Assembly: GCA_027459725.1 (NCBI GenBank)
Contig: DAIDHK010000006.1
Coordinates: 1,895-65,894, forward strand
Length of the DNA: 64,000 nt
Source of the DNA: Candidatus Levyibacteriota bacterium
GTDB lineage: Bacteria > Patescibacteriota > Microgenomatia > Levybacterales > UBA12049
Direction of reading: 5' to 3'
In this document: one piece after another, positions 1-64,000 of the stretch
How the letters are laid out: each line of letters starts with the position of its first letter
Position numbering within the stretch: position 1 is the first letter of the stretch
Made by a program: the position numbers and the translations under genes
The notes under the pieces: generated by a model
The model's database searches: none
Told to the model about the DNA's origin: nothing
What the model saw: only the letters and a program-made list of their open reading frames with translations

Positions 1-948
1 GTGCATCCATTTTATATTTTGCTAATAATTCCTCTGGTGTACCGGACTCTGCAAAAGTATCCTGCAAACCGACAAATTCCATGGGAAGTGGTCTGTGTTT
101 TGCTAAACATTCTGCAATTGCTCCTCCCAGGCCACCCATCACCTGATGATCTTCTACGGTTACAACTGCCTGTGTCTTTCTAGTTAAACTTAAAACTCCT
201 TCAACGTCAAGGGGTTTGATAGTTGAAACATTGGCGACAATCACCTGAATACCTTCATCGTCTAATTGTTTAGCTGCCAACAAAGCTTGATATAAAAGAT
301 ATCCTGTGGCAAAGATAGTAACTTGGGGATTATCTGAGATCCAGAAATTCTGTATTTTACCAACCTCAAAAGGGGTCTCATCTGTTGTTAGAACAATGGA
401 TTTATCCCGAGTAAAGCGAAGATAAACAGCAGTATCGATTTTAGTACTGGCAATAGTGGCTTTTTTACCTTCTATATTGTCGCAAGGGATATAAATCTGA
501 ATATCGGGCCAGCAGCGTGTAATAGCAATATCTTCAGTAGCCTGGTGGGTAGCACCGTCAGGTCCAGTCATAACTCCGCTGTGATGGCCGGCGATTTTTA
601 CATTAGCCTTGTTGTAAACTGCTGTTGTACGGATTGTCTCCCAGTTTTTACCTGGGGAGAAGGTAGCATATGAGGAAATGAAGGCAACTTTTCCTGCTTC
701 TGCTAACCCTGCAGCAATAGCAGCCATGTTTTGTTCAGCGACTCCAACTTCAAAAAATCTTTCAGGATGCTCTTTAGCGAATTTATCTGTGCGTGTTGAA
801 TCTGATAGATCAGCTGTCAGCACTACAACATCAGGGTTGGAATTGCCTAATTCTACAAGTCCTTCTCCAAATCCGTCACGAGTCGCTTTTTTCTGCGCAT
901 CGTCTGAAAACATCTTTTCATTTAGTTTCAAATTAGGATTTAACATAT
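1..948 (-). CDS. Transketolase C-terminal subunit, partial (3' end runs off window start)
   Basis: Minus-strand ORF from ATG at 948 translates to MLNPNLKLNEKMFSDDAQKKATRDGFGEGLVELG...GVAEQNMAAIAAGLA...LTRKTQAVVTVEDHQVMGGLGGAIAECLA, the pyrimidine-binding/C-terminal domains of transketolase. Absent from the ORF track because no stop lies within the window. It overlaps a spurious plus-strand ORF at 1..183. Confidence 0.85.
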
Positions 949-955
949 GTTTGTT

Positions 956-1834
956 CTATTGATCCGCTTCTATTTTACCCTGTAAAGTTCTTAACTCATC
1001 AAGTGCCTGTTTGGCCTGATCTGCATTAGGTGGTATGCCATGCCATTCAAATTTATTTTCCATGAAGTCCACACCTTTGCCAGGAATGGTGTGAGCGATG
1101 ATAACAGTTGGTTTCTGATGAACTGCTTTGGCTTCATTAACACTGTCAACTAACATTCTCATGTTATGACCATCGATTTCCAGAACATTCCAGTTGAAAG
1201 CAGCAAATTTATCTTTTAGTGGTTCAATCGGCATAACATCTTCAGTAAATCCGTCAATCTGGATATTATTACGATCTATGATTAAAGTTAAATTTGATAA
1301 TCTGTTTTTCCCTGCAAACATAGCTGCTTCCCACGGATTTCCTTCCTGAAGTTCTCCATCAGAACCAAGGCAATAGACATGAGCACTTTTATTATCCAGT
1401 TTTAGTGCTAAAGCCATACCAATAGCCTGAGAAAGTCCTTCACCTAAAGGACCCGAGGTGGTCTCAATTCCAGGTAATACTCCGCGATGAGGATGCCCCT
1501 GTAATCTTGTGTTAATTTTGCGAAGAGTTTTTAATTCTTCAAGAGGAAAATAACCTGACATTGCAAGGGCAGCATATTGTACAGGACAGATATGTCCATT
1601 GGATAACACAAGACGGTCTCGGTCTTTCCAGTCAGGATTGCGTGGATCATGATTAAGTACATGAAAATACATGGCAGTGAATATATCAGCCATACCAAGT
1701 GGTCCTGCTGAATGGCCGGACTTTGCTTCAAGGAGCATTTCTATAATATGCTCTCGCATTTCTACAGCTTTTTCTTCTAGATGCTTCAATTGTAAATCAG
1801 TTAATGAATCAACCATATCAGTTAGGAACTCCAA
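956..1834 (-). CDS. Transketolase N-terminal (TPP-binding) subunit
   Basis: 292 aa with the TPP-binding region (GHSAGPLGMADIF, GSDGELQEGNPWEA). Stop is TAG at 956-958; the C-terminal subunit starts at 948, giving the split-transketolase arrangement. Confidence 0.85.
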   Translation of the reverse strand: MEFLTDMVDSLTDLQLKHLEEKAVEMREHIIEMLLEAKSGHSAGPLGMADIFTAMYFHVLNHDPRNPDWKDRDRLVLSNGHICPVQYAALAMSGYFPLEELKTLRKINTRLQGHPHRGVLPGIETTSGPLGEGLSQAIGMALALKLDNKSAHVYCLGSDGELQEGNPWEAAMFAGKNRLSNLTLIIDRNNIQIDGFTEDVMPIEPLKDKFAAFNWNVLEIDGHNMRMLVDSVNEAKAVHQKPTVIIAHTIPGKGVDFMENKFEWHGIPPNADQAKQALDELRTLQGKIEADQ

Positions 1835-3134
1835 GGGATTTTTTCCCTATGTTTTTTTTATATACTATTATTAAATCAGAAACGTTGGATGAAAGTCTAT
1901 CGGTAATGATAGCGTCGCCAACTTTACTGAAAAATGGTGAACTATTATGCGCTTGTAAAAAAGATTGGGGATCAGCATTCTTTTCCTCTGCTTTGATCAA
2001 TGTTTGTTTATCACCAATTGCACCCGCGATAGGAGAATTGTCCCATCCATCAGAATCAATGGCGGCTATTGTAATTTTTTCTCCTAAATAGGGTAGAGCA
2101 GCTAAGACTAGTTCCTGATTTCTCCCGCCTTCACCACCTTTACCTTTGACTTTAACCGTGGTTTCTCCGCCTGCAAGAAGTATAGTATTCTCCGGTGTTA
2201 CATCGATAAGTTTTTTACCGGCTGAATCTGCATCAGACTGGAAGGAATTAGAATAAATTTGTACATTTACATTTCTTTCCGTGGCCAGATCTTTCATTTT
2301 GTTCATAGCGGTCATATTAGTATCCATTAACATGTTGTGAACGTTTGCAAAGTAATTATCATCTTTGGGAGTTTCAAAAAAGTCACGTTCTTTGAGTTTA
2401 ATAGACTCATTAATCTTGAATTTAATATACAGATCCCAAGCTTCACCCACAGTTGAATCATCTTTTACCAGAGGTCCTGAGGCAATAACTGATAGGTCAT
2501 CACCCGGAACATCAGAAAAAACCAGATTTATGACAGTAGCAGGATACAGATGTTCTGCCAATCCTCCACCTTTGACTTTGGATACATGTTTTCGCATGAC
2601 ATTCATATCGTGAATATTGGCTCCGGCGTGTAATAGAGCTTGGTTAAAGCTTGTTAATTTTTCTAGATTAAGACTATGTGGCTTTTCGAACATTACAGAG
2701 CCGCCACCGCATGTAACCATAATGATTAAATCAGTTTTATCCAGTTTACTTAACACATCCAGAACCTGTTGCGTGAAATCAAGATTAGCTTGGGAAGGAA
2801 GAGGATGAGTCCCAAGAGTAAACTTAATTTTGTTAAACTTATGTTCCTTGGCGTCAATGACGTAACCCTCTGTCAGTTTATCACCAAGTAATTTTTCTAT
2901 CAGAAAAGAAATCTCACCAGATCCCTTGCCGAATCCAAGAAGGAAAATTCTCTTAAAAGTCTGCAGATTAAATTCCTTCTTTTGTACATATAGATGATCA
3001 TTCTTAATAGTAAAGTGGTTGTTGATAACTTCCTCTGGCTGAATAGCTATTATAGCTGTGTCTATTAAATCTAAAATTAGTTTTCTCTCATCAGTACTGG
3101 CTAGCGTATCGTAGTTTTTGATATATTTTACCAT
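1818..3134 (-). CDS. Glycerate kinase, MOFRL family (DUF4147 + MOFRL)
   Basis: 438 aa; motifs TCGGGSV and ILLAGGETTVKVKGKGGEGGRNQE are typical of GckA-type glycerate 2-kinase. Stop is TGA at 1818-1820, overlapping the transketolase start by 17 nt. Confidence 0.75.
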   Translation of the reverse strand: MVKYIKNYDTLASTDERKLILDLIDTAIIAIQPEEVINNHFTIKNDHLYVQKKEFNLQTFKRIFLLGFGKGSGEISFLIEKLLGDKLTEGYVIDAKEHKFNKIKFTLGTHPLPSQANLDFTQQVLDVLSKLDKTDLIIMVTCGGGSVMFEKPHSLNLEKLTSFNQALLHAGANIHDMNVMRKHVSKVKGGGLAEHLYPATVINLVFSDVPGDDLSVIASGPLVKDDSTVGEAWDLYIKFKINESIKLKERDFFETPKDDNYFANVHNMLMDTNMTAMNKMKDLATERNVNVQIYSNSFQSDADSAGKKLIDVTPENTILLAGGETTVKVKGKGGEGGRNQELVLAALPYLGEKITIAAIDSDGWDNSPIAGAIGDKQTLIKAEEKNADPQSFLQAHNSSPFFSKVGDAIITDRLSSNVSDLIIVYKKNIGKKSLGVPN

Positions 3135-3223
3135 CTATATATATATTAGTTACAGCAGAGGAATTTGTAAAGCATTGTTATAAGGATTACAGTTATGGTT
3201 AAGATTCTCTAATGTAGTGTATA

Positions 3224-3532
3224 TTGAAGTGTACTATGATCAGTTCTGATATTGTTAATACAAGATTGAAAAATCAGAAACTTATTACTCCCAGGTTTAA
3301 TACTTCGGCTCAGGTAGTTGATTGGTTCGGAGCGATTCAAGCTCAGGATTTTGTTGCGGCTAAATGGGTGCTTAGTCTGTGGCAAAAAAATAAAACATAT
3401 ACGGAGATTGAGGAAGAATTTAATAAAGGTTTGATTTTGCGTACACATTTTATGCGTCCAACATGGCATTCATTGGATGGTAAATATTTCAGGACAACAA
3501 GCTCAAAAATAAATTTAAGAAATTGGATTTAA
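3224..3532 (+). pseudogene. N-terminal fragment of a winged-helix AlkZ/YcaQ-like (DUF1006) DNA-glycosylase-family protein
   Basis: 102 aa: FGAIQAQDFVAAKWVLSLW...ILRTHFMRPTWH matches the conserved N-terminus of YcaQ/AlkZ-family proteins, which are normally about 350-400 aa. The ORF ends after about 100 codons, so it is truncated. Confidence 0.5.
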
Positions 3533-3597
3533 AGATAAAGCTGGTAAGTAATGAATGTCTTCAGTATCCTTTCAGTTAGGATTGTTAAGATAAGATT

Positions 3598-4029
3598 ATG
3601 AAAGAGCAACATAAGAGTCTTTTACTTACAGGCTTGCTGGTGGTAATAGTAGCATTTATTGCATTTGTAGCTGGTACTACTGTTGGTCGCTGGCATGCAG
3701 TAAGCGGCTTACGTTCACCTGCTTCTATAATGAATAGGCCCGGCTGGGCTTCGGGCAAGTTAAATTATAATCCAAGAGCAAGAATGTTGGATAAGGGTAA
3801 AGTAAATCTTAATGGCACGATTACCGCGATTAATGGTAATCAAGTAACTTTAAGAATGACTGATGGAACTAGTAGAACTGTCACTCTCTCTTCCTCTACG
3901 CAGTATACTCAGCTCACGTCCGTTACTCAGACTAGTTTGAAAAACGGTCAGAATGTGACAATTTCTAATCTTCCAGTACAGAATGGTTCTTCCAGTGCCC
4001 AGGTTGTGCGCATTAATCCAACTCAGTAA
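3598..4029 (+). CDS. Small secreted/membrane-anchored protein (DUF5666-like beta-rich)
   Basis: N-terminal TM/signal (LLLTGLLVVIVAFIAFVAG) followed by VNLNGTITAINGNQVTLRMTDGTSRTVTL. No catalytic motifs. Confidence 0.45.
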   Translation: MKEQHKSLLLTGLLVVIVAFIAFVAGTTVGRWHAVSGLRSPASIMNRPGWASGKLNYNPRARMLDKGKVNLNGTITAINGNQVTLRMTDGTSRTVTLSSSTQYTQLTSVTQTSLKNGQNVTISNLPVQNGSSSAQVVRINPTQ

Positions 4030-4076
4030 TACAATTATAGATTATTTAAAATTTATTCTTTATACTACTTAAGCAG

Positions 4077-4505
4077 GTGAATATGAAATTGTTCTCCGCA
4101 TGTAATATCTATATTTCCGAATCAAAAATTGAAAATGCAGGGATGGGAGTGTTTGCCAGTCATGATATTAAGATTGGTGAAATAATTGAGAAATGTCCGA
4201 TTATTTTGCTTGACGAACCTGATATTTTAGAGATTAGAAAAACCAAACTGCGCAATTATTATTTCATGTGGGGGAATGATAAGAGGTATCATAAAGGGGC
4301 TATTTGTCTGGGATTTGGATCGATATATAATCATTCTTATTCACCTAACGCTACATATCGTAAAGTGTTTATAGAGGGCAAGATTGAATTCATTGCGATC
4401 AAAAATATCAGCTCAGATGACGAAATAACGGTAAATTATAATCATGGAAAGCCAGATGATAAGACAAGATTGTGGATAAAAGAGATTCCCCCAGCTAAAG
4501 AGTAA
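4077..4505 (+). CDS. SET-domain protein (putative protein-lysine N-methyltransferase)
   Basis: ENAGMGVFASHDIKIGEII (SET-N GxG motif), NHSYSPN (NHSCxPN-type motif) and DDEITVNY (EELTxxY-type) in the canonical SET order. 142 aa. Confidence 0.7.
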   Translation: MNMKLFSACNIYISESKIENAGMGVFASHDIKIGEIIEKCPIILLDEPDILEIRKTKLRNYYFMWGNDKRYHKGAICLGFGSIYNHSYSPNATYRKVFIEGKIEFIAIKNISSDDEITVNYNHGKPDDKTRLWIKEIPPAKE

Positions 4506-4697
4506 TTATATGAATAAATTTGTAGTAACAGAATTATTATTAGATGGGGTATTTGAAGCGCCCGGTCATAATGGATCTGGTTTTAAATATGAAGGATGAA
4601 AAATGGTGTATGGTAATGAAGAATTCATGAAATTTATATTATCAGAAATTTAAACAACAAGATTTAATAGAGGAGTTGTAAAATTAATATATAAATT

Positions 4698-5267
4698 ATG
4701 AAAAAAATATTTCTATTCATGATGACAACTCTCGATGGATTTTTTGAAGGGCCTGAACATGATTTATCTTGGCATAATGTTGACAGTGAGTTTGTTCAGT
4801 TTGCTAATGAACAACTGGATGAGTCAGACATGGTTCTGTATGGGCGAAGAACATATCAACTGATGGAGAGCTACTGGCCAACAGAATCAGGACTAAAGAA
4901 TGATTATGAAACAGCCAGAAGAATGAACAGTTTGAAGAAAGTAGTTTTTTCGCGGACTTTAAAAGAAGTCAAACAGACAAATATTTGGAAAAATGTAACA
5001 CTCAAACATGAAATAGATCCTCAGTTTATTAATCAACTAAAAGCTCAGCAAAGAAAAAATATTATTGTTCTAGCAAGTTCAAATTTATGTTTGAGTTTAC
5101 TGAGATTTGGATTACTAGATGAATTGAGAATAATGATTAACCCTGTGGTTCTAGGAAGGGGTACTAGATTACTTGAAGGAATTGAGAGGAAATTAGAACT
5201 GGATTTAATTAAAATGCGACATTTTGGCAATGGGAATGTCTTAAATATCTACAAGATTAATAAATAA
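4698..5267 (+). CDS. Dihydrofolate-reductase-family protein (RibD C-terminal domain type)
   Basis: MTTLDGFFEGPEHDLSWH...LYGRRTYQLM...VLGRGTRLLEG, the RibD_C/DHFR-like fold pattern. 189 aa. Confidence 0.6.
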   Translation: MKKIFLFMMTTLDGFFEGPEHDLSWHNVDSEFVQFANEQLDESDMVLYGRRTYQLMESYWPTESGLKNDYETARRMNSLKKVVFSRTLKEVKQTNIWKNVTLKHEIDPQFINQLKAQQRKNIIVLASSNLCLSLLRFGLLDELRIMINPVVLGRGTRLLEGIERKLELDLIKMRHFGNGNVLNIYKINK

Positions 5268-5273
5268 ATATAG

Positions 5274-5537
5274 CTATTTTCCACTTGACTGTGCCAATTT
5301 GTGATGTGAAGCTACAAGCCCAACAGTAACATAACATAAATAGACAATGCCTGTGAAACAGATTTCCGCTAAGTGAGAAGAATATTTGAAGATCAGCATT
5401 GTCCCAGTTATGAATGTTATGCCTATTAATACGTAGTTAATATATATCTTATTTAAGCTTGGTTTGATGAACAAGAAAAAAGTAAATAAAACACTCAGAC
5501 AAGCAATAAAAATGTGAAATATTAATAATGCGTCCAT
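5274..5537 (-). CDS. Small integral membrane protein (3 predicted TM), possibly the last gene of the oxidase operon
   Basis: 87 aa, hydrophobic, immediately downstream of cyoE on the same strand. Confidence 0.35.
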   Translation of the reverse strand: MDALLIFHIFIACLSVLFTFFLFIKPSLNKIYINYVLIGITFITGTMLIFKYSSHLAEICFTGIVYLCYVTVGLVASHHKLAQSSGK

Positions 5538-5599
5538 ATAATGGTCTGCCTATATTATATCTAACGGTGTTTAGAAGACAAGATGTTTAACTATATCAT

Positions 5600-6454
5600 T
5601 TAGGGTAGCCAGAACGATAAGCAAAGTAATAGACAAAAAACCATTAATGTAATTAATGAGAATTTGAAAACTGATTTACCCCAGAGAGTTTCATTAGTAG
5701 TATGTAGACCATTTATGCTTAACTTAAACCAGTATAACCCCAGTCCCAACATAATAATAATGTAGGTGTAACCTGTATAGTGGTAATAGAATAGTAAATA
5801 TATAGCCACCAAAAAAGCTATTATATAAATAATAATATCCCATTTTGCGACATTTACTCCCTTTTTTACTGGAAGTACCGGTATTTTAGCTTTTATATAG
5901 TCGTCTAAACGATAAATAGCTATTGCGTAAAAATGGGGCATCTGCCACATTGTCATGATGATAAAAAGTAATAAGGCTGCAGTATCAAAATTATTGGTAA
6001 CTGCACAGTAGCCTCCCACAATTGGCATAGAACCTGCTATACTTCCAACTAATGTACCATATGTAGATCTACGTTTGAAAAATCCATATATTATTACATA
6101 GAAAAACCAGCCTATAAAACCTAAAGCAAGTGTTAAGAGATTAGTGAAAATAAATAAAAGGACAAACCCTACTAATCCAAGAAATGTTCCATAAATCAGA
6201 GCATTTTTTGGAGAAATTAAACCTAAAGCCAGAGGTCGCTTAATAGTACGTTGCATCTTTTTATCAATTTCGCGATCAAGGTAATTATTAAACGTACATG
6301 CAGAAGCAATGACTAAGGAGATGCCAGTAATTGTCGTAATAAAAAGCAATAAATTAAAATTTCCTTTGGAGGCAAATAAAAAACCAGCTACTGCAGATAT
6401 GGCATTCCCATAAACCATTCCTGGTTTTGCAAGTAGATAATATTGTTTGATCAT
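5600..6454 (-). CDS. cyoE: Protoheme IX farnesyltransferase (heme o synthase)
   Basis: 284 aa polytopic protein of the UbiA-superfamily CyoE/CtaB type (NNYLDREIDKKMQRTIKRPLA). It is the last of the oxidase operon genes. Confidence 0.85.
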   Translation of the reverse strand: MIKQYYLLAKPGMVYGNAISAVAGFLFASKGNFNLLLFITTITGISLVIASACTFNNYLDREIDKKMQRTIKRPLALGLISPKNALIYGTFLGLVGFVLLFIFTNLLTLALGFIGWFFYVIIYGFFKRRSTYGTLVGSIAGSMPIVGGYCAVTNNFDTAALLLFIIMTMWQMPHFYAIAIYRLDDYIKAKIPVLPVKKGVNVAKWDIIIYIIAFLVAIYLLFYYHYTGYTYIIIMLGLGLYWFKLSINGLHTTNETLWGKSVFKFSLITLMVFCLLLCLSFWLP

Positions 6455-6500
6455 ATATTTAACATTTGTTCTTTATGAAATATAATTACTACTGATTTTT

Positions 6501-6890
6501 TTAGAATCCTTCTCCGTATTGCATCAGGTTATTAAGTTGTAACAAACTCATACTATAATTAAGATGAGCCATAATCCATATTGAACCTCCCACAATAATT
6601 AAGATAATACCTACAAATGAAATCATTACAGCCAGTTTCCATCTTGGCTTAGTTTCACGCCCCAAGTGCAAAAAGAATATTAATTGAACTATCATCTGTA
6701 ATAGTGCAAAAAAAAGTATAACAGTCAACAGTACATATGTACTTCCTATATGATTTGTTACCAGAAAATAGGGGATTAGGGTAAGAAAGATCGATGAAGC
6801 AAAGCCAGTGATATAAGTTGATAATTTTGGTCCTCGATTCTCTTTTAAGTTGTCCGTTGTTTGTATAACGTTTGTCATATTAAATTCCAC
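6501..6890 (-). CDS. cyoD: Quinol oxidase subunit IV
   Basis: 129 aa, 3 TM helices, placed between subunit III and heme o synthase as in cyo/qox operons. Confidence 0.65.
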   Translation of the reverse strand: MEFNMTNVIQTTDNLKENRGPKLSTYITGFASSIFLTLIPYFLVTNHIGSTYVLLTVILFFALLQMIVQLIFFLHLGRETKPRWKLAVMISFVGIILIIVGGSIWIMAHLNYSMSLLQLNNLMQYGEGF

Positions 6891-7476
6891 TCATTAAATA
6901 AACTATGGTAAAAATGAAGATCCATACGATATCTAAAAAATGCCAAAAAAGGCTAAGTAACGTTAGTTTGCGTGATAAACTAGAGGTCAATCCTTCCTTC
7001 CAGATTTTGAATAAACAGATTATCATCCAGATCAGACCAGCAGTAATATGTAATCCATGTGTCCCTACCAGAGTGAAATAGGCGGACAGGAAACCACTGC
7101 GCTGCCAACTGTTGCCTTCACTGATAAGTTTACTAAACTCACTCAATTCTAAAATCAAAAAAGTTATACCTAAAATAAAAGTTAAACTAAACCACAAAAT
7201 AACCTGAATTTTGTTTTTCTGTTGCAAAGCCAGAATAGCTAGGCCACAAGTGAAACTGCTGGTTAATAAAATTAAAGTTTCAGATAGTGCAAAAGGTAGG
7301 TTAAACACATTACGATCCATTGGGCCACCGAATGTATTACCTCGCAGTACTGTATAGGTAGCAAAAAGTACTCCAAACATGACCAAGTCGGTCATAAGAT
7401 AAATCCAGAATCCTAGAGTGGTTTTATCATTATTTTCTGTTTCTTTTTTTAAATTTAATGTTGTCACACTGTTCAT
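6880..7476 (-). CDS. cyoC: Quinol oxidase subunit III
   Basis: 198 aa with the 5-TM pattern of haem-copper oxidase subunit III (FFVGTHGLHITAGLIW-like region). Confidence 0.8.
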   Translation of the reverse strand: MNSVTTLNLKKETENNDKTTLGFWIYLMTDLVMFGVLFATYTVLRGNTFGGPMDRNVFNLPFALSETLILLTSSFTCGLAILALQQKNKIQVILWFSLTFILGITFLILELSEFSKLISEGNSWQRSGFLSAYFTLVGTHGLHITAGLIWMIICLFKIWKEGLTSSLSRKLTLLSLFWHFLDIVWIFIFTIVYLMSGI

Positions 7477-7479
7477 AGT

Positions 7480-9474
7480 TTAAACCGTTAATCTGTACTG
7501 TTTGTCAAGTTTTTCAACCTCACTGGCTGGTAGAACATATTCGGTGTTTTCATCAAAAGTTCTTTTTATCATACAAATGATCGCGCCAGTTAGTCCGATT
7601 ATTGCAAACAGAGTAGCTTGCCAGACCATAGCCAAACCAAACAGGAAAAGAAAAGCGGCCAGATAAATACCCATCGCTGTATTTTTTGGTAATACAATAT
7701 CTTCATATATAATGGGTGATTTATTTTTCTGCTTTTTCATCTCCCAGTAAGCATCACGGCTGTGAACCTGAGGGATGACGGGGAAGTTATAAAAGGGAAT
7801 GGGTGAGGGTGTTGACCACTCCAGCGAACGTCCATTCCAGGGATCACCAGTTGTATCGCGCAGTTGCCTGCGGTTTTTAATACTTACGATTAACTGAACC
7901 ACCTGTAAAATCACAGCTACAACTATAATTAATGCACCAATTAGTGAGACCAAAAAAAGGTATTGCCACCCAGTTGAAGGAGAGTAATGGTCCATACGGC
8001 GCGTGGCTCCCATCATACCTAGAATATATAACGGAACGAAAGAAGCGAAAAAACCGACTAGCCAGGTCCAAAAGACATATTTACCTAGTTTCTCATCCAG
8101 TTTAAAACCGGTAATTTTAGGAAACCAATATGTAATTCCGGCAAAAATACCAAACAAAGCTCCACCCACAATCATTGTATGGAAATGGGCAACTAAAAAT
8201 AAACTATTGTGTATTTGAAAATCTACTGGGGGGAGTGCCATCAACATACCAGCCATTCCACCAAATGTAAATGTACTTATAAAGCCAAAGAACCAATAAA
8301 TTGGGGAATAATACCTTATACGTCCACGAAACATTGTAAGGAGCCAGTTTACGATTTGAACTCCTGTAGGAATACCTATATACATAGTCATGATGCCAAA
8401 AAAAGCATTTACATCAGCACCGGCGCCCATGGTAAAAAAATGATGCAGCCAGACAGTGAATGACAATAGGGTAATTAAGCCAGCCGCTGCTACTAGGGAT
8501 GGGTAGCCAAATACTTTTTTCTGAGCAAAAGTTGATACTACTTCAGAATAAATACCAAAAGCGGGAATGATCAGAACATACACTTCAGGATGTCCCCACA
8601 TCCAGATTAAATTCCAATACATCATCTGATTACCGGCATTGTTCAGTGTGAAAAAATGCATTCCCAGATAACGATCAACAGTTAAAAGAGCAATAGTCAT
8701 AGCAAGGATTGGGAAGATGGAAATAACTAACAACATGCTCATCAGAGAAGTCCAGGTAAACATTGGCATACGCATAAGACTCATGCCTGGAGCTCGCATC
8801 TTAAGAATAGTTACTACGAAATTTATACCTCCGATGAGTGTTCCTAAACCAGAAATTTGCAAGCTCCAGATCCAATAATTTACCCCAGTCCCAGGTTGAA
8901 ATTGAAGCTCGGATAAAGGAGCAACAGCTAGCCATCCAGTGGCTGCAAACTCTCCACCTAACACAAAAAACATGTTAATTAATATTGCTCCTGCAACGTA
9001 TAACCAGAAACCTAATGAATTTAGAAAAGGAAAGGCAAGATCGCGCGCGCCGATTTGTAGAGGGACGATTAAATTTATTAACCCAAACAGAAAGCCCATG
9101 GTAACAAAGAAAACCATGATATCGCCATGAGCAGTAAAGATTTGCTGGAAGTGATTAGCATCAAGATAGCCGTGTTTTGCTCCAAGAACTCCTGGGCCAA
9201 CAGTTAGAACCTGCTGTGAGAAAAGCATAAGAGCATCCAGTCCTCCTCTTACAAACATCAAAAATGCCATGATAAGATACATGACGCCGATTTTTTTAGG
9301 GTCAGTGGAGGTAAGCCAATTTTTCCATAACCATCTCCAGCGCTTTGTTATAGTTAAAAAAACAGCAGCCGCACCTAACATGGTAAAAATAGCTCCGGTG
9401 CCACCTATGGTAAACCACTGGTGCGGAAGATCTGCCCAAGTAAGTTGACCAATGATAAAAGATTTCCAATTCAT
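7480..9474 (-). CDS. cyoB: Haem-copper quinol oxidase subunit I
   Basis: 664 aa; WMWGHPEVYVLIIPAFG and the conserved His-rich helices of HCO subunit I. Confidence 0.9.
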   Translation of the reverse strand: MNWKSFIIGQLTWADLPHQWFTIGGTGAIFTMLGAAAVFLTITKRWRWLWKNWLTSTDPKKIGVMYLIMAFLMFVRGGLDALMLFSQQVLTVGPGVLGAKHGYLDANHFQQIFTAHGDIMVFFVTMGFLFGLINLIVPLQIGARDLAFPFLNSLGFWLYVAGAILINMFFVLGGEFAATGWLAVAPLSELQFQPGTGVNYWIWSLQISGLGTLIGGINFVVTILKMRAPGMSLMRMPMFTWTSLMSMLLVISIFPILAMTIALLTVDRYLGMHFFTLNNAGNQMMYWNLIWMWGHPEVYVLIIPAFGIYSEVVSTFAQKKVFGYPSLVAAAGLITLLSFTVWLHHFFTMGAGADVNAFFGIMTMYIGIPTGVQIVNWLLTMFRGRIRYYSPIYWFFGFISTFTFGGMAGMLMALPPVDFQIHNSLFLVAHFHTMIVGGALFGIFAGITYWFPKITGFKLDEKLGKYVFWTWLVGFFASFVPLYILGMMGATRRMDHYSPSTGWQYLFLVSLIGALIIVVAVILQVVQLIVSIKNRRQLRDTTGDPWNGRSLEWSTPSPIPFYNFPVIPQVHSRDAYWEMKKQKNKSPIIYEDIVLPKNTAMGIYLAAFLFLFGLAMVWQATLFAIIGLTGAIICMIKRTFDENTEYVLPASEVEKLDKQYRLTV

Positions 9475-9482
9475 ATTTAGTT

Positions 9483-10394
9483 TTACATTTGCATATCTTG
9501 CATAGAATTGTTTGGCTTCATATGAGGATATGAGGTGGGAGCCATGTAGTTCATTATAACCGAAGTAAAAAGATTATTTACAGGTGAAGAATAAGTTATG
9601 GGGGATACGTTTTCAGTGGGTTGCGTTAGTTGATTAAATACAGACCGATTTAACTCTATGGAGTTTTGTTTAACGTTATATACCCATTTATTAAATTCTG
9701 TTTGGGATACAGATATTGTGATAAATTTCATCTCCGAAAATCCCTTGCCATTTATCTCCGTGTCTGTTCCATAAAACTGTCCCGTGGTGTTAGCCATTAA
9801 ATGTGTTTGCGTGGACATACCTGACATAGCATAGATTTGTCCACCCAGCTGGGGAATCCAGAAAGATGTCATAGGAGACTGGTCAGCTGTTAGTTCGAAC
9901 TGAACAGGAGTTTTCTCAGGTATCTCCAGTAAGTTAAGTGAAGCTATACCTAGTTTGGGATAAACAAATAGCCATTTCCAGCGTAACGCGATAACCTGGA
10001 CGGTGAGAGGTTGATTGATGGAAGCAATAGATTGACTGGGGTCTAAGCGATGTGTATAGTTCCAGTTAATAAAACCCATCGTACTGACCATAAAGATTGT
10101 AAAAGCCCACCAGAAAATCTGAATGCCATGATTATGATCCCATTCGGGCAAATATTTTGCCTCACTATTGGACTCTCTATATTTTATTGCGACAAAAATA
10201 GCGAAAATAAAAACCGGTACAATAACAATCGACATCATAATAAGGGCAATAAACATTAATTGTCTTTCCTGGACAGCAATTATTCCTTCTGGGTTGAGAA
10301 CGGCAAAATTATAGTTATGTAGTAAGATCCAGCCTATCAGGATAACATCAAAGATAATGAATGAAGAGATAAGAAGTCTAGCAAAGTATTTCAT
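9483..10394 (-). CDS. cyoA: Quinol oxidase subunit II (CuA-less)
   Basis: 303 aa, two N-terminal TM helices plus a cupredoxin-like domain. No Cys residues where the CuA site H..C.E.C..H..M would lie, so it is quinol-oxidising (bo3/aa3-600 type) rather than cytochrome-c-oxidising. Confidence 0.8.
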   Translation of the reverse strand: MKYFARLLISSFIIFDVILIGWILLHNYNFAVLNPEGIIAVQERQLMFIALIMMSIVIVPVFIFAIFVAIKYRESNSEAKYLPEWDHNHGIQIFWWAFTIFMVSTMGFINWNYTHRLDPSQSIASINQPLTVQVIALRWKWLFVYPKLGIASLNLLEIPEKTPVQFELTADQSPMTSFWIPQLGGQIYAMSGMSTQTHLMANTTGQFYGTDTEINGKGFSEMKFITISVSQTEFNKWVYNVKQNSIELNRSVFNQLTQPTENVSPITYSSPVNNLFTSVIMNYMAPTSYPHMKPNNSMQDMQM

Positions 10395-10540
10395 CGGCCT
10401 TTTTAGTATAACTGGTAAAAACTAAAAATACCAAGTTGATAACAATACGTCAGCCGTAGAAGGTACAATACATCAGCAAAATTATCCTTCATGATCCATC
10501 AGTAGTTTACTTTATTGATATACTTTTATATGCTGTTAAT

Positions 10541-11206
10541 ATGTTTAATAATTTTCGTGACCGGTTGCTATTTATAAAGTTATCAAGAGATGAACAATAT
10601 GCACGGCTTGCATTTTTTATTTTGGGAGTGGTGTGTACGGCGATTGTAATTGATCTTATATACTTAAATTTATTCCTTCTTAACCGCGGGAATAATGCCG
10701 TTTTTACCAGTAGCTCTATCAAACATTCAATTACTTCAGTTCCATCACCTATGATGGTGGATAGTCTGTCTCCAACTTCAATTCCTACACCAGTACCTAC
10801 CACGATTACCTCATCGGGTAGTAGTGGAGTACAAAGTGGGGGTGTAAAAGATTTATATATTCCTTTGGGATCAGGTACTACTCAATCCAATGTCTGGACC
10901 AATATCCCCGGAGCAGAAGCACAAATTGATTTTGGTCAGTATCAACATATTAAGGAGGTACGCTTCGAAGCTTCAATATATGTTCCCGACAGCAATGAAG
11001 CTGTATCGGTGCGTTTGTACAATATAACAGATAATCATCCAGTATGGTACTCGCAGGTTACAACTAATAGCAACAACAATAACTATCTAATCTCAGGACC
11101 TGTTAGTTATGTTTTTGGTCAGAAGTTATATCAAGTACAAATGGAAACACAATTGCAGGCACCTGCTAATTTGGTTCAGTCGAGAATACACGTTATTCTA
11201 AACTGA
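10541..11206 (+). CDS. Membrane-anchored hypothetical protein with Ser/Thr/Pro-rich linker and beta-rich C-terminal domain
   Basis: 221 aa; TM helix (LAFFILGVVCTAIVIDLIYL), then TSVPSPMMVDSLSPTSIPTPVPTTITSSGSSG linker. No recognisable enzyme motifs. Confidence 0.4.
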   Translation: MFNNFRDRLLFIKLSRDEQYARLAFFILGVVCTAIVIDLIYLNLFLLNRGNNAVFTSSSIKHSITSVPSPMMVDSLSPTSIPTPVPTTITSSGSSGVQSGGVKDLYIPLGSGTTQSNVWTNIPGAEAQIDFGQYQHIKEVRFEASIYVPDSNEAVSVRLYNITDNHPVWYSQVTTNSNNNNYLISGPVSYVFGQKLYQVQMETQLQAPANLVQSRIHVILN

Positions 11207-11529
11207 AAATAGTTCAGTTATGGTAATATATTACTTTTGAGTGGAGATTATAGTTTGATATGCATTAATATAATTATCTGTCATTCTTTTCTCACTATCA
11301 TCAAAAAATTTTCCACCTGCTCTGTTTACGTTTATTACATTATTCGCTATAGATTGGCATTGAGGCATGATTGGGGAGATGATAAAGGAAACGGGGATGG
11401 TATTATCTGTATAATCTACAAGAGTCAGGTCTGCAATCAATGTCTACTATGGATTATGAGTTAAGGACATTATGAAACATATCACATTACCGCTTCACAT
11501 TAATTGACAGATCAGCTAAAATATGCGCA

Positions 11530-12189
11530 ATGTTTAAAATACAGAAATTAGATTTTTTAATTGCTTTTTATGTCACATGTGTGATGATTTCTGAGTTAAT
11601 GGGATCCAAGACATTTCCTATTGCTACTATTGTAGGATTCCATCTCAGCGCAACAGTAGTTATTTTTATTCTGCCGTTTGTTTATGCGGCTAATGATATT
11701 ATTGTTGAGGTTTTTGGTAAAGCTAGAGCTCAAAGTGTAGTTCGCTCAAGTCTATTAATGATCTTTTTCTTGTTTTTGTTTTCAATTTTGGCTACATTGT
11801 TGCCACCGGATGCGCGTTTTACCCCACAAAACAGAGAATATAGTGATATTTTCGGTATTTCCATCCGTTTCTCGGCAGCCAGTTTGATTGCTTTTGCTGT
11901 TAGTGAGTTTTTAGATGTATATATTTTTGCACGCATGCGCCAACGTTTGGGGAAGAAAAAATTGTGGTTGCGCACTAATGTTTCAAATTTTGTTAGTGAA
12001 TTTTTTGATACAGCACTATTTATGACACTTGCATTTTATACTTTCAATTTATCTATAGGAGATAATATTAACTTTATTGCAGGTTTATCCCTACCTTATT
12101 GGCTTTTACGTTGTGGAATGTCGGTTATAGAAACACCGTTAGTTTATATTGGTGTAAGGTGGTTAAAGAGCGAAAAAGTTAGAGCATGA
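11530..12189 (+). CDS. Queuosine-precursor transporter, YhhQ/VUT (COG1738) family
   Basis: 219 aa, 6 TM; ANDIIVEVFGK and FFDTALFMTLAF motifs typical of YhhQ. Confidence 0.65.
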   Translation: MFKIQKLDFLIAFYVTCVMISELMGSKTFPIATIVGFHLSATVVIFILPFVYAANDIIVEVFGKARAQSVVRSSLLMIFFLFLFSILATLLPPDARFTPQNREYSDIFGISIRFSAASLIAFAVSEFLDVYIFARMRQRLGKKKLWLRTNVSNFVSEFFDTALFMTLAFYTFNLSIGDNINFIAGLSLPYWLLRCGMSVIETPLVYIGVRWLKSEKVRA

Positions 12190-12710
12190 ACATTATCTTC
12201 ATTGCAGTCACTTCCGTAGATGGAAAAATGACAAAAGGAGTCAATCCTCTGGTGCACGAATGGACTTCTTCTGAGGATGCGAAGCATTTTCTTAATACTC
12301 GAAATGAACACAATCTTATTGTTATGGGTAGCAAAACTTATGATGTCGTAAAGCCCTTAGCAGAAAAGAGTAGATTAAGAATTATCCTTACCCGAAACCC
12401 TGATAATTATGCTCAAGAAAAAGTTGTAGGACAGATTGAGTTCTCTAGCGAATCTGTAACTGCTTTGGTTAAGAGAATGGAAAAATTGGGATACCAAAAG
12501 ATGTTGCTTGTAGCAGGTCAAAAAGTAGCAACCGATTTTTTTCTTGCTAATTTAGTCAACGAATTTTGGTTGACAATTGAACCTAAACTTTTTGGTATGG
12601 GGAATAGTTTACTTACTCAAGAAATGGAGATTGATTTAGAATTGTTTAGCCTAGAAAAGCTAAATGAAAAGGGAACATTATTACTAAAATATAGAGTGAA
12701 AAAGAGATAG
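12186..12710 (+). CDS. Dihydrofolate-reductase-family protein (second paralog), start overlaps yhhQ stop
   Basis: 174 aa; IAVTSVDGKMTKG...VMGSKTY...RIILTRNP follows the DHFR/RibD_C pattern. ATGA overlap with the upstream gene. Confidence 0.6.
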   Translation: MNIIFIAVTSVDGKMTKGVNPLVHEWTSSEDAKHFLNTRNEHNLIVMGSKTYDVVKPLAEKSRLRIILTRNPDNYAQEKVVGQIEFSSESVTALVKRMEKLGYQKMLLVAGQKVATDFFLANLVNEFWLTIEPKLFGMGNSLLTQEMEIDLELFSLEKLNEKGTLLLKYRVKKR

Positions 12711-12795
12711 AGAAAAGTAATTTTAATTTTCCTCTTTATATATAATAACAAATATATTGACGCTTACGTTACGTAATAGTTTATAATCCCTGTAT

Positions 12796-13560
12796 ATGGA
12801 ATACACAGTTAAGAAACTAGCCAAGTTGTCAGGTATTACTGTCAGAGCACTTCATTATTACGATCAAATCGGATTACTAAAACCCAATAGTGTCAAAGCG
12901 AACGGTTATCGCGTTTATAATGATCGTGAACTGGAAATGTTACAGCAGATTATGTTTTTTCGCGAACTGGGATTTTCTCTAAGAAAAATAAAACAGATTG
13001 TGCAGGATAATGACTTTAATGTTTTACAGGCTTTGACTGAGCAGAGAACTCTGTTGACAATAAAGAAAAAAAGGCTGGAAAATTTACTGTTGACTATAGA
13101 TAAAACTTTTAATTCTTTGAAAGAGGGTGAGAGTATGAGTGATGATGCGAAGTTTTCAGCTTTTAGTGACCAGAACTATCAGAAATATAAAAATGAGGTA
13201 GAAAGTCGTTGGGGTAACACAAAAGCTTACATACAATCCATGAAGAAAGTAGGTAAGATGTCAAAGAAAAATTTAGATGATATAAAAGTAGAAGCAGAGG
13301 ATATCTATGCGACTATCGCTAATCTGTATATGCAAGGCTTAATAGTCGAAAGCTTAGAAGTGCAGAATCAAATTGAACGTTTCTATCAGCATTTAGGAAA
13401 TTTTTATGAGCCCAGTTATGAAATGTTTAAAAATTTAGGTTATATGTATGTGGATGATGAGCGATTTAAGGAGTTCTATGAGAAACGTGCCAAAGGTTTA
13501 GCTCATTTCATGCGTGATGCGATGGCATATTATGCAAACAAGCATAATAAAAATGCTTAA
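12796..13560 (+). CDS. MerR-family transcriptional regulator with TipAS-like C-terminal domain
   Basis: N-terminal HTH: YTVKKLAKLSGITVRALHYYDQIGLL...GYRVYNDRELEMLQQIMFFRELGFSL. The long C-terminal helical domain is like TipAL/Mta. Confidence 0.8.
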   Translation: MEYTVKKLAKLSGITVRALHYYDQIGLLKPNSVKANGYRVYNDRELEMLQQIMFFRELGFSLRKIKQIVQDNDFNVLQALTEQRTLLTIKKKRLENLLLTIDKTFNSLKEGESMSDDAKFSAFSDQNYQKYKNEVESRWGNTKAYIQSMKKVGKMSKKNLDDIKVEAEDIYATIANLYMQGLIVESLEVQNQIERFYQHLGNFYEPSYEMFKNLGYMYVDDERFKEFYEKRAKGLAHFMRDAMAYYANKHNKNA

Positions 13561-13888
13561 TCTCTAATTGGCCTTTTCGCGAAGGGCCAGGGGATTTATA
13601 GTTATCTGACTACAGCAAAGAATAACGCTACAGCGGCGAGAATAGCAGCTACTAGCCACATCGTTTTATTATTTTTTAAACTATTCAAATCTAAATTCAT
13701 GTTTATATCTTAAACAAATTTGATTTTATACACAAGCGAGAAATCTCTTGTATTGCAAAGTTACAGCAGATGTGCTAACTTTAATAATTGTGCGAAAAAG
13801 ACAAAATGAAAGAAAAATAAAGTAAAAGCTCATATCTATCCCATAAAGAATATATAGAATTAAGGCGATTGTTTTAAAAAAGCTTCCA

Positions 13889-14278
13889 ATGAAAACCATT
13901 CAACAAACATATCACATACAAGCTTCTCCTGCGGATGTCTGGAGAGCTTTGACCAATGCTAAAGATATTGAGAACTGGAGTGCGGGACCAGCCAGAATGA
14001 ATGATCAAGTAGGTACTGAATTTTCTTTGTGGTCCGGTAATATCTGGGGTAAAAATATAAAAGTTGTCCCTCAGAAGCAGCTAATACAAGAATGGTACAG
14101 CGTAGAGGACAAGCCGTGGGATAAACCTTCGGTAGTAAATTTTATGCTCTGTGCAGAGAAAAATGGAACACAAGTAGAGCTATTACAGACTGATGTGCCG
14201 GATGAATATGCAAAGGGTATTAGCGATGGATGGAGAGAATATTACTTAGGCCCTCTTAAAGATTATATAGAACAGTAA
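13889..14278 (+). CDS. SRPBCC-superfamily protein (AHSA1/Aha1-like domain)
   Basis: 129 aa; ASPADVWRALTNAKDIENW...GWREYY pattern of the Activator-of-Hsp90-ATPase-homologue/START-like fold. Confidence 0.6.
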   Translation: MKTIQQTYHIQASPADVWRALTNAKDIENWSAGPARMNDQVGTEFSLWSGNIWGKNIKVVPQKQLIQEWYSVEDKPWDKPSVVNFMLCAEKNGTQVELLQTDVPDEYAKGISDGWREYYLGPLKDYIEQ

Positions 14279-14360
14279 ACATCGTAATTTTAGTTACAGC
14301 CCTGCTTGACATGAGTAGATCCTAGAGATAAGTTAAATACACGGTATTTATTTTCTGCTC

Positions 14361-15659
14361 ATGCGAATTGAAGAATTAGAAAAAAAGATTTATGTTTGCT
14401 TGGATGAACTAGCACACGATGATGGTTTCAATGCCTCGGGAAAAAGTGAGGTTTTCGGCTGCATCTTCGGTCGGGATAGTTTCATTACTATATTAAAGCT
14501 TCTGCGGACTCTGAAAGTACGTCCGGATGGCAAATTACTGTCCACTTGCAAGAAGAGTTTACTCAAACATATAGAGTTGCAGGGAAAAAATTTAAACATC
14601 GAGAGTGGGGAACAGCTAGGGAAATTTATTCATGAATATAGAGTAGACAAATATGAAAGATTAACCGCTCGTAGAAAACCTTGGTATGTCTATCCGGACA
14701 AAATATTGCGTAATTACGACAGTATAGATGCTACACCGCTGGGTTTGATCGCGATTTATCGTTATTGGGAGTTGACCAATGATGGCCATTTCTTACTAAC
14801 TGTTTTACCTTCTGTCGAAAAAGGTTTGAACTGGATTATGTCTTATGGGGATATGGATAAGGATTATCTGCTGGAATATTCTTTACCTGCAGAGCGTCTC
14901 CATGGAGGTCTTGCAGTTCAATCCTGGGCTGACTCTATTCCATCTCTAGCTGATACAGCAGGAAAGTTACCTGATTACCCTATAGCACCCGTAGAGGTAC
15001 AGGGTATAGCGTGGTTAGCTCTCAGATTATGGTCTAATTATTTTTCCGGTGCTTATAAAGAGACTCAAAATATCCGGTTTAGTAAAAAACTAAGATTATT
15101 TGCAGATAAAATGAAAAAGCGTTTTAATAGAATGTTTTTAATGAGCACCTCTGAGGGTTTATTTCTTGCTCAAGCATTGGATGGACATAAAAGACAAGTC
15201 AGAACAGTAACATCACATCCTCTGATTTGTCTGTGGTCGGCCATTGAAGAAAATGATCACTATGAATCAATAATTGATGAAGTGTATATAAATTCAATCG
15301 TACATCGTGCGTTTGAAACGGATTTATTTGTCCCTGGTGCGGGAATGCGTACTATGAGCACTAAATCATCGACATTTGATCCAACTGAGGCTTCTTATCA
15401 TAATGGCAGCTTCTGGCCTATGCTTAATGGTTTGATTATTGAAGGTTTGCATAATTTTGATTATTTTACAGAGGCAGCTAAATTGAGTAATGCTAGCTTA
15501 TCTGCACTGCAGTATTTTGGTCTGCCTATTGAATTATACATTCAAAATGAGGGTAAATTTTCAATTTACAGAAATCCCCTCAGCGGTCAGCAAAGCTGTT
15601 TAAATCAGGCGTGGTCAGCTGCTTCTGCATATGATTTATTGCTTTCTGTGATAAAATAA
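14361..15659 (+). CDS. Six-hairpin glycosidase, amylo-alpha-1,6-glucosidase (GDE_C)/GH63-like
   Basis: 432 aa; DATPLGLIAIYRYWELTNDGHFL and YHNGSFWPMLNGLIIEGL are characteristic of debranching-enzyme-like or mannosyl/glucosyl-glycerate hydrolase-like (alpha/alpha)6 barrels. Confidence 0.6.
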   Translation: MRIEELEKKIYVCLDELAHDDGFNASGKSEVFGCIFGRDSFITILKLLRTLKVRPDGKLLSTCKKSLLKHIELQGKNLNIESGEQLGKFIHEYRVDKYERLTARRKPWYVYPDKILRNYDSIDATPLGLIAIYRYWELTNDGHFLLTVLPSVEKGLNWIMSYGDMDKDYLLEYSLPAERLHGGLAVQSWADSIPSLADTAGKLPDYPIAPVEVQGIAWLALRLWSNYFSGAYKETQNIRFSKKLRLFADKMKKRFNRMFLMSTSEGLFLAQALDGHKRQVRTVTSHPLICLWSAIEENDHYESIIDEVYINSIVHRAFETDLFVPGAGMRTMSTKSSTFDPTEASYHNGSFWPMLNGLIIEGLHNFDYFTEAAKLSNASLSALQYFGLPIELYIQNEGKFSIYRNPLSGQQSCLNQAWSAASAYDLLLSVIK

Positions 15660-15723
15660 TTTCCTCTTGCGCTATTCTTACTTGGTTATGTTTTAAATCT
15701 TAAGCCACAAAAGTATACTGCTG

Positions 15724-16854
15724 ATGTTTATGAGAATTGCACAAATAGCACCTCCTTACGAAAGTGTGCCTCCGAAAAAATATGGGGGGACAGAAAGGAT
15801 TGTGTCTGCTCTTACAGAAGAACTCGTAAAAAGGGGTCATGATGTTACTTTATTTGCCAGTGGGGATTCTTCCACTTCAGCACGTTTGATCTCGACTTTT
15901 TCCAGGGGTATAAGAGAAGAATTTCCGCATGATATGAATCCTTTTGATGATGCCCAAAGGACCATGGCTTTTGTACAGCACTTGGTAAAAGTATATAAAA
16001 TGGCTGGTCAGTTTGATATCATACATGATCATACTACGTTGCGCAGTTTGCCTCTGGGACTTGCGTTTGGACAATATAGTAAGGTCCCGGTGATATCTAC
16101 CTTACATGGAGTATTAAGCGAAAATAATATTAAAAATTACGAAAATCTTAATAGGGCCTATCTGGTGGCCATCTCTGAATCTCAAAAAAGACCCGCTCCT
16201 GATTTAAACTATATTGCTACTGTTTATAATGGGCTTGATATGGCAAAGTATCCTTTTTGTGATAAGCCTGGTGACTACTTATTACATGTTGGACGTATTA
16301 GTCATCTGAAAGGTGTACATCATGCAATTTCCATTGCTAAAAAGTTAGGCCTTCCCTTAATTATTGCTGCCAAACTTGATGAGATTGATAAACCATATTA
16401 TGAAGAGAAAGTTAAACCCTTTATTGATGGTCGGCAAATTAGGTGGGTAGGAGAGGTTAGTGAAGATGAAAGAAATATATTGATGGCCAATGCCTTATGC
16501 TTTATGCATTCATTGGAATGGGAAGAGCCATTTGGTTTAACTTTGATAGAATCAATGGCTACTGGCACTCCTGTTGCAGCTTTTAATCATGGATCAATGC
16601 CTGAAATTATTCAGCAGGGCAAGACTGGTTGGATAGCTGATTCGGAAGACGAGTTGGCGGAGCTAATTAAAAATAATGCCTACAGTATAAATCGTCATTA
16701 TTGCAGATCTTATGCTTTAAGAAAGTTCAGTGCCAAAAGAATGGTCAATGATTATGAAATGATTTATGAAAGTATTGTGGGAGCTGAACAATTTCCAACA
16801 TTATGGTACCGAAGACATCAAGTCAAACAACTTAATTTATCTGACAATAATTAG
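15724..16854 (+). CDS. Glycosyltransferase family 4 (GT-B, retaining)
   Basis: IAPPYESVPPKKYGGTERIVSALTEELVKRGHDVTLFASGDS at the N-terminus; EEPFGLTLIESMATGTPV (E-x7-E region) in the C-terminal domain. Confidence 0.8.
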   Translation: MFMRIAQIAPPYESVPPKKYGGTERIVSALTEELVKRGHDVTLFASGDSSTSARLISTFSRGIREEFPHDMNPFDDAQRTMAFVQHLVKVYKMAGQFDIIHDHTTLRSLPLGLAFGQYSKVPVISTLHGVLSENNIKNYENLNRAYLVAISESQKRPAPDLNYIATVYNGLDMAKYPFCDKPGDYLLHVGRISHLKGVHHAISIAKKLGLPLIIAAKLDEIDKPYYEEKVKPFIDGRQIRWVGEVSEDERNILMANALCFMHSLEWEEPFGLTLIESMATGTPVAAFNHGSMPEIIQQGKTGWIADSEDELAELIKNNAYSINRHYCRSYALRKFSAKRMVNDYEMIYESIVGAEQFPTLWYRRHQVKQLNLSDNN

Positions 16855-16890
16855 TTTTGGAATTATTTTTGAGAAACGGAGGTGATGTGA

Positions 16891-17208
16891 ATGGCAGATA
16901 AAAATAACAATTATGATCATAAACGCGAAAATAAGAAAAATACACGTGATAAAGATGTAATCAATTCTATGGTGGCTGGTGCAGCTGGAGCGGTGATAGG
17001 AGCGGGAGTAGCAATTGCAGGAGCTGCAGTTCTTAGAGATGAAAAAAATCGTGAAAAAGTTAAGTATATGTTAAGCAAGGTTAAGGATCAGGCCACTGAG
17101 ACTCTACATGATGCGCGGGATACCGCAATGGAAAAAAAAGATCAAGTTCAGGATAAGGTACTGGACGGTAAAGAAGTCAAAAGCAGAGATAGAAAATCGC
17201 TCGAGTGA
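16891..17208 (+). CDS. Small hydrophilic protein with glycine-zipper segment (YtxH/LEA-like)
   Basis: 105 aa, highly charged, with a central AGAAGAVIGAGVAIAGAAVL segment. A strong GGAGGTGA Shine-Dalgarno precedes it. Confidence 0.4.
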   Translation: MADKNNNYDHKRENKKNTRDKDVINSMVAGAAGAVIGAGVAIAGAAVLRDEKNREKVKYMLSKVKDQATETLHDARDTAMEKKDQVQDKVLDGKEVKSRDRKSLE

Positions 17209-17296
17209 GAAAGAGGAAATCTTATTTGCTTATAATCTTCAGGTGATGTGGATAAATAAGATTTGGGCGGTTGAGGTTTTGTTAAAAAAATAAGGG

Positions 17297-17743
17297 CTAT
17301 TTTTTCAAATACAGATGGATATTATCCTTTATAGCTTCTTCTTTCCAGTGTAAGAAGGGGAAGTAGTTAAGGAGTACCCTAGCGCCTGGGTGTAATTCTT
17401 CTTTTAGTTTTCTTTCCAGGCGCCCCATTATTGAGGGCATAGGATAACATACTATTATGCTGTAAATAGATAAGTTAACGGTCCAGAAATCCTTATTAAT
17501 TAGATTAATATTTGTTAAATCTTCTTTTTTTATTAAACTGGATGAAAGTTGTCTAAGGTCATCATTAATCTCGTATGCGTCTATACGTTTTATGCCTGAT
17601 TTAGCCAGCGCAATAGAGATACGACCATCGCCGCTGCCTAAATCAGCGGCAATATCGCTTATCTTAGCTTGTGAAAGTTCTACCATAGTGGTTACCCGAT
17701 AACGGGAAGTAGTGAAATATGGTATTTTGGGTATGCCTTGCAT
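17297..17743 (-). CDS. Short class-I SAM-dependent methyltransferase
   Basis: DLGSGDGRISIALA (motif I) and IDAYEIND (motif II). At 148 aa it is short for the family and may be N-terminally truncated. Confidence 0.5.
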   Translation of the reverse strand: MQGIPKIPYFTTSRYRVTTMVELSQAKISDIAADLGSGDGRISIALAKSGIKRIDAYEINDDLRQLSSSLIKKEDLTNINLINKDFWTVNLSIYSIIVCYPMPSIMGRLERKLKEELHPGARVLLNYFPFLHWKEEAIKDNIHLYLKK

Positions 17744-17825
17744 ATCTGTTTTATGATGAAGTTTAATTTCCGGAATTTATTTTCACTTAGCTTAATAAGT
17801 ATAATTTACAAATTTATAACAAATT

Positions 17826-18056
17826 TTACCAGATATATGGTAAAAGACGATAATGTACGATTTGGCAGTAGTTATAATAACCGGGAATATTTTTGCATAT
17901 ATACTTATCCTCTTCAAAAAGACGTAGAATCATCCCGTAAAATCCCACCAGCAAAAAGATAAAGGTCCACGGAGAGTTTAAGGCCAGATGGGTGGCAAGT
18001 AAAATAATGGAGGCACCAAGACACATCGGATGTCCAATTATTAGAGTGAATTTCAA
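17826..18056 (-). pseudogene. C-terminal fragment of an isoprenylcysteine carboxyl methyltransferase (ICMT)/phospholipid methyltransferase-family protein
   Basis: GHPMCLG...LFEEDKYICKNIPGYYNYCQIVHYRLLPYIW matches the RHPxYxG...EE..L...FG..Y..Y...V.R.IP C-terminus of the ICMT/PEMT family. Only 76 codons, with a non-ATG start. Confidence 0.4.
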
Positions 18057-18182
18057 AGAATGTATCCACCTTCATAACTAAGTTTGCGGCTTCAAATTCT
18101 TATCGTAATCTTGCATAACTTTCACTCGATCGTAATACTGAAAAATTAAGCTATTAAATATAAGAAAGGAGGTGCATCAAGG

Positions 18183-18548
18183 ATGGAAAACAAAAACCAA
18201 GCGGTCATAGCAAGTTGGATCACTGTAATTGCAGGGATCTGGTTGATTGTTGCGCCATTCGTATTAGGATACGTTAATGGTACACCGCGTACAAATGATA
18301 TTTGGTTGGGTATTATTGTCGGCGTGGTAGCACTTATTCGTGCGTTTACACCAGCAAATACAATCTGGTTAAGTTGGATAAATATTCTTGCCGGCATTTG
18401 GTTGATTATCGCACCATTTGTGTTGGGGTATGCTAATAGTGCTCCGCGACTAAATGATATCATTCTGGGTGTTATTGTAGCCGCTGTAGCAATATGGACC
18501 AGTGCAGCAGATTCTGGTAGTAGTCATAACACACGTGCGGTTGTATGA
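18183..18548 (+). CDS. SPW-repeat-like membrane protein (two internal repeats)
   Basis: 121 aa made of two ~50-aa repeats: WITVIAGIWLIVAPFVLGYVNGTPRTNDIWLGIIVGVVA and WINILAGIWLIIAPFVLGYANSAPRLNDIILGVIVAAVA. This is the architecture of the SPW repeat family, with APF in place of SPW. Confidence 0.55.
   Translation: MENKNQAVIASWITVIAGIWLIVAPFVLGYVNGTPRTNDIWLGIIVGVVALIRAFTPANTIWLSWINILAGIWLIIAPFVLGYANSAPRLNDIILGVIVAAVAIWTSAADSGSSHNTRAVV
18213..18470 (+). repeat. Intragenic tandem duplication (~150 bp x2, ~75% identical) inside the SPW-like gene
   Basis: DNA at ~18213-18340 and ~18370-18470 aligns nearly codon for codon (aagttggat...ggttgatt...gcaccatt...gtattaggata/gtgttggggta...aatgata). Confidence 0.45.
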
Positions 18549-18826
18549 CATTAAGGTGATTAAATAGTTGCTATTGATGGAGATATGGAGTCTTCAATAA
18601 TAGAGACATCTCATGTTCATTGTCGTTAGGTGTATAAATAGTGTGTAAGTAATGGTTAAGATCATATTCTTATTAAATATACAATATTGTGAACTCTCAA
18701 CTGCTTGATATGGAAAAATTATTATTATTTCTATCTTAGGAGAAATAGTAGGGGGTTGGTAAGCGTACTGATGGTTAAGGCTATCTATATTTATTACAGC
18801 TTCTGAGGATAAAGAATTAATAAATA

Positions 18827-18873
18827 AATCTATCATAAAGATGATAGATTCGAGAATAAATGTTTTTTCTTCC
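18827..18873 (+). terminator. Perfect 10-bp inverted repeat (AATCTATCAT-aaag-ATGATAGATT) followed by a T6 run
   Basis: Read from the sequence at 18827-18850, with tttttt at 18863-18868. It lies in a convergent intergenic gap. Confidence 0.3.
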
Positions 18874-19058
18874 CTAAATATCAGCGATGCGACAGAGGGT
18901 AATAAATGAGGTAGCTATTACAAGTGAATAACCAGATATGATCCAATGTATAATGGATAATTTAGTACTTAAATCATGCAGGATATAAGGAATATACACA
19001 TTTAATATCGTATTATAGATTACAACGATTTAAATTAGAGTAAGAATGTTATGACATA

Positions 19059-19775
19059 TTAATAAGTTTTTATATTGTGCAAACTAGCTTCATTTCTGTC
19101 TAACTGTGTTGTGGAGATATAGTTTTCACTACGCATTTCTTTCAGGACGAGTGCAGCTTCAGACTTGGCTTGTGCTTTATGGATTGCAAAATAGGAAGGG
19201 GCATTAATTAAACCTAGTAAGTAAGCAGACTGAACCAAAGACAAATTTGATGCCGAAGTACTAAAATATGTTTGAGCAGCTGCATTAATTCCATATGCTA
19301 ATTTTCCAAAGTATATTTCATTGAGATACATTTCTAAAATTTGCTGTTTGGTAAACTTTTCTGTGATAAAAAGAGCATATAGTTTAGTAAGAATATCAGT
19401 TTGTAGATTATCCTGGTCGTTGAAATAGACATTTTTGGCAAGTTGCTCTGTGATAGTACTAGCGCCCTGTCGTTGTTGGTTTGTGAGTGTATAAAAAATA
19501 GCACGTAATGTTCCTTCCAGATCTACACCAGGATTGGTATAAAATCTCTCATCCTGGGAAGCAATAGCAGCCAGTGGAACATATTTTGATATTTTATTCA
19601 ATGATACATATATAGCATGATGCTGTGTCAGTTGTTGTCTGACCGATAAAGGCATAGTTTGTAATTTTGCTTCAATGCTGGGTTGGAGAATTAAATAGAT
19701 ATAAGAATCTATAGTGATAATAATAATCAATAGGACTATAGACACGATCAAAATTTTTTTTATATACTTTGACAT
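19059..19775 (-). CDS. mtgA: Monofunctional peptidoglycan glycosyltransferase (GT51)
   Basis: N-terminal TM anchor; EDERFYTNPGVD and GASTITEQLAKN are GT51 motifs 1 and 2. No transpeptidase domain. 238 aa. Confidence 0.75.
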   Translation of the reverse strand: MSKYIKKILIVSIVLLIIIITIDSYIYLILQPSIEAKLQTMPLSVRQQLTQHHAIYVSLNKISKYVPLAAIASQDERFYTNPGVDLEGTLRAIFYTLTNQQRQGASTITEQLAKNVYFNDQDNLQTDILTKLYALFITEKFTKQQILEMYLNEIYFGKLAYGINAAAQTYFSTSASNLSLVQSAYLLGLINAPSYFAIHKAQAKSEAALVLKEMRSENYISTTQLDRNEASLHNIKTY

Positions 19776-19834
19776 ATAGAATAGTATTATAACAGTAAAA
19801 AGATGGATGATGTTTAATCGTAATAATTAGTAGG

Positions 19835-20857
19835 TTATAATTCAGATACAATACTGGGATCATTAAATCCTAAATTATATCCAGCAAGAGTAAGCGTAGA
19901 ACCAGTGTTAATCGTAAGTCCTGAAACATTATCATTTGCTCTCATAGTTGGCTGGTTTATGCCGCTTCCAATAGTAACTAATGTATAAGGATCAGGAACA
20001 GCACCAATATCCCAGTTGCTACTATTTTCATAATCAGTTGAAGTTCCATTAGTCCAAGTAACCGATGTATAATTTCTTGCTGCAAGTGCAGCAATTTCCG
20101 TTGAAGGTAATGCACGACTATACATTCGAATATCGTCAAGGCGGCCATTATAATAGACGTTCCAGTCTTGGCTTTCTCCAATATTCATAGCCAGTGAATT
20201 TGTCGTATCGTCAATATTTATACATGACCACGTTTTATCCAAGACACTATTCTTATACCATTTTACTGTTTGGGCTGAAGCATCATAAACTACTGCCCAA
20301 TGATGCTACTGCCCTATGGTAATTGCTGATGCAGAATAAAGATAGTAATTTTTGCCATTGGTACCCATAACACGCAATTTAATGAAAGGCTGACATGCAG
20401 TGCTCGGTGTCAGGCAACTGCTATATCCATCATCATAAATAACATAACCCGGATGGACTGTACCTGAATCATATTTCTTACTAATTATTCCTGCGCTTGA
20501 ACTATTATCCCACGTAGTTGGTTTCATCCAAAACGCAATTGTAAAACTTCCCCTGAAATTAAGACTTAAGTAATTTGGAACACTAACGTACTTATTTGAT
20601 CCATTAAAGCTAAGGCTTCGAGCATCGAGAAAAGTAGTATATGGAACACTCTTATTGGGTATGGAAGAGTTTTTTGGGTTTTCATTATTGCCTATGCCGG
20701 CGGAATTCGTTACTGTTGATCCTGTGCTGGTTTTGTCAAGTTTCCAATACCCAACAAGTGTATCATTTGTAATAGTTGCCAAAGCATTGTGTCTAACAAG
20801 GAAAAATGCCACAGTAAGTAAGAAAACAAAAATGAGTAGATGTAGATTTTTTTTCAT
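19835..20857 (-). pseudogene. Secreted LamG/concanavalin-A-like lectin-domain protein interrupted by an in-frame TAG
   Basis: ORFs 20306..20857 and 19835..20242 are in the same frame, and the frame is open from 20305 to 20243. Read through the TAG at 20306-20308 gives ...SASAITIGQ*HHWAVVYDASAQTVKWYKNSVLDKTWS..., a typical LamG core (WHHVAVTYD...LYVNG). The N-terminal signal peptide is present. Confidence 0.6.
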
Positions 20858-21019
20858 TTCAAAATATCTTAAAGCGAGGCTACATTCAGAAAACTAATGG
20901 AGAATATAATTTCAAGATGGATAATTATATCCAATACGCATCTGAAAAAGATGAGAATACCGTGATATAATTAGCTTTATGAACTCTTTGATTTTATTAA
21001 GGGTTTATGTATATAAAAT

Positions 21020-22123
21020 ATGAATTTTTCTGTCGGAATAGTGGGATTACCTAATGTTGGTAAATCTACTTTGTTTAATGCATTACTAAAGAAACAGCAG
21101 GCGCTGGCAGCGAACTACCCTTTTGCTACTATCGAACCAAATGTGGGAATAGTAGCTGTGCCTGATGAGAGACTGCAGAAGCTGGCAGAGATAACCAAAG
21201 ATGAAGAAAAGATGTCTGGTTTACCTCCGTTGAAACCGGCTACAGTTGAATTCGTAGATATTGCCGGTTTGGTTAAAGGCGCATCAAATGGAGCTGGGTT
21301 GGGTAATAAATTTCTTTCACATATTCGCGAAGTTTCAGTAATCTGTCATGTTGTACGAGCTTTTGTTGAAGAAAATGTGATTCGTGAGGGAAGTAGCGAT
21401 CCGGAAAATGATTATGCCACTATACAAACTGAATTAATTTTATCAGATCTGGCGACTGCGCAGAGCGTTCAATCCCGTATCAAGCGTAATGATGATCCAA
21501 TGTTGAAAATTGCCGTAGATAAATTGATAGATAATCTCAATGCTGGTATTCCTGCTCGTGAGATAAGTTTTTCTATAGAAGAATTGGCTCACATCAAACC
21601 GTTATTCTTACTCACTTACAAGCCAGAATTAGTCGCACTTAATGTAAGCGAAGACGAATACAGTCCAATACATGCAGCGAAACTTGTAGAACGTTACTCC
21701 AATTTACTGCAATTGAATAAATCTAATCTAATAGTCATTTGTGCCAAAATTGAATCAGATTTGTCATCACTCTCAGAAGATGAGCAAAAGAGCTATTTAC
21801 AGGAGTTAGGATTTGCGAATTCTGGCTTGGAACGTCTTATTCAAAAGGCATACGATCGTTTGGGTTTAATCAGTTATTTAACATGTGGAGAAAAAGAAGT
21901 TAAAGCTTGGACGATAAATAAAGGAGAGACAGCTCCAGAAGCTGCTGGTGCTATTCATACTGATTTTACTAAGAAGTTTATTAAAGCAGAAGTTGTTTCA
22001 TATTCGGACTTTGTTCAATTTGCTGGTTGGAAGGGGAATCGAGAACAAGGAAAAGCGAGATTGGAAGGAAAAGATTATGTGATGCAAGATGGGGATGTCG
22101 TAGAATTCAAAATCGGTACATAG
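21020..22123 (+). CDS. ychF: Ribosome-binding ATPase YchF (Obg-like ATPase)
   Basis: GIVGLPNVGKSTLFNAL P-loop, NYPFATIEPNVG, C-terminal TGS domain. 367 aa. Confidence 0.9.
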   Translation: MNFSVGIVGLPNVGKSTLFNALLKKQQALAANYPFATIEPNVGIVAVPDERLQKLAEITKDEEKMSGLPPLKPATVEFVDIAGLVKGASNGAGLGNKFLSHIREVSVICHVVRAFVEENVIREGSSDPENDYATIQTELILSDLATAQSVQSRIKRNDDPMLKIAVDKLIDNLNAGIPAREISFSIEELAHIKPLFLLTYKPELVALNVSEDEYSPIHAAKLVERYSNLLQLNKSNLIVICAKIESDLSSLSEDEQKSYLQELGFANSGLERLIQKAYDRLGLISYLTCGEKEVKAWTINKGETAPEAAGAIHTDFTKKFIKAEVVSYSDFVQFAGWKGNREQGKARLEGKDYVMQDGDVVEFKIGT

Positions 22124-22203
22124 TCTAATCTGAGTAAGATAAATACTAGCTAAGATCTATTACTAAAATAAAAAGATAAGGAGTACTGAAGTAAACCTTC
22201 TCA

Positions 22204-22560
22204 ATGAGTTACAACACATATCTGCTCAATCTGTCAATCCATTTGCCAATCTGGGCGAAAATTTCTCTACTGTTATTTTTTTTTCATGGCATGACGACTA
22301 GTAATAAAAATTATATCCCATTAGCAGAAAAACTTGCAAAGAATAATGTTTCTGGATTGGCATTAAATTTACGTGGGCATGGAAATAGTAAATGACAACG
22401 ATAGCTGATGGTCTGAATGCTTATGCCTATTAAATTAAACTGGGTGCCGTGCCATCACGTATAGGACTTTGAGGTACTAGTTTAGGGAGCAGCGCTGCAT
22501 CTGTTTCAGAAAAATGGTTAATATGGCGTATGGTTTTACGGGTCACGGATGCTTATACCA
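22204..22560 (+). pseudogene. Degraded alpha/beta-hydrolase gene remnant
   Basis: A 63-aa ORF carries the canonical alpha/beta-hydrolase N-terminus (LLFFFHGMTTS...LAKNNVSGLALNLRGHGNSK) and then stops. A GTSLGSSAASV nucleophile-elbow (GxSxG) motif is encoded about 100 nt further on in a different frame. Confidence 0.5.
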
Positions 22561-22726
22561 ACGAAATGCTTCAAATGCGCTACCCACAAATTAAGGGAGT
22601 AGAAATTGTAATTTTTCAGGAAAAATAACATTGATAATTTTGAATATCAAGGATGAGGTCTATTTCCCGCAAATATTAACTACCACTTGCCTCAAGAGCG
22701 CGAGTATAGTAAAATTACTGCTACAT

Positions 22727-23002
22727 ATGCGAAATTATGAATTAACTTTGGTTCTTAGATCCAAACTCGATGATAAAGCCAGAAAGAAAGTTTTAGAATC
22801 AGTCAAGACATGGTTAAAAGATTTACAAGTAACCAAAGAAGAGGAGTGGGGACAAAAGCCATTGGCTTATCCTATTAAAAAAGAAGAAGCTGGATATTAT
22901 GTTATGTTACAATTGGAAGGAGAGAATCTTCCTTCAGATGTAGAACGAAGACTATTCTTGGCAGACGAAGTATTAAGACATTTATTAATTAGAACAAAAT
23001 AA
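22727..23002 (+). CDS. rpsF: 30S ribosomal protein S6
   Basis: MRNYELTLVLRSKLDD...WGQKPLAYPIKK matches bS6 (MRHYEIV...). The start is taken at the internal ATG at 22727, not the ORF-track start at 22631. Stop TAA overlaps the ssb ATG (TAATG). Confidence 0.8.
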   Translation: MRNYELTLVLRSKLDDKARKKVLESVKTWLKDLQVTKEEEWGQKPLAYPIKKEEAGYYVMLQLEGENLPSDVERRLFLADEVLRHLLIRTK

Positions 23003-23487
23003 TGGCTAGAAGTTTGAATCGAGTACAATTGATTGGGAATTTGACACGTGATCCAGAATTGCGTTATACGCCAAGCGGTACAGCAGTGTGTTCGTTTAGT
23101 TTGGCTACTAATCGTTCCTGGACAACTGACACGGGTGAAAAACATGAAGAGACAGAATATCATCGCATCGTTGCCTGGAATAAGTTAGGAGAACTTTGTA
23201 GTCAGTTCTTAGTAAAGGGACGAAAAGTGTATGTTGAAGGTCGGTTATCAACCCGTAGTTGGACGACACAAGACAATCAGCAAAGAACTACTACCGAAAT
23301 TGTGATTGATGACATGATTTTGCTTGATAATAAAGGTCAGAGTGCCGGTGCAAGTGAGCCAGCTCATGAAGAGGCTGCTCCATCTAGAAAAGCTAATGTA
23401 CCAACTAAGCATGAAGAAAAAGAAGAAAAAAGAGAATCTCAAAGCGGTGCAGAAGAAGAAATCTCGCCTGATGATATTCCTTTTTAA
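23002..23487 (+). CDS. ssb: Single-stranded DNA-binding protein
   Basis: OB fold: LNRVQLIGNLTRDPELRYTPSGTAVCSFSLATN. Acidic tail ending DDIPF. Confidence 0.9.
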   Translation: MARSLNRVQLIGNLTRDPELRYTPSGTAVCSFSLATNRSWTTDTGEKHEETEYHRIVAWNKLGELCSQFLVKGRKVYVEGRLSTRSWTTQDNQQRTTTEIVIDDMILLDNKGQSAGASEPAHEEAAPSRKANVPTKHEEKEEKRESQSGAEEEISPDDIPF

Positions 23488-23519
23488 ACAAGAAAAAATT
23501 TATTAAATATTAAAAAAGC

Positions 23520-23765
23520 ATGAAAAAAATTGTAACAAAAAGAAGAATACAAAAAGTACAGACTCCACGTACGGATTATTTTGTGGAAAATAAAAAGACA
23601 CCATATTATGGAGATGTAAATACATTGAAGATGTTTTTGACTGAAAGAGGTAAGATTATACCACGTAGTCGAAGTGGTCTAAATGCAAAGAATCAGCGTC
23701 TGTTAACTAAAGCCGTAAAATATGCTCGTCATTTAGCTCTTATTCCATTCATCTCACGTGGATAG
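23520..23765 (+). CDS. rpsR: 30S ribosomal protein S18
   Basis: [58 protein letters not shown] matches bS18. Confidence 0.85.
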
Positions 23766-23949
23766 AATTTATTTTCAGTATTTCTTCAGAAAGTTGCTTC
23801 AGTATTATGTTGGATAGTCCTTATTATAAATTATGGAGTATGGCTATCTTAGTGTAAAAAGATTATAAATTTACCATTTCAGTAACTTTGCTTGCTAGAC
23901 AAATCATAATACTTTATACTAAAGATGTCTTATTTAAAAATTACATACT

Positions 23950-24720
23950 ATGGTTTCCTTGCCCATTTCATTACCTAAAGAAGCCACAATTTTTGTTAAA
24001 GAAGGTGATGCTGTCAAAAAAGGACAATTAATCGCCAAGGTAGAAGCATCTGCAGAACACGTTATCCATCTTGCACAAGTACTCCATGTCTCGCCACATA
24101 AAGTCGAAGATCTATTACTGCGAGAACCCGGAGATAGTTTGGAAAAAGGAGATGTTATTGCGGCCAGAAAAAAGAGTTTTGGTTTTTCCAAAATTAAATT
24201 ATTAAGCAATATTTCGGGTATGATTACTCGTTTCGATCGTGAAACAGGGGATCTGACTGTAGGAGGGGAGATTGGTGATGAAAAAGAGATAATATGTCCT
24301 ATTGATGGTGTAGTGCAAATGTGTAATAATGATCAAATTGTCATTGATACCAATGAAATTGTTGTGCAAGGAATAGGAGGATTTGGTAAGAGTGTACAAG
24401 GAAAAATCTATGTCTTGCCAAGTGTAGTTACACCCGCTGATTCACAACAATTGATGATCCAGCTTAACAGCTCGATTACCAACAAGGTTATCATGGCAAG
24501 GTCTTTACATAGAGATGCTTTAATCAAAGCGATAGGACTGGAAAGTTTGGGGATCATTGCAACGACAATCTTACCTGAGGATATAGAATACTTGATTCAG
24601 CGTAATATGCTGATACCAATCGTTTTGGTTGGTGAAGATCAGGTGGAAAAATTAAGCAAAAAATCAGGTAAAAATGTTTACCTTGTGGGATCAACAAATA
24701 CCATTTTGTTTTTAGAATGA
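23950..24720 (+). CDS. Hypothetical protein with N-terminal barrel-sandwich-hybrid-like (lipoyl/HlyD-like) segment
   Basis: 256 aa; VKEGDAVKKGQLIAKVEA and GMITRFDRETGDLTVGG resemble hybrid-barrel motifs. No catalytic motif seen. It sits where rplI normally follows rpsR. Confidence 0.35.
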   Translation: MVSLPISLPKEATIFVKEGDAVKKGQLIAKVEASAEHVIHLAQVLHVSPHKVEDLLLREPGDSLEKGDVIAARKKSFGFSKIKLLSNISGMITRFDRETGDLTVGGEIGDEKEIICPIDGVVQMCNNDQIVIDTNEIVVQGIGGFGKSVQGKIYVLPSVVTPADSQQLMIQLNSSITNKVIMARSLHRDALIKAIGLESLGIIATTILPEDIEYLIQRNMLIPIVLVGEDQVEKLSKKSGKNVYLVGSTNTILFLE

Positions 24721-26045
24721 TGCTGAATTTAAGTATCTTTCGGAAAGTTAATTTCAATATGAAACCTTCAACACTTAGAATTATTCTTTTTGTCATAATT
24801 GCTGGTATTGTAGGATATCTATTTGGGATATATAAAGTCACATTGGATTGGCAAAATTATCGTCCTCAATTATCCATAATAAATCAGGATCCGCCATCTG
24901 GTATGCAAACTATGGATATGACTCCGTTTTGGACGGTTGCACAGGCAATTGAGACTAGTTTCTATGATCGTAAAGCTATTAATCCGCAAAATATGGTCAA
25001 CGGTGCAATCTCAGGCATGATTAGTACTCTTAATGACCCATTTACGATGTATTTACCCCCAACCAATAATACAGCGTTCAAACAGCAAATATCTGGTCAA
25101 TTTCAAGGTATAGGAGCAGAATTGACCACAAATAATAAACAAGTGCTTATTATGGCTCCATTAGATGGTAGTCCAGCTCAGAAAGCAGGTTTAAAGTCTG
25201 GAGATATTATTGAAAAAGTAAATGGCGAGGATATTACTGGTATGGATCTAAATAATGTAGTTAATATGATTAAAGGTCCTAAAGGTACTAAAGTAACACT
25301 AACAATTCTTCCTAAAGGAAGCAAGACTACTAAAGATTTTGTCATTACCCGCGATACGATTAATGTAAAAACAGTTAGTTCTTGGATTAAAGCAATCAAG
25401 GATATTCCGACTATTAATGAAAAAGCTAGTGCATTCGCAAATCAGCAAAATAAGGAAATTGCTTATATCCGCTTGTCTGAATTTGGTGAACAAACTGATC
25501 AGGAGTGGACTCCAGTAGTAAATAATTTAGCTTTGCAGTTAAAGAAAAACCCCAATATTAAAGGGGTAGTATTGGATCTGCGTGAAAATCCGGGTGGATT
25601 GTTAACAGATGCTTTATATATAGCGTCGGAATTTTTACCTCAGGGTGCTACGGTTGTAAAACAAGAGGATGCGTATGGTAATATCAAGTCTTTAACAGTA
25701 GATCGGAATGGTGTTTTGCAAAATGTTCCAATGGTGGTGTTAATAGATGGTGGATCAGCTTCGGCGAGTGAAATAGTATCGGGTGCTCTAAGAGACAATA
25801 ATCGAGCTAAATTGGTAGGAGAGAAGTCATTTGGTAAAGGTACAGTACAAGATGCTGAAGATTTAGCGAACGGTGCTGGTTTGCATGTAACTGTTGCGAA
25901 GTGGCTTACTCCGAATGGTACGTGGGTTGGTAACGGGAAAAATGGCATAGGTTTAAAACCAGATGTAGTTGCAGCTCTGAATCCTAAGGATCCTACACAT
26001 GATACCCAATTGGAAGCAGGGATCGAGACATTATTAAAAGAATAA
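24717..26045 (+). CDS. ctpA: Carboxy-terminal processing peptidase, S41 family, with PDZ domain
   Basis: PDZ region: GSPAQKAGLKSGDIIEKVNGEDITG. S41 catalytic region: VLDLRENPGGLL, DGGSASASEIVSGAL, FGKGTVQ. The N-terminal TM is present. The start may be the internal ATG near 24759. Confidence 0.85.
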   Translation: MMLNLSIFRKVNFNMKPSTLRIILFVIIAGIVGYLFGIYKVTLDWQNYRPQLSIINQDPPSGMQTMDMTPFWTVAQAIETSFYDRKAINPQNMVNGAISGMISTLNDPFTMYLPPTNNTAFKQQISGQFQGIGAELTTNNKQVLIMAPLDGSPAQKAGLKSGDIIEKVNGEDITGMDLNNVVNMIKGPKGTKVTLTILPKGSKTTKDFVITRDTINVKTVSSWIKAIKDIPTINEKASAFANQQNKEIAYIRLSEFGEQTDQEWTPVVNNLALQLKKNPNIKGVVLDLRENPGGLLTDALYIASEFLPQGATVVKQEDAYGNIKSLTVDRNGVLQNVPMVVLIDGGSASASEIVSGALRDNNRAKLVGEKSFGKGTVQDAEDLANGAGLHVTVAKWLTPNGTWVGNGKNGIGLKPDVVAALNPKDPTHDTQLEAGIETLLKE

Positions 26046-26105
26046 GGTTTTCTTTCAGGTATATTTAAGGTTAAGGTATTAATATTTTTTGGATGGTAAA
26101 TTAAT

Positions 26106-27344
26106 ATGAGAAAATTAATAATTTTGATAGTCGTATTAGTCGTAATATTAGGAATTTACAGTGGGATACAAGTTTATCTGCCTCAAGTAGGTAGTTTTAT
26201 ATCCTCACAAAGTATTAATAATAACTTAAATAATTCTAATTCAGGTCCACAAGAGAAGGTAAAAGTGGTAAGCGAAGAATCAGTTACTATAAATGCAGTT
26301 AAAACCGTTGGACCTTCAGTTGTTACAGTTGAAGAAATTTCTTCAAATAGTCAAAATCAGCAACAACAGTTAAACCCGTATTTTAATCCATTTGGCGGAA
26401 TGTTTGGTTCACCTTTTGGCAATGGGGGAGGAAGCAGCAATGGGGGTAATAGTTCTGGGGGTAATAGTTCCGGCGGAAGTATCAGTAATCCAGTGGCTAT
26501 TGGTTCAGGGTTTATTATATCTTCAAATGGATTGATTGTTACCAATAAGCATGTTGTCTCTGATCCAGGTTCATATGTTGTTATTACTAGTAACGATAAG
26601 ACATACAAAGTTCAGCAGATTTATCAGGATCCACAAAATGATATTGCTGTAATTAAGATTAATCCATCGGATAATCCAGGCCAGGTATTAAAACCGGTGA
26701 CTCTGGGGAATTCAAATAATCTACAAGTCGGACAATTTGTGGTTGCCATTGGAACTGCATTGGGAGAGTTTAGAAATACGGTTACAACAGGTGTAGTCTC
26801 TGGATTGGGTAGAGGTATTACAGCTGGAGATCAATTCGCAGGTGAGACCGAGAATCTAAGTGATGTAATCCAAACTAGCGCTGCGATCAATCCAGGCAAT
26901 TCGGGTGGACCTTTAATTAATGACGCCAATCAAGTAATTGGTATCAATACTGCTGTTGCTCAAAATGGTCAAAATATTGGTTTTGCTTTACCGATAAATA
27001 CAGTAAAGGATGCTTTAAACAACTTTAATCAAAACGGTGGTAAATTTACATATCCGTACTTAGGAGTGCAATACAAAATGGTGGATCGCAATCAAGCTAT
27101 TTTGAATAATGTTCCTCAAGGGGCATATATAGCTCAGGTTGTCTCAGGATCTCCTGCAGCTTCTGCCGGTTTACAACAAGGAGATATTATCACCAAAATA
27201 GATGGACAATCACTCACTACCACGAATGCTTTATCAGATATTATTTCTAAGAAGAAAGTTGGTCAAACAATTGTGATTACTTATTGGAGAAATAATAATA
27301 TTGCCACATTAAATGCAACTTTGGGTAGTGCGCCAAATCAATAA
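26106..27344 (+). CDS. htrA: HtrA/DegP-family serine protease (trypsin-like + PDZ)
   Basis: TNKHVV (His), NDIAVIK (Asp) and GNSGGPL (Ser) make up the catalytic triad. A C-terminal PDZ carries GLQQGDIITKIDGQ. A low-complexity G/S/N insert follows the signal anchor. Confidence 0.85.
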   Translation: MRKLIILIVVLVVILGIYSGIQVYLPQVGSFISSQSINNNLNNSNSGPQEKVKVVSEESVTINAVKTVGPSVVTVEEISSNSQNQQQQLNPYFNPFGGMFGSPFGNGGGSSNGGNSSGGNSSGGSISNPVAIGSGFIISSNGLIVTNKHVVSDPGSYVVITSNDKTYKVQQIYQDPQNDIAVIKINPSDNPGQVLKPVTLGNSNNLQVGQFVVAIGTALGEFRNTVTTGVVSGLGRGITAGDQFAGETENLSDVIQTSAAINPGNSGGPLINDANQVIGINTAVAQNGQNIGFALPINTVKDALNNFNQNGGKFTYPYLGVQYKMVDRNQAILNNVPQGAYIAQVVSGSPAASAGLQQGDIITKIDGQSLTTTNALSDIISKKKVGQTIVITYWRNNNIATLNATLGSAPNQ

Positions 27345-27422
27345 CTTGAATACAAAGATATAATAAAAAAATAATCTGCTGAGACTTAAAATTGAGAATC
27401 TTAATTTTACAAGTAAACTTTC

Positions 27423-28169
27423 TTATACAATTTCACCTTTGTAATGCCCATAAGGATAATTAAATTTTTTTGTGTCATATACAAGTCCATGTTTCTTGAT
27501 GTATAGGTAAGTTCGTAGCCAAAATATGAGCAAACCGACTACACCTTTCTCTCTGGCTCGTCTTGGGGAATGAAAAACTTTCAGGGAAAAGAAAAAATGA
27601 GGTTTGGCTCCTGATAATAATGATCTATTTCCGTAATCAGTGTCTTCACCTAGAATAGCTTTTTCATCGAATCCATTTATTTTTATATGATTCCTTTTTG
27701 TTGTAAAAATAAATCCTGCTCCCACTGTGGGATGAAGAAGATAAATTATAATTATAATTGGATATGCAATAGCTAAAAATAAATTATCTAAAAAACGTTT
27801 ACTTGCAGTCCATACTAGCACCATAGAAATAAAATCTTCTTTGGGTTCAGTTTTATATAAAAGTCTGGCTATAAAATTATCTGACAGGATCATATCGGCA
27901 TCTAAAAACAAAATATACTTATATTTTGAGTGTTTAGCTCCTATATTTCGTTGGTGTCCTGTGCTTCTTTTTGCTGTAAATATTGATAGGTTTTTTAATC
28001 TTTGTTTAAAATTCTCTGCGACTTGTAAGGTTCTATCGTCTGAGTGTCCATCAACAATTAATACTTCAAATTTATCCGGTAAATTTTGCTTTTGTATGGA
28101 TTGTAGAGTTTTGGCTAAATAATGTTCTTCATTATAAGTGGGAATAATAATAGATAATTCATTAATCAC
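27423..28169 (-). CDS. Glycosyltransferase family 2
   Basis: LSIIIPTYNEE, LIVDGHSDDRT, FLDADM (DxD), 248 aa with a C-terminal hydrophobic segment. A dolichyl/polyprenyl-phosphate sugar synthase-like fold. Confidence 0.75.
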   Translation of the reverse strand: MINELSIIIPTYNEEHYLAKTLQSIQKQNLPDKFEVLIVDGHSDDRTLQVAENFKQRLKNLSIFTAKRSTGHQRNIGAKHSKYKYILFLDADMILSDNFIARLLYKTEPKEDFISMVLVWTASKRFLDNLFLAIAYPIIIIIYLLHPTVGAGFIFTTKRNHIKINGFDEKAILGEDTDYGNRSLLSGAKPHFFFSLKVFHSPRRAREKGVVGLLIFWLRTYLYIKKHGLVYDTKKFNYPYGHYKGEIV

Positions 28170-28367
28170 CTTATGATTATACTCTTGTCATCGAACAAAA
28201 CAAAATTTATCATGAGTGATAATAAACAAAATTTAAGAAAATTAATCTTTTATTATAATGAATATATTTGTCTATAAAATATATTTTTCTTTAGTAAATA
28301 AATTAATGATGAAATTACTATTTGCAAATTTCTAATCTTTGATTTACAATACGACCATATTAAAAAT

Positions 28368-29150
28368 ATGGCAACAAGATCGTTATCATCAAAAAATAAA
28401 AAAACTTCCATCAAAAAAACAGCTCCTGCAAAGTCATCAAGAGTTAATACGTCTAAGAGATCTACAAAAAATAAGAGTTCTAATCACCCAATTAATATCG
28501 AAAATGTTACAGAACAGTCAGTTGGAGTTAAGCCAGTTGATCATTCCCACATTAAGAACAGATTAAATTCAATGCAAATCAAAAGATCATATATAATAGC
28601 TGTATTGGCTGCTATTGTTGTGTTAGTTATAGTTTACTCTATTAGAAGTTGGTTTGTAGCCGCATTGGTAAATGGTCAGCCAATTTATCGGTTAGATGTT
28701 ATAAATCAACTTGAGCAACAATATGGAGATCAAGAAATGCAGTCTTTGGTAACACAAGCTTTGATTAAACAAGAAGCTAACAAAAGACATATTACAGTAA
28801 GTCAGCAAGAAATAAATTCTCAAATGACTACTATAGAAAATAATTTGAAGAAGCAAGGTGAAACATTAGATTCTGCCTTACAACAGCAGCATATGACTAA
28901 ACAGCAGTTAACAGATCAAATAGTTTTACAACAGGAAATTCAGAAGATGGTGGGGAATGTGAATGTTACGGATCAGCAGGTAAAGGATTATATGAATCAA
29001 AATAAAGGTTCTCTTCCAGCAGGAACTACTGCATCTCAGGTAAAACAGCAATTACAACAGCAGGAATTACAGCAAAAAGAACAACAATTCGTAACTGATT
29101 TACAGACCCATGCTCATATAACTTCTTGGGTAGACTATTACTCCGGATAA
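28368..29150 (+). CDS. Membrane-anchored SurA-N-like chaperone-domain protein (no PPIase domain)
   Basis: Basic N-terminus, TM helix, then a Q-rich helical domain resembling the SurA/PpiD N-terminal chaperone domain. No rotamase motifs. Confidence 0.45.
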   Translation: MATRSLSSKNKKTSIKKTAPAKSSRVNTSKRSTKNKSSNHPINIENVTEQSVGVKPVDHSHIKNRLNSMQIKRSYIIAVLAAIVVLVIVYSIRSWFVAALVNGQPIYRLDVINQLEQQYGDQEMQSLVTQALIKQEANKRHITVSQQEINSQMTTIENNLKKQGETLDSALQQQHMTKQQLTDQIVLQQEIQKMVGNVNVTDQQVKDYMNQNKGSLPAGTTASQVKQQLQQQELQQKEQQFVTDLQTHAHITSWVDYYSG

Positions 29151-29317
29151 TTAATTTAATCTTTAGTTTATGCTCTTCTTTATAAATTAGGTATAGAGAC
29201 TTTAGTTTCTTTTGGTATCATTACAATACTTTAAATACTCAATTCTTTAGTTTTACGAATTATTATATGCAGATTGTTAAAGAGTGTTTTTTTTACATTT
29301 AGTATCACTAGTATATA

Positions 29318-29644
29318 TTGACAAGTCTTCTGTTAACCCTCTATTATAATTATGTTATGGCAAAAAGGAGAGCTGCTGTTAAAAAAGCAAAAAGTAGAAA
29401 AGTTAGTGTCAAAAGTTCATCGTATTCAAGTAGTCATCATGATAATAATACATTATTGTTAATTCTGGCAGGAGTAGTTGTGGTTATTTTATGCTTGTAT
29501 TTGCTAGGCATGATTAAGTTTAATCAATTTAATGCAAATCAATATATGTCAGGAAATCAAATGTTTCGTAATAATGTTCAATACAACGTCAATCAAGAAA
29601 CAGTCATGCCATCTCCTGCTAAAGATTCACTCCAACATCCTTAA
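29318..29644 (+). CDS. Small basic membrane protein
   Basis: 108 aa with a basic N-terminus and one TM helix. No similarity recognised. Confidence 0.3.
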   Translation: MTSLLLTLYYNYVMAKRRAAVKKAKSRKVSVKSSSYSSSHHDNNTLLLILAGVVVVILCLYLLGMIKFNQFNANQYMSGNQMFRNNVQYNVNQETVMPSPAKDSLQHP

Positions 29645-31049
29645 AATCCAGTTGAGATAGCAACTTTATCGAATTTAAATTTTTCTCATGGTTAAAAAAT
29701 CTGCGTAATATGTTATAAATATCTAAATCAAATTCGACATCTTTGATGAAATCTTTTGTATTGCCGCTTTCATCCACACGCACATCTCCGAAATAGCACC
29801 ATTTATCTACCAAGAAATATTCCAGTTTATTAGTAAAAATATTTCGCTCTTCAATAGCTATGGGTCCCCTAAATGGCCATGGTTTTACTTTTAACCCAGA
29901 GAATGCAGTTGTGAAGCGTAGTAAATACTTTACGACTGATTCTTTTTTTACGCAGGCACCTTTACATGTACCCAATCTGTGTGCAAAACAACTGCCTGGG
30001 GTTTTTTCAAGACCCAGAAGTTTTTCACACAAATTATACTCTTTTACCATGCGTGCTAGATATGTTTTGGCTTGTCTTCTCGAACGGAAAAAACCTATGA
30101 ATTTATCCAACGCAGAGGCCTCTAATTTGTTAAGAACCTTCAAGGATACAACAGGATAACCGCTTGGATCTGTTTCTCTATATAGACCAATTAGCTCTGT
30201 TTGACGACGCAATTGTCGGTTATACAAAGGCAAAAGTTTTTTAATTAATTTTGACTCGGTAAAAAGTGCCCCTAATTCGCCAGCGGTAGTAATAGTTTCT
30301 ATATTCCTTACTTGTTGGCTCATTTGCATTTCTATACTTGATCGGATGTCAGCATTGAAATGAGAGAGAATTCTTTCGTGAATATTTTTACTTTTACCAA
30401 CATAAAGAGGTATATTCTCTTGTCCATAAAAAATATAAACACCAGGTAGTTCTGGGAGGCTATCTATATCGGCCTGTTTTAATTGCGAGGGAAGAGATGG
30501 TCTATTCATAGCTACTTTTAATGCTGACATAAATTTTTCAGTTGGGAATAGATGCTGAACTTTTTGATAAAATTGATAAATTAAAAAAGCATCTGAATAT
30601 GCACGGTGTCTTTTATCACAGGATAATTGCATTCGATTCATCACGGCGTCTAAATTATGATGACGTTCTTCCGGAAATAGATTACGCGATAGTTTAACCG
30701 TACAGCACTGTTTGGCAGTAAAAGAAATTTCTTCACGATTAAATTCATGCTTAATAAAGCCATAATCAAATCTAGCATTGTGAGCACAAAAAACAGCATC
30801 TTTCAATAACTCGAATACTTTGTCTTTAATATCATGAAAAGTTGGCTGATTTTCCAGATCTCCAGCACGAATACCGGTGAGCATTTCTATTTCTGGAGGT
30901 AAATAACGTTGTGGATTAAGGAGTTGGTTGTAAGTCTCGATTATCTTATTATTTTCTACACGAACAATCCCTATCTCGATTACTCGGTCATAAGGAAAAC
31001 GTGTCCCAGTAGTTTCTAAATCAACAAAAGCAATCTTGGCAGGCAACAT
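29619..31049 (-). CDS. DnaQ-like 3'-5' exonuclease fused to GIY-YIG (Cho/UvrC-N-like) nuclease domain
   Basis: N-terminus: FVDLETTG (Exo I), FCAHNARFDYGF (Exo II) and HRAYSDA (Exo III) of DEDDh exonucleases. Centre: GVYIFYGQENIPLYVGKSKNIHERILSHF, the GIY-YIG motif. C-terminus: a Cys-rich UvrC-like region. 476 aa. Confidence 0.75.
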   Translation of the reverse strand: MLPAKIAFVDLETTGTRFPYDRVIEIGIVRVENNKIIETYNQLLNPQRYLPPEIEMLTGIRAGDLENQPTFHDIKDKVFELLKDAVFCAHNARFDYGFIKHEFNREEISFTAKQCCTVKLSRNLFPEERHHNLDAVMNRMQLSCDKRHRAYSDAFLIYQFYQKVQHLFPTEKFMSALKVAMNRPSLPSQLKQADIDSLPELPGVYIFYGQENIPLYVGKSKNIHERILSHFNADIRSSIEMQMSQQVRNIETITTAGELGALFTESKLIKKLLPLYNRQLRRQTELIGLYRETDPSGYPVVSLKVLNKLEASALDKFIGFFRSRRQAKTYLARMVKEYNLCEKLLGLEKTPGSCFAHRLGTCKGACVKKESVVKYLLRFTTAFSGLKVKPWPFRGPIAIEERNIFTNKLEYFLVDKWCYFGDVRVDESGNTKDFIKDVEFDLDIYNILRRFFNHEKNLNSIKLLSQLDFKDVGVNL

Positions 31050-31255
31050 AAGTTAAAATATTTTAAATAAAAGTCTGTGTTTAAACTTGAGATCTGGCTA
31101 TAATTCTGAAAAACTTCACAATCGATTAGTTTATGAAAAGTGGATACATACTAGCAAAAATAGATAGTAATGACAATGATTGTAATGTAATAAAACTTTA
31201 AGTTAAATAAAGCTGAGTTTGCAGTTTATCTATCTTTATGAAATGCTGATGAGAC

Positions 31256-33019
31256 ATGATGATACTATTCTTTTTTGCATTTCTTTCTGGATTAGTTACC
31301 ATATTTGCTCCTTGTATTTGGCCTTTATTGCCTATTATTTTAGCTTCTTCCTCCCAGAGTAAGGGGCATTGGCGTCCCTTAGGAGTGACTCTTGGATTGA
31401 TGCTTAGCTTTGCTTTCTTTACACTCTCAATTTCTTGGTTAATTAGTCTTTTCCACTTAGATCCTAATATCTTGCGTTGGTTTGCAGTAGTCATATTGTT
31501 TATTCTTGGGTTGGCAATGGTAATTCCCGCATTTTCAAGATTACTGGAAGGGTGGATTAGCCGTTTTAGTGGTAAATTCTCAATCGTATCTGGTTCAGAT
31601 AAGAATGAGTTTTGGTCTGGTTTTTTATTGGGTGTGTCTTTAGGTATCGTCTGGACACCTTGTGCAGGTCCTGTTTTTGCAACTGTTGCAACTTTGGCTG
31701 CTGTCGGGAACGTTTCTTTGACTTTGATATCTATCTCTCTCTTTTATGTACTGGGTGTAGGTATACCTTTGTTTATCTTTGCATATGGTGGAAGTCTGTT
31801 ACTGTCCAAAACTCGATCATTCTCAAAATATACTCTGATTGTACAAAGAATATTTGGTATTCTAGTAATTTTAATTTCTTTGGCAATTGCTACTAATTAC
31901 GACAAAGTAGTGGAGAATGATCTGTTAAATCTATTTCCAGCTTTAACTAACGGGGTAGAGAACATTGACAATAATCATGCTGTAATAAGTCAGTTGAATA
32001 AGCTAAAACATCCGGGTCAACAGTCAAGCAGCGTGTCAAATTTTAATACACAGTCTCTGTTAAACACAGATTATCCGGCTCCAGGATTAAATGGAGGAAC
32101 AGCTTGGCTGAATAATCCGAATGGGGCAGCTACCAATAGTAAACCGATAACTATGAAACAATTGCGTGGCAAGGTTGTACTTATTGATTTTTGGACATAC
32201 ACATGTATCAATTGTATTCGGACTTTGCCTCATGTAACCACGTGGTATAACAAATATCATAAAGATGGTTTTGTTGTGATTGGTGTACATACTCCTGAAT
32301 TTGCTTTTGAGCACGATACATACAATGTGTTGAATGCAATCAAAATGTTCAATATTCACTATCCCGTAGTGCAGGATAACAATTACACGATATGGAACGC
32401 TTACAACAATGAATATTGGCCGGCTGAGTATTTGATTGATGCCAATGGTAACGTAAGGCGAACAGATTTTGGTGAGGGACAGTATACTCAGATGGAAGAA
32501 GCGATTCAGTTGTTGCTGAAAGATGCTGGCAAAAAAGTGAATAACGACTTGTCTTCAGTTCCTGATAAAACACCACAGGCCCAAACATCACCCGAAACGT
32601 ATATAGGTTCAGACCGTGTAGAATATTATTATCCCAACGGTTCATATCCTGGTGGAATGTATCACTTTGTGCTGCAGAGTCCCAGTTCGAATTCATTTAG
32701 TTTGGGTGGTACATGGGACATTTATAATCAATTCGGTCAGACAGTAGGCAAGACTGAATTGCAATATAACTTCTTAGCGCAGCATGTTTACCTAGTTTTG
32801 TCTGCTGGTTTGAATAAATCAGCTATTGTAAAAGTTTTTTTGGATGGTAATCAAATCTCTGATTCAGAAGCAGGTAGTGATGTACAGAATGGAGTAGTGA
32901 ATGTTAATACTGATCGGTTGTATAATTTGGTTGATTTGCATGGTAATACTGAAAACCATATTTTGCGTCTGGAATTTGAAACATCCGGTACCCAAGTCTT
33001 CGCGTTCACATTTGGATAA
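31256..33019 (+). CDS. DipZ-like protein: CcdA/DsbD-type membrane domain + thioredoxin-fold (CxxC) domain + extra C-terminal domain
   Basis: TM region with paired Cys (FAPCIWP... TPCAGP), a periplasmic redoxin domain with WTYTCINCIRTLP, then a further ~150 aa beta-rich C-terminal region. Confidence 0.7.
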   Translation: MMILFFFAFLSGLVTIFAPCIWPLLPIILASSSQSKGHWRPLGVTLGLMLSFAFFTLSISWLISLFHLDPNILRWFAVVILFILGLAMVIPAFSRLLEGWISRFSGKFSIVSGSDKNEFWSGFLLGVSLGIVWTPCAGPVFATVATLAAVGNVSLTLISISLFYVLGVGIPLFIFAYGGSLLLSKTRSFSKYTLIVQRIFGILVILISLAIATNYDKVVENDLLNLFPALTNGVENIDNNHAVISQLNKLKHPGQQSSSVSNFNTQSLLNTDYPAPGLNGGTAWLNNPNGAATNSKPITMKQLRGKVVLIDFWTYTCINCIRTLPHVTTWYNKYHKDGFVVIGVHTPEFAFEHDTYNVLNAIKMFNIHYPVVQDNNYTIWNAYNNEYWPAEYLIDANGNVRRTDFGEGQYTQMEEAIQLLLKDAGKKVNNDLSSVPDKTPQAQTSPETYIGSDRVEYYYPNGSYPGGMYHFVLQSPSSNSFSLGGTWDIYNQFGQTVGKTELQYNFLAQHVYLVLSAGLNKSAIVKVFLDGNQISDSEAGSDVQNGVVNVNTDRLYNLVDLHGNTENHILRLEFETSGTQVFAFTFG

Positions 33020-33047
33020 TAATTGATAATTTGTATTCTCATGTAAA

Positions 33048-34517
33048 GTGTTTATACTAATACATATGGACCATAATACAGAAATTAATACATCTGAAAT
33101 TAGTGAACATAATCCTGAATCTCCTGAAAATTCTGAAGCCAATAATCCAATATTTGCGGAAAATAGTTCGATTAATAGGATAGTACCACCCAATGCATTT
33201 AATAGGAGAAGTGAAATTAAAATATATCGTAAAAGGGGTGAAGAAGATGTGGATATTCCAAAAAAGTCGGAGATAAAGTGGGGTAGAAAGATATTCCCGC
33301 TAGCATTATTTGGAACTCATTTGCATCAAAATATTACCAGTAAAGTTACAGGAACAGAGCATACATACAATAGCACTGCTGAAAATGAGTTTCTGGATGC
33401 AAATCCTGCATTGAAACAAAATTGGCCAGAAATATTGGAATATGTAAATGGTAAGACTTCAGAACTTCTAGATCCTGAAGGTAAAAATGTCTGGATTGCC
33501 AAGGTTAGGTTTCTTCTCTCAAAAAATCAATGGCGCGCTGCCCGTGAAATGAATAAAGCGTTAAAGAAAGATGATATTACTGAAGAAGAGTTATCGAAGA
33601 TGTTAAGAGGAATAGATTATGGTAAATCGCTAAATACTTCTTTGGAGTCAAATGGATATATGCTTGATTTTCTTCGTCATAGACGTAAAAGAAAAGCTTT
33701 TGTAGGAAGCACAGCGGAAGCTGATTTGATTGGTTGTTTGGTACTTAAGCCACAATATGCTTGGATAGCTGAAACTTTTAAAACACTGGAAAGTAGTAAA
33801 AATGGAAAATTCAATTTTTTGAACTTTGAAAAATTAAGAGAAGAAGAAATATCTGTGAATATGCCAAATGTTTCAGGTAAAATAGATGTGAGTAAAATTA
33901 GTTACGAAAGTTTTTTTACTCATGTAATAGATGCCATATTAGATGATGGAATTAAATTAGATTTAGTTGAAATCAAGACTGCTTCAATACCTCAAGGTTC
34001 TCAAGTTAACTCGGAAGAAATAAAGAAAAAACATCAACATGATATTTCTCATACATTGCGAGTTTTGTTGAATTTTTTCGGTGGTTTTTATGCTTTAGAA
34101 CGCTTGGATTACGAACTTGAAGCTGATGAAGTACAAAAACATCTTAATGCACTACAACAAGACAATTCAGAAAATGATTCAATATCTGACTTGCAAAAAT
34201 TGAGCGAGAAAATATATACTAATCAGCGATACAAACAAGCAGTTGAAACAAAGCTCAGAAAATTGATTTCAAACATAGATACACATATCATTTCCGTGCT
34301 TATTCCTAATTTAAGATCTGATATTCCAAAAGAAAGAGTTAGGACCGGATTGCTACAGCCTTCAGATTTCGTTGCTATTTTACCCGAAGATGTCTCTATT
34401 GAAAAAATAAGCATAGACTTCAGGGGAGATGAGAGAGTCATAAAAAGTTTTGGAATTGCCGATTATGTCGCTCATTATAGAAGACAGATGCAACCCCCAA
34501 GAGTTTATGCAGCTTGA
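33048..34517 (+). CDS. Large acidic hypothetical protein (orphan, no recognisable domain)
   Basis: 489 aa, no TM or signal peptide, no motif I can assign. The ORF is continuous and sits in a codon-usage-typical region. Confidence 0.4.
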   Translation: MFILIHMDHNTEINTSEISEHNPESPENSEANNPIFAENSSINRIVPPNAFNRRSEIKIYRKRGEEDVDIPKKSEIKWGRKIFPLALFGTHLHQNITSKVTGTEHTYNSTAENEFLDANPALKQNWPEILEYVNGKTSELLDPEGKNVWIAKVRFLLSKNQWRAAREMNKALKKDDITEEELSKMLRGIDYGKSLNTSLESNGYMLDFLRHRRKRKAFVGSTAEADLIGCLVLKPQYAWIAETFKTLESSKNGKFNFLNFEKLREEEISVNMPNVSGKIDVSKISYESFFTHVIDAILDDGIKLDLVEIKTASIPQGSQVNSEEIKKKHQHDISHTLRVLLNFFGGFYALERLDYELEADEVQKHLNALQQDNSENDSISDLQKLSEKIYTNQRYKQAVETKLRKLISNIDTHIISVLIPNLRSDIPKERVRTGLLQPSDFVAILPEDVSIEKISIDFRGDERVIKSFGIADYVAHYRRQMQPPRVYAA

Positions 34518-34555
34518 GACTGGTCAGTTAAAAATAAATCCTTTATACTAATTTA

Positions 34556-36241
34556 ATGGGGACTATTTTTTTAGACATTACCGTCATTATTTGTGTAGCA
34601 GCAGGACTCTCATTGATTTTTCGTTTATTCGATCAGCCCGCCATTTTAGCATACATTCTAACTGGAGTGCTACTTGGACCATTGGGTCTGTTCCATATTG
34701 CAAGTACCTCGGATCTTCAATCCTTCGGTTATGTGGGAATCACTCTGCTGCTTTTTATGTTAGGTCTGGAGTTGAGATTAAAAGAACTTGCCTCAATAGG
34801 CAAGACTGCTATTGTCATAGCTATTTTACAGATGTGGTTTACATTTGTCATTTCCTTCATTACTCTACGTATCCTGGATTATACCATTACTCCTGCTTTT
34901 TTTACTGCTATTGCTTTAACTTTTTCTAGTACTGTAATTTTAGTAAAAATATTTTCAGATAAAAAAGACCTAAACAGCCTGCATGGTAAATTAGCAATCG
35001 GTATCTCCCTAACCCAGGATTTAGCGGCAATAATTCTGTTAGTATTTCTATCTAACAATAAAATCTCATTGTCTCCGCTTAGCTTGACAGAAGAGATAGG
35101 TACTTTAGTAATAAAGATTGTTATAGTTTTCGCTATAATAACTTTTTTGAGTTACAGCATATTTCCAAAAATAACTCGTTATATTGCACGTTCTACAGAG
35201 TCATTATTCTTATTTAGTCTTGCTTGGGTATTTTTATTGACAGCTGTTTTAGCTTCACCATGGATTGGCTTTTCCATCGAAATAGGTGGGTTTTTGGCTG
35301 GCCTTGCATTGGCTAATACGAACGAGACATATCAGATTGTAGGTAGGATGAAACCTTTACGTGACTTTTTCATTACTATCTTTTTTGTCATGCTGGGGTT
35401 GCAAATGACCTTTGCCCATGTTTTTTCAATTTTACCTATGGTTCTAATTCTGTCTATCCTTGCCTTAATAGTAAAACCTGTTATATTAATATTACTTGCA
35501 AGTGCATTTGGTTTTCGTAAAAGAACTTCATTTTTAGTAAGTGTTAGTCTTGGACAAATTTCTGAGTTCAGTTTGCTTGTAGTATTCTTGGTGAGTAGTC
35601 TGCTTACTCCGGACGTAGTGACTACGATTGTTCTAGCAGGTCTTGTGTCATTTGCTATATCATCTTATGTTACTCAAAACAATAATTTTTTCTATAAGTT
35701 AGTAGGTGATAAATTAACATTTCTTGAAAGTTCACACATTCATCATCTGCAAGATGGAGAAAATAAGGAAGAATTATTAAATTTTAAAAACCACTTGGTA
35801 ATTATTGGTGGTCATCAGATGGGTAATAGTGTATTGGAATCTTTAGAAAAAGATGAAGATGTAGTTGTAGTTGATTTCGATCCAGATGTAGTCAGGAGAC
35901 TTCGCCAGAAAGGTGTTAAAGCATTCTTTGGTGATATAGCAGATCCGGAAATACAGGATAGAGCAGGGTTGGATAGAGCCCGGTTGGTTATATCAACTGT
36001 CCCTGATGTAGAAGATAATTTATTACTTATAGAACGTCTAAATAAAGAAAATAAAAGAGCCAAAATTATTGTTATGTGTTATGAAATCGATGATGCAAAG
36101 AGACTCTATAAATCTGGTGCTGATTATGTGGTATTGCCTCATTTAGCAGGTGGTAGGCATCTTGCAAAAGTATTAAAAAATGAAGAATTAGATGAATTTG
36201 AAAAGTACAAGAACAAAGATCTTCAATACTTCAAGATCTAA
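34556..36241 (+). CDS. Cation:proton antiporter (CPA2, KefB/Kch-like) with C-terminal TrkA-N/RCK domain
   Basis: 12-13 TM Na_H_Exchanger-type membrane domain; C-terminal Rossmann region HLVIIGGHQMGNSVLESLEKDEDVVVVDFD...AFFGDIADPE. Confidence 0.8.
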   Translation: MGTIFLDITVIICVAAGLSLIFRLFDQPAILAYILTGVLLGPLGLFHIASTSDLQSFGYVGITLLLFMLGLELRLKELASIGKTAIVIAILQMWFTFVISFITLRILDYTITPAFFTAIALTFSSTVILVKIFSDKKDLNSLHGKLAIGISLTQDLAAIILLVFLSNNKISLSPLSLTEEIGTLVIKIVIVFAIITFLSYSIFPKITRYIARSTESLFLFSLAWVFLLTAVLASPWIGFSIEIGGFLAGLALANTNETYQIVGRMKPLRDFFITIFFVMLGLQMTFAHVFSILPMVLILSILALIVKPVILILLASAFGFRKRTSFLVSVSLGQISEFSLLVVFLVSSLLTPDVVTTIVLAGLVSFAISSYVTQNNNFFYKLVGDKLTFLESSHIHHLQDGENKEELLNFKNHLVIIGGHQMGNSVLESLEKDEDVVVVDFDPDVVRRLRQKGVKAFFGDIADPEIQDRAGLDRARLVISTVPDVEDNLLLIERLNKENKRAKIIVMCYEIDDAKRLYKSGADYVVLPHLAGGRHLAKVLKNEELDEFEKYKNKDLQYFKI

Positions 36242-36317
36242 AGAATTTTGGCTGCTTCTTACATATATTTTACAATTCCCACACTTCAATATAAGCTCTA
36301 TAAGCTAATATACAGAG

Positions 36318-37061
36318 GTGAAATTCCGTAAACCTATTTTATATCTAGTTATAATATCTTTCGTATTTACATTTAGTTTTTTTCCGCCATCTATTCTAGC
36401 TCAAACTAAAAATGAGGGTGGACGCAGAATAATAAGACTTGATGCTACTCCTTTTCCTACTACAGAGTTATCACCAAGTCCGTCAGTATCATCTTCTCCC
36501 ACTCCTAGTCCCGATGTTTCTCCGTCACCTTCTCTACAACCATCTCCGAGTGTAGACCCTACGGTAACACCTTCATCGGTACTTATTGATACTCCAACTC
36601 CGTCAAATACACCCTCTGTTACACCCACCCCTTCCGCTCCAACACCCACACCATCTCCTATGAGCCCTACACCAACTCCGGTTCCACCTGTAATTTATCC
36701 ACAATCTGAAGTCACAGTATCACCTACACCTGCTGTATTAGGTATTTCACAACAAACCACTCCAACGCCTCAGTTGCAGATAACTCCTACACCCACTACT
36801 GCTCCCTTGTTGCAAAGGACTTTACCAAAACTTATGGAACTCTTAAATTACGGTAATAAGACTGAGTTTTATGGACAAACAGGTTTTACTACGCAAGAGA
36901 CTAGGGTGCTTGTGTCTGTGGCGCTGTTTCTTCTGTTAGCAGGTATATATTTATTCTACTACGAAAAAATAATTTCATTTTTTAATTATTTACAAAATAA
37001 ATTGTCTTCTATGACTAATGATAGACATCTAGATCATATTGTTTTCCCTTTACATAAATGA
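36318..37061 (+). CDS. Secreted Pro/Thr/Ser-rich low-complexity surface protein with C-terminal TM anchor
   Basis: Signal peptide, about 120 aa of (S/T)P(S/T) repeats, C-terminal hydrophobic anchor VSVALFLLLAGIYLFYY. Confidence 0.5.
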   Translation: MKFRKPILYLVIISFVFTFSFFPPSILAQTKNEGGRRIIRLDATPFPTTELSPSPSVSSSPTPSPDVSPSPSLQPSPSVDPTVTPSSVLIDTPTPSNTPSVTPTPSAPTPTPSPMSPTPTPVPPVIYPQSEVTVSPTPAVLGISQQTTPTPQLQITPTPTTAPLLQRTLPKLMELLNYGNKTEFYGQTGFTTQETRVLVSVALFLLLAGIYLFYYEKIISFFNYLQNKLSSMTNDRHLDHIVFPLHK

Positions 37062-38245
37062 TGAATATGAGAAAGTATATAGGATTAGGTTTAATTATAT
37101 TAGCTGTGATTGTTTTACTTGGAGTGTGGTACATTAATTCTCCTTATAGCTCAACCACTAGAACTTTTTCTGCTTATACCTTACTGAATTCGTCATTTCA
37201 AAAGTATAAATCTCAATTTATTAATTCTGATGGTAGAGTAATTGACTATTCCCAAGGCTCTATTACTACATCAGAAGGTCAAAGTTATGCCATGTTGCGT
37301 GCAGTTTGGACAGATGATACCGTGACATTTGCCAAAGTTTGGAATTGGACAAAAAATGATTTACAGCATAAATCAGGTGATCATTTATTCGAGTGGCGTT
37401 GGGGTAAGCGTAGTGATGGTACTTATGGTGCTTTATCTGGGGGAGGTAATAATAGTGCGACTGATGCGGATGAAGATATTGCTTTGGCATTAATATTAGC
37501 TGGACATCGTTGGAACAACCAGACATATTTAAATGAAGCTGCTCAGATAATACCTGATATTTGGAAGTACGAAACTGCTGAAGCTAATGGACATAGATAT
37601 ATAACCGCTGGAAATTGGGCTGTCAACGGAAATGAAATTGTGATGAACCCATCATATTTTGCTCCTTATGAATATAGAATCTTTGCCAATATTGATACTA
37701 AGGATAATTGGAAGTCGTTGATTAATCCAGGATATCAAATGCTAAACAATGTCGGTAGTGCTGCATTTAATACAGGCTCAGGAGTTGGTTTACCTCCAGA
37801 TTGGTTTACTATGCAGAAAGATAATGGTACTATCAAAGTTGCCTCTATTCCTAATGCAGACAGTAATTATTCGTTTGACGCTATCAGAGTTCCTTTTCGT
37901 GTTGCGCTTGATTATTTCTGGAACAAAGATCCACAGGCGAAAGAGTATCTTCTAAAAAATTATAGTTTTCTGTTAAGTCAGTATGAAAAAACCAATCAGT
38001 TAGTTTCAGGATATACTCACAATGGCAAACCTCTAGATAATAATCAAAATCCTGATATGTACTCAACTAGTATAGGTTATTTTATGATCGCTGATCCGCA
38101 GATAGCTAAGGATATATATAACAACAAGATTATTAAACTATATTCCAATGACAGTAATAGTTTCAATTCCAATCTGGGCTATTACGAACAAAACTGGTTA
38201 TGGTTTGGTGCTGCAATGTATAACAACGCATTGCCTTATTACTAA
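37058..38245 (+). CDS. Glycoside hydrolase family 8 (endo-beta-1,4-glucanase, BcsZ-like)
   Basis: TSEGQSYAML (catalytic Glu region) and SATDADEDIALALILAGHRW (GH8 signature ATDxDxxIAxxLL). N-terminal signal anchor. Confidence 0.75.
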   Translation: MMNMRKYIGLGLIILAVIVLLGVWYINSPYSSTTRTFSAYTLLNSSFQKYKSQFINSDGRVIDYSQGSITTSEGQSYAMLRAVWTDDTVTFAKVWNWTKNDLQHKSGDHLFEWRWGKRSDGTYGALSGGGNNSATDADEDIALALILAGHRWNNQTYLNEAAQIIPDIWKYETAEANGHRYITAGNWAVNGNEIVMNPSYFAPYEYRIFANIDTKDNWKSLINPGYQMLNNVGSAAFNTGSGVGLPPDWFTMQKDNGTIKVASIPNADSNYSFDAIRVPFRVALDYFWNKDPQAKEYLLKNYSFLLSQYEKTNQLVSGYTHNGKPLDNNQNPDMYSTSIGYFMIADPQIAKDIYNNKIIKLYSNDSNSFNSNLGYYEQNWLWFGAAMYNNALPYY

Positions 38246-38247
38246 AT

Positions 38248-39771
38248 ATGGAAAAGTTTAAAGTTAATTATTCCCGTTTACAAAAAAATATTTTAATTCT
38301 CACTATGGCGTGGGGAATAATTTATTATAGTTGGTGGTTTCAATTCTATAATGCGGGTAATTTAATTTTATACTCGTTACTTTTTATTGGGGAGACTTAC
38401 CATATTATCATGGCTTTTCTTTTCTGGCACACTGTCTGGCCAAAACGAAATAAGAATAAAACAATAAACTTGCCTAATGAATTTTTGAAGGAAGCCTCGG
38501 TTGCAATTTTAATTCCAGTTGTTTCAGAGCCTGTATATGTAGTTGAACAGACTATATTACATGCCAAAGCTATTAACTATAAAAATAAAAAAATTTATGT
38601 CTTGAATGATGGTTATGTAGCGTCCAATCCAAATTGGCAGGATTATGAAGAATTGTGTGAACGATTAAGTGTAAAAATAATTACTAGGAGATTACCCGGT
38701 GGTGCAAAAGCGGGTAATATAAATCATGCATTGACCAAGTTAAAAGAGGATTATTTGGCTATTTTCGATGCAGATATGAAGCCAAAAGAGGATTTTTTGA
38801 GTAAGACTATGCTCCATTTTGCAGATAGAAAGGTTGCTTTTGTCCAAACGCCACAATATTATGAAAATTACTCAGAAAATCAAGTTACCATGGGTGCCTG
38901 GGAACAGCAAGATTTTTTCTTTGGACCAATTATGGTTGGTAAAAATCACTATAATGCTTCGTTTCTTTGTGGGACTAACTTCGTTATCAGGAAAAAAACA
39001 TTACAGGAAATAGGTGGTTTTAATGAAAAAAATATAGCTGAGGATTTTATTACATCATTGAGGATTCATCAGCAAGGATGGAGGAGTATTTATGTCCCAG
39101 AGGTTTTAGCGAGTGGGTATGCGCCATTTGATTTAGGCGCATACTACAAACAACAACTCCGGTGGGCAAGAGGCTCGTTGGAAGTATTATTACTGCATAA
39201 TCCATTATTTATACGTCATCTTACTGCCTCTCAGAAGTTGCAGTATTTATCATCAGCGCTTTTCTATTTTAATGGGGTAGTGGTGCTAATTGATATGGTA
39301 ATTCCTCTGCTATTTTTATTTTTTGGCTTACAACCGGTAGGAGTCTCGACAACCCAATTTTCGTTATATTTTATACCTTATATTTTATTAAGCCTATACA
39401 ATATTTATCAGGTTTCGGACGGCACGATTACTTTTCGGTCATTTTCTTTCACTCAATCAAGTTTCTATCTACAATTAGTTGCTCTGTGGTCTATTTTAAC
39501 CGGTAAAAAAATGGGGTTTGTGGTTACTGATAAAGAACAGAAAGTGGGAAGAAGTTATCTTATGTTATGTTTACCTCATTTTATGTATATCGCGATCTCT
39601 GTATTTGCAATCTCTTGGGGTTATTTCAACCGAGGGTTAAATCCTGCTTTTATTGCAAATGTTGCATGGGTACTATTTAATGTAGTTCTATTTATACCAT
39701 TTATATTATCTAGCATAAGTTGGAAAAAATCTATTAATATTAATAAATCATTCCAAACCTCCTTAACTTAA
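38248..39771 (+). CDS. Processive GT2 beta-glycan synthase (cellulose-synthase BcsA-like catalytic subunit)
   Basis: DAD (DxD), FVQTPQ, TEDF-like AEDF, QQLRWARG (QxxRW), flanked by multiple TM helices. Confidence 0.8.
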   Translation: MEKFKVNYSRLQKNILILTMAWGIIYYSWWFQFYNAGNLILYSLLFIGETYHIIMAFLFWHTVWPKRNKNKTINLPNEFLKEASVAILIPVVSEPVYVVEQTILHAKAINYKNKKIYVLNDGYVASNPNWQDYEELCERLSVKIITRRLPGGAKAGNINHALTKLKEDYLAIFDADMKPKEDFLSKTMLHFADRKVAFVQTPQYYENYSENQVTMGAWEQQDFFFGPIMVGKNHYNASFLCGTNFVIRKKTLQEIGGFNEKNIAEDFITSLRIHQQGWRSIYVPEVLASGYAPFDLGAYYKQQLRWARGSLEVLLLHNPLFIRHLTASQKLQYLSSALFYFNGVVVLIDMVIPLLFLFFGLQPVGVSTTQFSLYFIPYILLSLYNIYQVSDGTITFRSFSFTQSSFYLQLVALWSILTGKKMGFVVTDKEQKVGRSYLMLCLPHFMYIAISVFAISWGYFNRGLNPAFIANVAWVLFNVVLFIPFILSSISWKKSININKSFQTSLT

Positions 39772-39778
39772 TTGAAAT

Positions 39779-41323
39779 ATGATCAAACATGAAAAAATAT
39801 CTACTATAACAAGCGGACGAAAATTATTTTATATTTCTTTATGTCTCCTAATTGCAATTTCTATAGGAGTAAATTTAATTACTGTTACTGATCAGTCAAT
39901 TCGTTTAGATGAGTCACAATCATTATGGGCAGCTACCAAATCAGTAACTGGTATATTGAAATATATATCTCAAGATGTACAAGTTCCTTTATATGAATTG
40001 TTATTACATTTTTGGATACAAATCTTTGGAACCAATATTGTTATAGCACGAGGTCTTTCTTTTATTTTTTTTATTTTTACACTACCTGTTTTATACAAAG
40101 TTTACCGTCAGGTCGCGGGTAGGTCAGTCAGTTTATTAGGTGTAACTATTTTTTCTTTATCACCATTTATTCTTTGGTATAGTAACGAGGCACGTATGTA
40201 TACGATGTTTGCCTTAGCAACTAGTCTAGATCATTTGTTTTTCTTAAAGTTGTATAAATCAAAAGGCAAAAATGGCAAGCTAGGATATTTTCTCTCTACC
40301 TTATTTGGAATGTTCTCCCATTACTTCTTTATCTTCTTCTTGTTCACTCAATTTGTGTACGTCATCTTTAGTATTTTTTTAAATCGAAATACAGAAAGTT
40401 TTAAAGCCAAGATTGCTATTAGAAAAAAATTTTTAATTAGTTATATTACAATTTTATTTCTCGATGGTGTTTTTTTCCTTCCATGGGCAGTTTATTTCAT
40501 TTTCCGTGGTTTAGCGGGCAATACACAACCTTTAATACCTCCACCCACATCATATGATATTTTTGCAACATTTATAAATTTTCTTTTTGGCTTCCAGAGT
40601 ACTCAAGTTCAAACCTTGATGGTATCTTTATGGCCACTAATTGTCTTGGTTTTATTTTTTATTTTTACTCGTCGCAATTCGACTCATGTTTTATATAAAG
40701 GATATTTTATTTTGACCGCCTTTTTCCCGATACTTATGATTTTTTTGTTGTCTTTTTTTAAACCAATTTTCTTATCTAGATATCTTATCTTTGTAACTCC
40801 ATCATTATTTTTTATAGTTGCGTGGATTTTATTAAGCTATTCAAAAAAAACTTCCTATATTCTAATTACTATATTTTTAATGTTATTATTAGGCTTATTG
40901 TTTTTTCAAAATTTATCACCGTTTACTCCTGTCAAAGAGAATTATGTGGGAGTATCAGAGTTTCTTGATCAGAAGGCTACAGCATCTGATCTGATTGCTG
41001 TTAGTGCTCCATTTACAATTTATCCTGTTGCATATACTTACAAAGGGGAAGCAGGTATTGTGACTATCCCCAAATGGGATCTTTATAGTCATGGGGCAAT
41101 TCCTGCATTTTCAATAGCAAATTTAAAAACTGACTTGCAATCTTATAAGAAGGAGTATAATAATATTTTCATAGTTTTTTCATACAATCAAGGATACCAA
41201 CAGCAGATCCAGAATTATATGGATACACACTTCAAACGTTTAGTAGCAAAGACATTCTCTCCAGGTTTGGAAGTAGATGAATATCAGCTTAGATATGATC
41301 TATTATCCAATAATAAGCATTAG
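39779..41323 (+). CDS. GT-C-fold polytopic membrane glycosyltransferase (ArnT/PMT-like)
   Basis: 514 aa, more than 10 TM. RLDESQSLW in the first periplasmic loop resembles the DE/DD motif of GT39/GT83-type GT-C enzymes. Confidence 0.5.
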   Translation: MIKHEKISTITSGRKLFYISLCLLIAISIGVNLITVTDQSIRLDESQSLWAATKSVTGILKYISQDVQVPLYELLLHFWIQIFGTNIVIARGLSFIFFIFTLPVLYKVYRQVAGRSVSLLGVTIFSLSPFILWYSNEARMYTMFALATSLDHLFFLKLYKSKGKNGKLGYFLSTLFGMFSHYFFIFFLFTQFVYVIFSIFLNRNTESFKAKIAIRKKFLISYITILFLDGVFFLPWAVYFIFRGLAGNTQPLIPPPTSYDIFATFINFLFGFQSTQVQTLMVSLWPLIVLVLFFIFTRRNSTHVLYKGYFILTAFFPILMIFLLSFFKPIFLSRYLIFVTPSLFFIVAWILLSYSKKTSYILITIFLMLLLGLLFFQNLSPFTPVKENYVGVSEFLDQKATASDLIAVSAPFTIYPVAYTYKGEAGIVTIPKWDLYSHGAIPAFSIANLKTDLQSYKKEYNNIFIVFSYNQGYQQQIQNYMDTHFKRLVAKTFSPGLEVDEYQLRYDLLSNNKH

Positions 41324-41333
41324 GTATATGGAA

Positions 41334-42239
41334 TTATTCACTTTCTTCATTCTCTGAATTGTCGGAATTGCTGATATCTAATTGAGAATAATCTGCTTGC
41401 GGGATTTCACCCTCCATAATCACTGGTAGATTAGACCAGGAATGTTTTATTCTATGATCGGTCAAGCGGTCCTGGGGGAAATTATATGTTTTAATTTTTT
41501 CAGAACGCATACCTCTTCCTACCTGAGTTGACTTAAGGGAGGATATCTGTGAAGTCTGTTTTTCCATCTCCATTTCCCAGAGTTTTGCACGAAGCATTTG
41601 CATTGCTATCTCACGATTTTGTCCTTGAAAGCGTTCTGTACGACAGACTACAACGATTCCGGTTGGCTTATGTACCAAACGCACGGCAGTAGAAACTTTA
41701 TTAACATTCTGCCCTCCATGACCACCTGCCCGAAAAGCTTCAAAATCTATATCATCAGGATTAATATGTAGATCTATATCTTCAAGCTCAGGCAATATCG
41801 AAACAGTAGCGGTTGAGGTATGTACACGTCCACGTTTTTCAGTTTCTGGAACTCTTTGTACTCGGTGTACACCAGCTTCATATTTGAAGCTTTTAAATGC
41901 GTTGAATCCTATGATTTTTATTACACTTTCATCAAGAACCTCGATTTTAAACCCATTTATTTGAGCATAGCGAGAATACATCCTAAGCAATTCTTGTGCC
42001 CATAATTTAGCTTCATCACCACCTGCGGCGCCTTTTGTTTCCAGGATTACATTTCTTTCGTCCAAACCTTCATTAGGCTCTTCTGGTTTCATGGTCTCCA
42101 CAATAGCCTTTTTTTGTGCTTCCAAGTTGGCGATTTCTTCCTTAGCCATATCAGACAAAGAAGCATCTTCCAATAGTGGTATGGTCTCAGCTATTTTTTG
42201 CTCAAGTTCTTGAATTTGAATGTGTCGGTAGTCGGTCAT
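41334..42239 (-). CDS. prfA: Peptide chain release factor 1
   Basis: [23 protein letters not shown] (GGQ) and [17 protein letters not shown] (the RF1-type PxT region; PET here rather than PAT). 301 aa, shorter than typical at the N-terminus. Confidence 0.85.
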
Positions 42240-42321
42240 ATTAGCTTCCTTTCATTGTAACGTCTAATTTTGTAGGAGCAATAGAGTTCCTTAAATAAAA
42301 CCAGACTACAACATGAAGTGG

Positions 42322-42621
42322 CTACTTTAATGCCTGAAGCATCTCCCGAAGAGTCTTGGGGCCTTCTTGCTGTTTGCGTTTTTCTTCTTTCTTTTTGGTT
42401 ACTTGAACTTTGTGAGCTTGAGCCTGATCACGTTTCTCCTGGAATCTGCTTATTCTAGAACCAGTATCCACAAAACGATCCTGCCCAGTATAGAAAGGAT
42501 GACACTTATAACATAATTCTACATGGATGACATCTTTGGTTGATCCCACTGTGAATTTGTTCCCGCAAACGCATATGACTTGTGCTTGATGGTTATATTT
42601 TGGGTGGATAGTAGCTTTCAT
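42322..42621 (-). CDS. rpmE: 50S ribosomal protein L31
   Basis: MKATIHPKY...VICVCGNKFTVGST...CYKCHPFYTG matches bL31 with its Cys ribbon. The start is taken at the internal ATG at 42621 rather than the ORF-track start. Confidence 0.85.
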   Translation of the reverse strand: MKATIHPKYNHQAQVICVCGNKFTVGSTKDVIHVELCYKCHPFYTGQDRFVDTGSRISRFQEKRDQAQAHKVQVTKKKEEKRKQQEGPKTLREMLQALK

Positions 42622-43093
42622 AGTCCTCATATTATAGCCTAGATCACTGTTATTGGCAAGTTGGCGCATTACCTCACTGAAAATCTTGGTTTACTCTATT
42701 CGTTACCTCAAATAATATTCTTGGTGAAATATAGTCCATAATACTACAGATCGGGAAGGTGTGAAACCATGAATTTGAGAATAAAACATGTATTGATATG
42801 TCAAATGGCATCAATATACAAAAAAACTTTGCGAAAACTATATTTAACATTATATCCCGTAAATGTTCTTCGAGAGATATAAAATATTACTGATCAATTA
42901 AACTCTATTTAGGAAATTTTCTGCTCAAAATTATACTACGATTTTCAATGAGGTAACGAGTAATGTTATACTAAGATTCTTGCTTGAAATATGCGGTTGG
43001 GTGAAACTTGTACAGAGACTAAGGCGTGGTTATATTGCTATCATGATTCGGTATAATAATTTAGTAAAAATGGTAAGAGAAAGGTAAGTTTTA

Positions 43094-43122
43094 TTGACAA
43101 AATATTATTTTTTAGATATGTT
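43094..43122 (+). promoter_or_regulatory. Sigma70-like promoter candidate (TTGACA-17-TATGTT)
   Basis: ttgacaaaatattattttttagatatgtt lies about 12 nt upstream of the ORF starting at 43134. Confidence 0.3.
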
Positions 43123-43133
43123 GTTCACAACAC

Positions 43134-43622
43134 ATGGTAAAAGTTGAAACACTTTTTACTCACCCGTCTGTACCTCTCCCATCGATGGAAAATAGATTGA
43201 GTGAGATTTATCGAGAACTACATTTACAAGTCAGGATAAATCAAACATCTAGAGTAGGTGAACAAGGGAAGATAGTAAAGACACGTCTACCATTTTCCGC
43301 AACTAATTTTTTTCTAACATATGGAATTGAAGAAAGTTTCTACCCTCAATCTGAAACTTTTCAAGCAATGACGGTTATTTTACTTTGTGAACTGTCTCGC
43401 AAGCTTCCTTTAGCTTCAAGAATGTTCATAGAAGGAAGAGCTAGAGGAAGAACACCCAGTAAACTGTATGATTTCCTCACAATTTCTCCAAGGGAACAAA
43501 AGACTTATTTAAAGGAATGTTTTCCTGCACAAGTAAGTGATCCTGCATTTATTGAAGATGCCAATATGCTAAAGCGAGCTGTCTCTAAAATTAGTAATCC
43601 ACTTGGTAGTAAAAATAGATGA
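43134..43622 (+). CDS. Hypothetical protein
   Basis: 162 aa, no motifs recognised. Preceded by about 430 bp of non-coding AT-rich DNA. Confidence 0.35.
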   Translation: MVKVETLFTHPSVPLPSMENRLSEIYRELHLQVRINQTSRVGEQGKIVKTRLPFSATNFFLTYGIEESFYPQSETFQAMTVILLCELSRKLPLASRMFIEGRARGRTPSKLYDFLTISPREQKTYLKECFPAQVSDPAFIEDANMLKRAVSKISNPLGSKNR

Positions 43623-43627
43623 GTAAT

Positions 43628-44869
43628 TTATTTTAATATTTCAATTACCTCATCGATTGAAAGTGTTTTTTGTTCACGTGACTGTAAATTTTTCAATATT
43701 AATACATTTCTTTCAATCTCATCAGGTCCCTGAATGATTACAAAAGGGATATTTTTTTGATCTGCATATTTTAGCTGCTTCTCCATTTTTGCATTACTAT
43801 CTGAATAAAGTTCACATAGAATGTTCTCCTCTCTCAATTTAGCAAAAGTAGCAACTGCATTATCCTCTGAGTCCATATTGAAGATACTGATAAGAACCTT
43901 AGTATTTTGTAAATTAGTGGGGAAAAGATTATTTTCTTCCATAGCATCCAATAAACGGTCGAATCCTAGCGCAAAACCTACTGCAGGGATCTGTCGAGTT
44001 GCAAACATTCCGATTAAATTATTATATCTTCCACCTCCTGCTACCGAACCTGCAGTATAACCTTCTATTTCTATTTCAAAAATTAGACCTGTATAATAAT
44101 CTAAACCACGCGCTAATGTGGGAAAAAATATAAATTGCTCAGACTTTAGTCCCATTCTTTTTAAAAGATGAAATATAGTTTTTAAGCGCATTGTCGGTTG
44201 TTGATTTTGCATGGATTTTAGGATAAGTTCTGCTTTACTTTTTTCAAGGCCATTGCTGATCATTTCTTCAATCACTTTTTCTTGACCAATTTTTTTTAAT
44301 TTATCAATTGCACGAATAATTATAGGTAATTGACTGTCTTCAATCTTTAATTGTTCATTAGTAGCCAATTCATTAAAAATATTCCGATCGTTAATGAGGA
44401 TTTTGAAGTTGGGGAAGCCAAGAGCCTCAACGGCCTTACCTGCTGCAACTATAGTTTCAGCATCTGATAGGGGAGTATCTACCCCAACAATATCACAATC
44501 GCATTGAAGAAATTCTCGAAATCTACCTTTTTGAGTGTTTTCTGCTCGCCAAACTTGTTGGATTTGATACCTTTTAAAGGGCATCACTAGTTTTTCACCA
44601 TATTGTGCAACCACGCGCGATAGGGGTACAGTTTGATCGTAGCGCATAGCAACACGACGATCACCATTATCAGTAAAACGGTACATTAGTTTATCACCTT
44701 CTGCTCCATATTTTCCCATTAACAGCTCTTCATATTCGAGAGCGGGTGTTTCTAATGGTTCAAAGCCAAAAGAAGAAAAAGCAGTTCTAATTTTGTTGAT
44801 CATGTATTGTCTTTTTCTGGATTCTACAGGCAAAAAGTCTCTAAATCCTTTTAAATTATGAACATTCAT
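43628..44869 (-). CDS. hisS: Histidine--tRNA ligase
   Basis: Class II motifs (FRDFLP, YRFTDNGDRRVAMRYDQTVP, GGGRYNNL), RGLDYYTGLIFE, C-terminal anticodon-binding domain. 413 aa. Confidence 0.9.
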   Translation of the reverse strand: MNVHNLKGFRDFLPVESRKRQYMINKIRTAFSSFGFEPLETPALEYEELLMGKYGAEGDKLMYRFTDNGDRRVAMRYDQTVPLSRVVAQYGEKLVMPFKRYQIQQVWRAENTQKGRFREFLQCDCDIVGVDTPLSDAETIVAAGKAVEALGFPNFKILINDRNIFNELATNEQLKIEDSQLPIIIRAIDKLKKIGQEKVIEEMISNGLEKSKAELILKSMQNQQPTMRLKTIFHLLKRMGLKSEQFIFFPTLARGLDYYTGLIFEIEIEGYTAGSVAGGGRYNNLIGMFATRQIPAVGFALGFDRLLDAMEENNLFPTNLQNTKVLISIFNMDSEDNAVATFAKLREENILCELYSDSNAKMEKQLKYADQKNIPFVIIQGPDEIERNVLILKNLQSREQKTLSIDEVIEILK

Positions 44870-44933
44870 AATTGCATTTTAGCACATAGAGAATATGTTT
44901 ACATTTAAGTAACATAAAATTCTTTGAAATTTT

Positions 44934-45701
44934 CTACTTAATCGGTTTGGAAGTTATAGTTGCCGAAGGTCCGGCAGTAGGTGAAACAGATAAACTAATA
45001 GCAGGGTCTTTAGGTGCCCCATCGAATTGTAAAATTCGGTTAGCAATTGTCATTGTTTTATCCGTTTTACTAGGATAACCATATATTATCACCCGATCAC
45101 CTTCCGATAACTTAGAAAAACCTGATCTAACAAAATTAGCTCCCAGAGCGGAAGAGTATGTTTTTGTAAAAGCTTCGACGTCGATTTTGTGCTGAGTATT
45201 TCCGCTCACTGCAAGCATAAACGTTCCATTTACTCGATCAATTGAGGCTATTTCACCAGTCAAATATGTCGGCATTGCGTAGATATTGATATATCTGGCA
45301 AGTAAATGCTCCGAATCTTTATTCCACAATCCTAGGGCAGTTATTACAGCTCCTTTGGGTAAGTCGGAAATACCTATCGTATTTCCGTTGAGATCATAGA
45401 ATTTAGTAATCTCATCTGCATCGATGAATCTGGTGTTATTTTGTAGGTCGTTAATAGTTATTGAGGTACTTCCAATGCTTACTATTGTGCCCATAATTCC
45501 ACGTTTTTCGACCAAATTCATCTGCGAAACTTCTTTTTTGATTTTATTTAAAATTGCTTGTTCATTAGCAGGGGTAGTAGGACTTACAGAGGCACTGGAA
45601 GAAGCATTTGATTGAGCCTCTATTGTGGATGGAACAATAAATGACATCAGACCGATTAGGACAAATAATATAGCAAAATATATTTTAATGTTAATTTTCA
45701 T
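44934..45701 (-). CDS. Secreted hypothetical protein
   Basis: 255 aa; signal peptide (IYFAILFVLIGLMSFIVPSTIEAQS), S/T-rich segment. No motifs. Confidence 0.4.
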   Translation of the reverse strand: MKINIKIYFAILFVLIGLMSFIVPSTIEAQSNASSSASVSPTTPANEQAILNKIKKEVSQMNLVEKRGIMGTIVSIGSTSITINDLQNNTRFIDADEITKFYDLNGNTIGISDLPKGAVITALGLWNKDSEHLLARYINIYAMPTYLTGEIASIDRVNGTFMLAVSGNTQHKIDVEAFTKTYSSALGANFVRSGFSKLSEGDRVIIYGYPSKTDKTMTIANRILQFDGAPKDPAISLSVSPTAGPSATITSKPIK

Positions 45702-45704
45702 AGT

Positions 45705-46157
45705 TTAAAATTGTTGAGTTGAATAGGTCAGAGTTCTGACCATTGTTTGCTCAGTCCCATCAGGGAAAATCGCTGTAATATATAAAGGATTGGTATCATT
45801 GTCAATAGTCGTACTCAAAGAATATGTTCCATCATTCGCAGCTACTCCTACCTGATCACTACTGGTAGTTGAAACAACAATAATACTTCCCTTAGTTGCT
45901 TTCCCACTAACAGTTATGGCATGGGTAGTAAGGACGCTTTCATCAGTTGGCTCGGTAATTGTAAAAAAATCACCTTTGGGAGCTGAGGTGGGTGAAGGAA
46001 TAAGTGTAGGTTTTACTGTGATTATTTGTACTGCTGGTTTAGGAGCAGATTTGAAATAGTGATCATAAACATAAAAAGTACCTCCAGCGACCATCAGACC
46101 AACCAAAACAGCAATAAAAGATAATATGACACGTTCAGCTTTCATAAGTAGTAACAA
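45705..46157 (-). CDS. Secreted/membrane-anchored hypothetical protein
   Basis: 150 aa; N-terminal TM/signal, beta-rich remainder. Separated from the downstream gene by 3 nt. Confidence 0.4.
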   Translation of the reverse strand: MLLLMKAERVILSFIAVLVGLMVAGGTFYVYDHYFKSAPKPAVQIITVKPTLIPSPTSAPKGDFFTITEPTDESVLTTHAITVSGKATKGSIIVVSTTSSDQVGVAANDGTYSLSTTIDNDTNPLYITAIFPDGTEQTMVRTLTYSTQQF

Positions 46158-46208
46158 TACGGGTGATCAGATAATACGTTATCAGACATATCTTGTCAAG
46201 AAACATAA

Positions 46209-46742
46209 ATGTGTGTTAGTATGGTGCAGATGGAAATAACATCATTAGCAAAAAACTCATTGAAAATTAAAGGTAAACAGACATCAGTAGTCGTAAATCC
46301 ACTGGATAAATCTGTAACGTTTGAGGCTGCTGTGGTTTTTGATAGTCCCAAATCATTATTAAAACTTAAGTCTGATATCTTGACCATTGATGGGCCGGGT
46401 GAATACGAAATTGGTGGATTGAAAATAACTGGTGTTAGATATGAGGATTCAGTTTCATATACTTTCATAGTCGATGATGTGCGTATAGTTTTGGTTGATA
46501 ATAAAACGTTGGCAAAATTTCATTCCAAGCTTCCTGATGTAAATTTGGTTATAGTAATGGTTTCTTCAGAAGATGATTTATCTAGTGCTACTAATGTTGC
46601 TGGGTCAGCTGTTTTGTATATGGGTGACAAATCTGATGAAGTTGTAAATAAATCTATTAAAGAAGGTGTAACCAAAACTAGTAAGTATACAGTTACCAAA
46701 GATAAATTGCCGACAGAAGTACAACAGCTATTGTTAGTTTAA
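46209..46742 (+). CDS. MBL-fold-like (UPF0173-type) protein with degenerate metal-binding motif
   Basis: MEITSLAKNSLKIKGKQTSVVVNP parallels the MKITWLGHSCF.I.GK..ILIDP start of metallo-beta-lactamase-fold hydrolases, but the HxHxDH histidines are not evident. Confidence 0.35.
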   Translation: MCVSMVQMEITSLAKNSLKIKGKQTSVVVNPLDKSVTFEAAVVFDSPKSLLKLKSDILTIDGPGEYEIGGLKITGVRYEDSVSYTFIVDDVRIVLVDNKTLAKFHSKLPDVNLVIVMVSSEDDLSSATNVAGSAVLYMGDKSDEVVNKSIKEGVTKTSKYTVTKDKLPTEVQQLLLV

Positions 46743-46831
46743 CGATATAAATTTAAACAGAGGTATAAGCTGAGAGGGTAAGGTCTAAGAAAATTCTCTT
46801 ATTGCAAACTACTTATGTCTTTTACTTATCT

Positions 46832-48157
46832 ATGTCCACTATTAAAGTTCCTCCACATAATGAAGAAGCAGAACAGAGTGTTTTAGGTGCAATTCTGATA
46901 GATAAAGAGGCAATTTCAGTGGTCTCGGGAATTCTCAGACCTGAACATTTTTATAGCGATCTTCATGCTTTAATTTATATAGCCATGTTGGATATTCATG
47001 AGGAGAGAAAGCCAATAGACGTTCTGACAGTTTCGGCACAGATAAAAAAACATGATAAAAATAAAACAGTTAGAAGTTCATACCTTAATGAGCTGGTCAA
47101 TGCAGTTCCTACTGCTGCCAATGTTGAAGAATACTCTCATTTGGTGAAAGATTTAGCTACAAAAAGAGCTCTAATTCACGCAGCATCAGAAATAGCCGAA
47201 TTAGGTTTTGAAGAAGATAAGGAGGTAAAAGATTTGCTTGATCGGGCAGAGTCGAGCATTTTTACTATCTCTCAAAGCAGTATCAAAAGAGATTTTATTG
47301 CCATTAAGGATACTTTGACAGAAAGTTTTGATCGTTTGGATGAATTACATCGTTTAGGAGAGGGATTAAGAGGAACAAAAACGGGCTTTTCTGATTTAGA
47401 TCGTATTTTATCAGGTATGCAAAAATCCAATCTGCTCATATTAGCAGCTCGACCTGGACAAGGGAAAACAGCACTGGTAGTGAACATAGCTCAGTTTATA
47501 GGTGTGATGGAAAAAAAAGCCGTGGCAATTTTCTCTTTGGAAATGAGTAAAGAAGAACTGGTTGATCGTTTAATGGTTGGTCAGGCAGATATCGATGCTT
47601 GGAAACAAAAAACTGGACGTTTGAATGAGGAAGACTGGACAAAACTATCGAACGCAATGGGTGAACTTGCCGAGGCACCTATTTTTATCGATGATACCCC
47701 TGGTATTTCTATTGCCGAGATGCGTAGTAAGGCGCGTAGGTTACAACTGGAGCATAAAGATTTAAGTTTGATAATCGTGGACTATTTACAGTTGGTGGAT
47801 CCTGGACAAAAATTTGAAGGACGTGTACAGGAAGTAGCCCATATCTCAAAGTCATTGAAAAATCTAGCTCGTGAGCTAAATGTGCCAGTTTTGGCTGCAT
47901 CACAGTTATCTCGTGCAGTTGAGCAGAGGACTGATCGTAAACCTCAATTAGCCGATTTACGCGAATCAGGCACAATTGAGCAGGATGCAGATGTGGTTAT
48001 GTTCATTTATCGGCCCGACATAGAAGGTAATCCCATTAACATTCCTACTAAATTATTGATAGCTAAACATCGCAATGGAGCTACTGGAGAAATTGATTTA
48101 TTGTTCCGGGGTGATCGTATCAAGTTCTACAGTGTTGAGAGACAGCAACAGGTATAA
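46832..48157 (+). CDS. dnaB: Replicative DNA helicase
   Basis: PPHNEEAEQSVLGAIL N-terminus; Walker A ARPGQGKTA, Walker B LIIVDYLQL, arginine finger region. Start taken at the ATG at 46832. Confidence 0.9.
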   Translation: MSTIKVPPHNEEAEQSVLGAILIDKEAISVVSGILRPEHFYSDLHALIYIAMLDIHEERKPIDVLTVSAQIKKHDKNKTVRSSYLNELVNAVPTAANVEEYSHLVKDLATKRALIHAASEIAELGFEEDKEVKDLLDRAESSIFTISQSSIKRDFIAIKDTLTESFDRLDELHRLGEGLRGTKTGFSDLDRILSGMQKSNLLILAARPGQGKTALVVNIAQFIGVMEKKAVAIFSLEMSKEELVDRLMVGQADIDAWKQKTGRLNEEDWTKLSNAMGELAEAPIFIDDTPGISIAEMRSKARRLQLEHKDLSLIIVDYLQLVDPGQKFEGRVQEVAHISKSLKNLARELNVPVLAASQLSRAVEQRTDRKPQLADLRESGTIEQDADVVMFIYRPDIEGNPINIPTKLLIAKHRNGATGEIDLLFRGDRIKFYSVERQQQV

Positions 48158-48287
48158 CAGCAGTTTTCCGCATTTAGCATTTTTGTCATTGTTGTCACCT
48201 TCATGTCAGGGAAATTACAGTAACTGTAATAAAAATGTCTATTTAAGGTCAAGTAAATTAATTATTTTTATTACAAAATACCTTTGC

Positions 48288-49349
48288 ATGATAGAAGGTA
48301 AAATTACACCCACACAAGTTGCAACCTTAGCTGCTCAAGATCATAGAGTCGGCTTATCATTTAATAATAAATTATATGGTGGAGTTAGTGGTGATGTAGT
48401 ACACGAAGGCTACTTACAACATTCTTTATCTCATGACAGACAAAAAGTAGTAATAAAAGTAGGCCCTGGAGTGGGAAATCGAGAAGTAACAGCGGCTAGG
48501 CGTATACATGCTCAAGCTCCTTCATTTCCTTTGATACAAGATTTACTTTCAGGATATGATTATGTAGTATATCCTTATTTATCAGGCGATACAATTGACC
48601 AAAGAGTAAGGGCAGGAGTTCCTGAATCAACAGAGGAATTCAGTATATTTGCCAGATTACACGCTCAGCTTTGGGAACAAACGCAAAAAGATGGAATATC
48701 AGTTTTAGATGGTTATCCTAAGAAATTGGAACAGACCAAAGAAATTCTATATAAGCTTGCGCTCAAGGATAATGATGGCAAAGAAATACCCGTTGCTGAT
48801 ATTGCTCATAGAGACTGGAGAGTAAATGGTAGGTCTATAGGTAGGTTAGAAGATGTGATTGATACGACTTCGGCAAATATTAGAAAGTCAGGTATGGGTG
48901 TTTTGACTCATGGTGATGAAGGAGCAGGGAATGCAATAAAAGAAAAAAATAGTGGAGACATAATTTTTATTGATCATGGATCGGCAGGGGTCAGGGCACC
49001 AGAAGAAGCAATTGCAAAAATTCTCTTGTGGTTTGATGCGACTAATGTCAATGGTAGGGGATATTCATTAAATTTGAATCCAAAAGGGGTAGAATTGCAA
49101 ACCAAAGAACAAACCAAACCGCATATTCACAGATCTGTTGCAGCAGCACAAACAGCATTGCAACCCTATCTCAAAGACCTTTCTTCTGATTCAGCGATTT
49201 CATCTTATATGATGGTTTATCTTTGGAGAGAGTTGCACTGGCTGGAGCGAAGAGGAAGGCAGGATGCGATGCCGTATTTACTAGCAAAATCTTTATCATT
49301 TGCGCCTGAGTTGCAGACTTCAGGTAGAGGACGTAGCAGCTATATTTAG
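48288..49349 (+). CDS. Protein-kinase-like-fold small-molecule kinase (APH/choline-kinase family)
   Basis: KLYGGVSGDVV (glycine-rich loop equivalent), VVIKVGPG (beta3 Lys), THGDEGAGNAI (HGDxxxxN catalytic loop), IFIDHGSAG (DFG-equivalent IDxG). Start taken at the first ATG after the dnaB stop. Confidence 0.5.
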   Translation: MIEGKITPTQVATLAAQDHRVGLSFNNKLYGGVSGDVVHEGYLQHSLSHDRQKVVIKVGPGVGNREVTAARRIHAQAPSFPLIQDLLSGYDYVVYPYLSGDTIDQRVRAGVPESTEEFSIFARLHAQLWEQTQKDGISVLDGYPKKLEQTKEILYKLALKDNDGKEIPVADIAHRDWRVNGRSIGRLEDVIDTTSANIRKSGMGVLTHGDEGAGNAIKEKNSGDIIFIDHGSAGVRAPEEAIAKILLWFDATNVNGRGYSLNLNPKGVELQTKEQTKPHIHRSVAAAQTALQPYLKDLSSDSAISSYMMVYLWRELHWLERRGRQDAMPYLLAKSLSFAPELQTSGRGRSSYI

Positions 49350-49356
49350 TGAGATT

Positions 49357-50373
49357 ATGTGGCAAGAACAAAACTCATTTATACCTAATGTCAGTGAATC
49401 TATTAATCCACGAACAGCATTATGGACTATAAATACACATCATGATATATCAGAGGTAATTGATCAACTGAGTAGTGATCTTAATAAAGTCAGCATTGTC
49501 GGATTTGATCTGGATGGTACAGTTTTAGGAAATGGAATAATTTTCCCGGGTAGTGGTATGGCATCTCTAAATGAAAAAGGTAAAAAGGTAACCATAGTTA
49601 GTGGTGCTGGGCCAGTGAGTATTAGAAAAAAAATAGTTGGAGCAGGACAGATTTTACGAGGAGATAAGAGGTTGGTGGAAATACCTTTTGCTGCTAACGA
49701 AGGATCTCAAATCTTTCATGCAGGAGCTTTAGATGGAGATCTAAGTCCAAATCATTTATTATATGAACAAGAAATCTCTTCACATGGAACGAGAGAGTTA
49801 TCAAGTTTTGCTCATGAATATCAAGATTTTGTTGACTTTTATGGTTTTTATCCCTCAGGTAGAACATCAGACCCTTTTAATTACGTTCTTTATACGAGAA
49901 GGGATTTGATGAGAGAAAAACTCATAGAAAAATATCCTAAATCAGTGATTACGGAAGATTTATTATACTTTTTAACTTTGTTAGAAGAACAAGGAGCATC
50001 TAAATTTATTGCTAAGTCTCAAAACGAGGATACTTTTAGAAAAGTTGATGCTTTTCATCATTTGCGTGGTGTAAATAACGAAGGGTTTTATAATATAGTA
50101 GACCGTGATGTTAATAAACTTACTGGATTGATTAAATTAGCAGGCTTGCATCATATGAGGACCGTTGCAAGTGAAGAATTAGCATATTTTGGTAATGACT
50201 GGAATGATAGAGAAGCACTGGTGGGGGCTAAGGTGGGATTTATAGTCGATTCAAAATCTACAATTAGAGATAGAATGGTCCCAGATTTATTGGCTTCTAA
50301 AAAAGGTGGACATCTTGTTGTACTTAATCCATCTTTAGTAAACGATTGCTTAACAGGAATTGCTAAGATATAA
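49357..50373 (+). CDS. HAD-superfamily phosphatase, Cof/IIB-like with large cap
   Basis: IVGFDLDGTV (motif I DxDGT) and YFGNDWNDREAL (motif IV GDxxND). Confidence 0.6.
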   Translation: MWQEQNSFIPNVSESINPRTALWTINTHHDISEVIDQLSSDLNKVSIVGFDLDGTVLGNGIIFPGSGMASLNEKGKKVTIVSGAGPVSIRKKIVGAGQILRGDKRLVEIPFAANEGSQIFHAGALDGDLSPNHLLYEQEISSHGTRELSSFAHEYQDFVDFYGFYPSGRTSDPFNYVLYTRRDLMREKLIEKYPKSVITEDLLYFLTLLEEQGASKFIAKSQNEDTFRKVDAFHHLRGVNNEGFYNIVDRDVNKLTGLIKLAGLHHMRTVASEELAYFGNDWNDREALVGAKVGFIVDSKSTIRDRMVPDLLASKKGGHLVVLNPSLVNDCLTGIAKI

Positions 50374-50380
50374 CTTAAAT

Positions 50381-51094
50381 ATGGCAAAACTTGAACAAAC
50401 TCTTTGGATTATTGATATTGATGGAACGATCATTAATGTGCATAAAAATCAAGTTCCTGCCTGGACAGAAGCACTACAACAGGCTTTTTCTATAACGCCT
50501 GATGAGTCGACTCTGGTGAGTTATTTCGGTAAACCATTTCAATCAGTTCTTAAAAATGTGGCGATGTATTATTCTATTTCAGAAAAAGAAATATCTAAAA
50601 AAGCGAAGTTTGCAGAAGAAATTTATGTCTCCTCAGTAAACAAACATTTGAAAAAGACAGGAGGTAGTATCCTGCCTGGAGCTGAAAACTTTCTGAGGTT
50701 ATTAGGAGAAAATGGAGCAAAAAGAGCCATTGCTACAGGTAATCCCCGACGTGAAGGTGAGTCTAAGCTTATATATTTTGACTTACTCAAATATTTCGAT
50801 ATTACTGTTTTTAGTGACAATCGGAAAGAGAGAATTGAAATGGTTGAGGAAGCAATTAAACAGGCAGAAAAGAAATATCATTTAAAATTAAGATCGCATC
50901 CGAAAAGAGTTGTTATTATAGGAGATTCTATTCATGATATTGAAAGCGCTAAGCTTATCTCTGCTTCAAGTATAGCAGTTACAACTGGTCATACTTCAAA
51001 ATATAAATTACAAATTGCTGGTGCTGATATGGTTCTCTCTGGTTTGAGCGATTTTTCATCAATTAAACAAAAGGTTGCATCACTAATAATTTAA
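50381..51094 (+). CDS. HAD-superfamily hydrolase, subfamily IA
   Basis: IIDIDGTI (motif I), AIATGN (motif II), VIIGDSIHDIESA (motif IV). Confidence 0.7.
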   Translation: MAKLEQTLWIIDIDGTIINVHKNQVPAWTEALQQAFSITPDESTLVSYFGKPFQSVLKNVAMYYSISEKEISKKAKFAEEIYVSSVNKHLKKTGGSILPGAENFLRLLGENGAKRAIATGNPRREGESKLIYFDLLKYFDITVFSDNRKERIEMVEEAIKQAEKKYHLKLRSHPKRVVIIGDSIHDIESAKLISASSIAVTTGHTSKYKLQIAGADMVLSGLSDFSSIKQKVASLII

Positions 51095-51179
51095 ATTTAC
51101 ATTCATAATTAGAATGACCCTGACATGAATCTGACATGTCTTGTAAGTTTCTCGTAACTTTTATACAATTGATCATCGC

Positions 51180-52475
51180 ATGGTCATTGAAGCTACATAT
51201 CCTATTAATTTTCGCAAAGCTGATGCTGCAAGTTTGGGTGAACAAATCAAAAATAGACAATCAGTAGTTTTAATTGGTTTGAAAAGAGTAGGTATCAGTA
51301 ATTTTTTGCGATTTTTTCTCTACCATAAGGATATTCTCTCCACGTATTTAGGTGCAGAAGAAAATCATTTGTTTATTCCTGTTGACTTGCATGATTTAAT
51401 TGAAAGGGAGCTTTTCCCCTTTTGGGTACTTACTTTAAAACGTGTTTGCGATTCAGCCATGGAGTTGCCTCTGGACGATAAGGTCAAGAAACAAATTGAA
51501 TCACAATTCCTCAACAGTATACAAACCAGGAATACATTTATTGTTTTTGATTCTGTGCGCAGTGTGATTATGAAACTATGTGAGTTTGGTTACATGCCTA
51601 CTATTTTCTTCATTCGTTTTGATCGTATGGAGGATGTCATGAATCAAGAATTTTTCTCCAACATTCAAGGACTAAGAGATGCAACGCATCAGCGTTTGTC
51701 CTATGTTTTTACGAGTTTTAAAAGTCTGGATATTTTGTTTCCCGAAATATTTAATAAACAGGCTCTAAATGTGTTTGCTAAAAATATATATCTACAGCCA
51801 GCAGAGGCCAAAGATATTGAAATAATTTATGAGACATATAGTGCAAAATATACTAAGCGAGACTTAAACAAAATAAAGAAGGATTTACTTAATTTGACAG
51901 ATGGTTATGTTCAATTTCTTCAATTAGGGTTGATTGCTCTGCATGAAAAACAATATCCTAAACTTTTACCAGAGGAATTATATGATTTGTTGTTGAATGA
52001 CGAAAGATTTATGCTACAGTCGGAAGAGATTTGGGAAAGTCTGTTACATACCGAGCGTGAAATTCTTCACAAAGTTAGCAACAATGAAGAACTTACTAAT
52101 ATTGAAATGGAAGAAGCTAAATATTTATTTGAAACCGGTATAATAAGGAGGAACTCTAGCCAATTAGAAATTTTCAGCCCCTTATTTCAAGGCTACATCT
52201 CGAGTCTAAAAAATCATACAACTTTAAAGGATGATTCAATAGAATTTTCTAAGAAAGAAAACCAATTGTTAAATCTACTTCTACAATATAAAGAGAATAT
52301 TGTTGATAGAGATCAGATTATCGAATTGGTTTGGCCCGAAGTGGAGTCTTTTGGTGTGACAGACTGGGCGATAGATAGATTAGTCTCTCGATTACGGCGA
52401 AAATTAAGAATGCAAAGATCTAATTACAAGATCAGTACAATCCGCACCCGGGGATACAAACTGACTGTGGTATAG
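51180..52475 (+). CDS. Putative regulator: N-terminal P-loop-NTPase-like domain (degenerate Walker A) + helical region + C-terminal OmpR/PhoB-type winged-helix DNA-binding domain
   Basis: VVLIGLKRVGISNF (GxxxxG[I]S, the Walker A Lys is missing), FFIRFDRMEDV (Walker-B-like). The C-terminal ENQLLNLLLQYKENIVDRDQIIELVW...AIDRLVSRLRRKL...TIRTRGYKL fits the trans_reg_C consensus. Confidence 0.5.
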   Translation: MVIEATYPINFRKADAASLGEQIKNRQSVVLIGLKRVGISNFLRFFLYHKDILSTYLGAEENHLFIPVDLHDLIERELFPFWVLTLKRVCDSAMELPLDDKVKKQIESQFLNSIQTRNTFIVFDSVRSVIMKLCEFGYMPTIFFIRFDRMEDVMNQEFFSNIQGLRDATHQRLSYVFTSFKSLDILFPEIFNKQALNVFAKNIYLQPAEAKDIEIIYETYSAKYTKRDLNKIKKDLLNLTDGYVQFLQLGLIALHEKQYPKLLPEELYDLLLNDERFMLQSEEIWESLLHTEREILHKVSNNEELTNIEMEEAKYLFETGIIRRNSSQLEIFSPLFQGYISSLKNHTTLKDDSIEFSKKENQLLNLLLQYKENIVDRDQIIELVWPEVESFGVTDWAIDRLVSRLRRKLRMQRSNYKISTIRTRGYKLTVV

Positions 52476-52476
52476 T

Positions 52477-52920
52477 TTATCTGTTGATTGCCTTGTAAAC
52501 AGGAGAGAGCATTATGATAATTAGTTTTTCTATAAAAAAACTAAATAATACAAAACCAATAATCATTCCACTCACTGCGATTAGTTTATTTAAATTGGAG
52601 ATTTCATTGCCTTGCTCTCGGTGGTGGCGTAAATACACTCCATAAATGACTTGTACAAAGATTATCAATCCTAAAATACATAGATAGAACCAACTAAGCC
52701 AGTTCTTTTGGTTAGTTAAGGCTTTATCCAGAGCTGTGAGCTGGGGGACTACAAAAAAAACAAATACAAGAGTAAATAAAGTTTCAATACTAGATAGAAT
52801 AAAAATGGCTGAAGAATATTTCTCCATTTTTCCAACGGTAGTGCGGATTCTAAAAAAGGAAGTTCGTTTCAAAAGAGACGTTTTAGTAACATTATTAGAG
52901 GCATTTGTTGTATTCTCCAT
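52477..52920 (-). CDS. Small membrane protein
   Basis: 147 aa, 3-4 TM. No motifs. Confidence 0.35.
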   Translation of the reverse strand: MENTTNASNNVTKTSLLKRTSFFRIRTTVGKMEKYSSAIFILSSIETLFTLVFVFFVVPQLTALDKALTNQKNWLSWFYLCILGLIIFVQVIYGVYLRHHREQGNEISNLNKLIAVSGMIIGFVLFSFFIEKLIIIMLSPVYKAINR

Positions 52921-53110
52921 AATTTTATTACAAGAATATACTTTTATAGTTTAAGCGATAAATTAGAAATAGACAACTACATAAAGTTACTATTTTTAAG
53001 CAGAAAATAAAAATGTAAAAGAATAATTAAGGGACAAGAAAATTTAAACTATATTTTATCTTGTTATATCGAAGAAGTCATTAACTTTAAATTTTGAATG
53101 TTAGGTCAAG

Positions 53111-53194
53111 TGCCGGGAGAGGGACTCGAACCCACACAGCCATTATAGCCAGTAGTTTTTGAGACTACCGCGTATACCATTCCGCCATCCCGGC
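53111..53194 (-). tRNA. tRNA-Leu (anticodon CAA), class II with long variable arm; 3' CCA not encoded
   Basis: Reverse complement reads GCCGGGATGGCGGAATGGTATACGCGGTAGTCTCAAAAACTACTGGCTATAATGGCTGTGTGGGTTCGAGTCCCTCTCCCGGCA. The acceptor stem is 7 bp, the anticodon loop is CUCAAAA, and the T-arm is GGTTCGAGTCC. The following bases are CTT. Confidence 0.85.
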
Positions 53195-53250
53195 ATTTGG
53201 TATATATTATATCAGAAATTAGCTTTATTTTTTATAATCTTGGTGCTAGA

Positions 53251-54765
53251 ATGACATCTATGCAGTTTGAGATCTCCCAAAAAGCTCCACAAGACATAAA
53301 TTCCGATATTTTAGCAATTTATAGCTTTCAAGATGAAGAAAAAAAAGCTGAATTAGTCTGGAATGATACACTTTTACAAATTGACAAGTATTTAAATGGA
53401 CAGTTATTAAACAATTGTCTTAATGAAGGCTTTCAGGGTAAGTGGGGTAGTATATTTAGCATGTTTACCCTAGGTATGATTATCCCGAAAAAAATAGCCA
53501 TTATAGGATTGGGGAAGAAAAGTGAATTTGTCTTAGAAGATCTGAGACAGACGACTGGTCAGTTTATTAAGTCCATAAATAAAAAAAATAAGACAATAGC
53601 TATAATTTTGCCAAGTGGGACACTAGAAAATAGTAAAGAACTGCTTGATTCAGTAGTCCAAAGTGTAGAGTTGGCTAACTACGAATTTGACAAGTACCAT
53701 ACACAAAAAGATGAACAAATTAAATTATCGAATGTTCTATTTATTTTAGAAAAAGGTAAGGAAATATCTCCTTTGAACAAACAAATTAGTCATTCTCGTT
53801 TATATTCTCAAGCTGCAGTTTTAGCACGAAATTTGGTTAATGAGCAGCCAACCATTGCTACTCCGCATTATTTAGCAGAGTTGGCTAAGAGTATCGCTAA
53901 AGATAGTACTGAGATTAGCTGCAAAGTGTTTGATCGAGTTCAAGCAGAAAAGATGGGCATGCATGCTTTTTTGGGTATTGCAAGAGCCTCTACTATAGAA
54001 CCTAAATTTATTTTTTTAGAATATAAACCAAAGGTCAGTAAAAGTAAAAAGAAATTAGCGTTGGTAGGTAAAGGTATTACATTTGATAGTGGAGGTATAA
54101 ATGTCAAACCAGGCAATCACATGCAAGATATGAAAATGGATATGGCAGGGGCTGCTTGTGTATTGGGAGTATTTTCCGTTATCGCGGAGATAAAACCAGG
54201 TTTTTCGGTTATTGGATGCATCGCTGCTACACCTAACTTAATTTCTGGTAACTCAATTGTCCCAGGAGATGTTGTTAAAGCCTATAATGGCAAAACCATT
54301 GAGATTTTAAATACTGATGCAGAAGGTCGAGTAACAATGGCAGACAGTCTGTCTTATGCTGTAGAGCAAGGGGCGACTGAAATTATTGATTTTGCAACTT
54401 TGACTGGTGCAGCTGTTGTTGCTCTGGGTACGGATATAGCAGCTATGTTCTCAAATAATAAGGATTTAGCTCAAAAAGTGAAAACAGCAGCTTATGAGGC
54501 TGGAGAAAAAGTGTGGGAGCTGCCGCTTGAAAAAACATACAAAAAGTTGAATAAAAGTGAAGTGGCTGATGTCGCAAATATTCCTAGTGGTCACTATGCA
54601 GGGACAATTGCAGCAGCATTGTTCTTACAAGAATTTGTGGACGATAAACCTTGGGTACATTTTGACATTGCTGGGCCAGCCTTTGCTGATACTTCCTCGG
54701 GATTGCACCCAAAGGGTGGAACTGGATTTGGTGTGACTACTGTGTTAAAATTGTTAGAAGTATAA
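53251..54765 (+). CDS. pepA: Leucyl aminopeptidase (M17)
   Basis: VGKGITFDSGG, NTDAEGRVTMADSL and the other M17 metal-ligand motifs. Start taken at the ATG at 53251 (MTSMQFE...) rather than 53197, which abuts the tRNA. Confidence 0.85.
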   Translation: MTSMQFEISQKAPQDINSDILAIYSFQDEEKKAELVWNDTLLQIDKYLNGQLLNNCLNEGFQGKWGSIFSMFTLGMIIPKKIAIIGLGKKSEFVLEDLRQTTGQFIKSINKKNKTIAIILPSGTLENSKELLDSVVQSVELANYEFDKYHTQKDEQIKLSNVLFILEKGKEISPLNKQISHSRLYSQAAVLARNLVNEQPTIATPHYLAELAKSIAKDSTEISCKVFDRVQAEKMGMHAFLGIARASTIEPKFIFLEYKPKVSKSKKKLALVGKGITFDSGGINVKPGNHMQDMKMDMAGAACVLGVFSVIAEIKPGFSVIGCIAATPNLISGNSIVPGDVVKAYNGKTIEILNTDAEGRVTMADSLSYAVEQGATEIIDFATLTGAAVVALGTDIAAMFSNNKDLAQKVKTAAYEAGEKVWELPLEKTYKKLNKSEVADVANIPSGHYAGTIAAALFLQEFVDDKPWVHFDIAGPAFADTSSGLHPKGGTGFGVTTVLKLLEV

Positions 54766-54784
54766 GTCAGAAAGACAAAATTAT

Positions 54785-55339
54785 ATGATTGGAGTTACAG
54801 ATTTACGCGCCGGTACAACGTTTAAAGAAGATGGTAATTTATATCAGGTTGTCTCTTATGAGCATATCAAAATGGGACGCGGTTCTGCGAACATTAAAGT
54901 AAAAGTAAAGAATTTAAACAATGGTTCTACTATTGAAAAAAGTTATATTAATGGTGCAAAAGTTGATGATGTCACAGTAATAAAAAAAGATTTACAATTT
55001 TTGTACAAAGATGAAGATAGTGCATATTTCATGGACCCAAACACATATGAGCAAATACCGGTTAGTTTGAAAAGAATTGAAGGGAATGAGTATCTAAAAG
55101 AAGGAGAGAGTTTTACTGTGAGTTTTCTAGATGATGAGGCACTATCTGTTTTGTTCCCTCCAAAGATGGTGTTTAAAGTTATAGATACCGCTCCCGGTAT
55201 CAAAGGTAACTCAGCTACAAACGTTTTCAAAGACGCTGAATTGGAAAATGGTATTAAAACGAAAGTGCCTCTATTTATCAATATCGGAGAAGCAATCCGT
55301 ATTGATACCCGAACAGGAGCTTATACAGAAAAAGCATAA
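54785..55339 (+). CDS. efp: Elongation factor P
   Basis: Three-domain EF-P: KMGRGSANIKVKVKNL loop, KVPLFINIGEAIRIDTRTGAYTEKA C-terminus. 184 aa. Confidence 0.9.
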   Translation: MIGVTDLRAGTTFKEDGNLYQVVSYEHIKMGRGSANIKVKVKNLNNGSTIEKSYINGAKVDDVTVIKKDLQFLYKDEDSAYFMDPNTYEQIPVSLKRIEGNEYLKEGESFTVSFLDDEALSVLFPPKMVFKVIDTAPGIKGNSATNVFKDAELENGIKTKVPLFINIGEAIRIDTRTGAYTEKA

Positions 55340-55427
55340 CTTCTTGATAATTTATATTTCATTTTTGTTTGTTTATTCCTGCTGGTGAGATTGAAATGAT
55401 GTTATAATATAATGGCGTGAATTTAAG

Positions 55428-56696
55428 ATGAAAAATCATATCTTTTTAGCCTTCAAGGAGAGATCTTTTCTATTTTTGTGGATTGGAGAGGTTTTCACGC
55501 AGTTAGCAGGGAATCTTTTTACTATTTATCTTGTCTTAACTACTTTTCCTCTAACCAAATCTAACACTGCGGTTTCAGGTGTTGTTTTGACATTTACTCT
55601 TCCGGCAATAATTTTCGGTGTCTTAGCTGGTACACTAGTCGATCGGTGGAATAAAAAAAATGTCTTAGTAATTACAAATATTTTACGTGCTCTGGCTGTG
55701 TTAATATTGGCTTTTGTTAATACTAATTTAATAGTGATCTATTTAGTATCTTTAATTGTCTCTTTGTTAACACAATTCTTCATTCCGGCTGAAACGCCTA
55801 TAATTCCGCAAATTGTTAAATCAGAACACTTGTACTCGGCCAATGCTTTATTTGGGTTAGCCATCAATGGTTCAATGCTGTTAGCTTATGTTATCTCAGG
55901 AGCTGTATTGGTGACGTTTGGTCCACAAGGTTCTTTATTCTCTTTCGCACTGTTGTTATTGTTGGGTTCACTGAGTATATTTTTTGTAAAATATCAGGTA
56001 AGGGAGGGGAATACCCCAAAAGTAGTTGCTAATTTAAACTGGCGAAAAGAATTGCGCAAAGCTTTTTTACTTTTAGTTAAAACTAAAAAAGCTTACAGTG
56101 CCTTATTCTTACTGGCTTTGACACAAACACTGGTCTTAATTTTAGCCACAATTACACCGGGTTATGCAACGGATGTTCTACATGTAGATATTAGTAAATT
56201 TCCTATAATTTTTGTTACACCAGCTGCCATAGGTATGTTTTTGGGTGCTTTAGTTTTGATCAATAAATTCCATAATGTCTCAAAAGAAAAGATAATTGTG
56301 ACAGGATTATTTTTATCAGGTATTTGTATGGTATTATTACCATTTGGTTCTTTGATTACTTCAAAGGAGTTTGTCTTGAATGTCAATCGTATGCTGCCTC
56401 ACTTTTTGATTATTAGTGATTTGCATATTGTGGTAGTCCTAGCTTTTATACTTGGTTTGGCAAATTCACTAGTGTTTGTACCTGCAAACACTATGCTTCA
56501 GGAAAGTGCTACAGATGACACGAGAGGTAAATTATATGGATTACTTAATTCTATAGTAGGTATCTTTTCCTTACTGCCTATTATTGCTGTAGGAGGGTTG
56601 TCAGATTTGTTAGGAGTGAAGAACGTTGTGCTGGGAATTGGGGTTTGTTTGCTATTCATAGGTCTGTATGAGTACATTTTGCAAAAAAGAGGATAA
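55428..56696 (+). CDS. MFS transporter
   Basis: 422 aa, 12 TM, GTLVDRWNKKNVL-type motif A in loop 2-3. Confidence 0.75.
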   Translation: MKNHIFLAFKERSFLFLWIGEVFTQLAGNLFTIYLVLTTFPLTKSNTAVSGVVLTFTLPAIIFGVLAGTLVDRWNKKNVLVITNILRALAVLILAFVNTNLIVIYLVSLIVSLLTQFFIPAETPIIPQIVKSEHLYSANALFGLAINGSMLLAYVISGAVLVTFGPQGSLFSFALLLLLGSLSIFFVKYQVREGNTPKVVANLNWRKELRKAFLLLVKTKKAYSALFLLALTQTLVLILATITPGYATDVLHVDISKFPIIFVTPAAIGMFLGALVLINKFHNVSKEKIIVTGLFLSGICMVLLPFGSLITSKEFVLNVNRMLPHFLIISDLHIVVVLAFILGLANSLVFVPANTMLQESATDDTRGKLYGLLNSIVGIFSLLPIIAVGGLSDLLGVKNVVLGIGVCLLFIGLYEYILQKRG

Positions 56697-56705
56697 AATA
56701 ATATT

Positions 56706-57398
56706 ATGACATGGTTTTTGATTTGTTTAATATTTTGTTATACAGTTTTTTTATACGATGTTTATCGTTTAGGTAAAGGTGATTTCGTACTCGACAGAAA
56801 GGATGTCCCTTTAGAGAGATTATTCAACTTTACCTTTATAACTACTTTGATGGCAATTTTCTTTGGAAGGTTGTCATATGTAGTTTTCTATGGTAATACT
56901 AGTTATTTAAATCCGCTGAAGTTTTTAGTCATACCTTATTATCCAGGATTAATTTTACCAGGAGGAATTGTAGGCGCCTTTGCTTATTTATGGTTTATAC
57001 ATAAAGGGAAAAAAGTCCCTAGTGGAAGGCTGATAGATTTTTATGCTACAGCACTACTTATGATTATGCCACTGGTTATGTTAAGTGAATTATTTCTTTT
57101 GCCAAATCAAGAGTATTGGCTGCAGGTTATATTAGCTGCAGTTTATCTATTAGTATTCTTGCTTTTTAATTATATCTTACTACCAAAAGTTGGCAGGGGA
57201 GAAATAAAGGATGGAACAATAGGACAAATATTTTTAGCTATTTTGTGTGTTGTCTCTTTTCTGCAAGATAGCTTTTTAATCCATAAAGGAATTTTTTATT
57301 TCTTGCGCTTAGAAGATATTTTTTACCTTCTAGTAACTTTCTTTGTGCTATTTATAGTCGTAAAACGTGAATTTATACCGAACAGAAGATCACGTTGA
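56706..57398 (+). CDS. Polytopic membrane protein, function unknown
   Basis: 230 aa, about 6 TM. No motifs. Confidence 0.4.
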   Translation: MTWFLICLIFCYTVFLYDVYRLGKGDFVLDRKDVPLERLFNFTFITTLMAIFFGRLSYVVFYGNTSYLNPLKFLVIPYYPGLILPGGIVGAFAYLWFIHKGKKVPSGRLIDFYATALLMIMPLVMLSELFLLPNQEYWLQVILAAVYLLVFLLFNYILLPKVGRGEIKDGTIGQIFLAILCVVSFLQDSFLIHKGIFYFLRLEDIFYLLVTFFVLFIVVKREFIPNRRSR

Positions 57399-57404
57399 AT
57401 TAAT

Positions 57405-58178
57405 ATGCATCCCATTAAAATTATATTTGAAAATGAAGATTTGCTCGTTTTGGATAAACCAGCTGGGATAACGACTAATAGGTCAGAGACTACCAGGGAG
57501 CCTACAATTCAGGATTGGACTGAAGAAAAACTGCATATAAATAAGGATAAGATTTCTAGTGAAAAAATTGAAGATTATTCAAGCGATAAGTATTTTCAAC
57601 AAACTTTCTTACAACGTGGAGGTATCGTGCATCGTTTAGATAAGGAAACATCTGGTATATTATTAGTTTCCAAGAATTGGCAGTCTTTCAAGAATTTGCA
57701 GTCTCAATTTCATGATCGGGTAGTTTCCAAGACATACCTTGCTTTAGTGCATGGTATTTTAATTCCAAAAGCAGGAGAAATTTCAATTCCCGTAGATCGT
57801 TTGCCCTGGAATAGACATCGTTTTGGTGTTGTTCCTGGCGGCAGGCCCTCCGTTACAGTTTACCAAACACTAAATGTGTATAATTGGAAAAACAAAAAAA
57901 ATGAGCATCTATCTTTGGTTAAGTTATATCCTAAAACAGGAAGAACCCATCAAATCAGAGTACACTTAAAATATCTAAATCATCCGATTATCTCTGATAT
58001 GCTCTATGCTGGAAGAAAAACGAGCAGAGACGATCGTAGAGTCTTAGATAGAGTCTTTTTGCATGCAGCAGGTATTAAGTTCAAAGATCCAAGTAATGGT
58101 GAAGATGTTGAGTTCAAAAGTGAGTTGGCTTCTGAATTAAAAGAGTTTATGGACAAGCAGCTAGAACTTGAGAAGTAG
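57405..58178 (+). CDS. RluA-family pseudouridine synthase
   Basis: GIVHRLDKETSGILLV (catalytic Asp motif) and GRTHQIRVHL. No N-terminal S4 domain. Confidence 0.85.
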   Translation: MHPIKIIFENEDLLVLDKPAGITTNRSETTREPTIQDWTEEKLHINKDKISSEKIEDYSSDKYFQQTFLQRGGIVHRLDKETSGILLVSKNWQSFKNLQSQFHDRVVSKTYLALVHGILIPKAGEISIPVDRLPWNRHRFGVVPGGRPSVTVYQTLNVYNWKNKKNEHLSLVKLYPKTGRTHQIRVHLKYLNHPIISDMLYAGRKTSRDDRRVLDRVFLHAAGIKFKDPSNGEDVEFKSELASELKEFMDKQLELEK

Positions 58179-58259
58179 GAAGGTTTGGTTTTGTTGATTA
58201 AGTTGGTTATAATATAATGGTATTAGCTTTAAACTAATACAGTAAACGGAGGTGAGATT

Positions 58260-58397
58260 ATGGCTGGTAACAATGGATTTTTTAAAGGTGAAAAGAAAAA
58301 AAAGAAAAAAGAATCTCTTAATAAACAATCATACGGTAGTAATGCTCCGACTTTTGTTTTGCCCAGATTAATTGAAAAGAAAAGAAAACCCGAGTAA
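58260..58397 (+). CDS. Candidate 45-aa lysine-rich small protein
   Basis: ATG at 58260 preceded by AACGGAGGTGAGATT (strong SD). Translates to MAGNNGFFKGEKKKKKKESLNKQSYGSNAPTFVLPRLIEKKRKPE. Its stop overlaps the next ATG (TAATG). Below the ORF-track length cut-off. Confidence 0.3.
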   Translation: MAGNNGFFKGEKKKKKKESLNKQSYGSNAPTFVLPRLIEKKRKPE

Positions 58398-59200
58398 TGA
58401 GAAAAAATCTAGCGGCCCATCACGGTTCTGGGTTGAAAACCGCGCTGTTGTTTTTTGTAATAGTTTGTTTTGTTATACTGATTTCGCTTGCAGTTAGGTT
58501 TTTTGTTGCATTTAAAAATAGCAGTTTTGATGGTCAACACCAGTTTGTTTTGTTAGTGCGTTCTGACAATAATAAAGGTATGTTAGCGCTTTTTCAGCCA
58601 AATTCATCGTTTTCTGTTATGGTTGTGCCATTAAGTAATATAAATAATCAGAATATCTCAGCTGATTTACACATAGGTATTGATGGTAGCGTTAGGGGAA
58701 ATATCGATAAAATCGCTAATAAGAGTGATGTTAAATCAATTATTTTCAATTCCATATTTCATCTTCAACAACAAGGTAGTCATGTAACATGGTTAGATTT
58801 AATGCGTTTATGGTTTATTGCTAATACAACTCCTGTTGTTTTCATGCCAGTTGATAAATTGCCCCAAGATAATATTGTAGGCACTATGGGGTTACAACTT
58901 TTCATTGACAGTGGTATCCAAAAAGATAATCAAACTGTGCAAATTATTAATAGTACTCCACAACCTGGTTTGGGAACTAGAATGGCATCGGAATTAACTA
59001 ATATGGGAGCTGATGTAATCGATGTTCGCTCTTCTCCTACAGAAGTTGAGCATTCAGTCATAAATTATGATAAAATTTCTTATACAGTTACAAGATTAGA
59101 ACGTATTTTGCAAATGCCTGCTATGTTGACTAACAATCCAGGAATTGCTGATATACAGATTATTATTGGAGCAGATGATGCATATCCGAAAACCTTTTAA
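58397..59200 (+). CDS. Membrane-anchored LytR_C-domain protein
   Basis: N-terminal TM; C-terminal VQIINSTPQPGLGTRMASELTNMGADVIDV...IQIIIGAD resembles the LytR C-terminal (LytR_C) domain. Confidence 0.5.
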   Translation: MRKNLAAHHGSGLKTALLFFVIVCFVILISLAVRFFVAFKNSSFDGQHQFVLLVRSDNNKGMLALFQPNSSFSVMVVPLSNINNQNISADLHIGIDGSVRGNIDKIANKSDVKSIIFNSIFHLQQQGSHVTWLDLMRLWFIANTTPVVFMPVDKLPQDNIVGTMGLQLFIDSGIQKDNQTVQIINSTPQPGLGTRMASELTNMGADVIDVRSSPTEVEHSVINYDKISYTVTRLERILQMPAMLTNNPGIADIQIIIGADDAYPKTF

Positions 59201-59455
59201 AAAGGTTAGATAATTTGAAAGAAGATAGATGGTATTATTGAGAAAATAATCTTATATATGTATTAATATCATTATTATGACAACTTTAGTTATTATTCTT
59301 ATAATTGCTTTGATTTCAATATTATGGGCGTATTGGTCTTTCCGGCAAAATACAAAACATGAACGATTAAATGAAGTAAAAAGAGACCTTAATAAGGGGA
59401 GAGTGGTATTCTATTCACAAAGTAGTAATAAGAAAGAGAGTATTAATTAATTTAT

Positions 59456-60193
59456 TTAGTTTTCTTGATCCAAATGACCAGCAGGTTCATTGTCTTCATC
59501 CCTTATTGTTTTAAAAGTAAATTTAGTTTTTTCCAATGTAATAAATGATGGTTGGTTTTTAAATTTGCTCACTCTTTTAGTCTCTCGAATAAAGATAACT
59601 ACTTTATTCTCTTGACTACTTTTAATGAACGTCTCATATAAATTTCCAGCTTCGATTAATTTGATTAATCTTTTTCCCAGGTCATCAGGTAACATCCCAA
59701 TAAAATGTTTTTGTTGTGAGATAACAAATATTTTCATTCTCTTGGTCTGTAATTCAACTTTTTCTCCACTACGTAGCATGGTTAGAGTTTTTTTATCGGC
59801 TAAGTTAATTAAATCCACTACCTTTGTTCTTCCTGGCTCTTCAATGAAAAGATTAGTAAAAGATAGGGGAGCTACTGAAGTATATTGTTTACCGTCACTG
59901 CCATTTAGGCGTTTAATATTCCTGGTAGCAATCGGATTATGCTCATCAATATCTAAAACCTGTTGATATACTAACCTGGCTTTCTTAATGTTTCCTATGC
60001 TGCTCCATGCAAATGCCAAACGATTCATGGTTTCGATATCATGAGGGTTTTCTTCTAGTAGTTGTTCATTTATCTTTATAGCGCCTTCCCAATCTCCTGC
60101 CAGGGCGGTTTGAATGGCTAGTGTTTTTGATGCGGTCATAGAAGTTTGTATAGTTGGACTGATAGCTTCAAATTGTAGGCAATTCGGTTGCAA
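59456..60193 (-). CDS. TPR-repeat-containing protein with uncharacterised C-terminal domain
   Basis: N-terminal TPR-like helices (ALAGDWEGAIKINEQLLEENPHDIETMNRLAFAWSSIGNIKKARLVYQQVL). 245 aa. Confidence 0.45.
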   Translation of the reverse strand: MQPNCLQFEAISPTIQTSMTASKTLAIQTALAGDWEGAIKINEQLLEENPHDIETMNRLAFAWSSIGNIKKARLVYQQVLDIDEHNPIATRNIKRLNGSDGKQYTSVAPLSFTNLFIEEPGRTKVVDLINLADKKTLTMLRSGEKVELQTKRMKIFVISQQKHFIGMLPDDLGKRLIKLIEAGNLYETFIKSSQENKVVIFIRETKRVSKFKNQPSFITLEKTKFTFKTIRDEDNEPAGHLDQEN

Positions 60194-60319
60194 AAGTCAA
60201 TAGAGGAGCGGTATAATATGCAAAGTGTCAAGGCTTGGAAGCGTATTAATGGTATAAGAGGATAATGTTTGTTTATATCCCAATACATTTGATATCTATT
60301 CCTCTTTGGTATTTTTTAT

Positions 60320-61063
60320 ATGAGTGGACATTCAAAATGGAAAACAATTAAAAGACAGAAAGGTGCTAATGATGCTAAACGTGGACAAGCGTTTACGAAG
60401 TTATCGATGGCTATTACTTTAGCTGTTAAGCAGGGTGGTGGGATTGGTGATCCAAATAAGAATTTTAAACTTCGATTAGCTGTAGATGCAGCTCGTGCTG
60501 TTAACATGCCAAAAGATACCATTGAGAGAGCTATTGAACGTGCTTCAGGCAAACAGCAGGATGAAATGGAAGAAGTACATTACGAAGGTTTCGGCCCAGG
60601 TGGAGTTAGTGTAATGGTCGATGCGATTACGGACAAAAAACAACGAACTACACCGGAGATAAAAAGCTTGTTTGACAAAAATGGGGGAGTTTTAGGTAAC
60701 CCAGGTACTGTTGCTTATCAATTTCAGCAGGTAGGTCAAATTATCCTTGAAAAACCGAGCATGAGATTAGATGACATTTTCTTGTTAGCAGCTGATACGG
60801 GAGCAGAAGACGTCATACAAGATGGTGAAGATATCGTGATATATACTAAACCAGAAGATTTGTCTAAAGTAAGCGATGCATTGCAGAAAAATAATTTAAC
60901 TGTTTCTGAGAGCGCAATCATCCAAAAACCGACTATATATAAAGAATTACTAACTCAAGAAGAAGCAGATAAATTTACTAGTTTTATAGAAAAAATCGAA
61001 GATCATCAAGATGTGCAAAATGTCTTTCACAATGCAAATTTTGTTTCAGACATACCAGTTTAA
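60320..61063 (+). CDS. yebC: YebC/PmpR-family DNA-binding transcriptional regulator
   Basis: MSGHSKWKTIKRQKGANDAKRGQAFTKL N-terminus is diagnostic. 247 aa. Confidence 0.9.
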   Translation: MSGHSKWKTIKRQKGANDAKRGQAFTKLSMAITLAVKQGGGIGDPNKNFKLRLAVDAARAVNMPKDTIERAIERASGKQQDEMEEVHYEGFGPGGVSVMVDAITDKKQRTTPEIKSLFDKNGGVLGNPGTVAYQFQQVGQIILEKPSMRLDDIFLLAADTGAEDVIQDGEDIVIYTKPEDLSKVSDALQKNNLTVSESAIIQKPTIYKELLTQEEADKFTSFIEKIEDHQDVQNVFHNANFVSDIPV

Positions 61064-61143
61064 AAATACTAATTGCTAGTTGCAGATTTAATTATTAACC
61101 CCAAGATTCTCATTTATTATTTTTATTGATGTATAATAGTTAG

Positions 61144-62037
61144 ATGAGATTTTTTAATCCGTTTAGGTTACTTCATAGGCTAGATGCTCCAACCGAAAAC
61201 AGGGAAGAGACTAAGCCAATTGTAAAGCCAGTACATAATATTCAACATAAAGAAATGACCCAGGGTTTTTTTGACAAACGTCAAAAATTTATAATCGGTA
61301 TTATCATTTTATCTTTAATTTTTTTATCGATCCAATTTAACATTGGTCAACAAGACATTTTTATAGTTGTTGCATTAGCAATACTTACAAATGTCTTTTT
61401 ATACTGGGCAATGAGACACGATTTAAAAGATAATATGATGTATACAATTTTTATTCTACCTTTTTTTTATAGTTTGGCTTTTGGATTGTTCTATTTACTT
61501 ATTCCGACACGGATTATATTTAGATTAATTTTAACTTTTATTTATGGTCTTGGATTGTATTCTTTATTTCTCAGCCAAAATATCTTTGTAGTAGGAGCAA
61601 TTAGAACTATTCAGCTACTTACTGGTGCAAGGATCGTTTCCTTCATGATAGCTATTTTATGTTTTGTTTTTTTAGTTAACACTGTAATTTCTTTACATTT
61701 TGCTTTACCGATAATTTTAGGTTTACTATTGCTTTGTATTTATCCGTTGACATATCATTCTTTGTGGATTTATGTTTTACAAAAAGCTCCATTTAGATTA
61801 TCTTTATGGAGCGGGGGAGTTACATTGTGTTTATTGGAGATCGCTACGGTTTTATTATTCTGGCCCAGTAGTCCAACTGTATTAGCTCTATATTTAGGAA
61901 GTATATTCTATTTATTCGTTGGACTCTCGCATGTGTGGATTGAGAGAAGGCTATTTAGAAATGTAATGTGGGAATTTAGTTGGATATTGATTGTGGCTTT
62001 TTTATTTTTGTTCTTGTTTACAAGTTGGGGAAATTAA
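61144..62037 (+). CDS. Polytopic membrane protein, function unknown
   Basis: 297 aa; hydrophilic N-terminal ~60 aa, then about 7 TM helices. Confidence 0.4.
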   Translation: MRFFNPFRLLHRLDAPTENREETKPIVKPVHNIQHKEMTQGFFDKRQKFIIGIIILSLIFLSIQFNIGQQDIFIVVALAILTNVFLYWAMRHDLKDNMMYTIFILPFFYSLAFGLFYLLIPTRIIFRLILTFIYGLGLYSLFLSQNIFVVGAIRTIQLLTGARIVSFMIAILCFVFLVNTVISLHFALPIILGLLLLCIYPLTYHSLWIYVLQKAPFRLSLWSGGVTLCLLEIATVLLFWPSSPTVLALYLGSIFYLFVGLSHVWIERRLFRNVMWEFSWILIVAFLFLFLFTSWGN

Positions 62038-62999
62038 AAGTATCGGGTTAGAAATTGAGGCAGGGGAGCAAGAGAGTAAATAAGTCCTATAATAAATATG
62101 ATATATATTGATATAGTATGAAAATAGTTACATTAACTTTTCACGAGTGTGGATAAGTAATTATAGGATTCTTACAAAAGATGTTCAGTTGTGCCTAAAA
62201 ACAGCCTAACGCACTCAGGGTAGTGCATATGTTTGTATACGGGAAATATTACTTAAGTTATCTCCTCTTGGGTAAGACTGCTAATTGAAATGAAAAAAAT
62301 ACGAAAATACTTTTCACGGCTGGGCTTATTTCGCTTTGAGTAGAACTTCTAGAGGAGGGGTCAGTTTAGGCAGCAGTTACTGCTTTAGGAGAGAATAGGA
62401 TATGTTTAACTTCAGAATTATAAATTCTATATTTATCTTCTCTTTTCAACGTATGGATCTTGTATCTCTCACGTCGCACAATAATACTTTTGCGACGCCA
62501 CTCATGGTCATACTACGAGGGGAGGGTCTACTTTTGTGTACATTTCTATGTGCTTTTCCTGATGTAAGATCTAATTGTTAGCTAAAATCATGATTAATTC
62601 TCCACAAATTTCCCTCAATATTTGTTATGTACTTTTTTCGTATGCTTTTTTAGACAGTTTTAAGAGTTTGAGTTTATATATATATCAGGGATTCATATTA
62701 GTTACAGACATTAGATATATTAAAATGTATAAGTAGTCAGCTTTTCAATAAAAACGAGTCCTAGCGCATTCTGGGGGCTTGTTTTTAAGGCCAAATTAAT
62801 ACTAACAATAGTAAGTATAAGCGGTCTAAAGATTAGTCATTATAAGCACATAGTATTAATAAAAACTTTATTGATAGATCCTGGTACATAAGTTCAGTTA
62901 TATTTTTGAAATAAAATTAAATTTACACAATATATCCAAAATTATCAGCAATGATCTATGGCATGGACTTATATTTAGTTTTTTTGAAATATATCTTGG

Positions 63000-63019
63000 C
63001 GTGAAAAGAAATTTTCACG
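63000..63019. promoter_or_regulatory. Perfect palindrome CGTGAAAA-gaaa-TTTTCACG at the 3' end of a convergent intergenic gap
   Basis: Read from the sequence. Related TTTTCACG half-sites occur at ~62140 and ~62312. Confidence 0.3.
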
Positions 63020-63032
63020 GAAAATTTATTAA

Positions 63033-63698
63033 TTATTTTTGTTGTGTGATTTTACCTATTTGACTACCCTTAAAAGTGATCGTCTGATTAGTGTTTGGAT
63101 TTTGTGTGATTATTTTTTTTCCATCACGGCTAATAATACTTAGATATGTCCCCTGCTCTGAAGTTTCTACAACATCAGTACAAACATAACCTTTAACCGT
63201 TTTTAACCCATGATCTAAACCGACATTAAACTCAACCCACATAGCATTACCTTGAGGATTGAATGGATCTTCTCCTGCAACTAATTTGGGATTCTGAACT
63301 TTAAATACATTAGTAGCGTTAATTTGTGTACCATCAATTGTATAAATATCGCCACGATCAATTGTATTAGGTTGATCTCCGGGAACTGGGATATTAGGAC
63401 TCAGTCTAAAGTTTGCATCTGTTGGAATGATATCAATACCCTGGTAGATAGCATTTGGAACTCTATCACCATAGTAGGATGATGCTAGTTTATATGCTCC
63501 AATACCAAGCAACCCAAGGGCTAAGCCTGTATTAATATTTTTAGAGTTTGCTGTATAAAATGTAGTAACAGTTTCTCTTAATCGTCCAGCTTGCGTAGCT
63601 AGCTTAGCCTTAATAGCATCTTTTATCTGGGAAGCTAATGGAGTTCGTACTTCTCCTGAGTAATAATAGACTCCTAATGGTTTTAAATTCTCCTTCAT
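63033..63698 (-). CDS. Hypothetical protein (membrane-anchored, beta-rich)
   Basis: 221 aa, one central hydrophobic segment (GLALGLLGIGAYKLA). No motifs. Confidence 0.4.
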   Translation of the reverse strand: MKENLKPLGVYYYSGEVRTPLASQIKDAIKAKLATQAGRLRETVTTFYTANSKNINTGLALGLLGIGAYKLASSYYGDRVPNAIYQGIDIIPTDANFRLSPNIPVPGDQPNTIDRGDIYTIDGTQINATNVFKVQNPKLVAGEDPFNPQGNAMWVEFNVGLDHGLKTVKGYVCTDVVETSEQGTYLSIISRDGKKIITQNPNTNQTITFKGSQIGKITQQK

Positions 63699-63783
63699 AT
63701 TAATATAGGATTATATATTATGGGATTCTTTTCGTCAAGTTGACCTTGTGCAGTTTAATTGTTTAATATATAAAGTTATATGC

Positions 63784-64000
63784 AAGATAAAACACTGCCG
63801 GAATTAGTCGATGATTATTTAGAATACTTAAAAGTCGAAAAAAACGCTTCCCCGCTTACTATTCGTGATTATATGCATTATTTGAAAACCTTTTCAGATT
63901 GGTTTTCCTCTACCCTATCTCACAAAAAAATAGGCGACCTGGATCTGTTTATTATCAGACGATATCGTGTTTTTTTGAGCTCAAAAGTGGATGAAAATGG
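63784..64000 (+). CDS. Tyrosine recombinase XerC/XerD-like, N-terminal part (runs off window end)
   Basis: LVDDYLEYLKVEKNASPLTIRDYMHYLKTFSDWF...RRYRVFL is the N-terminal SAM-like core-binding domain of phage-integrase-family recombinases. Confidence 0.6.

Follow-up and report, generated by a model that had tools for sequence, protein, structure and literature searches.

Canonical Bcs operons (bcsA-bcsB-bcsZ with or without bcsC, as in type III of Rhodobacter sphaeroides and type II of Escherichia coli) encode a BcsA synthase with the D,D,D,QxxRW signature, a gating loop (FxVTxK), an intrinsic membrane channel and a PilZ domain that provides the c-di-GMP gate, together with a GH8 endoglucanase of the BcsZ family. 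A review (PMC8892547) describes BcsB as a co-catalytic, tail-anchored subunit essential to canonical BcsA and, for monoderm hosts, the Streptomyces cslA-glxA-cslZ and clostridial ccsA-ccsB-ccsZ systems, in which a BcsA homologue and a dedicated endoglucanase are combined with non-canonical partners. In E. coli, BcsG, a polytopic pEtN transferase of the alkaline-phosphatase type, sits on the synthase at the outer face of the membrane and yields pEtN cellulose from a lipid-derived donor, phosphatidylethanolamine. Outer-face polymers are also decorated by GT-C enzymes in three-component lipid-linked glycosylation systems (GtrA/GtrB/GtrC, CsbB-GtcA-YfhO and GacI/J/L).

A large part of bacterial diversity belongs to the Patescibacteria (CPR), whose genomes are very small and whose envelope chemistry is, to our knowledge, almost unknown. 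Here we analysed a four-gene operon in a 64,000-nucleotide stretch of DNA (the window) from a tiny uncultured Patescibacteria-type bacterium with a single-membrane cell. With a probability of about 0.6, the operon serves the synthase-dependent production of a cellulose-type (beta-1,4-glucan) surface polymer in single-membrane Patescibacteria; the gene set, the domain identities, the conservation of motifs and module, the lack of PilZ and BcsB and the natural fusions are observed, and the polymer, the physical complex, the donor and acceptor of the GT-C enzyme and the role of gene 1 are what we infer.

Layout and gene content of the locus

The preliminary description had reported four tightly packed, co-directional genes, and all four open reading frames were indeed found where it had placed them, on the + strand and overlapping or at most 7 nt apart. 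Gene 1 and the GH8 gene overlap by 4 nt (37058-37061), 2 nt separate the GH8 gene from the GT2 gene and 7 nt the GT2 gene from the GT-C gene. Apart from these spacers the cluster has a single intergenic gap, 76 nt located 5' of gene 1, with a weak promoter-like site on the + strand (TTGGCT-17-TACAAT, 36248..36276, 9/12 match); across the region the number of such sites was not above that in shuffled sequences.

As in the canonical Bcs operons, a GH8 gene of the BcsZ family shares the operon with a synthase of BcsA fold, whereas BcsB, BcsC and BcsQ/E/F/G are lacking and the invariant partner is a GT-C enzyme. No BcsB-family Pfam match was obtained in the cluster genes or in the other window ORFs scanned (all but ~13 smaller ones), and no recurrent BcsB-sized family was seen in 80 related loci. 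The locus resembles the Streptomyces and clostridial systems in its monoderm host, BcsA homologue, dedicated endoglucanase and non-canonical partners, but differs from them in having no GlxA-type copper oxidase, BcsB homologue or acyltransferases, a GlxA domain being found neither in the cluster nor in recurrent neighbours. The passages of PMC8892547 consulted on Gram-positive cellulose systems mention no GT-C partner, and in the cellulose literature searched we found no description of a synthase with an obligate, sometimes fused, partner of this kind.

The BcsA-like synthase and the GH8 glucanase

By its best sequence and fold matches, the 507-aa product of gene 3 (38248..39771, + strand; PF13632, PF13641, PF03552) is a BcsA-like processive GT2 synthase, for which a membrane channel function is predicted. 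Two N-terminal TM helices are followed by a GT-A domain, interface helices and C-terminal TM helices; compared with canonical BcsA, two N-terminal helices are missing. The best solved relatives by sequence were BcsA chains (E ~1e-54 to 6e-55), the alignment to BcsA running from residue ~85-97 to ~565-577. A Foldseek search with the AF2 model (pLDDT 86) likewise returned BcsA on top (9b8v_E, E 2.7e-27, TMq 0.84), with plant CesA and hyaluronan synthases ranking lower, and the BcsA-BcsG complex structures 9fmz and 9b8v were among the best fold matches.

Inspection of the sequence gave the following synthase motifs, all on the + strand: NDG (N120-D121-G, 38605-38613), DAD (D174-A-D176, 38767-38775), QTPQ (Q200-T-P-Q203, 38845-38856), AED (A264-E-D266, 39037-39045), QQLRW (Q302-Q-L-R-W306, 39151-39165) and the gating loop FVVTDK (F424-V-V-T427-D-K429, 39517-39534). 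Among 76 family members, D121, D174, D176, Q200, P202, Q203, E265, D266, Q302, R305 and W306 are 100% conserved, as are the F, T and K of the gating loop, and A264 is conserved in at least 90%. The full processive motif set claimed earlier is thus present, with a core that does not vary in the family.

The family nevertheless has its own variants at the substrate-contacting motifs, where Asn replaces the first Asp of DDG and Ala the Thr of TED (NDG for DDG, AED for TED), F(L/I)CGTN stands for FFCGS and GAKAGN (GAKAGNIN) for HAKAGN, so that the linkage or the sugar could differ from that of BcsA. The product might then be a different beta-linked polymer, for instance a beta-1,3-glucan, a mixed-linkage glucan or an amino-sugar polymer, on which the GH8 enzyme would act; the GH8 family also comprises chitosanases, lichenases and xylanases. 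In the same direction, the synthase scores 291 bits against the cellulose-synthase model TIGR03030 (CelA; model positions 63-556 of 714), below its cut-off of 699, and 211 bits against NF008558 (cut-off 992), a shortfall that we attribute largely to the missing PilZ and N-terminal segments. BcsA-type models are, however, by far the best match (the PgaC model gives 81 bits and NodC 35 bits), and the fold search places hyaluronan and chitin synthases much further away. Together with the cellulase-type neighbours described below, this makes a different polymer improbable.

That no PilZ domain is apparent at the C-terminus also held when checked: the protein ends 15-17 residues past the last helix in a tail that is disordered in the AF2 model, the CelA-model alignment stops at 556/714, and from the short tail and this end point we conclude that PilZ is missing. 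The 120 top homologues are all 484-543 aa long. Having no PilZ, the synthase would not be gated by c-di-GMP as canonical BcsA is.

Gene 2 (37058..38245, + strand) encodes a 395-aa protein of the GH8 endoglucanase family (PF01270, E 2.7e-49), anchored in the membrane by a signal-anchor helix at its N-terminus (within residues 1 to ~27). Its assignment to the family of BcsZ is confirmed by PF01270 and by the match to the BcsZ model NF008305 (155 bits over model positions 27-355 of 378, below the cut-off of 299); matches among solved structures include CelA (1cem, E 1.8e-28), CMCax (1wzz) and BcsZ (3qxf). E73, in a TSEG motif, is the putative general acid, and Clostridium thermocellum CelA has matching motifs at the aligned positions of D136-A-D-E-D140 and D274 (FDAIR). 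E73, D136, D138, D140 and D274 are conserved in at least 93% of the family.

Conservation of the module and the GT-C partner

Related loci were picked by similarity to this GT2 subfamily, with genes called simply as longest ORFs, and the figures given here describe the subfamily and not all Patescibacteria. The GT2 and GT-C genes were adjacent in 79/79 loci whose flanks allowed the test (in three of them once the ORF calls had been corrected by hand), with a median gap of -3 nt. The GT2 gene came first in 66 and the GT-C gene in 10 of the 76 automatically scored pairs, and the two were never separated. In addition, a GH8 gene lay upstream in 76 of 77 testable loci, and reverse look-ups from GT-C homologues recovered the same neighbours. 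With practically all related loci that we examined showing the same set, the GH8/GT2/GT-C arrangement is far beyond chance. Hosts of the module belong to several Patescibacteria classes and to some Actinomycetota (Geodermatophilaceae).

Furthermore, GT2 and GT-C form one polypeptide of ~1000 aa in three independent lineages, each a 50%-identity cluster of its own (P0253, P0270 and P0284), all retaining NDG, KAGN, FDAD, Q[T/S]PQ, QQxRW and the GT-C motif LDESQS. Every motif checked was present in P0270; P0253 gave no match to the gating-loop pattern and P0284 none to the [T/A]ED pattern. The P0253 fusion ORF was found in independent NCBI and Logan assemblies. A GT-C::GH6 fusion is encoded in one lineage (P0288). 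The adjacency in 79/79 loci, the lack of any separated pair and the fusions in three clusters argue for coupling of GT2 and GT-C.

A GH6 gene flanks the module in ~27 related loci, and GH5 and a second GH8 adjoin it in others. For GH6 we know of beta-1,4-glucanase activities only; the Streptomyces CslZ belongs to this family. The upstream GH8 gene, the nearby GH6, GH5 and second GH8 genes and the GT-C::GH6 fusion point to a beta-1,4-glucan as the product, and three cellulase-type families next to the module speak against the other polymers considered above. Because GH8, GH6 and GH5 are classical cellulase families, the cluster might also be read as catabolic, with the GH8 enzyme as a cellulase that digests cellulose from the environment for nutrition and both glycosyltransferases as unrelated neighbours. 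We consider this very improbable: the GH8 enzyme carries a membrane anchor, its gene is translationally coupled to that of a processive synthase, all three genes stay together in nearly every locus with GT-C fused to GT2 or GH6 in some lineages, and no recurrent sugar-uptake or cellodextrin-utilisation genes lie nearby. The presence of GH8, GH6 and GH5 in CPR genomes should therefore be taken only with caution as a sign of cellulose degradation, as here they belong to a biosynthetic operon.

Gene 4 (39779..41323, + strand) encodes a 514-aa membrane glycosyltransferase whose fold match confirms that the fourth gene is a GT-C enzyme and not BcsB or BcsC. The predicted topology comprises ~11-13 TM helices and a C-terminal extracytoplasmic alpha/beta domain of ~110 aa. 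Alignment and model place the first-outer-loop motif L43-D44-E45-S-Q47 (39905-39919, + strand) immediately behind TM1, within a short helix of the loop (model residues 43-52); among 73 locus-derived members the conservation of L43-D44-E45-x-Q47 is 91-97%, a 40-sequence alignment (A2) shows no variation in it, and the loop-1 D-E pair and other polar positions are 90-100% conserved. The conserved loop-1 motif, the conserved polar positions and the GT-C fold suggest that the enzyme is likely catalytically active. Its only NCBIfam match was NF052499, the MT1671/Rv1635c-type mannosyltransferase (E 2.5e-8, 33 bits); with 33 bits lying far below the cut-off of 900, the protein is related only remotely and falls outside that family, although it shares the fold class, and probably the donor class, of these actinobacterial polysaccharide GT-C enzymes.

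The missing BcsB raises the question of whether the GT-C protein replaces it as a structural partner without catalytic function, stabilising the synthase and guiding the chain off the membrane with its acidic loop bound to the glucan. The obligate adjacency and the fusions would fit such a role, as would the absence of BcsB or a recurrent BcsB-sized family from the window cluster and related loci, given that canonical BcsA depends on BcsB (PMC8892547). We nevertheless regard it as rather unlikely, since the family keeps the D-E motif of loop 1 together with many polar TM residues that characterise active GT-C enzymes, and the recurrent polyprenyl-P-sugar synthase and GtrA-like neighbours would be without a role were the protein inert.

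These neighbours are frequent: a GtrB/ArnC/AglJ-like GT2 (polyprenyl-P-sugar synthase), with or without a GtrA-type TM domain, adjoins the module in ~35/80 loci and in a fusion locus (L083), and GtrB-like and GtrA-like genes lie beside GT-C for example in L061, L056 and L083. From this we propose a lipid-linked sugar as the donor. No clear polyprenyl-P-sugar synthase was found in or near the cluster of this window, where GtrB and GtrA are not part of the cluster and the nearest GT2 (27423-28169) best matches TIGR04283, not ArnC/GtrB-type models. The lipid carrier is normally the donor, not the acceptor, of GT-C enzymes. The earlier suggestion of a lipid carrier as the glycosylated acceptor was accordingly corrected; the carrier as donor also fits the GtrB/ArnC-like neighbours in relatives. 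In many related loci the polyprenyl-P-sugar synthase, the GtrA-type module and GT-C co-occur as in Gtr-type systems, but here GT-C is locked or fused to a processive synthase, whereas theirs acts on a Wzy- or ABC-exported polymer.

Gene 1 and the proposed surface pathway

Gene 1 (36318..37061, + strand, GTG start) encodes a 247-aa tail-anchored, Pro/Thr/Ser-rich membrane protein, for which Pfam and NCBIfam searches returned no family match. A cleavable signal peptide (residues 1-29; KFRK, hydrophobic core, S-I-L-A|Q) precedes a low-complexity stalk (residues 44-168, 36447..36821, + strand) in which Pro, Thr and Ser account for 28%, 20% and 18% of the residues (66% together). Beyond the stalk come a juxtamembrane motif that is conserved, L..L...(F/Y)Y....(S/T)..T (residues ~170-193), a single C-terminal TM helix (~194-216) and a cytoplasmic tail of ~30 aa. 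The name "PT-rich surface protein" therefore stands as far as composition, signal peptide and TM anchor are concerned, yet there is no globular domain. An HMM of the C-terminal 85 aa detected homologues in ~24 related loci, where they immediately precede GH8 with two exceptions: in L004 the homologue lies downstream of GT-C, and in L072 the match falls inside the GH8 ORF itself. A homologue was also detected in L082. Further loci encode a protein of the same architecture (signal peptide and C-terminal TM). Of all parts of the module, gene 1 is conserved least and is detectable in only ~1/3 of related loci; the conservation of its position and architecture supports its inclusion in the proposed pathway.

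The stalk invites the idea that the GT-C enzyme is a PMT-like protein O-glycosyltransferase acting on it and on other secreted proteins, and that it travels with the synthase since glycoprotein and glucan share one surface layer. The closest fold matches do include protein O-mannosyltransferases, and PMT_2 gives a single 31-bit match (residues 70-209). We hold this to be unlikely, as GT-C accompanies GT2 in all testable loci, with fusions of the two in three lineages, while gene 1 is detectable in about a third, and a role connected with glucan is suggested by the GT-C::GH6 fusion. Moreover, no sequence match to any solved PMT was obtained, even by profile, and Pfam detected no MIR-type luminal domain; membership in the GT39 PMT family was rejected on these results together with the single 31-bit match, the public "family 39" labels being automatic annotations.

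In the favoured cellulose-type pathway, the synthase would polymerise UDP-glucose in the cytoplasm and thread the chain through its own channel, working without BcsB. The GT-C enzyme would be its obligate partner, probably in physical contact, with the active site on the outer membrane face, and could add side residues from a polyprenyl-phosphate-linked sugar to the emerging glucan or, less likely, couple the glucan to an acceptor. This would be similar in concept to BcsA-BcsG, with a GT-C fold in place of the pEtN transferase and a polyprenyl-P-sugar in place of phosphatidylethanolamine. The anchored GH8 enzyme may cut or edit the chain as BcsZ does. The gene 1 product might be a lineage-variable accessory subunit that docks in the complex by its juxtamembrane and TM segment while its stalk reaches through the wall. 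A wall-associated polymer and an exopolysaccharide are equally possible. The near-invariant GH8-GT2-GT-C module, both kinds of fusion, the GH6/GH5 cellulases and the polyprenyl-P-sugar synthases strengthen the initial proposal of a non-canonical beta-glucan or glycoconjugate pathway.

More tentatively, the synthase and GT-C could act as one two-active-site machine (a single polypeptide in some lineages) making a side-chain-substituted or covalently anchored beta-1,4-glucan, for example on the PT-rich stalk or the wall. Such a polymer would be a core component of the Patescibacteria envelope that is widely conserved, has so far gone unrecognised and is shared horizontally with some Actinomycetota. 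As the module is kept intact across many Patescibacteria classes, it is likely important for the surface and hence for host attachment. For the cellulose field, it would represent a natural minimal cellulose-type system, with no PilZ, BcsB or outer-membrane parts, and a GT-C glycosyltransferase would be new as an obligate partner. The fusion proteins might offer a structural handle on the hand-over of the nascent glucan from the synthase channel to a modifying enzyme. The module is also within experimental reach, because cultured Geodermatophilus and Klenkia strains carry it.

Organisation of the cluster and its proteins

The four ORFs of the preliminary description were recovered at exactly its coordinates, all on the + strand. 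They encode a Pro/Thr/Ser (PT)-rich protein (gene 1, 36318-37061, 247 aa, GTG start), a GH8 protein (gene 2, 37058-38245, 395 aa), a BcsA-like GT2 (gene 3, 38248-39771, 507 aa) and a GT-C protein (gene 4, 39779-41323, 514 aa). Genes 1 and 2 overlap by 4 nt, the two following junctions measure 2 nt and 7 nt, and the sole intergenic gap is the 76 nt upstream of gene 1. This gap contains a promoter-like site, which is weak evidence; in the promoter/terminator scan the count of such sites in the region was not above that in shuffled sequence. The genes upstream, encoding a DsbD-thioredoxin fusion, a 489-aa protein and a Kef-type Na+/H+ exchanger, are all unrelated to the cluster, and the next gene downstream, for a peptide-chain release factor (41334-42239, -), lies on the opposite strand. 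GC content is even across the window, thus there is no sign of a recent insertion.

For the GT2, the best family model was that of the cellulose synthase catalytic subunit (TIGR03030, 291 bits, E 1.4e-86), of which only positions 63-556 of 714 are covered; the PgaC (81 bits) and NodC (35 bits) models scored far below it. Its best solved relatives are BcsA of Rhodobacter and of E. coli (E ~1e-54 to 6e-55), to which it aligns over BcsA residues ~97-577, the core that starts with the final two N-terminal helices and stops short of PilZ. The AF2 model (pLDDT 86) superposed on BcsA with a TM-score of 0.84 in the fold search, in which plant CesA, hyaluronan synthases and chitin synthases all ranked below BcsA. 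The processive synthase motifs named in the preliminary description are present as DAD, QTPQ and QQLRW, together with the gating loop FVVTDK, while family-wide departures from BcsA comprise NDG in place of DDG, AED in place of TED, GAKAGNIN in place of HAKAGN and F(L/I)CGTN in place of FFCGS. We regard a different polymer as the GT2 product as improbable. The C-terminus, at residue 507, lies only ~15 residues past the last helix, so the protein lacks a PilZ domain, as had been suspected from the sequence; since all of the best 120 database homologues are 484-543 aa long, this absence is a family trait. The genome behind the window is of Patescibacteria type. The window GT2 is 100% identical to the database entry P0001, and the closest named homologues among the matches listed come from Levybacteria and 'Patescibacteria group' MAGs.

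The GH8 protein matched PF01270 (E 2.7e-49) and aligned end to end with the BcsZ equivalog model at 155 bits, under the model cut-off. Its solved relatives include C. thermocellum CelA, Komagataeibacter CMCax and enterobacterial BcsZ, and E73 (TSEG), an identical DADEDIALAL block and D274 align with the CelA catalytic motifs, each with a conservation of 93% or more across 75 homologues. An N-terminal hydrophobic helix serves as its membrane anchor.

Placement of the GT-C came solely through fold comparison of a predicted structure, as neither the single sequence nor a 40-sequence profile gave a sequence match to solved structures. The first outer loop carries the motif L-D44-E45-S-Q, which is 91-97% conserved among 73 locus homologues and invariant in the 40-sequence alignment; further conserved polar and aromatic positions are R91, SPF128-130, RMY139-141, HYFF181-184, RY334-335 and D404. 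This conservation pattern argues for an active enzyme and not a relic. A GT-C acting as a non-catalytic substitute for BcsB, a subunit that is missing from the recurrent neighbours of related loci, is thus an unlikely alternative, slightly more so than the protein O-glycosylation considered below.

Conservation of the module and fusion proteins

At least 581 GT2 relatives emerged when one genome per species was scanned. The best 80 loci were kept, a sample chosen by likeness to the GT2 subfamily of the window and with mechanically called ORFs. The loci span Levy-, Shapiro-, Blackburn-, Dojka- and Doudnabacteria, WWE3, Gracilibacteria, Saccharimonadia and Paceibacteria, and also include cultured Actinomycetota. 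A syntenic relative, L001 (GCA_027459745.1), is 85% identical and was used in place of the window locus, exact look-up of the window GT2 and of P0001 having given no recorded contig. Many MAGs in the scan are titled 'uncultured Gammaproteobacteria'. We judge these labels doubtful, because their sequences match the GT2 most closely of all those scanned (47-53% identity) and a rough neighbour-joining tree without support values puts them amid sequences labelled Microgenomates. MAG taxonomy labels are unreliable.

Iterative searches of six-frame ORFs placed the GT-C directly beside the GT2 in 79 of the 79 loci with enough flank, a count that includes three apparent exceptions, corrected by hand, in which ORFs of high-GC genomes had been called too long. 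An upstream GH8 gene is present in 76 of 77 loci. Of the 76 pairs scored automatically, 66 begin with the GT2 and 10 with the GT-C, and the two genes always stay together. When GT-C homologues served as the starting point, the same neighbourhood was returned with independent gene calls and Pfam labels.

The GH8-GT2-GT-C set is also found in Klenkia, Geodermatophilus, Quadrisphaera and 'Streptomyces sp. NP160' (loci L060, L067, L071, L074, L076, L058 and L049). These actinobacterial loci have GT4 and GtrB-like genes upstream, and those of Geodermatophilus a GH6 gene downstream. In the same tree, which included three actinomycete sequences, those of Klenkia (L060) and Geodermatophilus (L071, L074) nest within Patescibacteria, beside a Saccharimonadales sequence, which hints at horizontal transfer between the episymbionts and a host phylum.

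Clustering of all neighbours revealed two recurrent families beyond the triad. GH6 (PF01341) stands immediately beside the module in ~27 loci, its position being taken by GH5 or a second GH8 in others. The second family consists of small GT2 proteins, many of them with a fused GtrA/DPMS transmembrane domain, in ~35 loci, the actinobacterial ones included. In NCBIfam they best fit polyprenyl-phosphate sugar synthases, namely ArnC (189 bits over the full length), AglJ, PgfS, dolichyl-P-hexose transferase and PpgS. BcsB-like, PilZ, GGDEF/EAL and GlxA-like families were not among the recurrent neighbours of the related loci. In the window cluster itself GH6 and the small GtrB-like GT2/GtrA genes are absent; a GT2 at 27423-28169, considered as the missing polyprenyl-P-sugar synthase, was set aside as not convincingly GtrB-like, having no GtrA-type transmembrane domain and TIGR04283 as its best model. 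In some relatives (L055:3911-5488; L083:8995-9474) a cytidylyltransferase-like domain (PF01467) is either part of the polyprenyl-P-sugar synthase/GtrA gene or encoded after it, a hint that such lineages add another substituent, one that is CDP-activated.

Of the 1733 proteins that the GT-C family profile retrieved at E <= 1e-30 from 1.84 billion cluster representatives, three (P0253, P0270 and P0284, from loci L083, L084 and L085 of other Patescibacteria lineages) are ~1000-aa proteins with the GT-C in the C-terminal half and, according to Pfam, a BcsA-like GT2 in the N-terminal half, 32-37% and 43-47% identical to the respective window proteins. All three keep NDG, KAGN, FDAD, Q[T/S]PQ and QQxRW as well as the GT-C motif LDESQS; by exact pattern, P0253 misses only the gating loop and P0284 only [T/A]ED. 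The halves are joined by linkers of ~20-35 residues. GT-C proteins typically start in the cytoplasm, and on this assumption the topology fits, since the GT2 would end in the cytoplasm where PilZ of BcsA sits and the GT-C would begin there. The P0253 ORF occurs in an NCBI MAG and again in Logan assemblies independent of it, which argues against an assembly artefact; in its locus the gene order is GtrB-like GT2, GH8, GT2::GT-C, cytidylyltransferase and GtrA-like. In P0288 (793 aa), a further protein of another Patescibacteria lineage, Pfam shows a GT-C whose C-terminus, on the outer face, continues into a GH6 cellulase domain (GT-C::GH6). Together, the GT2::GT-C and GT-C::GH6 fusions are the strongest evidence that synthase, GT-C and beta-1,4-glucanase would form one working machine. 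The opposite reading, in which the cellulase-type genes make the cluster catabolic, was rejected and is highly improbable.

Proposed function and relation to known systems

Our preferred reading, with a probability of roughly 0.6, is a beta-glucan synthase module whose coupled GT-C glycosylates the glucan. At the gene level it is based on a BcsA-core synthase without PilZ or BcsB, an invariant and sometimes fused GT-C with conserved catalytic-type residues, a membrane-anchored GH8, and cellulase-family and lipid-sugar-synthase neighbours in relatives. Of its parts, a beta-glucan synthase module functionally coupled to the GT-C is likely, and that the GT-C specifically glycosylates the glucan is put forward tentatively. 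The GT2 would make and export beta-1,4-glucan free of c-di-GMP control, the GT-C would sit against it and use a polyprenyl-P-sugar to substitute the emerging chain, and the GH8 would trim the chain. Coupling of the chain to an acceptor by the GT-C seems less likely than substitution.

The module would work like the bacterial cellulose synthase (Bcs) system at its core, but it fails three of the defining features, namely PilZ, BcsB and the curated model cut-offs. E. coli BcsA-BcsG offers a precedent for a modifying enzyme docked on the synthase, although the enzyme class differs from GT-C. The relatives of the module match the logic of three-component glycosylation systems, a GT-C plus GtrB/GtrA; such systems are not known to be joined to a processive synthase. 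The individual genes already carry the public database labels 'cellulose synthase (UDP-forming)' and, for the GT-C, 'glycosyltransferase family 39'. In the searchable literature we found no paper on cellulose synthase in Patescibacteria, on the BcsA-GT-C pairing, or on the module or its fusions, which is not proof of absence, and the passages retrieved from a 2021 Bcs review and a 2020 operon survey mention neither the pairing nor a Patescibacteria cellulose synthase. The module is also unlike both Gram-positive variants on record, Streptomyces CslA-GlxA-CslZ and clostridial CcsABZ (PMC8892547).

The PT-rich protein and other genes of the window

Gene 1 has no family match in Pfam or NCBIfam and no globular domain. 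It consists of a signal peptide (KFRK, a hydrophobic core and SILA|Q), a stalk of 125 residues with 66% Pro+Thr+Ser, and a C-terminal part with a short conserved juxtamembrane motif, one transmembrane helix (~194-216) and a ~30-residue tail. An HMM of the C-terminal 85 residues, run on the fetched loci, found homologues in ~24 loci, almost all directly upstream of GH8; the exceptions are one downstream of the GT-C and a match inside the GH8 ORF of L072. The HMM also matches in L082, and the architecture of signal peptide and C-terminal transmembrane helix was seen in further loci. On these matches, gene 1 is a real, fast-evolving gene that belongs to the module in certain lineages only. It would dock by its transmembrane and juxtamembrane segment, by analogy. 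That the GT-C serves protein O-glycosylation of the PT-rich stalk is an unlikely alternative; in relatives the GT-C is fused to the synthase and to a cellulase domain.

In L001 the public call of the gene 1 homologue (8420-8818, 132 aa) is truncated, and only the full ORF (8060-8818, 252 aa) takes in the signal peptide and PT-rich stalk; gene calling may go wrong systematically for low-complexity stalk proteins of this kind. A GtrB-like GT2 of a fusion-bearing relative (L083:3623-4786) has a C-terminal extension ending in '...SWIYDREPTTKAATGTLLLISFLCVLVG', loosely like the juxtamembrane-plus-transmembrane motif of gene 1 and without a match to the gene 1 HMM.

Near the cluster, the release factor is just 301 aa long and its PCRF match begins at profile position 43, its N-terminus thus being shorter than usual. 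The 489-aa protein (33048-34517, +), without a Pfam match, is flanked by the DsbD-thioredoxin fusion on one side and the Na+/H+ exchanger on the other, and holds the same position in L001. Elsewhere, a 431-aa protein (51180-52475, +) has a C-terminal OmpR-type winged-helix DNA-binding domain (residues 353-428), with neither a receiver domain nor another Pfam match in its first ~350 residues. A haem-copper oxidase gene set (5600-10394, -) combines genes for subunit I (COX1, 664 aa, E 1.5e-135) and for subunit II, whose COX_ARM motif is typical of quinol oxidases, with one for a UbiA-family prenyltransferase that may be haem O synthase; since respiratory oxidases are unusual in Patescibacteria, the set may serve to scavenge oxygen or point to adaptation to an oxic environment. 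Finally, an amylo-alpha-1,6-glucosidase-like (GDE_C) gene followed by a GT4 glycosyltransferase gene (14361-16854, +) may represent a separate glucan or compatible-solute pathway.

Follow-up and report, generated by a model that had tools for sequence, protein, structure and literature searches.

A degenerate P-loop regulator beside a putative kinase/two-phosphatase module in Candidatus Levyibacteriota, with candidate operator boxes and links to sugar-phosphate genes

A kinase and a phosphatase share one polypeptide in PFK-2/FBPase-2 and in T4 polynucleotide kinase-phosphatase, which pair a P-loop kinase with a histidine phosphatase or a HAD domain. Among described regulators, the STAND proteins MalT/LAL and AfsR (SARP + NOD + TPR) carry DNA-binding domains of different types, LuxR-type at the C-terminus of MalT and OmpR-type at the N-terminus of AfsR, and archaeal Walker-type ATPases (PDB 2qen, PAB2304, and 2fna, SSO1545; PF01637-type) have a C-terminal winged helix. 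The pho box of E. coli PhoB is built from the repeat CTGTCAT. For PhoP, 7-bp direct repeats with a 4-bp spacer and an 11-bp period are reported (PMC4832192), and in the AmgK-MupP-MurU system an APH-fold small-molecule kinase is found together with a PGP-like HAD-IA phosphatase (PMC5371407). Here, we compare these systems with a four-gene cluster of Candidatus Levyibacteriota that lies in a 64-kb window (the whole stretch of DNA analysed, 64,000 nucleotides, to which all coordinates refer; features are on the plus strand unless stated).

The four open reading frames lie on one strand downstream of dnaB (46802-48157), where the sequence-only reading had placed them: G1 at 48288-49349 (353 aa), G2 at 49357-50373 (338 aa), G3 at 50381-51094 (237 aa) and G4 at 51180-52475 (431 aa). 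That reading described overlapping or abutting genes of a single operon, a picture that holds in part. With ATG starts, in agreement with the public gene calls, 7 nt lie between G1 and G2 and again between G2 and G3; these pairs overlap solely if upstream TTG starts are chosen, and G1 to G3 look like one unit on account of the short gaps. G4, however, does not abut G3, and since the 85-nt spacer between them holds a promoter-like site and two direct-repeat boxes, it is probably transcribed from its own promoter. No terminator-like site was found between G3 and G4, so read-through from one into the other is also possible. There are no glycolytic genes in the 64-kb window, a point against the sugar-phosphate reading given below.

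G1 encodes a small-molecule kinase of a rare APH/ELK-fold family, which bears out the APH/choline-kinase fold first proposed for it: the bilobal kinase fold retains an intact catalytic core, comprising the beta3 Lys, the alphaC Glu, the HxDxxxxN loop and the Mg-binding Asp. Against Pfam PF01636 it scored 15.8 bits (E = 0.012), below the gathering score of 23.2; a search of the PDB with the family profile recovered APH(3') at E = 2e-3 only; and the APH(3') equivalog NF033068 gave 12.5 bits against a cut-off of 205. No curated kinase model was matched, and fructosamine-3-kinase (FN3K) appeared neither as a family-model match nor as the nearest structural neighbour. The structural neighbours include MTR kinase, maltokinase and NahK. 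The family is very rare, with 40 clusters among 1.84 billion representatives, and its members have recurring neighbours: a sugar-1-P nucleotidyltransferase lies directly upstream of the homologues in loci L006 (where it is GalU-like) and L090, and a phosphatase of the IMPase/FBPase family directly adjoins those in L006, L089 and L090. The nucleotidyltransferase neighbours liken G1 to the kinases of the AmgK-MupP-MurU system, NahK and MTR kinase, although identity to these is only about 12%.

The assignments of G2 to Cof-type HAD-IIB phosphatases and of G3 to HAD-IA phosphatases were likewise upheld. G2, a divergent member of its class whose start codon is that of the public gene call, matches Hydrolase_3 at 8e-8 (32.7 bits; gathering score 20.9) and carries the catalytic motifs DLDGT and GNDWND (expected DxDGT and GDxxND). 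G3 matches HAD_2 at 9e-22 (78.5 bits; gathering score 23.8) and carries IDIDGT and GDSIHD (expected DxDGT and GDSxxD); its best match, a PGP model, reached 52.9 bits against a cut-off of 225, which leaves it outside the phosphoglycolate phosphatase equivalog, and the MupP model was absent among the best 25 of 29 families. With the FN3K, APH resistance, PGP and MupP models all unmatched or far below their cut-offs, the earlier failure to match the cluster to a known pathway still stands. PADLOC anti-phage defence models returned nothing at E ≤ 0.01 for the proteins of G1 to G4.

The cluster is conserved in relatives, and its absence there had been named beforehand as a result that would speak against it. 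In L092 the order is the same, with kinase and HAD-IIB fused in one protein, P0139 (718 aa, Hydrolase_3 at residues 433-680), the C-terminal half of which is 33% identical to G2 over 317 aa (E = 1e-39); P0139 is followed on the same strand by a HAD-IA 56% identical to G3 and then by a regulator 39% identical to G4. In L091, a G1-family kinase (36% identity) is divergent from a G4 homologue (41%) and adjoins a HAD-IA 30% identical to G3 (E = 6e-22). The view of G1 to G4 as a functional unit is thus strongly supported. P0139 recalls PFK-2/FBPase-2 and T4 polynucleotide kinase-phosphatase by analogy only, as its folds, APH/ELK and HAD-IIB, are unlike theirs; both P0139 and a HAD-PRK fusion that adjoins the regulator in L002 have genomic links to the FBP node. 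What lies between dnaB and the regulator varies: in the closest relative, L001, the slot is taken by another APH kinase, with 22% identity to G1, and by a HAD of the beta-phosphoglucomutase family.

G4 has the features of a one-component regulator. An N-terminal NTPase core fold, of archaeal-ATPase/STAND-like type, is followed by helical and winged-helix domains, which is the STAND/AAA+ architecture; this ATPase-like fold occupies the N-terminus in place of a Response_reg receiver domain with a phospho-acceptor Asp, for which no match was found in G4. The OmpR/PhoB-type winged-helix DNA-binding domain (52236-52463, residues 353-428) matches Trans_reg_C at 6e-16, PhoB models being the best (3e-11), and its profile matches in the PDB are ArlR, CovR, ToxR and PhoB. 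The degenerate P-loop G33-L-K-R-V-G-I39-S40 (51276-51299) falls, in the structure model, between strand 28-32 and helix 39-48, and it pairs position by position with the Walker A motif GIRRVGKS of 2qen, with Ile in place of the Walker A Lys. The Walker-B-like strand end F143-F-I-R-F-D148-R149 (51606-51626) comes after strand 138-145 of the model, and an Arg invariantly follows its Asp. Across 48 aligned homologues, G33, K35, R36, V37, G38, I39 and S40 of the first motif and F143, F147, D148 and R149 of the second are invariant, so that neither the Walker A pattern GxxxxGK[ST] nor the Walker B pattern hhhhD[DE] is found. The loss of the Walker A lysine and its pairing with an OmpR/PhoB-type domain, both noticed earlier, are therefore confirmed. 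Because of the invariant Ile in Walker A and the invariant Arg after the Walker B Asp, we infer that the N-terminal module does not hydrolyse nucleotide; to judge from these residues, it would serve as a ligand and oligomerisation switch and not as an ATPase. An ATP-driven switch is unlikely, since no family member keeps the Walker A Lys or the Walker B acidic residue.

Compared to the described STAND regulators, G4 is short at 431 aa, lacks a TPR/SUPR sensor arm, and has its OmpR-type domain at the C-terminus, not at the N-terminus as in AfsR. Its module has the fold of the archaeal Walker-type ATPases, but none of the Pfam or NCBIfam models of that family matched G4, which differs from them in its P-loop Ile, its C-terminal Trans_reg_C domain and its range in CPR bacteria. 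Unlike PhoB, it has neither a receiver domain nor a partner histidine kinase; signal input would come through the pseudo-NTPase module, and the genes under its control appear to serve sugar-phosphate metabolism instead of phosphate scavenging.

The resemblance to PhoB extends to the DNA. The candidate operator upstream of G4 (51118-51138, CTGACAT gaat CTGACAT) is likewise made up of 7-bp direct repeats, set 4 bp apart for an 11-bp period, and CTGACAT is one base different from the E. coli repeat. It sits immediately upstream of the -35 of a promoter-like site (51141-51169; TTGTAA, 17 nt, TACAAT) whose -10 ends 10 nt before the ATG; among 80 regulator genes, 78 have a TAnAAT that begins 12-21 nt before the start codon. 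Operator-like boxes also lie upstream of G1 on the minus strand (48184-48253): CTTGAC at 48253-48248, CTGACATG at 48209-48202 and GTGACAAC at 48198-48191, their starts 44 and 11 bp apart, with an off-phase TGACA at 48188-48184. The 12-mer CCCTGACATGAA has exactly two copies in the 64-kb window, at 51118-51129 on the plus strand and, inverted relative to that copy, at 48200-48211 on the minus strand, and a 24-nt inverted repeat joins the G1-upstream site to 51113-51136. With up to 3 mismatches allowed, the G4-upstream double box matches elsewhere in the 64 kb in the G1-upstream region only (two overlapping matches), a region that can be aligned to the L001 intergenic stretch between divergent kinase and regulator genes. 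A four-box phased scan of the window did not separate the G1 and G4 sites from chance hits; the longer shared motif alone does so.

Taken over 80 loci, the regions upstream of regulator genes are enriched in pho-box-like arrays, in which cYTGACa direct repeats follow one another with an 11-bp phasing. There are 1.45 boxes per 130 nt upstream of regulator genes and 0.21 in control windows, and box spacings are multiples of 11 in 42/65 cases compared with 15/89 in controls. Since related genomes contribute loci that are not independent, these figures overstate the count of independent events. In 1.13 Mb there are 32 occurrences of the strict double box; 31 share the strand of the regulator, and about 21 fall in the 170 nt that precede the regulator gene. 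Arrays are also present in L014, where one separates an APH kinase from PGI, in L037 upstream of class I FBA, and in L036 and L086 upstream of class V FBPase. Many regulator loci are without strict boxes, such as most of those with a DUF-890 gene directly upstream. The boxes also look like the sigma-70 -35 hexamer TTGACA, and a different factor could bind them.

Relatives of G4 are present in 214 species-representative genomes, the named records being Levybacteria or other Patescibacteria, and the best among the matches listed are full length at about 50% identity. A carbohydrate-phosphate gene lies within 6 ORFs upstream of the regulator in 37 of 78 loci; in 26 of the 78, no other gene of 150 aa or more comes between the two. 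The neighbours include non-orthologous FBPases (classes I, II and V) and FBAs (classes I and II), as well as PGK, PGI, hexokinase-like, Fsa/transaldolase, GH1, GH100 and GT20 genes. Sugar genes are found near the regulator in about half of the loci only. The G4-type regulator is a phylum-wide conserved element tied to sugar-phosphate genes elsewhere, a connection that the sequence-only reading did not contain.

On balance, we consider it probable from these sequence comparisons that G1 to G3 form a co-transcribed kinase/two-phosphatase module acting on a sugar or sugar phosphate, and that G4 controls both the module and itself. G4 would be the dedicated one-component transcription factor of G1 to G3, its PhoB-type winged helix binding the cYTGACa direct repeats head-to-tail, 11 bp apart. 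Because these repeats lie upstream of the G4 -35 and, inverted, over the G1 promoter region, G4, acting with either sign, would regulate itself and G1 to G3; its effector would probably be a phosphorylated metabolite. Sugars or sugar phosphates are the likeliest compounds for the G1 kinase and the G2 and G3 phosphatases to act on, since in other Levybacteria, across which the family is conserved, the regulator adjoins hexokinase-like genes and those for FBP aldolase, FBPase, PGK and PGI, and since individual loci have boxes in front of an FBP aldolase, FBPase or PGI gene. In one possible scheme, a phosphatase and an anomeric kinase would shift phosphate between positions or feed nucleotide-sugar synthesis.

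Vitamin or cofactor salvage would give the enzymes a different role, with G1 a vitamin kinase, thiamine-kinase-like or of another kind, G2 and G3 phosphatases of the Cof/YcsE type for trimming HMP-PP, FMN or PLP precursors, and G4 a regulator of salvage in an auxotrophic CPR cell. CPR bacteria are auxotrophs, ThiK has the APH fold, and Cof and YcsE are vitamin and cofactor phosphatases; the best NCBIfam matches of G2 are indeed the Cof subfamily (TIGR00099, 4e-7) and a YcsE-related riboflavin-metabolism phosphatase (5e-6). Both, however, score far below their curated cut-offs (29.7 vs 137 bits and 26.1 vs 220 bits), the phylum-wide neighbours of G4 are the sugar-phosphate genes and not vitamin genes, and those of G1 are sugar-1-P nucleotidyltransferases and IMPase/FBPase-family phosphatases, which makes salvage improbable.

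A specific version of the sugar hypothesis is cell-wall amino-sugar recycling of the AmgK/MupP/MurU type, in which the HAD-IA would take the 6-phosphate off MurNAc-6-P/GlcNAc-6-P, the APH-fold anomeric kinase would form the 1-phosphate and a nucleotidyltransferase would yield the UDP-sugar. We regard this as unlikely: the MurU match (121.6 vs a cut-off of 250) is outscored by generic sugar-1-P nucleotidyltransferase models, the L006 enzyme being GalU-like, and the window's cluster has no nucleotidyltransferase at all. Neither G1, with no curated kinase match, nor G3, with a PGP model far below cut-off as its best, points to this pathway, and the extra HAD-IIB, kinase-fused in L092, has no place in it.

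It is very unlikely that G1 modifies a xenobiotic or a peptide (APH antibiotic resistance or lanthipeptide-type phosphorylation) with the phosphatases and regulator as accessories, given its score against the APH(3') model, the absence of biosynthetic, precursor-peptide and transporter genes nearby, the fusion of the kinase to a HAD-IIB phosphatase in L092, its conservation beside housekeeping genes and the empty PADLOC search. That the genes are chance neighbours, G4 regulating something else and the shared motif being coincidental, is disfavoured and has scarcely any probability in our view: the variable dnaB-regulator slot and its different occupants in L001 would fit, but all four parts come together again in L092, one gene fusion included, even with regulators that are just 39% identical, L091 is a second recurrence, CCCTGACATGAA is common to the two promoter regions only, and the L001 replacement cassette is again kinase + HAD behind a homologous intergenic region.

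The proposed sugar-phosphate module under G4 control can be read more boldly, and we offer this as a long shot: the kinase and HAD-IIB, fused or adjacent, might make and destroy a dedicated regulatory phosphometabolite, with PFK-2/FBPase-2 and fructose-2,6-bisphosphate as the model, for which the dead P-loop of the G4 family might be the receptor. Levybacteria would then use a nucleotide-independent STAND switch, acting at the pho-box-like repeats, to set how the genes for FBP aldolase, FBPase, PGK and PGI are transcribed.

CPR/Patescibacteria have very few transcription factors, and the literature searched yielded no described regulon for them. The G4 family represents a phylum-conserved regulator for which both an operator and a regulon, the latter centred on the fructose-bisphosphate node, are predicted. 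As a natural STAND/archaeal-ATPase module that has lost both catalytic signatures yet stays under strong purifying selection, it offers a model for nucleotide-independent signalling, and the fusion of a rare APH-fold kinase family to HAD-IIB points to coupled kinase/phosphatase chemistry outside assigned pathways. Gaps are often noted in CPR glycolysis and nucleotide-sugar synthesis, and if the substrate is a sugar phosphate, the module could fill some of them. If G4 proteins do sense a phosphometabolite, the family would be the first master regulator of central carbon metabolism to be described in a CPR phylum.

The four genes lie downstream of dnaB (46802-48157) in a run on one strand that begins after it, in a window with a GC content of ~35%. 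Proteins of the window have homologues in Candidatus Levybacteria/Levyibacteriota or Patescibacteria group records, which places its origin in a CPR bacterium. The run comprises the kinase gene G1 (48288-49349), the HAD-IIB phosphatase gene G2 (ATG at 49357, end at 50373), the HAD-IA phosphatase gene G3 (ATG at 50381, end at 51094) and the regulator gene G4 (51180-52475). With the ATG starts of the public gene calls, the gaps are 7 nt at G1/G2 and 7 nt at G2/G3, and the tight packing described in the sequence-only reading therefore holds for these junctions but not for G3/G4, where the spacer is 85 nt; no terminator-like site was found between the latter two genes. An ORF for a multi-pass membrane protein of 147 aa (52477-52920, minus strand) is convergent with G4, lies 1 nt past its stop and is kept in the related loci L001 and L009 (139 aa), and beyond it lies a tRNA-Leu(CAA) gene (53110-53194, minus strand). 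Neither had a match in any family searched.

G4 has a Trans_reg_C domain at its C-terminus, and its N-terminal part had no Pfam match. In phmmer, LIGLKRVGISNFLRFFL of G4 was paired with LLGIRRVGKSSLLRAFL of 2qen, and an alignment of 48 homologues contained the invariant motifs G33-x-K35-R36-V37-G38-I39-S40 and F143...F147-D148-R149. Taken together, the 2qen alignment and this invariance indicate that, family-wide, Ile replaces the Walker A Lys and Arg follows the Walker B Asp. Two calls made from the sequence, the lost Walker A lysine and the OmpR/PhoB-type domain, were thus borne out, and G4 is a one-component regulator in which a STAND/archaeal-ATPase-like module is joined to a PhoB-type winged helix. 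Given the invariant Ile and Arg at the Walker positions, this module almost certainly does not hydrolyse ATP. The search with G4 yielded 1498 proteins at E ≤ 0.001, the best matches listed being full-length with ~50% identity, and relatives were present in 214 species-representative genomes. In the literature library searched, we found neither this family of regulators nor its operator described, nor any Levybacteria regulon. The Levybacteria-type regulator, in a Levybacteria-like syntenic setting, is also carried by many MAG records (L011, L016, L023-L031 and many more) whose titles read 'uncultured Gammaproteobacteria bacterium' or, in other cases, 'Candidatus Sulfotelmatobacter' or 'Acidiferrales'; these taxonomic labels are probably wrong.

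ORFs were called and clustered in 80 loci, 78 of which had upstream sequence. A carbohydrate-phosphate gene occurred within 6 ORFs upstream of the regulator in 37 of the 78, and in 26 of those 37 no other gene of 150 aa or more lay closer on the upstream side, the orientation being mostly divergent. Neighbours included PGK (21 loci), class II FBA (14), hexokinase-like genes (12) and class I FBPase (7), although related genomes are non-independent samples and such raw locus counts exceed the number of independent events. Further neighbours were class I FBA, GlpX-type and class V FBPases, PGI, Fsa/transaldolase, GH1, a GH100 invertase-like gene, a GT20 gene and an IMPase-family gene. The same regulator-adjacent position holds non-orthologous FBP aldolases (classes I and II) and FBPases (classes I, II and V) in different Levybacteria: FBPase_3 in L036/L086, class I aldolase and GlpX in L037/L087, and class II aldolase and class I FBPase in L004/L022 and others. 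This sharing of one position is hard to explain other than by a functional link between the regulator and these genes. In the window, a 432-aa ORF (14361-15659, plus strand) was weakly similar (26% over ~170 aa) to the GH100 invertase-like/GDE_C proteins encoded near the regulator gene in L053 and L084, and was the sole carbohydrate-related match to the regulator-neighbour set.

The regions upstream of the regulator genes carry a candidate operator built of cYTGACa-type boxes. In the 130 nt upstream, [CT]TGAC occurred 1.45 times per sequence compared to 0.21 in control windows, with 116 instances on the regulator's strand versus 31 on the opposite strand, and box spacings were 11, 22, 33 or 44 nt in 42 of 65 cases versus 15 of 89 control spacings. 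The strict double box YTGAC-N6-YTGAC was found 32 times in 1.13 Mb; 31 of these were on the regulator's strand and ~21 were no more than 170 nt upstream of a regulator gene. In a survey of the 160 nt preceding the regulator genes of L002, L004, L009-L088 and the window, a TAnAAT -10 element started 12–21 nt (mostly 12–14) ahead of the start codon in 78 of 80 genes, and no evident Shine-Dalgarno sequence was seen in the same regions. With a -10 element this near the start codon, the regulator genes probably give rise to mRNAs with little or no leader. The last box started 32–41 nt before the -10 element in 34 of 51 loci, a distance at which the boxes abut the -35. The repeat CTGACAT is one base off the E. 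coli pho-box repeat. The geometry also resembles that of OmpR/PhoB-family sites, since domains of this family are known to bind 7-bp direct repeats with a 4-bp spacer (PMC4832192). Box arrays were also observed away from the regulator gene: in L014 one lies between the genes for an APH kinase and PGI, in L037 one precedes class I FBA, and in L036 and L086 class V FBPase is preceded by one.

In the window, CTGACATgaatCTGACATg (51120-51138) is directly upstream of TTGTAA-17-TACAAT and G4, and the only other resemblance to this double box in the 64 kb was on the minus strand of the dnaB-G1 spacer. The 12-mer CCCTGACATGAA has exactly two copies in the window, at 48200-48211 (minus) and 51118-51129 (plus), sites that together make up a 24-nt inverted repeat bracketing G1-G3. 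Upstream of G1, the minus strand aligns with the intergenic region between the divergent kinase and regulator genes of L001; the window cassette is thus inverted relative to L001, with operator sequence retained on either side. At 48253-48248, the distal CTTGAC overlaps the stretch where the -35 of a G1 promoter would be expected. When the window was scanned with a phased four-box score, the true sites reached 28–29, a score that chance sites equalled. The G1 upstream region also contains a perfect AT-rich inverted repeat with 12-nt arms (TGTAATAAAAAT at 48225-48236 and ATTTTTATTACA at 48264-48275, with a 27-nt loop), which overlaps the likely -10. A riboswitch in the dnaB-G1 spacer was rejected, as the RNA fold was not significant (z = -1.9) and Rfam gave no family match in this or the G3-G4 spacer. 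Within G3, an 18-nt segment, TCCCCGACGTGAAGGTGA (50743-50760), is 89% complementary to the operator segment 48195-48212 and oriented like the G4-upstream boxes; its TGAC cores are broken, and it may be a chance or decayed site.

When the four-gene neighbourhood was sought in related genomes, it was found conserved in L092 and, in part, in L091. In L092, a 718-aa protein (P0139) fuses a G1-family kinase to a Hydrolase_3 domain sharing 33% identity with G2 (E = 1e-39), and is followed on the same strand by a HAD-IA phosphatase (56% to G3) and then a regulator (39% to G4). L091 has a G1-family kinase gene (36% identity) that diverges from the gene for the G4 homologue (41%) and adjoins a HAD-IA gene (30%, E = 6e-22). 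The closest relative, L001, has a regulator 73% identical to G4 and syntenic flanks, and its dnaB-regulator slot holds, on the opposite strand, an APH kinase 22% identical to G1 and a beta-phosphoglucomutase-family HAD; in view of these different enzymes, we rejected the L001 cassette as an orthologue of that in the window. The L002 slot holds a HAD-PRK fusion and a second HAD. The fusion (474 aa; 6448-7872 of L002, minus strand), directly divergent from the regulator, joins a HAD-IA phosphatase to a PRK/uridine-kinase-family P-loop kinase and is a second kinase-phosphatase fusion at the regulator-adjacent position, unrelated to P0139. Across these loci, pairing of a kinase with a HAD phosphatase next to a G4-type regulator is thus a recurring theme that includes non-orthologous genes.

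The HAD assignments made from the sequence also held, with G2 a divergent Cof-like HAD-IIB protein and G3 a HAD-IA protein, both with intact nucleophile motifs. The G1 family is rare yet real: an exhaustive HMMER search found only 40 relatives among 1.84 billion cluster representatives, and a word-indexed search yielded too few, with 3 proteins from G1 and 6 from the family profile. A metagenome contig scan revealed no relative of G1 (queried with the alignment of its closest homologues) or of G2, PDB sequence searches with either gave nothing useful, and the contig index held no exact match to the sequence of G4 or G2. A frameshifted G1-G2 fusion was ruled out, as the end of G1 coincides with that of stand-alone homologues and the G2 N-terminus is unlike the P0139 linker in the other frame. 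Beyond the catalytic residues, W129, Y143, K146, K244, Y311, R314 and R322 are invariant or nearly so in the full G1 family alignment; these basic and aromatic residues would fit an anionic, e.g. phosphorylated, substrate.

The fold of G1-G3 does not fix the substrate. We favour a sugar or sugar-phosphate kinase/phosphatase module, because the regulator associates with hexose-phosphate and FBP-node genes, because the kinase is fused to a phosphatase in L092 and because of the contexts of G1-family genes elsewhere. In L006 and L090, the order is a sugar-1-P nucleotidyltransferase, which is GalU-like in the former and generic in the latter, then the kinase, an IMPase/FBPase-family phosphatase and guanylate kinase, and L089 has the kinase, an IMPase-family phosphatase, a mannose-6-P-isomerase cupin domain, TrmB and GlmS. 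The nearest precedent is the AmgK/MupP route, in which a HAD-IA phosphatase acts with an APH-fold anomeric kinase (PMC5371407). G1-G3 matched no curated model for that or any other pathway, in agreement with the earlier failure to place the kinase/phosphatase/regulator set in a known one. Vitamin salvage is an unlikely rival to the sugar-phosphate reading, and a role for G1 as a xenobiotic or peptide kinase is a still less likely one. Chance juxtaposition of the cluster genes is very unlikely, given their arrangement in L092 and L091. A defence system was rejected, as PADLOC returned no matches.

Each component is of a known kind: the regulator is STAND-like and has an OmpR-type winged helix, the kinase has the APH fold and the phosphatases are HAD proteins. 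Within the library searched, the apparent novelty lies in the combination of domains around an invariantly dead P-loop, in the coupling of the kinase to HAD-IIB, and in a predicted pho-box-like operator that is linked, in a CPR phylum, to genes of central carbon metabolism.

Follow-up and report, generated by a model that had tools for sequence, protein, structure and literature searches.

A predicted transcriptional regulator of Levybacteria in which a degenerate ATPase-like domain precedes an OmpR-type winged helix

The regulator gene and its homologues

The window, that is, the whole 64-kb stretch of DNA analysed here, contains a gene for a putative transcriptional regulator, which is preceded by three co-directional genes encoding a putative small-molecule kinase, a Cof-type HAD phosphatase-like protein and a HAD-IA phosphatase-like protein (Table 1). 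Patescibacteria (CPR) have tiny genomes and are mostly uncultivated, and to our knowledge almost nothing is known about their transcriptional regulation.

Table 1. Positions in the window of the regulator gene, the domains and motifs of its product, the predicted regulatory sites and the predicted target genes
Feature	Position	Strand	Remarks
Operator O2 (predicted), CTGTAAT-TTCC-CTGACAT-GAAG-GTGACAA	48192..48220	-	three 11-bp units
Putative APH-fold small-molecule kinase gene, predicted target	48288..49349	+	start taken at the ATG at 48288 instead of 48075, where the longest ORF begins
Cof-type HAD-IIB phosphatase-like gene, predicted target	49300..50373	+	Pfam Hydrolase_3, E 8e-8; start uncertain
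HAD-IA phosphatase-like gene, predicted target	50360..51094	+	Pfam HAD_2, 78.5 bits
Operator O1 (predicted), CTGACATGAAT-CTGACATGTCT	51120..51141	+	two exact 11-bp direct-repeat units directly upstream of the regulator promoter
Sigma-70-like promoter, TTGTAA, 17 nt, TACAAT	51141..51169	+	consensus scan; ends 10 nt before the ATG
Regulator CDS	51180..52475	+	431 aa (stop codon included); ORF list
P-loop alpha/beta core, aa 1-205	51180..51794	+	strands 28-32, 62-69, 138-145, 174-179, 200-204
Altered Walker A, G33-L-K-R-V-G-I39-S40 (GMKRVGISNFLR), Lys replaced by Ile	51276..51299	+	invariant in the family; aligns to GIRRVGKS of PAB2304
Altered Walker B, I142-F-F-I145-R146-F-D148-R149	51603..51626	+	MAFFT and HMM alignments
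Sensor-1-like strand, S-Y-V-F-T178-S	51699..51716	+	model strand 174-179; T178 99% conserved
Helical lid, aa 210-256, with invariant G242	51807..51947	+	model
Internal helical/winged-helix module, aa 264-331	51969..52172	+	
Linker helix, aa 334-347	52179..52220	+	model; followed by a low-confidence hinge, aa 346-352, pLDDT <50
OmpR/PhoB-type winged-helix DNA-binding domain (Trans_reg_C), aa 353-428	52236..52463	+	Pfam
Recognition helix of the Trans_reg_C domain, aa 395-411			invariant D-W-A-x-D-R-L

A preliminary description of the gene, made from the sequence, had proposed that an ATPase-like N-terminal domain is fused to a C-terminal Trans_reg_C domain. The C-terminal assignment was confirmed: Trans_reg_C (PF00486) scored 58.7 bits, which is above the Pfam gathering threshold of 26.2, and the fold of the domain is that of a winged helix, including the recognition helix and, at the C-terminal end, the beta-hairpin wing. 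The PDB sequence matches of the regulator were DNA-binding domains of the ToxR and PhoB families, with PhoB as the best match of its own DNA-binding domain, and matches in PHROGs were confined to this domain. For aa 1-340 there was no match in Pfam, NCBIfam or PADLOC. Response_reg was not matched either, and the response-regulator models of NCBIfam aligned by their C-terminal parts only and far under the cut-off; a phospho-acceptor Asp was not found in the regulator, nor a partner histidine kinase nearby. Further, Pfam gave no match to BTAD, TPR or GerE, no repeat-type sensor domain (TPR, WD40, LRR, SUPR) was detected by Pfam or in the structural model, and the DNA-binding domain ends the protein. 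The gene product is a transcription factor with an ATPase-like module standing where a receiver domain usually precedes the PhoB/OmpR-type domain.

A search of 5.8 billion proteins resulted in 1498 matches, with a cluster representative 100% identical to the window protein. The best 120 of the 1498 were all full-length proteins of approximately 430 aa, which align along the whole length of the regulator at approximately 50% identity; the named members among these 120 belong to Candidatus Levybacteria or Patescibacteria, and their only annotation is "helix-turn-helix domain-containing protein". When aa 1-340 alone were used in an exhaustive HMMER search, 404 clusters at 50% identity were obtained, and the family was found in 214 species-level genomes, chiefly of Levybacteria. 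The homologues fall into a near tier with the Walker A sequence G-[MIA]-[KR]-[RK]-V-G-I-[SN] and a distant tier of 21-27% identity with the canonical GxxGxGK[ST]. The architecture of the distant tier is the same, namely weak matches to AAA_22, AAA_16, ATPase_2, nSTAND1 and AAA_35 followed by a C-terminal Trans_reg_C, and the gene contexts of these relatives suggest that they belong to larger, non-CPR genomes.

The arrangement had been thought to be uncommon. This holds in the sense that it is uncharacterised, since the family was not characterised previously, its N-terminal domain has no Pfam model, and neither this architecture nor a glycolysis regulator of CPR was described in the literature that we searched. 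It does not hold with respect to abundance, given the approximately 400 clusters, the 214 genomes and the sister proteins with an intact Walker A motif and the same architecture.

Fold of the N-terminal domain and its altered Walker motifs

The AlphaFold2 model calculated from the family alignment (pLDDT 86.8, pTM 0.76) comprises a five-stranded alpha/beta core, a lid, a helical/winged-helix module, the linker helix, the hinge and the OmpR-type domain. Its structural neighbours (scores in brackets) were the "Walker-type ATPase" PAB2304 (PDB 2qen; 20.1, with 304 residues aligned), an NB-ARC resistosome (17.4), CED-4 (17.3), archaeal ORC/Cdc6 (15.3), SSO1545 (15.2), MalT (13.3) and the AAA+-like domain of Sir3 (12.6), while OmpR-family DNA-binding domains (11-12) matched the C-terminal domain. 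Foldseek independently agreed with an AAA+/STAND-type fold of the N-terminal domain. In the model, the three-layer alpha/beta core with its helical lid resembles members of the P-loop NTPase family, and the nucleotide-binding, helical and winged-helix domains make up a tripartite NOD of the STAND type, in line with the ATPase-like character proposed previously.

PAB2304 and SSO1545 (PDB 2fna) represent the "archaeal ATPase" family ATPase_2 (PF01637); in both proteins the Walker A Lys is preserved and an OmpR-type domain is lacking. The window protein is only approximately 14% identical to them and has no Pfam match to PF01637, and its canonical relatives score 26.9-27.8 bits against a cut-off of 33.2. 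A sequence profile of the N-terminal domain alone finds 2qen weakly (E 0.049), and in the local alignment of this profile GMKRVGISNFLRFFL stands opposite GIRRVGKSSLLRAFL, which indicates that the P-loop is of the ATPase_2 type and that the change from Lys to Ile alone is derived. The fold and the P-loop type stem from the ATPase_2 lineage, although the sequence definition of this family is not matched. With regard to the GxP motif, which STAND NTPases have in their helical domain, only three residues of the N-terminal domain, among them G242, are invariant across both clades; around G242 the window protein has D-G-Y-V without Pro, whereas the canonical relatives have GGHP.

The replacement of the Walker A Lys by Ile, noticed already in the single sequence, proved to be family-wide rather than due to local decay. 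The motif does not conform to GxxxxGK[ST], and Ile is fixed in the clade. Similarly, the Walker B motif departs from hhhhD[DE]: the canonical hhhhD-E-F-D of the relatives aligns here with I145 at the position of the Asp and R146 at that of the Glu. The position of the Mg-coordinating Asp holds a variable hydrophobic residue, while R146, F147, D148 and R149 each show a conservation of 99% or more within the Ile clade. The I39/R146 state was present in 173 of 245 aligned homologues and the Lys was kept in approximately 34; R, L, C and Q variants are scattered among the aligned homologues, indicating several independent losses. An example is a 781-aa fusion, in which a Ser/Thr kinase is joined to the NTPase module and Trans_reg_C. 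Since Ile replaces the Walker A Lys and Ile-Arg replaces the Walker B Asp-Glu, the module is predicted to be unable to hydrolyse ATP. That the N-terminal domain is not an active ATPase, as had been supposed, is well supported by these alignments, in which all three residues are replaced throughout the family and kept in distant relatives.

We consider it highly improbable that the protein is nevertheless an active NTPase with non-canonical residues, in which, for example, K35 or R36 takes over from the Walker A Lys and the catalytic acid is D148. These three residues are nearly invariant, but the K/R-R pair at positions 35-36 is ancestral in the P-loop of the ATPase_2 type, D148 is found also in canonical relatives with an intact Walker B, and the Walker B Asp has given way to the variable residue mentioned above. 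Compensation for the lost Lys by K35/R36 was rejected, because the same basic pair stands beside the Lys in PAB2304 (GIRRVGKS). An alignment with R146 opposite the Walker B Asp was rejected as well, since in both alignments I145 occupies the position of the Asp and R146 that of the Glu.

Residues 33-44 are the most conserved 12-residue segment of the protein, with a mean entropy of 0.32 bits in the 173-member Ile clade (position 39 is fixed by the definition of the clade, and without it the value is still approximately 0.35 bits), as compared to 0.37 bits for the DNA recognition helix and 1.77 bits for the protein mean. In 30 of the best 120 homologues, G33, K35-R36-V-G-I-S-N-F-L-R44, F147-D148-R149 and T178 were invariant, and the anion-hole residues G33, G38 and S/N40 are kept. 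A P-loop which is the most conserved segment points to a working pocket or interface and not to a relic or an inert scaffold. At the sequence level, this argues for a qualification of the previous reading of the domain as a nucleotide-binding-incompetent scaffold, as the pocket or interface may still be functional.

Pseudo-ATPases of eukaryotic chromatin and replication are the AAA+-like domain of Sir3 (PDB 3te6) and degenerate ORC subunits. Like Sir3, the N-terminal domain could be a ligand-free scaffold, i.e. a constitutive module for oligomerisation or protein interaction, and DNA binding would then be unregulated or regulated by protein abundance. This is unlikely in our opinion, since the P-loop itself, and not merely a surface patch, is the most conserved part of the protein, and since an intact glycine-rich loop with a preserved anion hole would have no obvious use in a scaffold. 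The sequence conservation, which unlike in Sir3 and ORC is highest in the glycine-rich loop, suggests instead that an anion or ligand pocket was retained.

Tandem repeats upstream of the regulator gene

The predicted operator O1 precedes a sigma-70-like promoter, which with its transcription start, predicted approximately 3-4 nt ahead of the ATG, would be near-leaderless, and the predicted operator O2 is located within the 130 nt that separate dnaB from the putative kinase gene. With a position weight matrix (PWM) derived from other genomes, O1 reached 22.8 bits, the best score in the 64-kb window, as compared to 18.6 bits for the best of 30 shuffles. The second and third scores in the window belong to O2 (18.5 bits at 48193, which is about the shuffle maximum, and 12.0 bits). 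The consensus of the operator is the 11-bp direct repeat C[T/A]GACA-N5-CCTGACA, in its detailed form C[T/A]GACA-nnAn-CCTGACA.

The core of the repeat was analysed in 77 homologous loci from different species by comparison of the 200 nt upstream of the gene with the remainder of the same loci. For TGACA-N6-TGACA, which has a period of 11, nine exact matches were found upstream and four in the background, corresponding to a 120-fold enrichment per kb, and when one mismatch was allowed there were 40 matches in 32 loci (40-fold enrichment). For each of the periods from 8 to 10 and from 12 to 14 bp, only 0-6 matches were obtained, and the ratios were between 0 and 18, the higher of which are due to single matches. 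A period of 22 was enriched 18- to 20-fold in these loci, which suggests arrays of at least three units. The orientation of the site was that of the gene in 37 of the 40 sites, and positions outside the selected core were conserved as well (C+10 in 31, A+7 in 23 and C+9 in 20 of 32 sites).

In 41 of 79 loci, the 200 nt upstream of the gene contained a site scoring 15 bits or more, as compared to 0.3% of the 370 control windows. Since the sites used for the PWM had been chosen beforehand for the presence of TGACA, there is some circularity in the scores of the 32 loci concerned. Thus, only about half of the loci have a strong site. The distances between site and start codon cluster at 60-69 nt and 85-90 nt, i.e. 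two units apart, and 61 of 66 strong sites are intergenic. In the homologous loci, TTGnnn follows the site after 4-10 nt, and TACAAT or TAAAAT is found 6-12 nt before the ATG, which suggests near-leaderless mRNAs. In the loci of the canonical-Walker relatives, which have different recognition helices, no upstream site was found. The tandem TGACA repeats with a period of 11 bp are a sequence feature of 41 of 79 genomes, and their binding by the regulator is a prediction.

As the link between protein and repeats is predicted, the repeats could have another binder: they could be the site of a different factor, or a feature of promoters specific to the lineage, with the targets of the regulator located elsewhere. 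TGACA resembles the -35 consensus, and the third upstream unit is often CTTGAC. However, the enrichment is restricted to periods of 11 and 22 bp, the proximal unit has CC and not TT ahead of TGACA, and a separate pair of -35 and -10 regions is located downstream of the repeats. Moreover, the sites accompany the gene in approximately 40 genomes at approximately 50% protein identity with an invariant recognition helix, they are missing from the relatives with different helices, and a site composed of direct repeats in tandem, spaced by one helical turn, is what would be expected for the OmpR/PhoB family. We therefore regard another binder as quite unlikely.

In their DNA-binding domain, PhoB/OmpR response regulators are homologous to the window protein, and the predicted operator, with two to three direct repeats at 11-bp spacing near the -35 region, is also of their kind. 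The pho and pmrA boxes have been described as direct repeats at 11-bp spacing next to -35, and OmpR/PhoB-family proteins as binding to direct repeats in the form of head-to-tail dimers or higher oligomers (PMC10570014). Response regulators have a REC domain, whereas the regulatory domain of the window protein has a P-loop fold.

The unit of the E. coli pho box is CTGTCAT, from which the CTGACAT unit found here at 11-bp spacing differs by one base, and some sites have TGTCA as their distal unit. Together with the best match to PhoB and the common occurrence of phosphatase genes (HAD, Inositol_P, FBPases) among the flanking genes, this would be compatible with a PhoB-like phosphate regulator, the dead P-loop of which senses Pi or polyphosphate and the regulon of which consists of phosphate-recycling phosphatases and phosphotransferases. 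Such a function is decidedly improbable, because in approximately 85 loci neither pst nor phoU was found beside the regulator or the sites, and the dominant neighbours, FBA, PGK, HK and PGI, are untypical of a Pho regulon.

Neighbouring genes and proposed mode of action

The search for homologues and their conserved neighbours, recommended in the preliminary description, revealed a conserved family with leuS and glycolytic or gluconeogenic genes as recurrent neighbours. Downstream of the regulator, leuS was found in 38 of 67 loci, and among the divergent upstream genes within 5 kb in 65 loci there were 20 PGK, 13 FBA, 8 HK and 7 FBPase genes. Among the genes directly upstream are PGK, FBA, FBPases of three types without homology to one another, PfkB, invertase and GDE, and also DUF4012 (in 9 loci) and numerous small ORFs which have no annotation. 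Recurrent divergent ORFs of 90-110 aa beside the regulator were considered as a possible family and rejected, since they are not conserved; in all probability they are spurious or evolve fast. Where sites occur at a distance from the regulator, they adjoin genes for FGGY kinase, HAD hydrolases, glycosyltransferases, HK and PGI, in two genomes for FBPase_3, and further a PfkB/Hydrolase_3 operon, glutamate dehydrogenase and SpoIID. Approximately half of the loci have no recognisable carbohydrate gene nearby. From these gene contexts, a regulon is predicted with sugar-phosphate metabolism as its theme, although not exclusively, and the gene-order signal, above all that of the downstream LeuRS gene, may partly reflect inherited synteny rather than co-regulation.

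In the 64-kb window there is no FBA, PGK, HK or LeuRS gene, and the glycolytic linkage was seen in other genomes. The kinase gene product matches Pfam APH with an E of 0.012 only, so its family assignment is weak; in a pairwise comparison it was 22% identical over 333 aa (E 6e-8) to the APH-family neighbour in the closest relative, L009. Matches of the Cof-type HAD protein to the NCBIfam Cof subfamily, and of the HAD-IA protein to NCBIfam phosphoglycolate and sugar phosphatases, were all under the cut-off. In L009, the regulator of which is 73% identical, the regulator gene shares one common operator with the kinase gene and a HAD gene, which lie in divergent orientation to it. The orientation of the site and its distance to the kinase start are kept (68 nt in the window and 74 nt in L009). 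Rfam detected only tRNA near the locus.

Weak or borderline nSTAND1 matches in distant relatives, one of which lies beside a TCAD9/APH gene, could point to a component of an nSTAND-type conflict or defence system. The probability of this is practically negligible, since PADLOC gave no match, no effector domain was found, the neighbourhood is a conserved housekeeping one in 214 species (LeuRS, glycolysis genes, RuvABC, L25), and the sequence is highly conserved rather than rapidly diversifying.

Based on these observations, we favour, with some reserve, the view that the protein is an autoregulated one-component regulator of sugar-phosphate metabolism, in which the dead STAND/AAA+-like module serves as a hydrolysis-independent sensor or oligomerisation switch. 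The C-terminal winged helix of the PhoB/OmpR type would bind the tandem 11-bp repeats C[T/A]GACA-N5-CCTGACA as head-to-tail dimers or higher oligomers, in the fashion of the OmpR/PhoB family. Autoregulation is proposed because the repeats lie 4-10 bp upstream of the gene's own -35 region, and it would most likely be positive; the element is found at activator distance from the regulator's own promoter and also beside carbohydrate genes. The same repeats may steer the adjoining sugar-phosphate genes, in the window those for the kinase and the two HAD phosphatases and in most relatives those of a divergent FBA-FBPase-PGK-hexokinase cluster, together with those for PGI, the FGGY and PfkB kinases and FBPase_3. 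The sites beside divergent genes are inverted relative to these genes. Such an orientation is unusual for OmpR-type activation, and the inverted sites could mediate repression or have no effect.

The N-terminal 340 aa represent an ATPase_2/STAND-like NOD, which would replace the receiver domain as the switch for pairing of the DNA-binding domains and work without hydrolysis. Effector-driven multimerisation of STAND regulators has been described (PMC6468293), and the proposed switching could be analogous to it, minus the hydrolysis. The effector is probably a phosphorylated small molecule, either a nucleotide or a glycolytic intermediate. It is tempting to speculate that the dead P-loop itself has come to sense a phosphorylated metabolite directly and independently of Mg, examples being fructose-1,6-bisphosphate, other intermediates of glycolysis and the Pi/adenylate charge, and we mention this more specific idea only tentatively, as its probability is rather low.

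This analysis is of interest for several reasons. New here are the assignment of the fold, the list of lost catalytic residues together with sister proteins in which the motifs are intact and which can be used for comparison, the predicted operator with the layout of its promoter, and genes of central carbon metabolism as a candidate regulon. The family is a clean natural case of a P-loop NTPase turned into a non-enzymatic regulatory module, with the P-loop under the strongest selection, and thus bears on the evolution of pseudo-ATPases and on STAND-like switching without hydrolysis. If the more specific idea of the P-loop as a direct metabolite sensor is true, the protein would represent a new one-component class, with a STAND/AAA+ NOD and no accessory sensor domain in place of the receiver, and the regulator would be the main transcriptional switch of glycolysis and gluconeogenesis in a whole CPR lineage largely without classical regulators. 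Last but not least, the predictions can be checked with recombinant protein in a culture-free manner and provide an entry point into the transcriptional control of CPR bacteria.

Among the known systems, the protein most resembles in its working a transcription regulator of the STAND type, in a minimal form and with a pseudo-ATPase as its core. It is not a response regulator, since it has no REC domain. With AfsR and the SARP-STAND proteins it shares the combination of an OmpR-type winged helix and a STAND NTPase in a single polypeptide. AfsR, which has kept functional Walker motifs, starts with the DNA-binding domain and BTAD, followed by NB-ARC and TPR; the reverse order in the window protein, already pointed out from its sequence, and the absence of BTAD and TPR exclude it from this group. 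MalT and the LAL regulators likewise combine an N-terminal NTPase with a C-terminal DNA-binding domain, but their domain is a LuxR-type HTH, they have a large SUPR/TPR sensor and they depend on ATP binding, whereas the window protein has an OmpR-type domain and no sensor repeats or sensor domain, and has lost the catalytic residues; thus it does not belong to MalT/LAL either. CggR and Cra/FruR are similar in that a regulator adjoins glycolytic or gluconeogenic genes and plausibly responds to sugar phosphates, which for the window protein is suggested by gene context only; they belong to unrelated families (DeoR/SorC and LacI types) with other operators and are functional analogues only.

Predicted operators and the start of the putative kinase gene

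The longest open reading frame of the putative kinase, the weakly assigned APH-fold gene that is a predicted target of the regulator, starts at position 48075 and overlaps the 3' end of dnaB, whose stop codon lies at 48157. The first approximately 70 codons of this frame appear junk-like, and the true start is likely the ATG at 48288. A start at 48288 leaves an intergenic region of 130 nt, which contains the predicted operator O2.

In a few genomes (loci L027, L028, L031 and L070), the distal unit of the predicted upstream operator is TGTCA and not TGACA. Because of this exchange the sites are partly palindromic (CCTGTCAGG...CCTGACA), and they score on both strands.

Genes flanking the regulator and its homologues

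DUF4012 is present in nine immediate upstream neighbours of regulator homologues. Directly upstream of the regulator, a co-directional ORF of about 790-890 aa (about 2.4-2.7 kb, plus strand) was found at nine loci (L017, L021, L029, L030, L035, L042, L047, L059 and L061). Since both number nine, these ORFs are presumably the DUF4012 proteins.

At the 3' side, the regulator of the window faces a gene for a predicted membrane protein, which ends one base past the regulator stop codon (see the table below). A counterpart of 139 aa occupies the equivalent position in the closest relative (L001). Among known families, the 147-aa protein matches only MAG0110, a membrane-protein family, and does so weakly (E 0.003).

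A short way further downstream lies a tRNA-Leu(CAA) gene. In most relatives the conserved gene downstream of the regulator encodes leucyl-tRNA synthetase; this correspondence is possibly a coincidence. For the adjacent M17 leucyl aminopeptidase, an in-frame ATG at 53251 (MTSMQFEIS...) seems a more plausible start than the listed TTG.

Features 3' of the regulator and the flanked locus of a distant relative
Feature	Position	Strand	Remark
Predicted membrane protein, 147 aa	window 52477-52920	-	convergent with the regulator
tRNA-Leu(CAA) gene	window 53110-53194	-	ARAGORN and Rfam
M17 leucyl aminopeptidase ORF	window 53197 (listed start, TTG)		directly after the tRNA gene
Canonical-Walker relative with flanking genes	L089:3276-8196		

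Distant relatives and taxon names

The distant relative P0242 (781 aa) combines an N-terminal Ser/Thr protein kinase domain with the NTPase module and Trans_reg_C. Its Walker A motif reads GFYGVGLS, with Leu in place of Lys; the lysine has thus been lost independently in this three-domain architecture. At locus L089, a relative with a canonical Walker motif is flanked on one side by a TCAD9/APH-type kinase with a PNP_UDP_1 gene and on the opposite side by an Inositol_P-family phosphatase, an arrangement which echoes the kinase-plus-phosphatase neighbours of the regulator in the window.

Many contigs encoding the Levybacteria-type regulator (L011, L016, L023-L027 and others) are titled "uncultured Gammaproteobacteria bacterium", and further ones Sulfotelmatobacter or Acidiferrales. 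In these public records the taxon names appear to be placeholders or misassignments; the gene contexts on the contigs are CPR-like.
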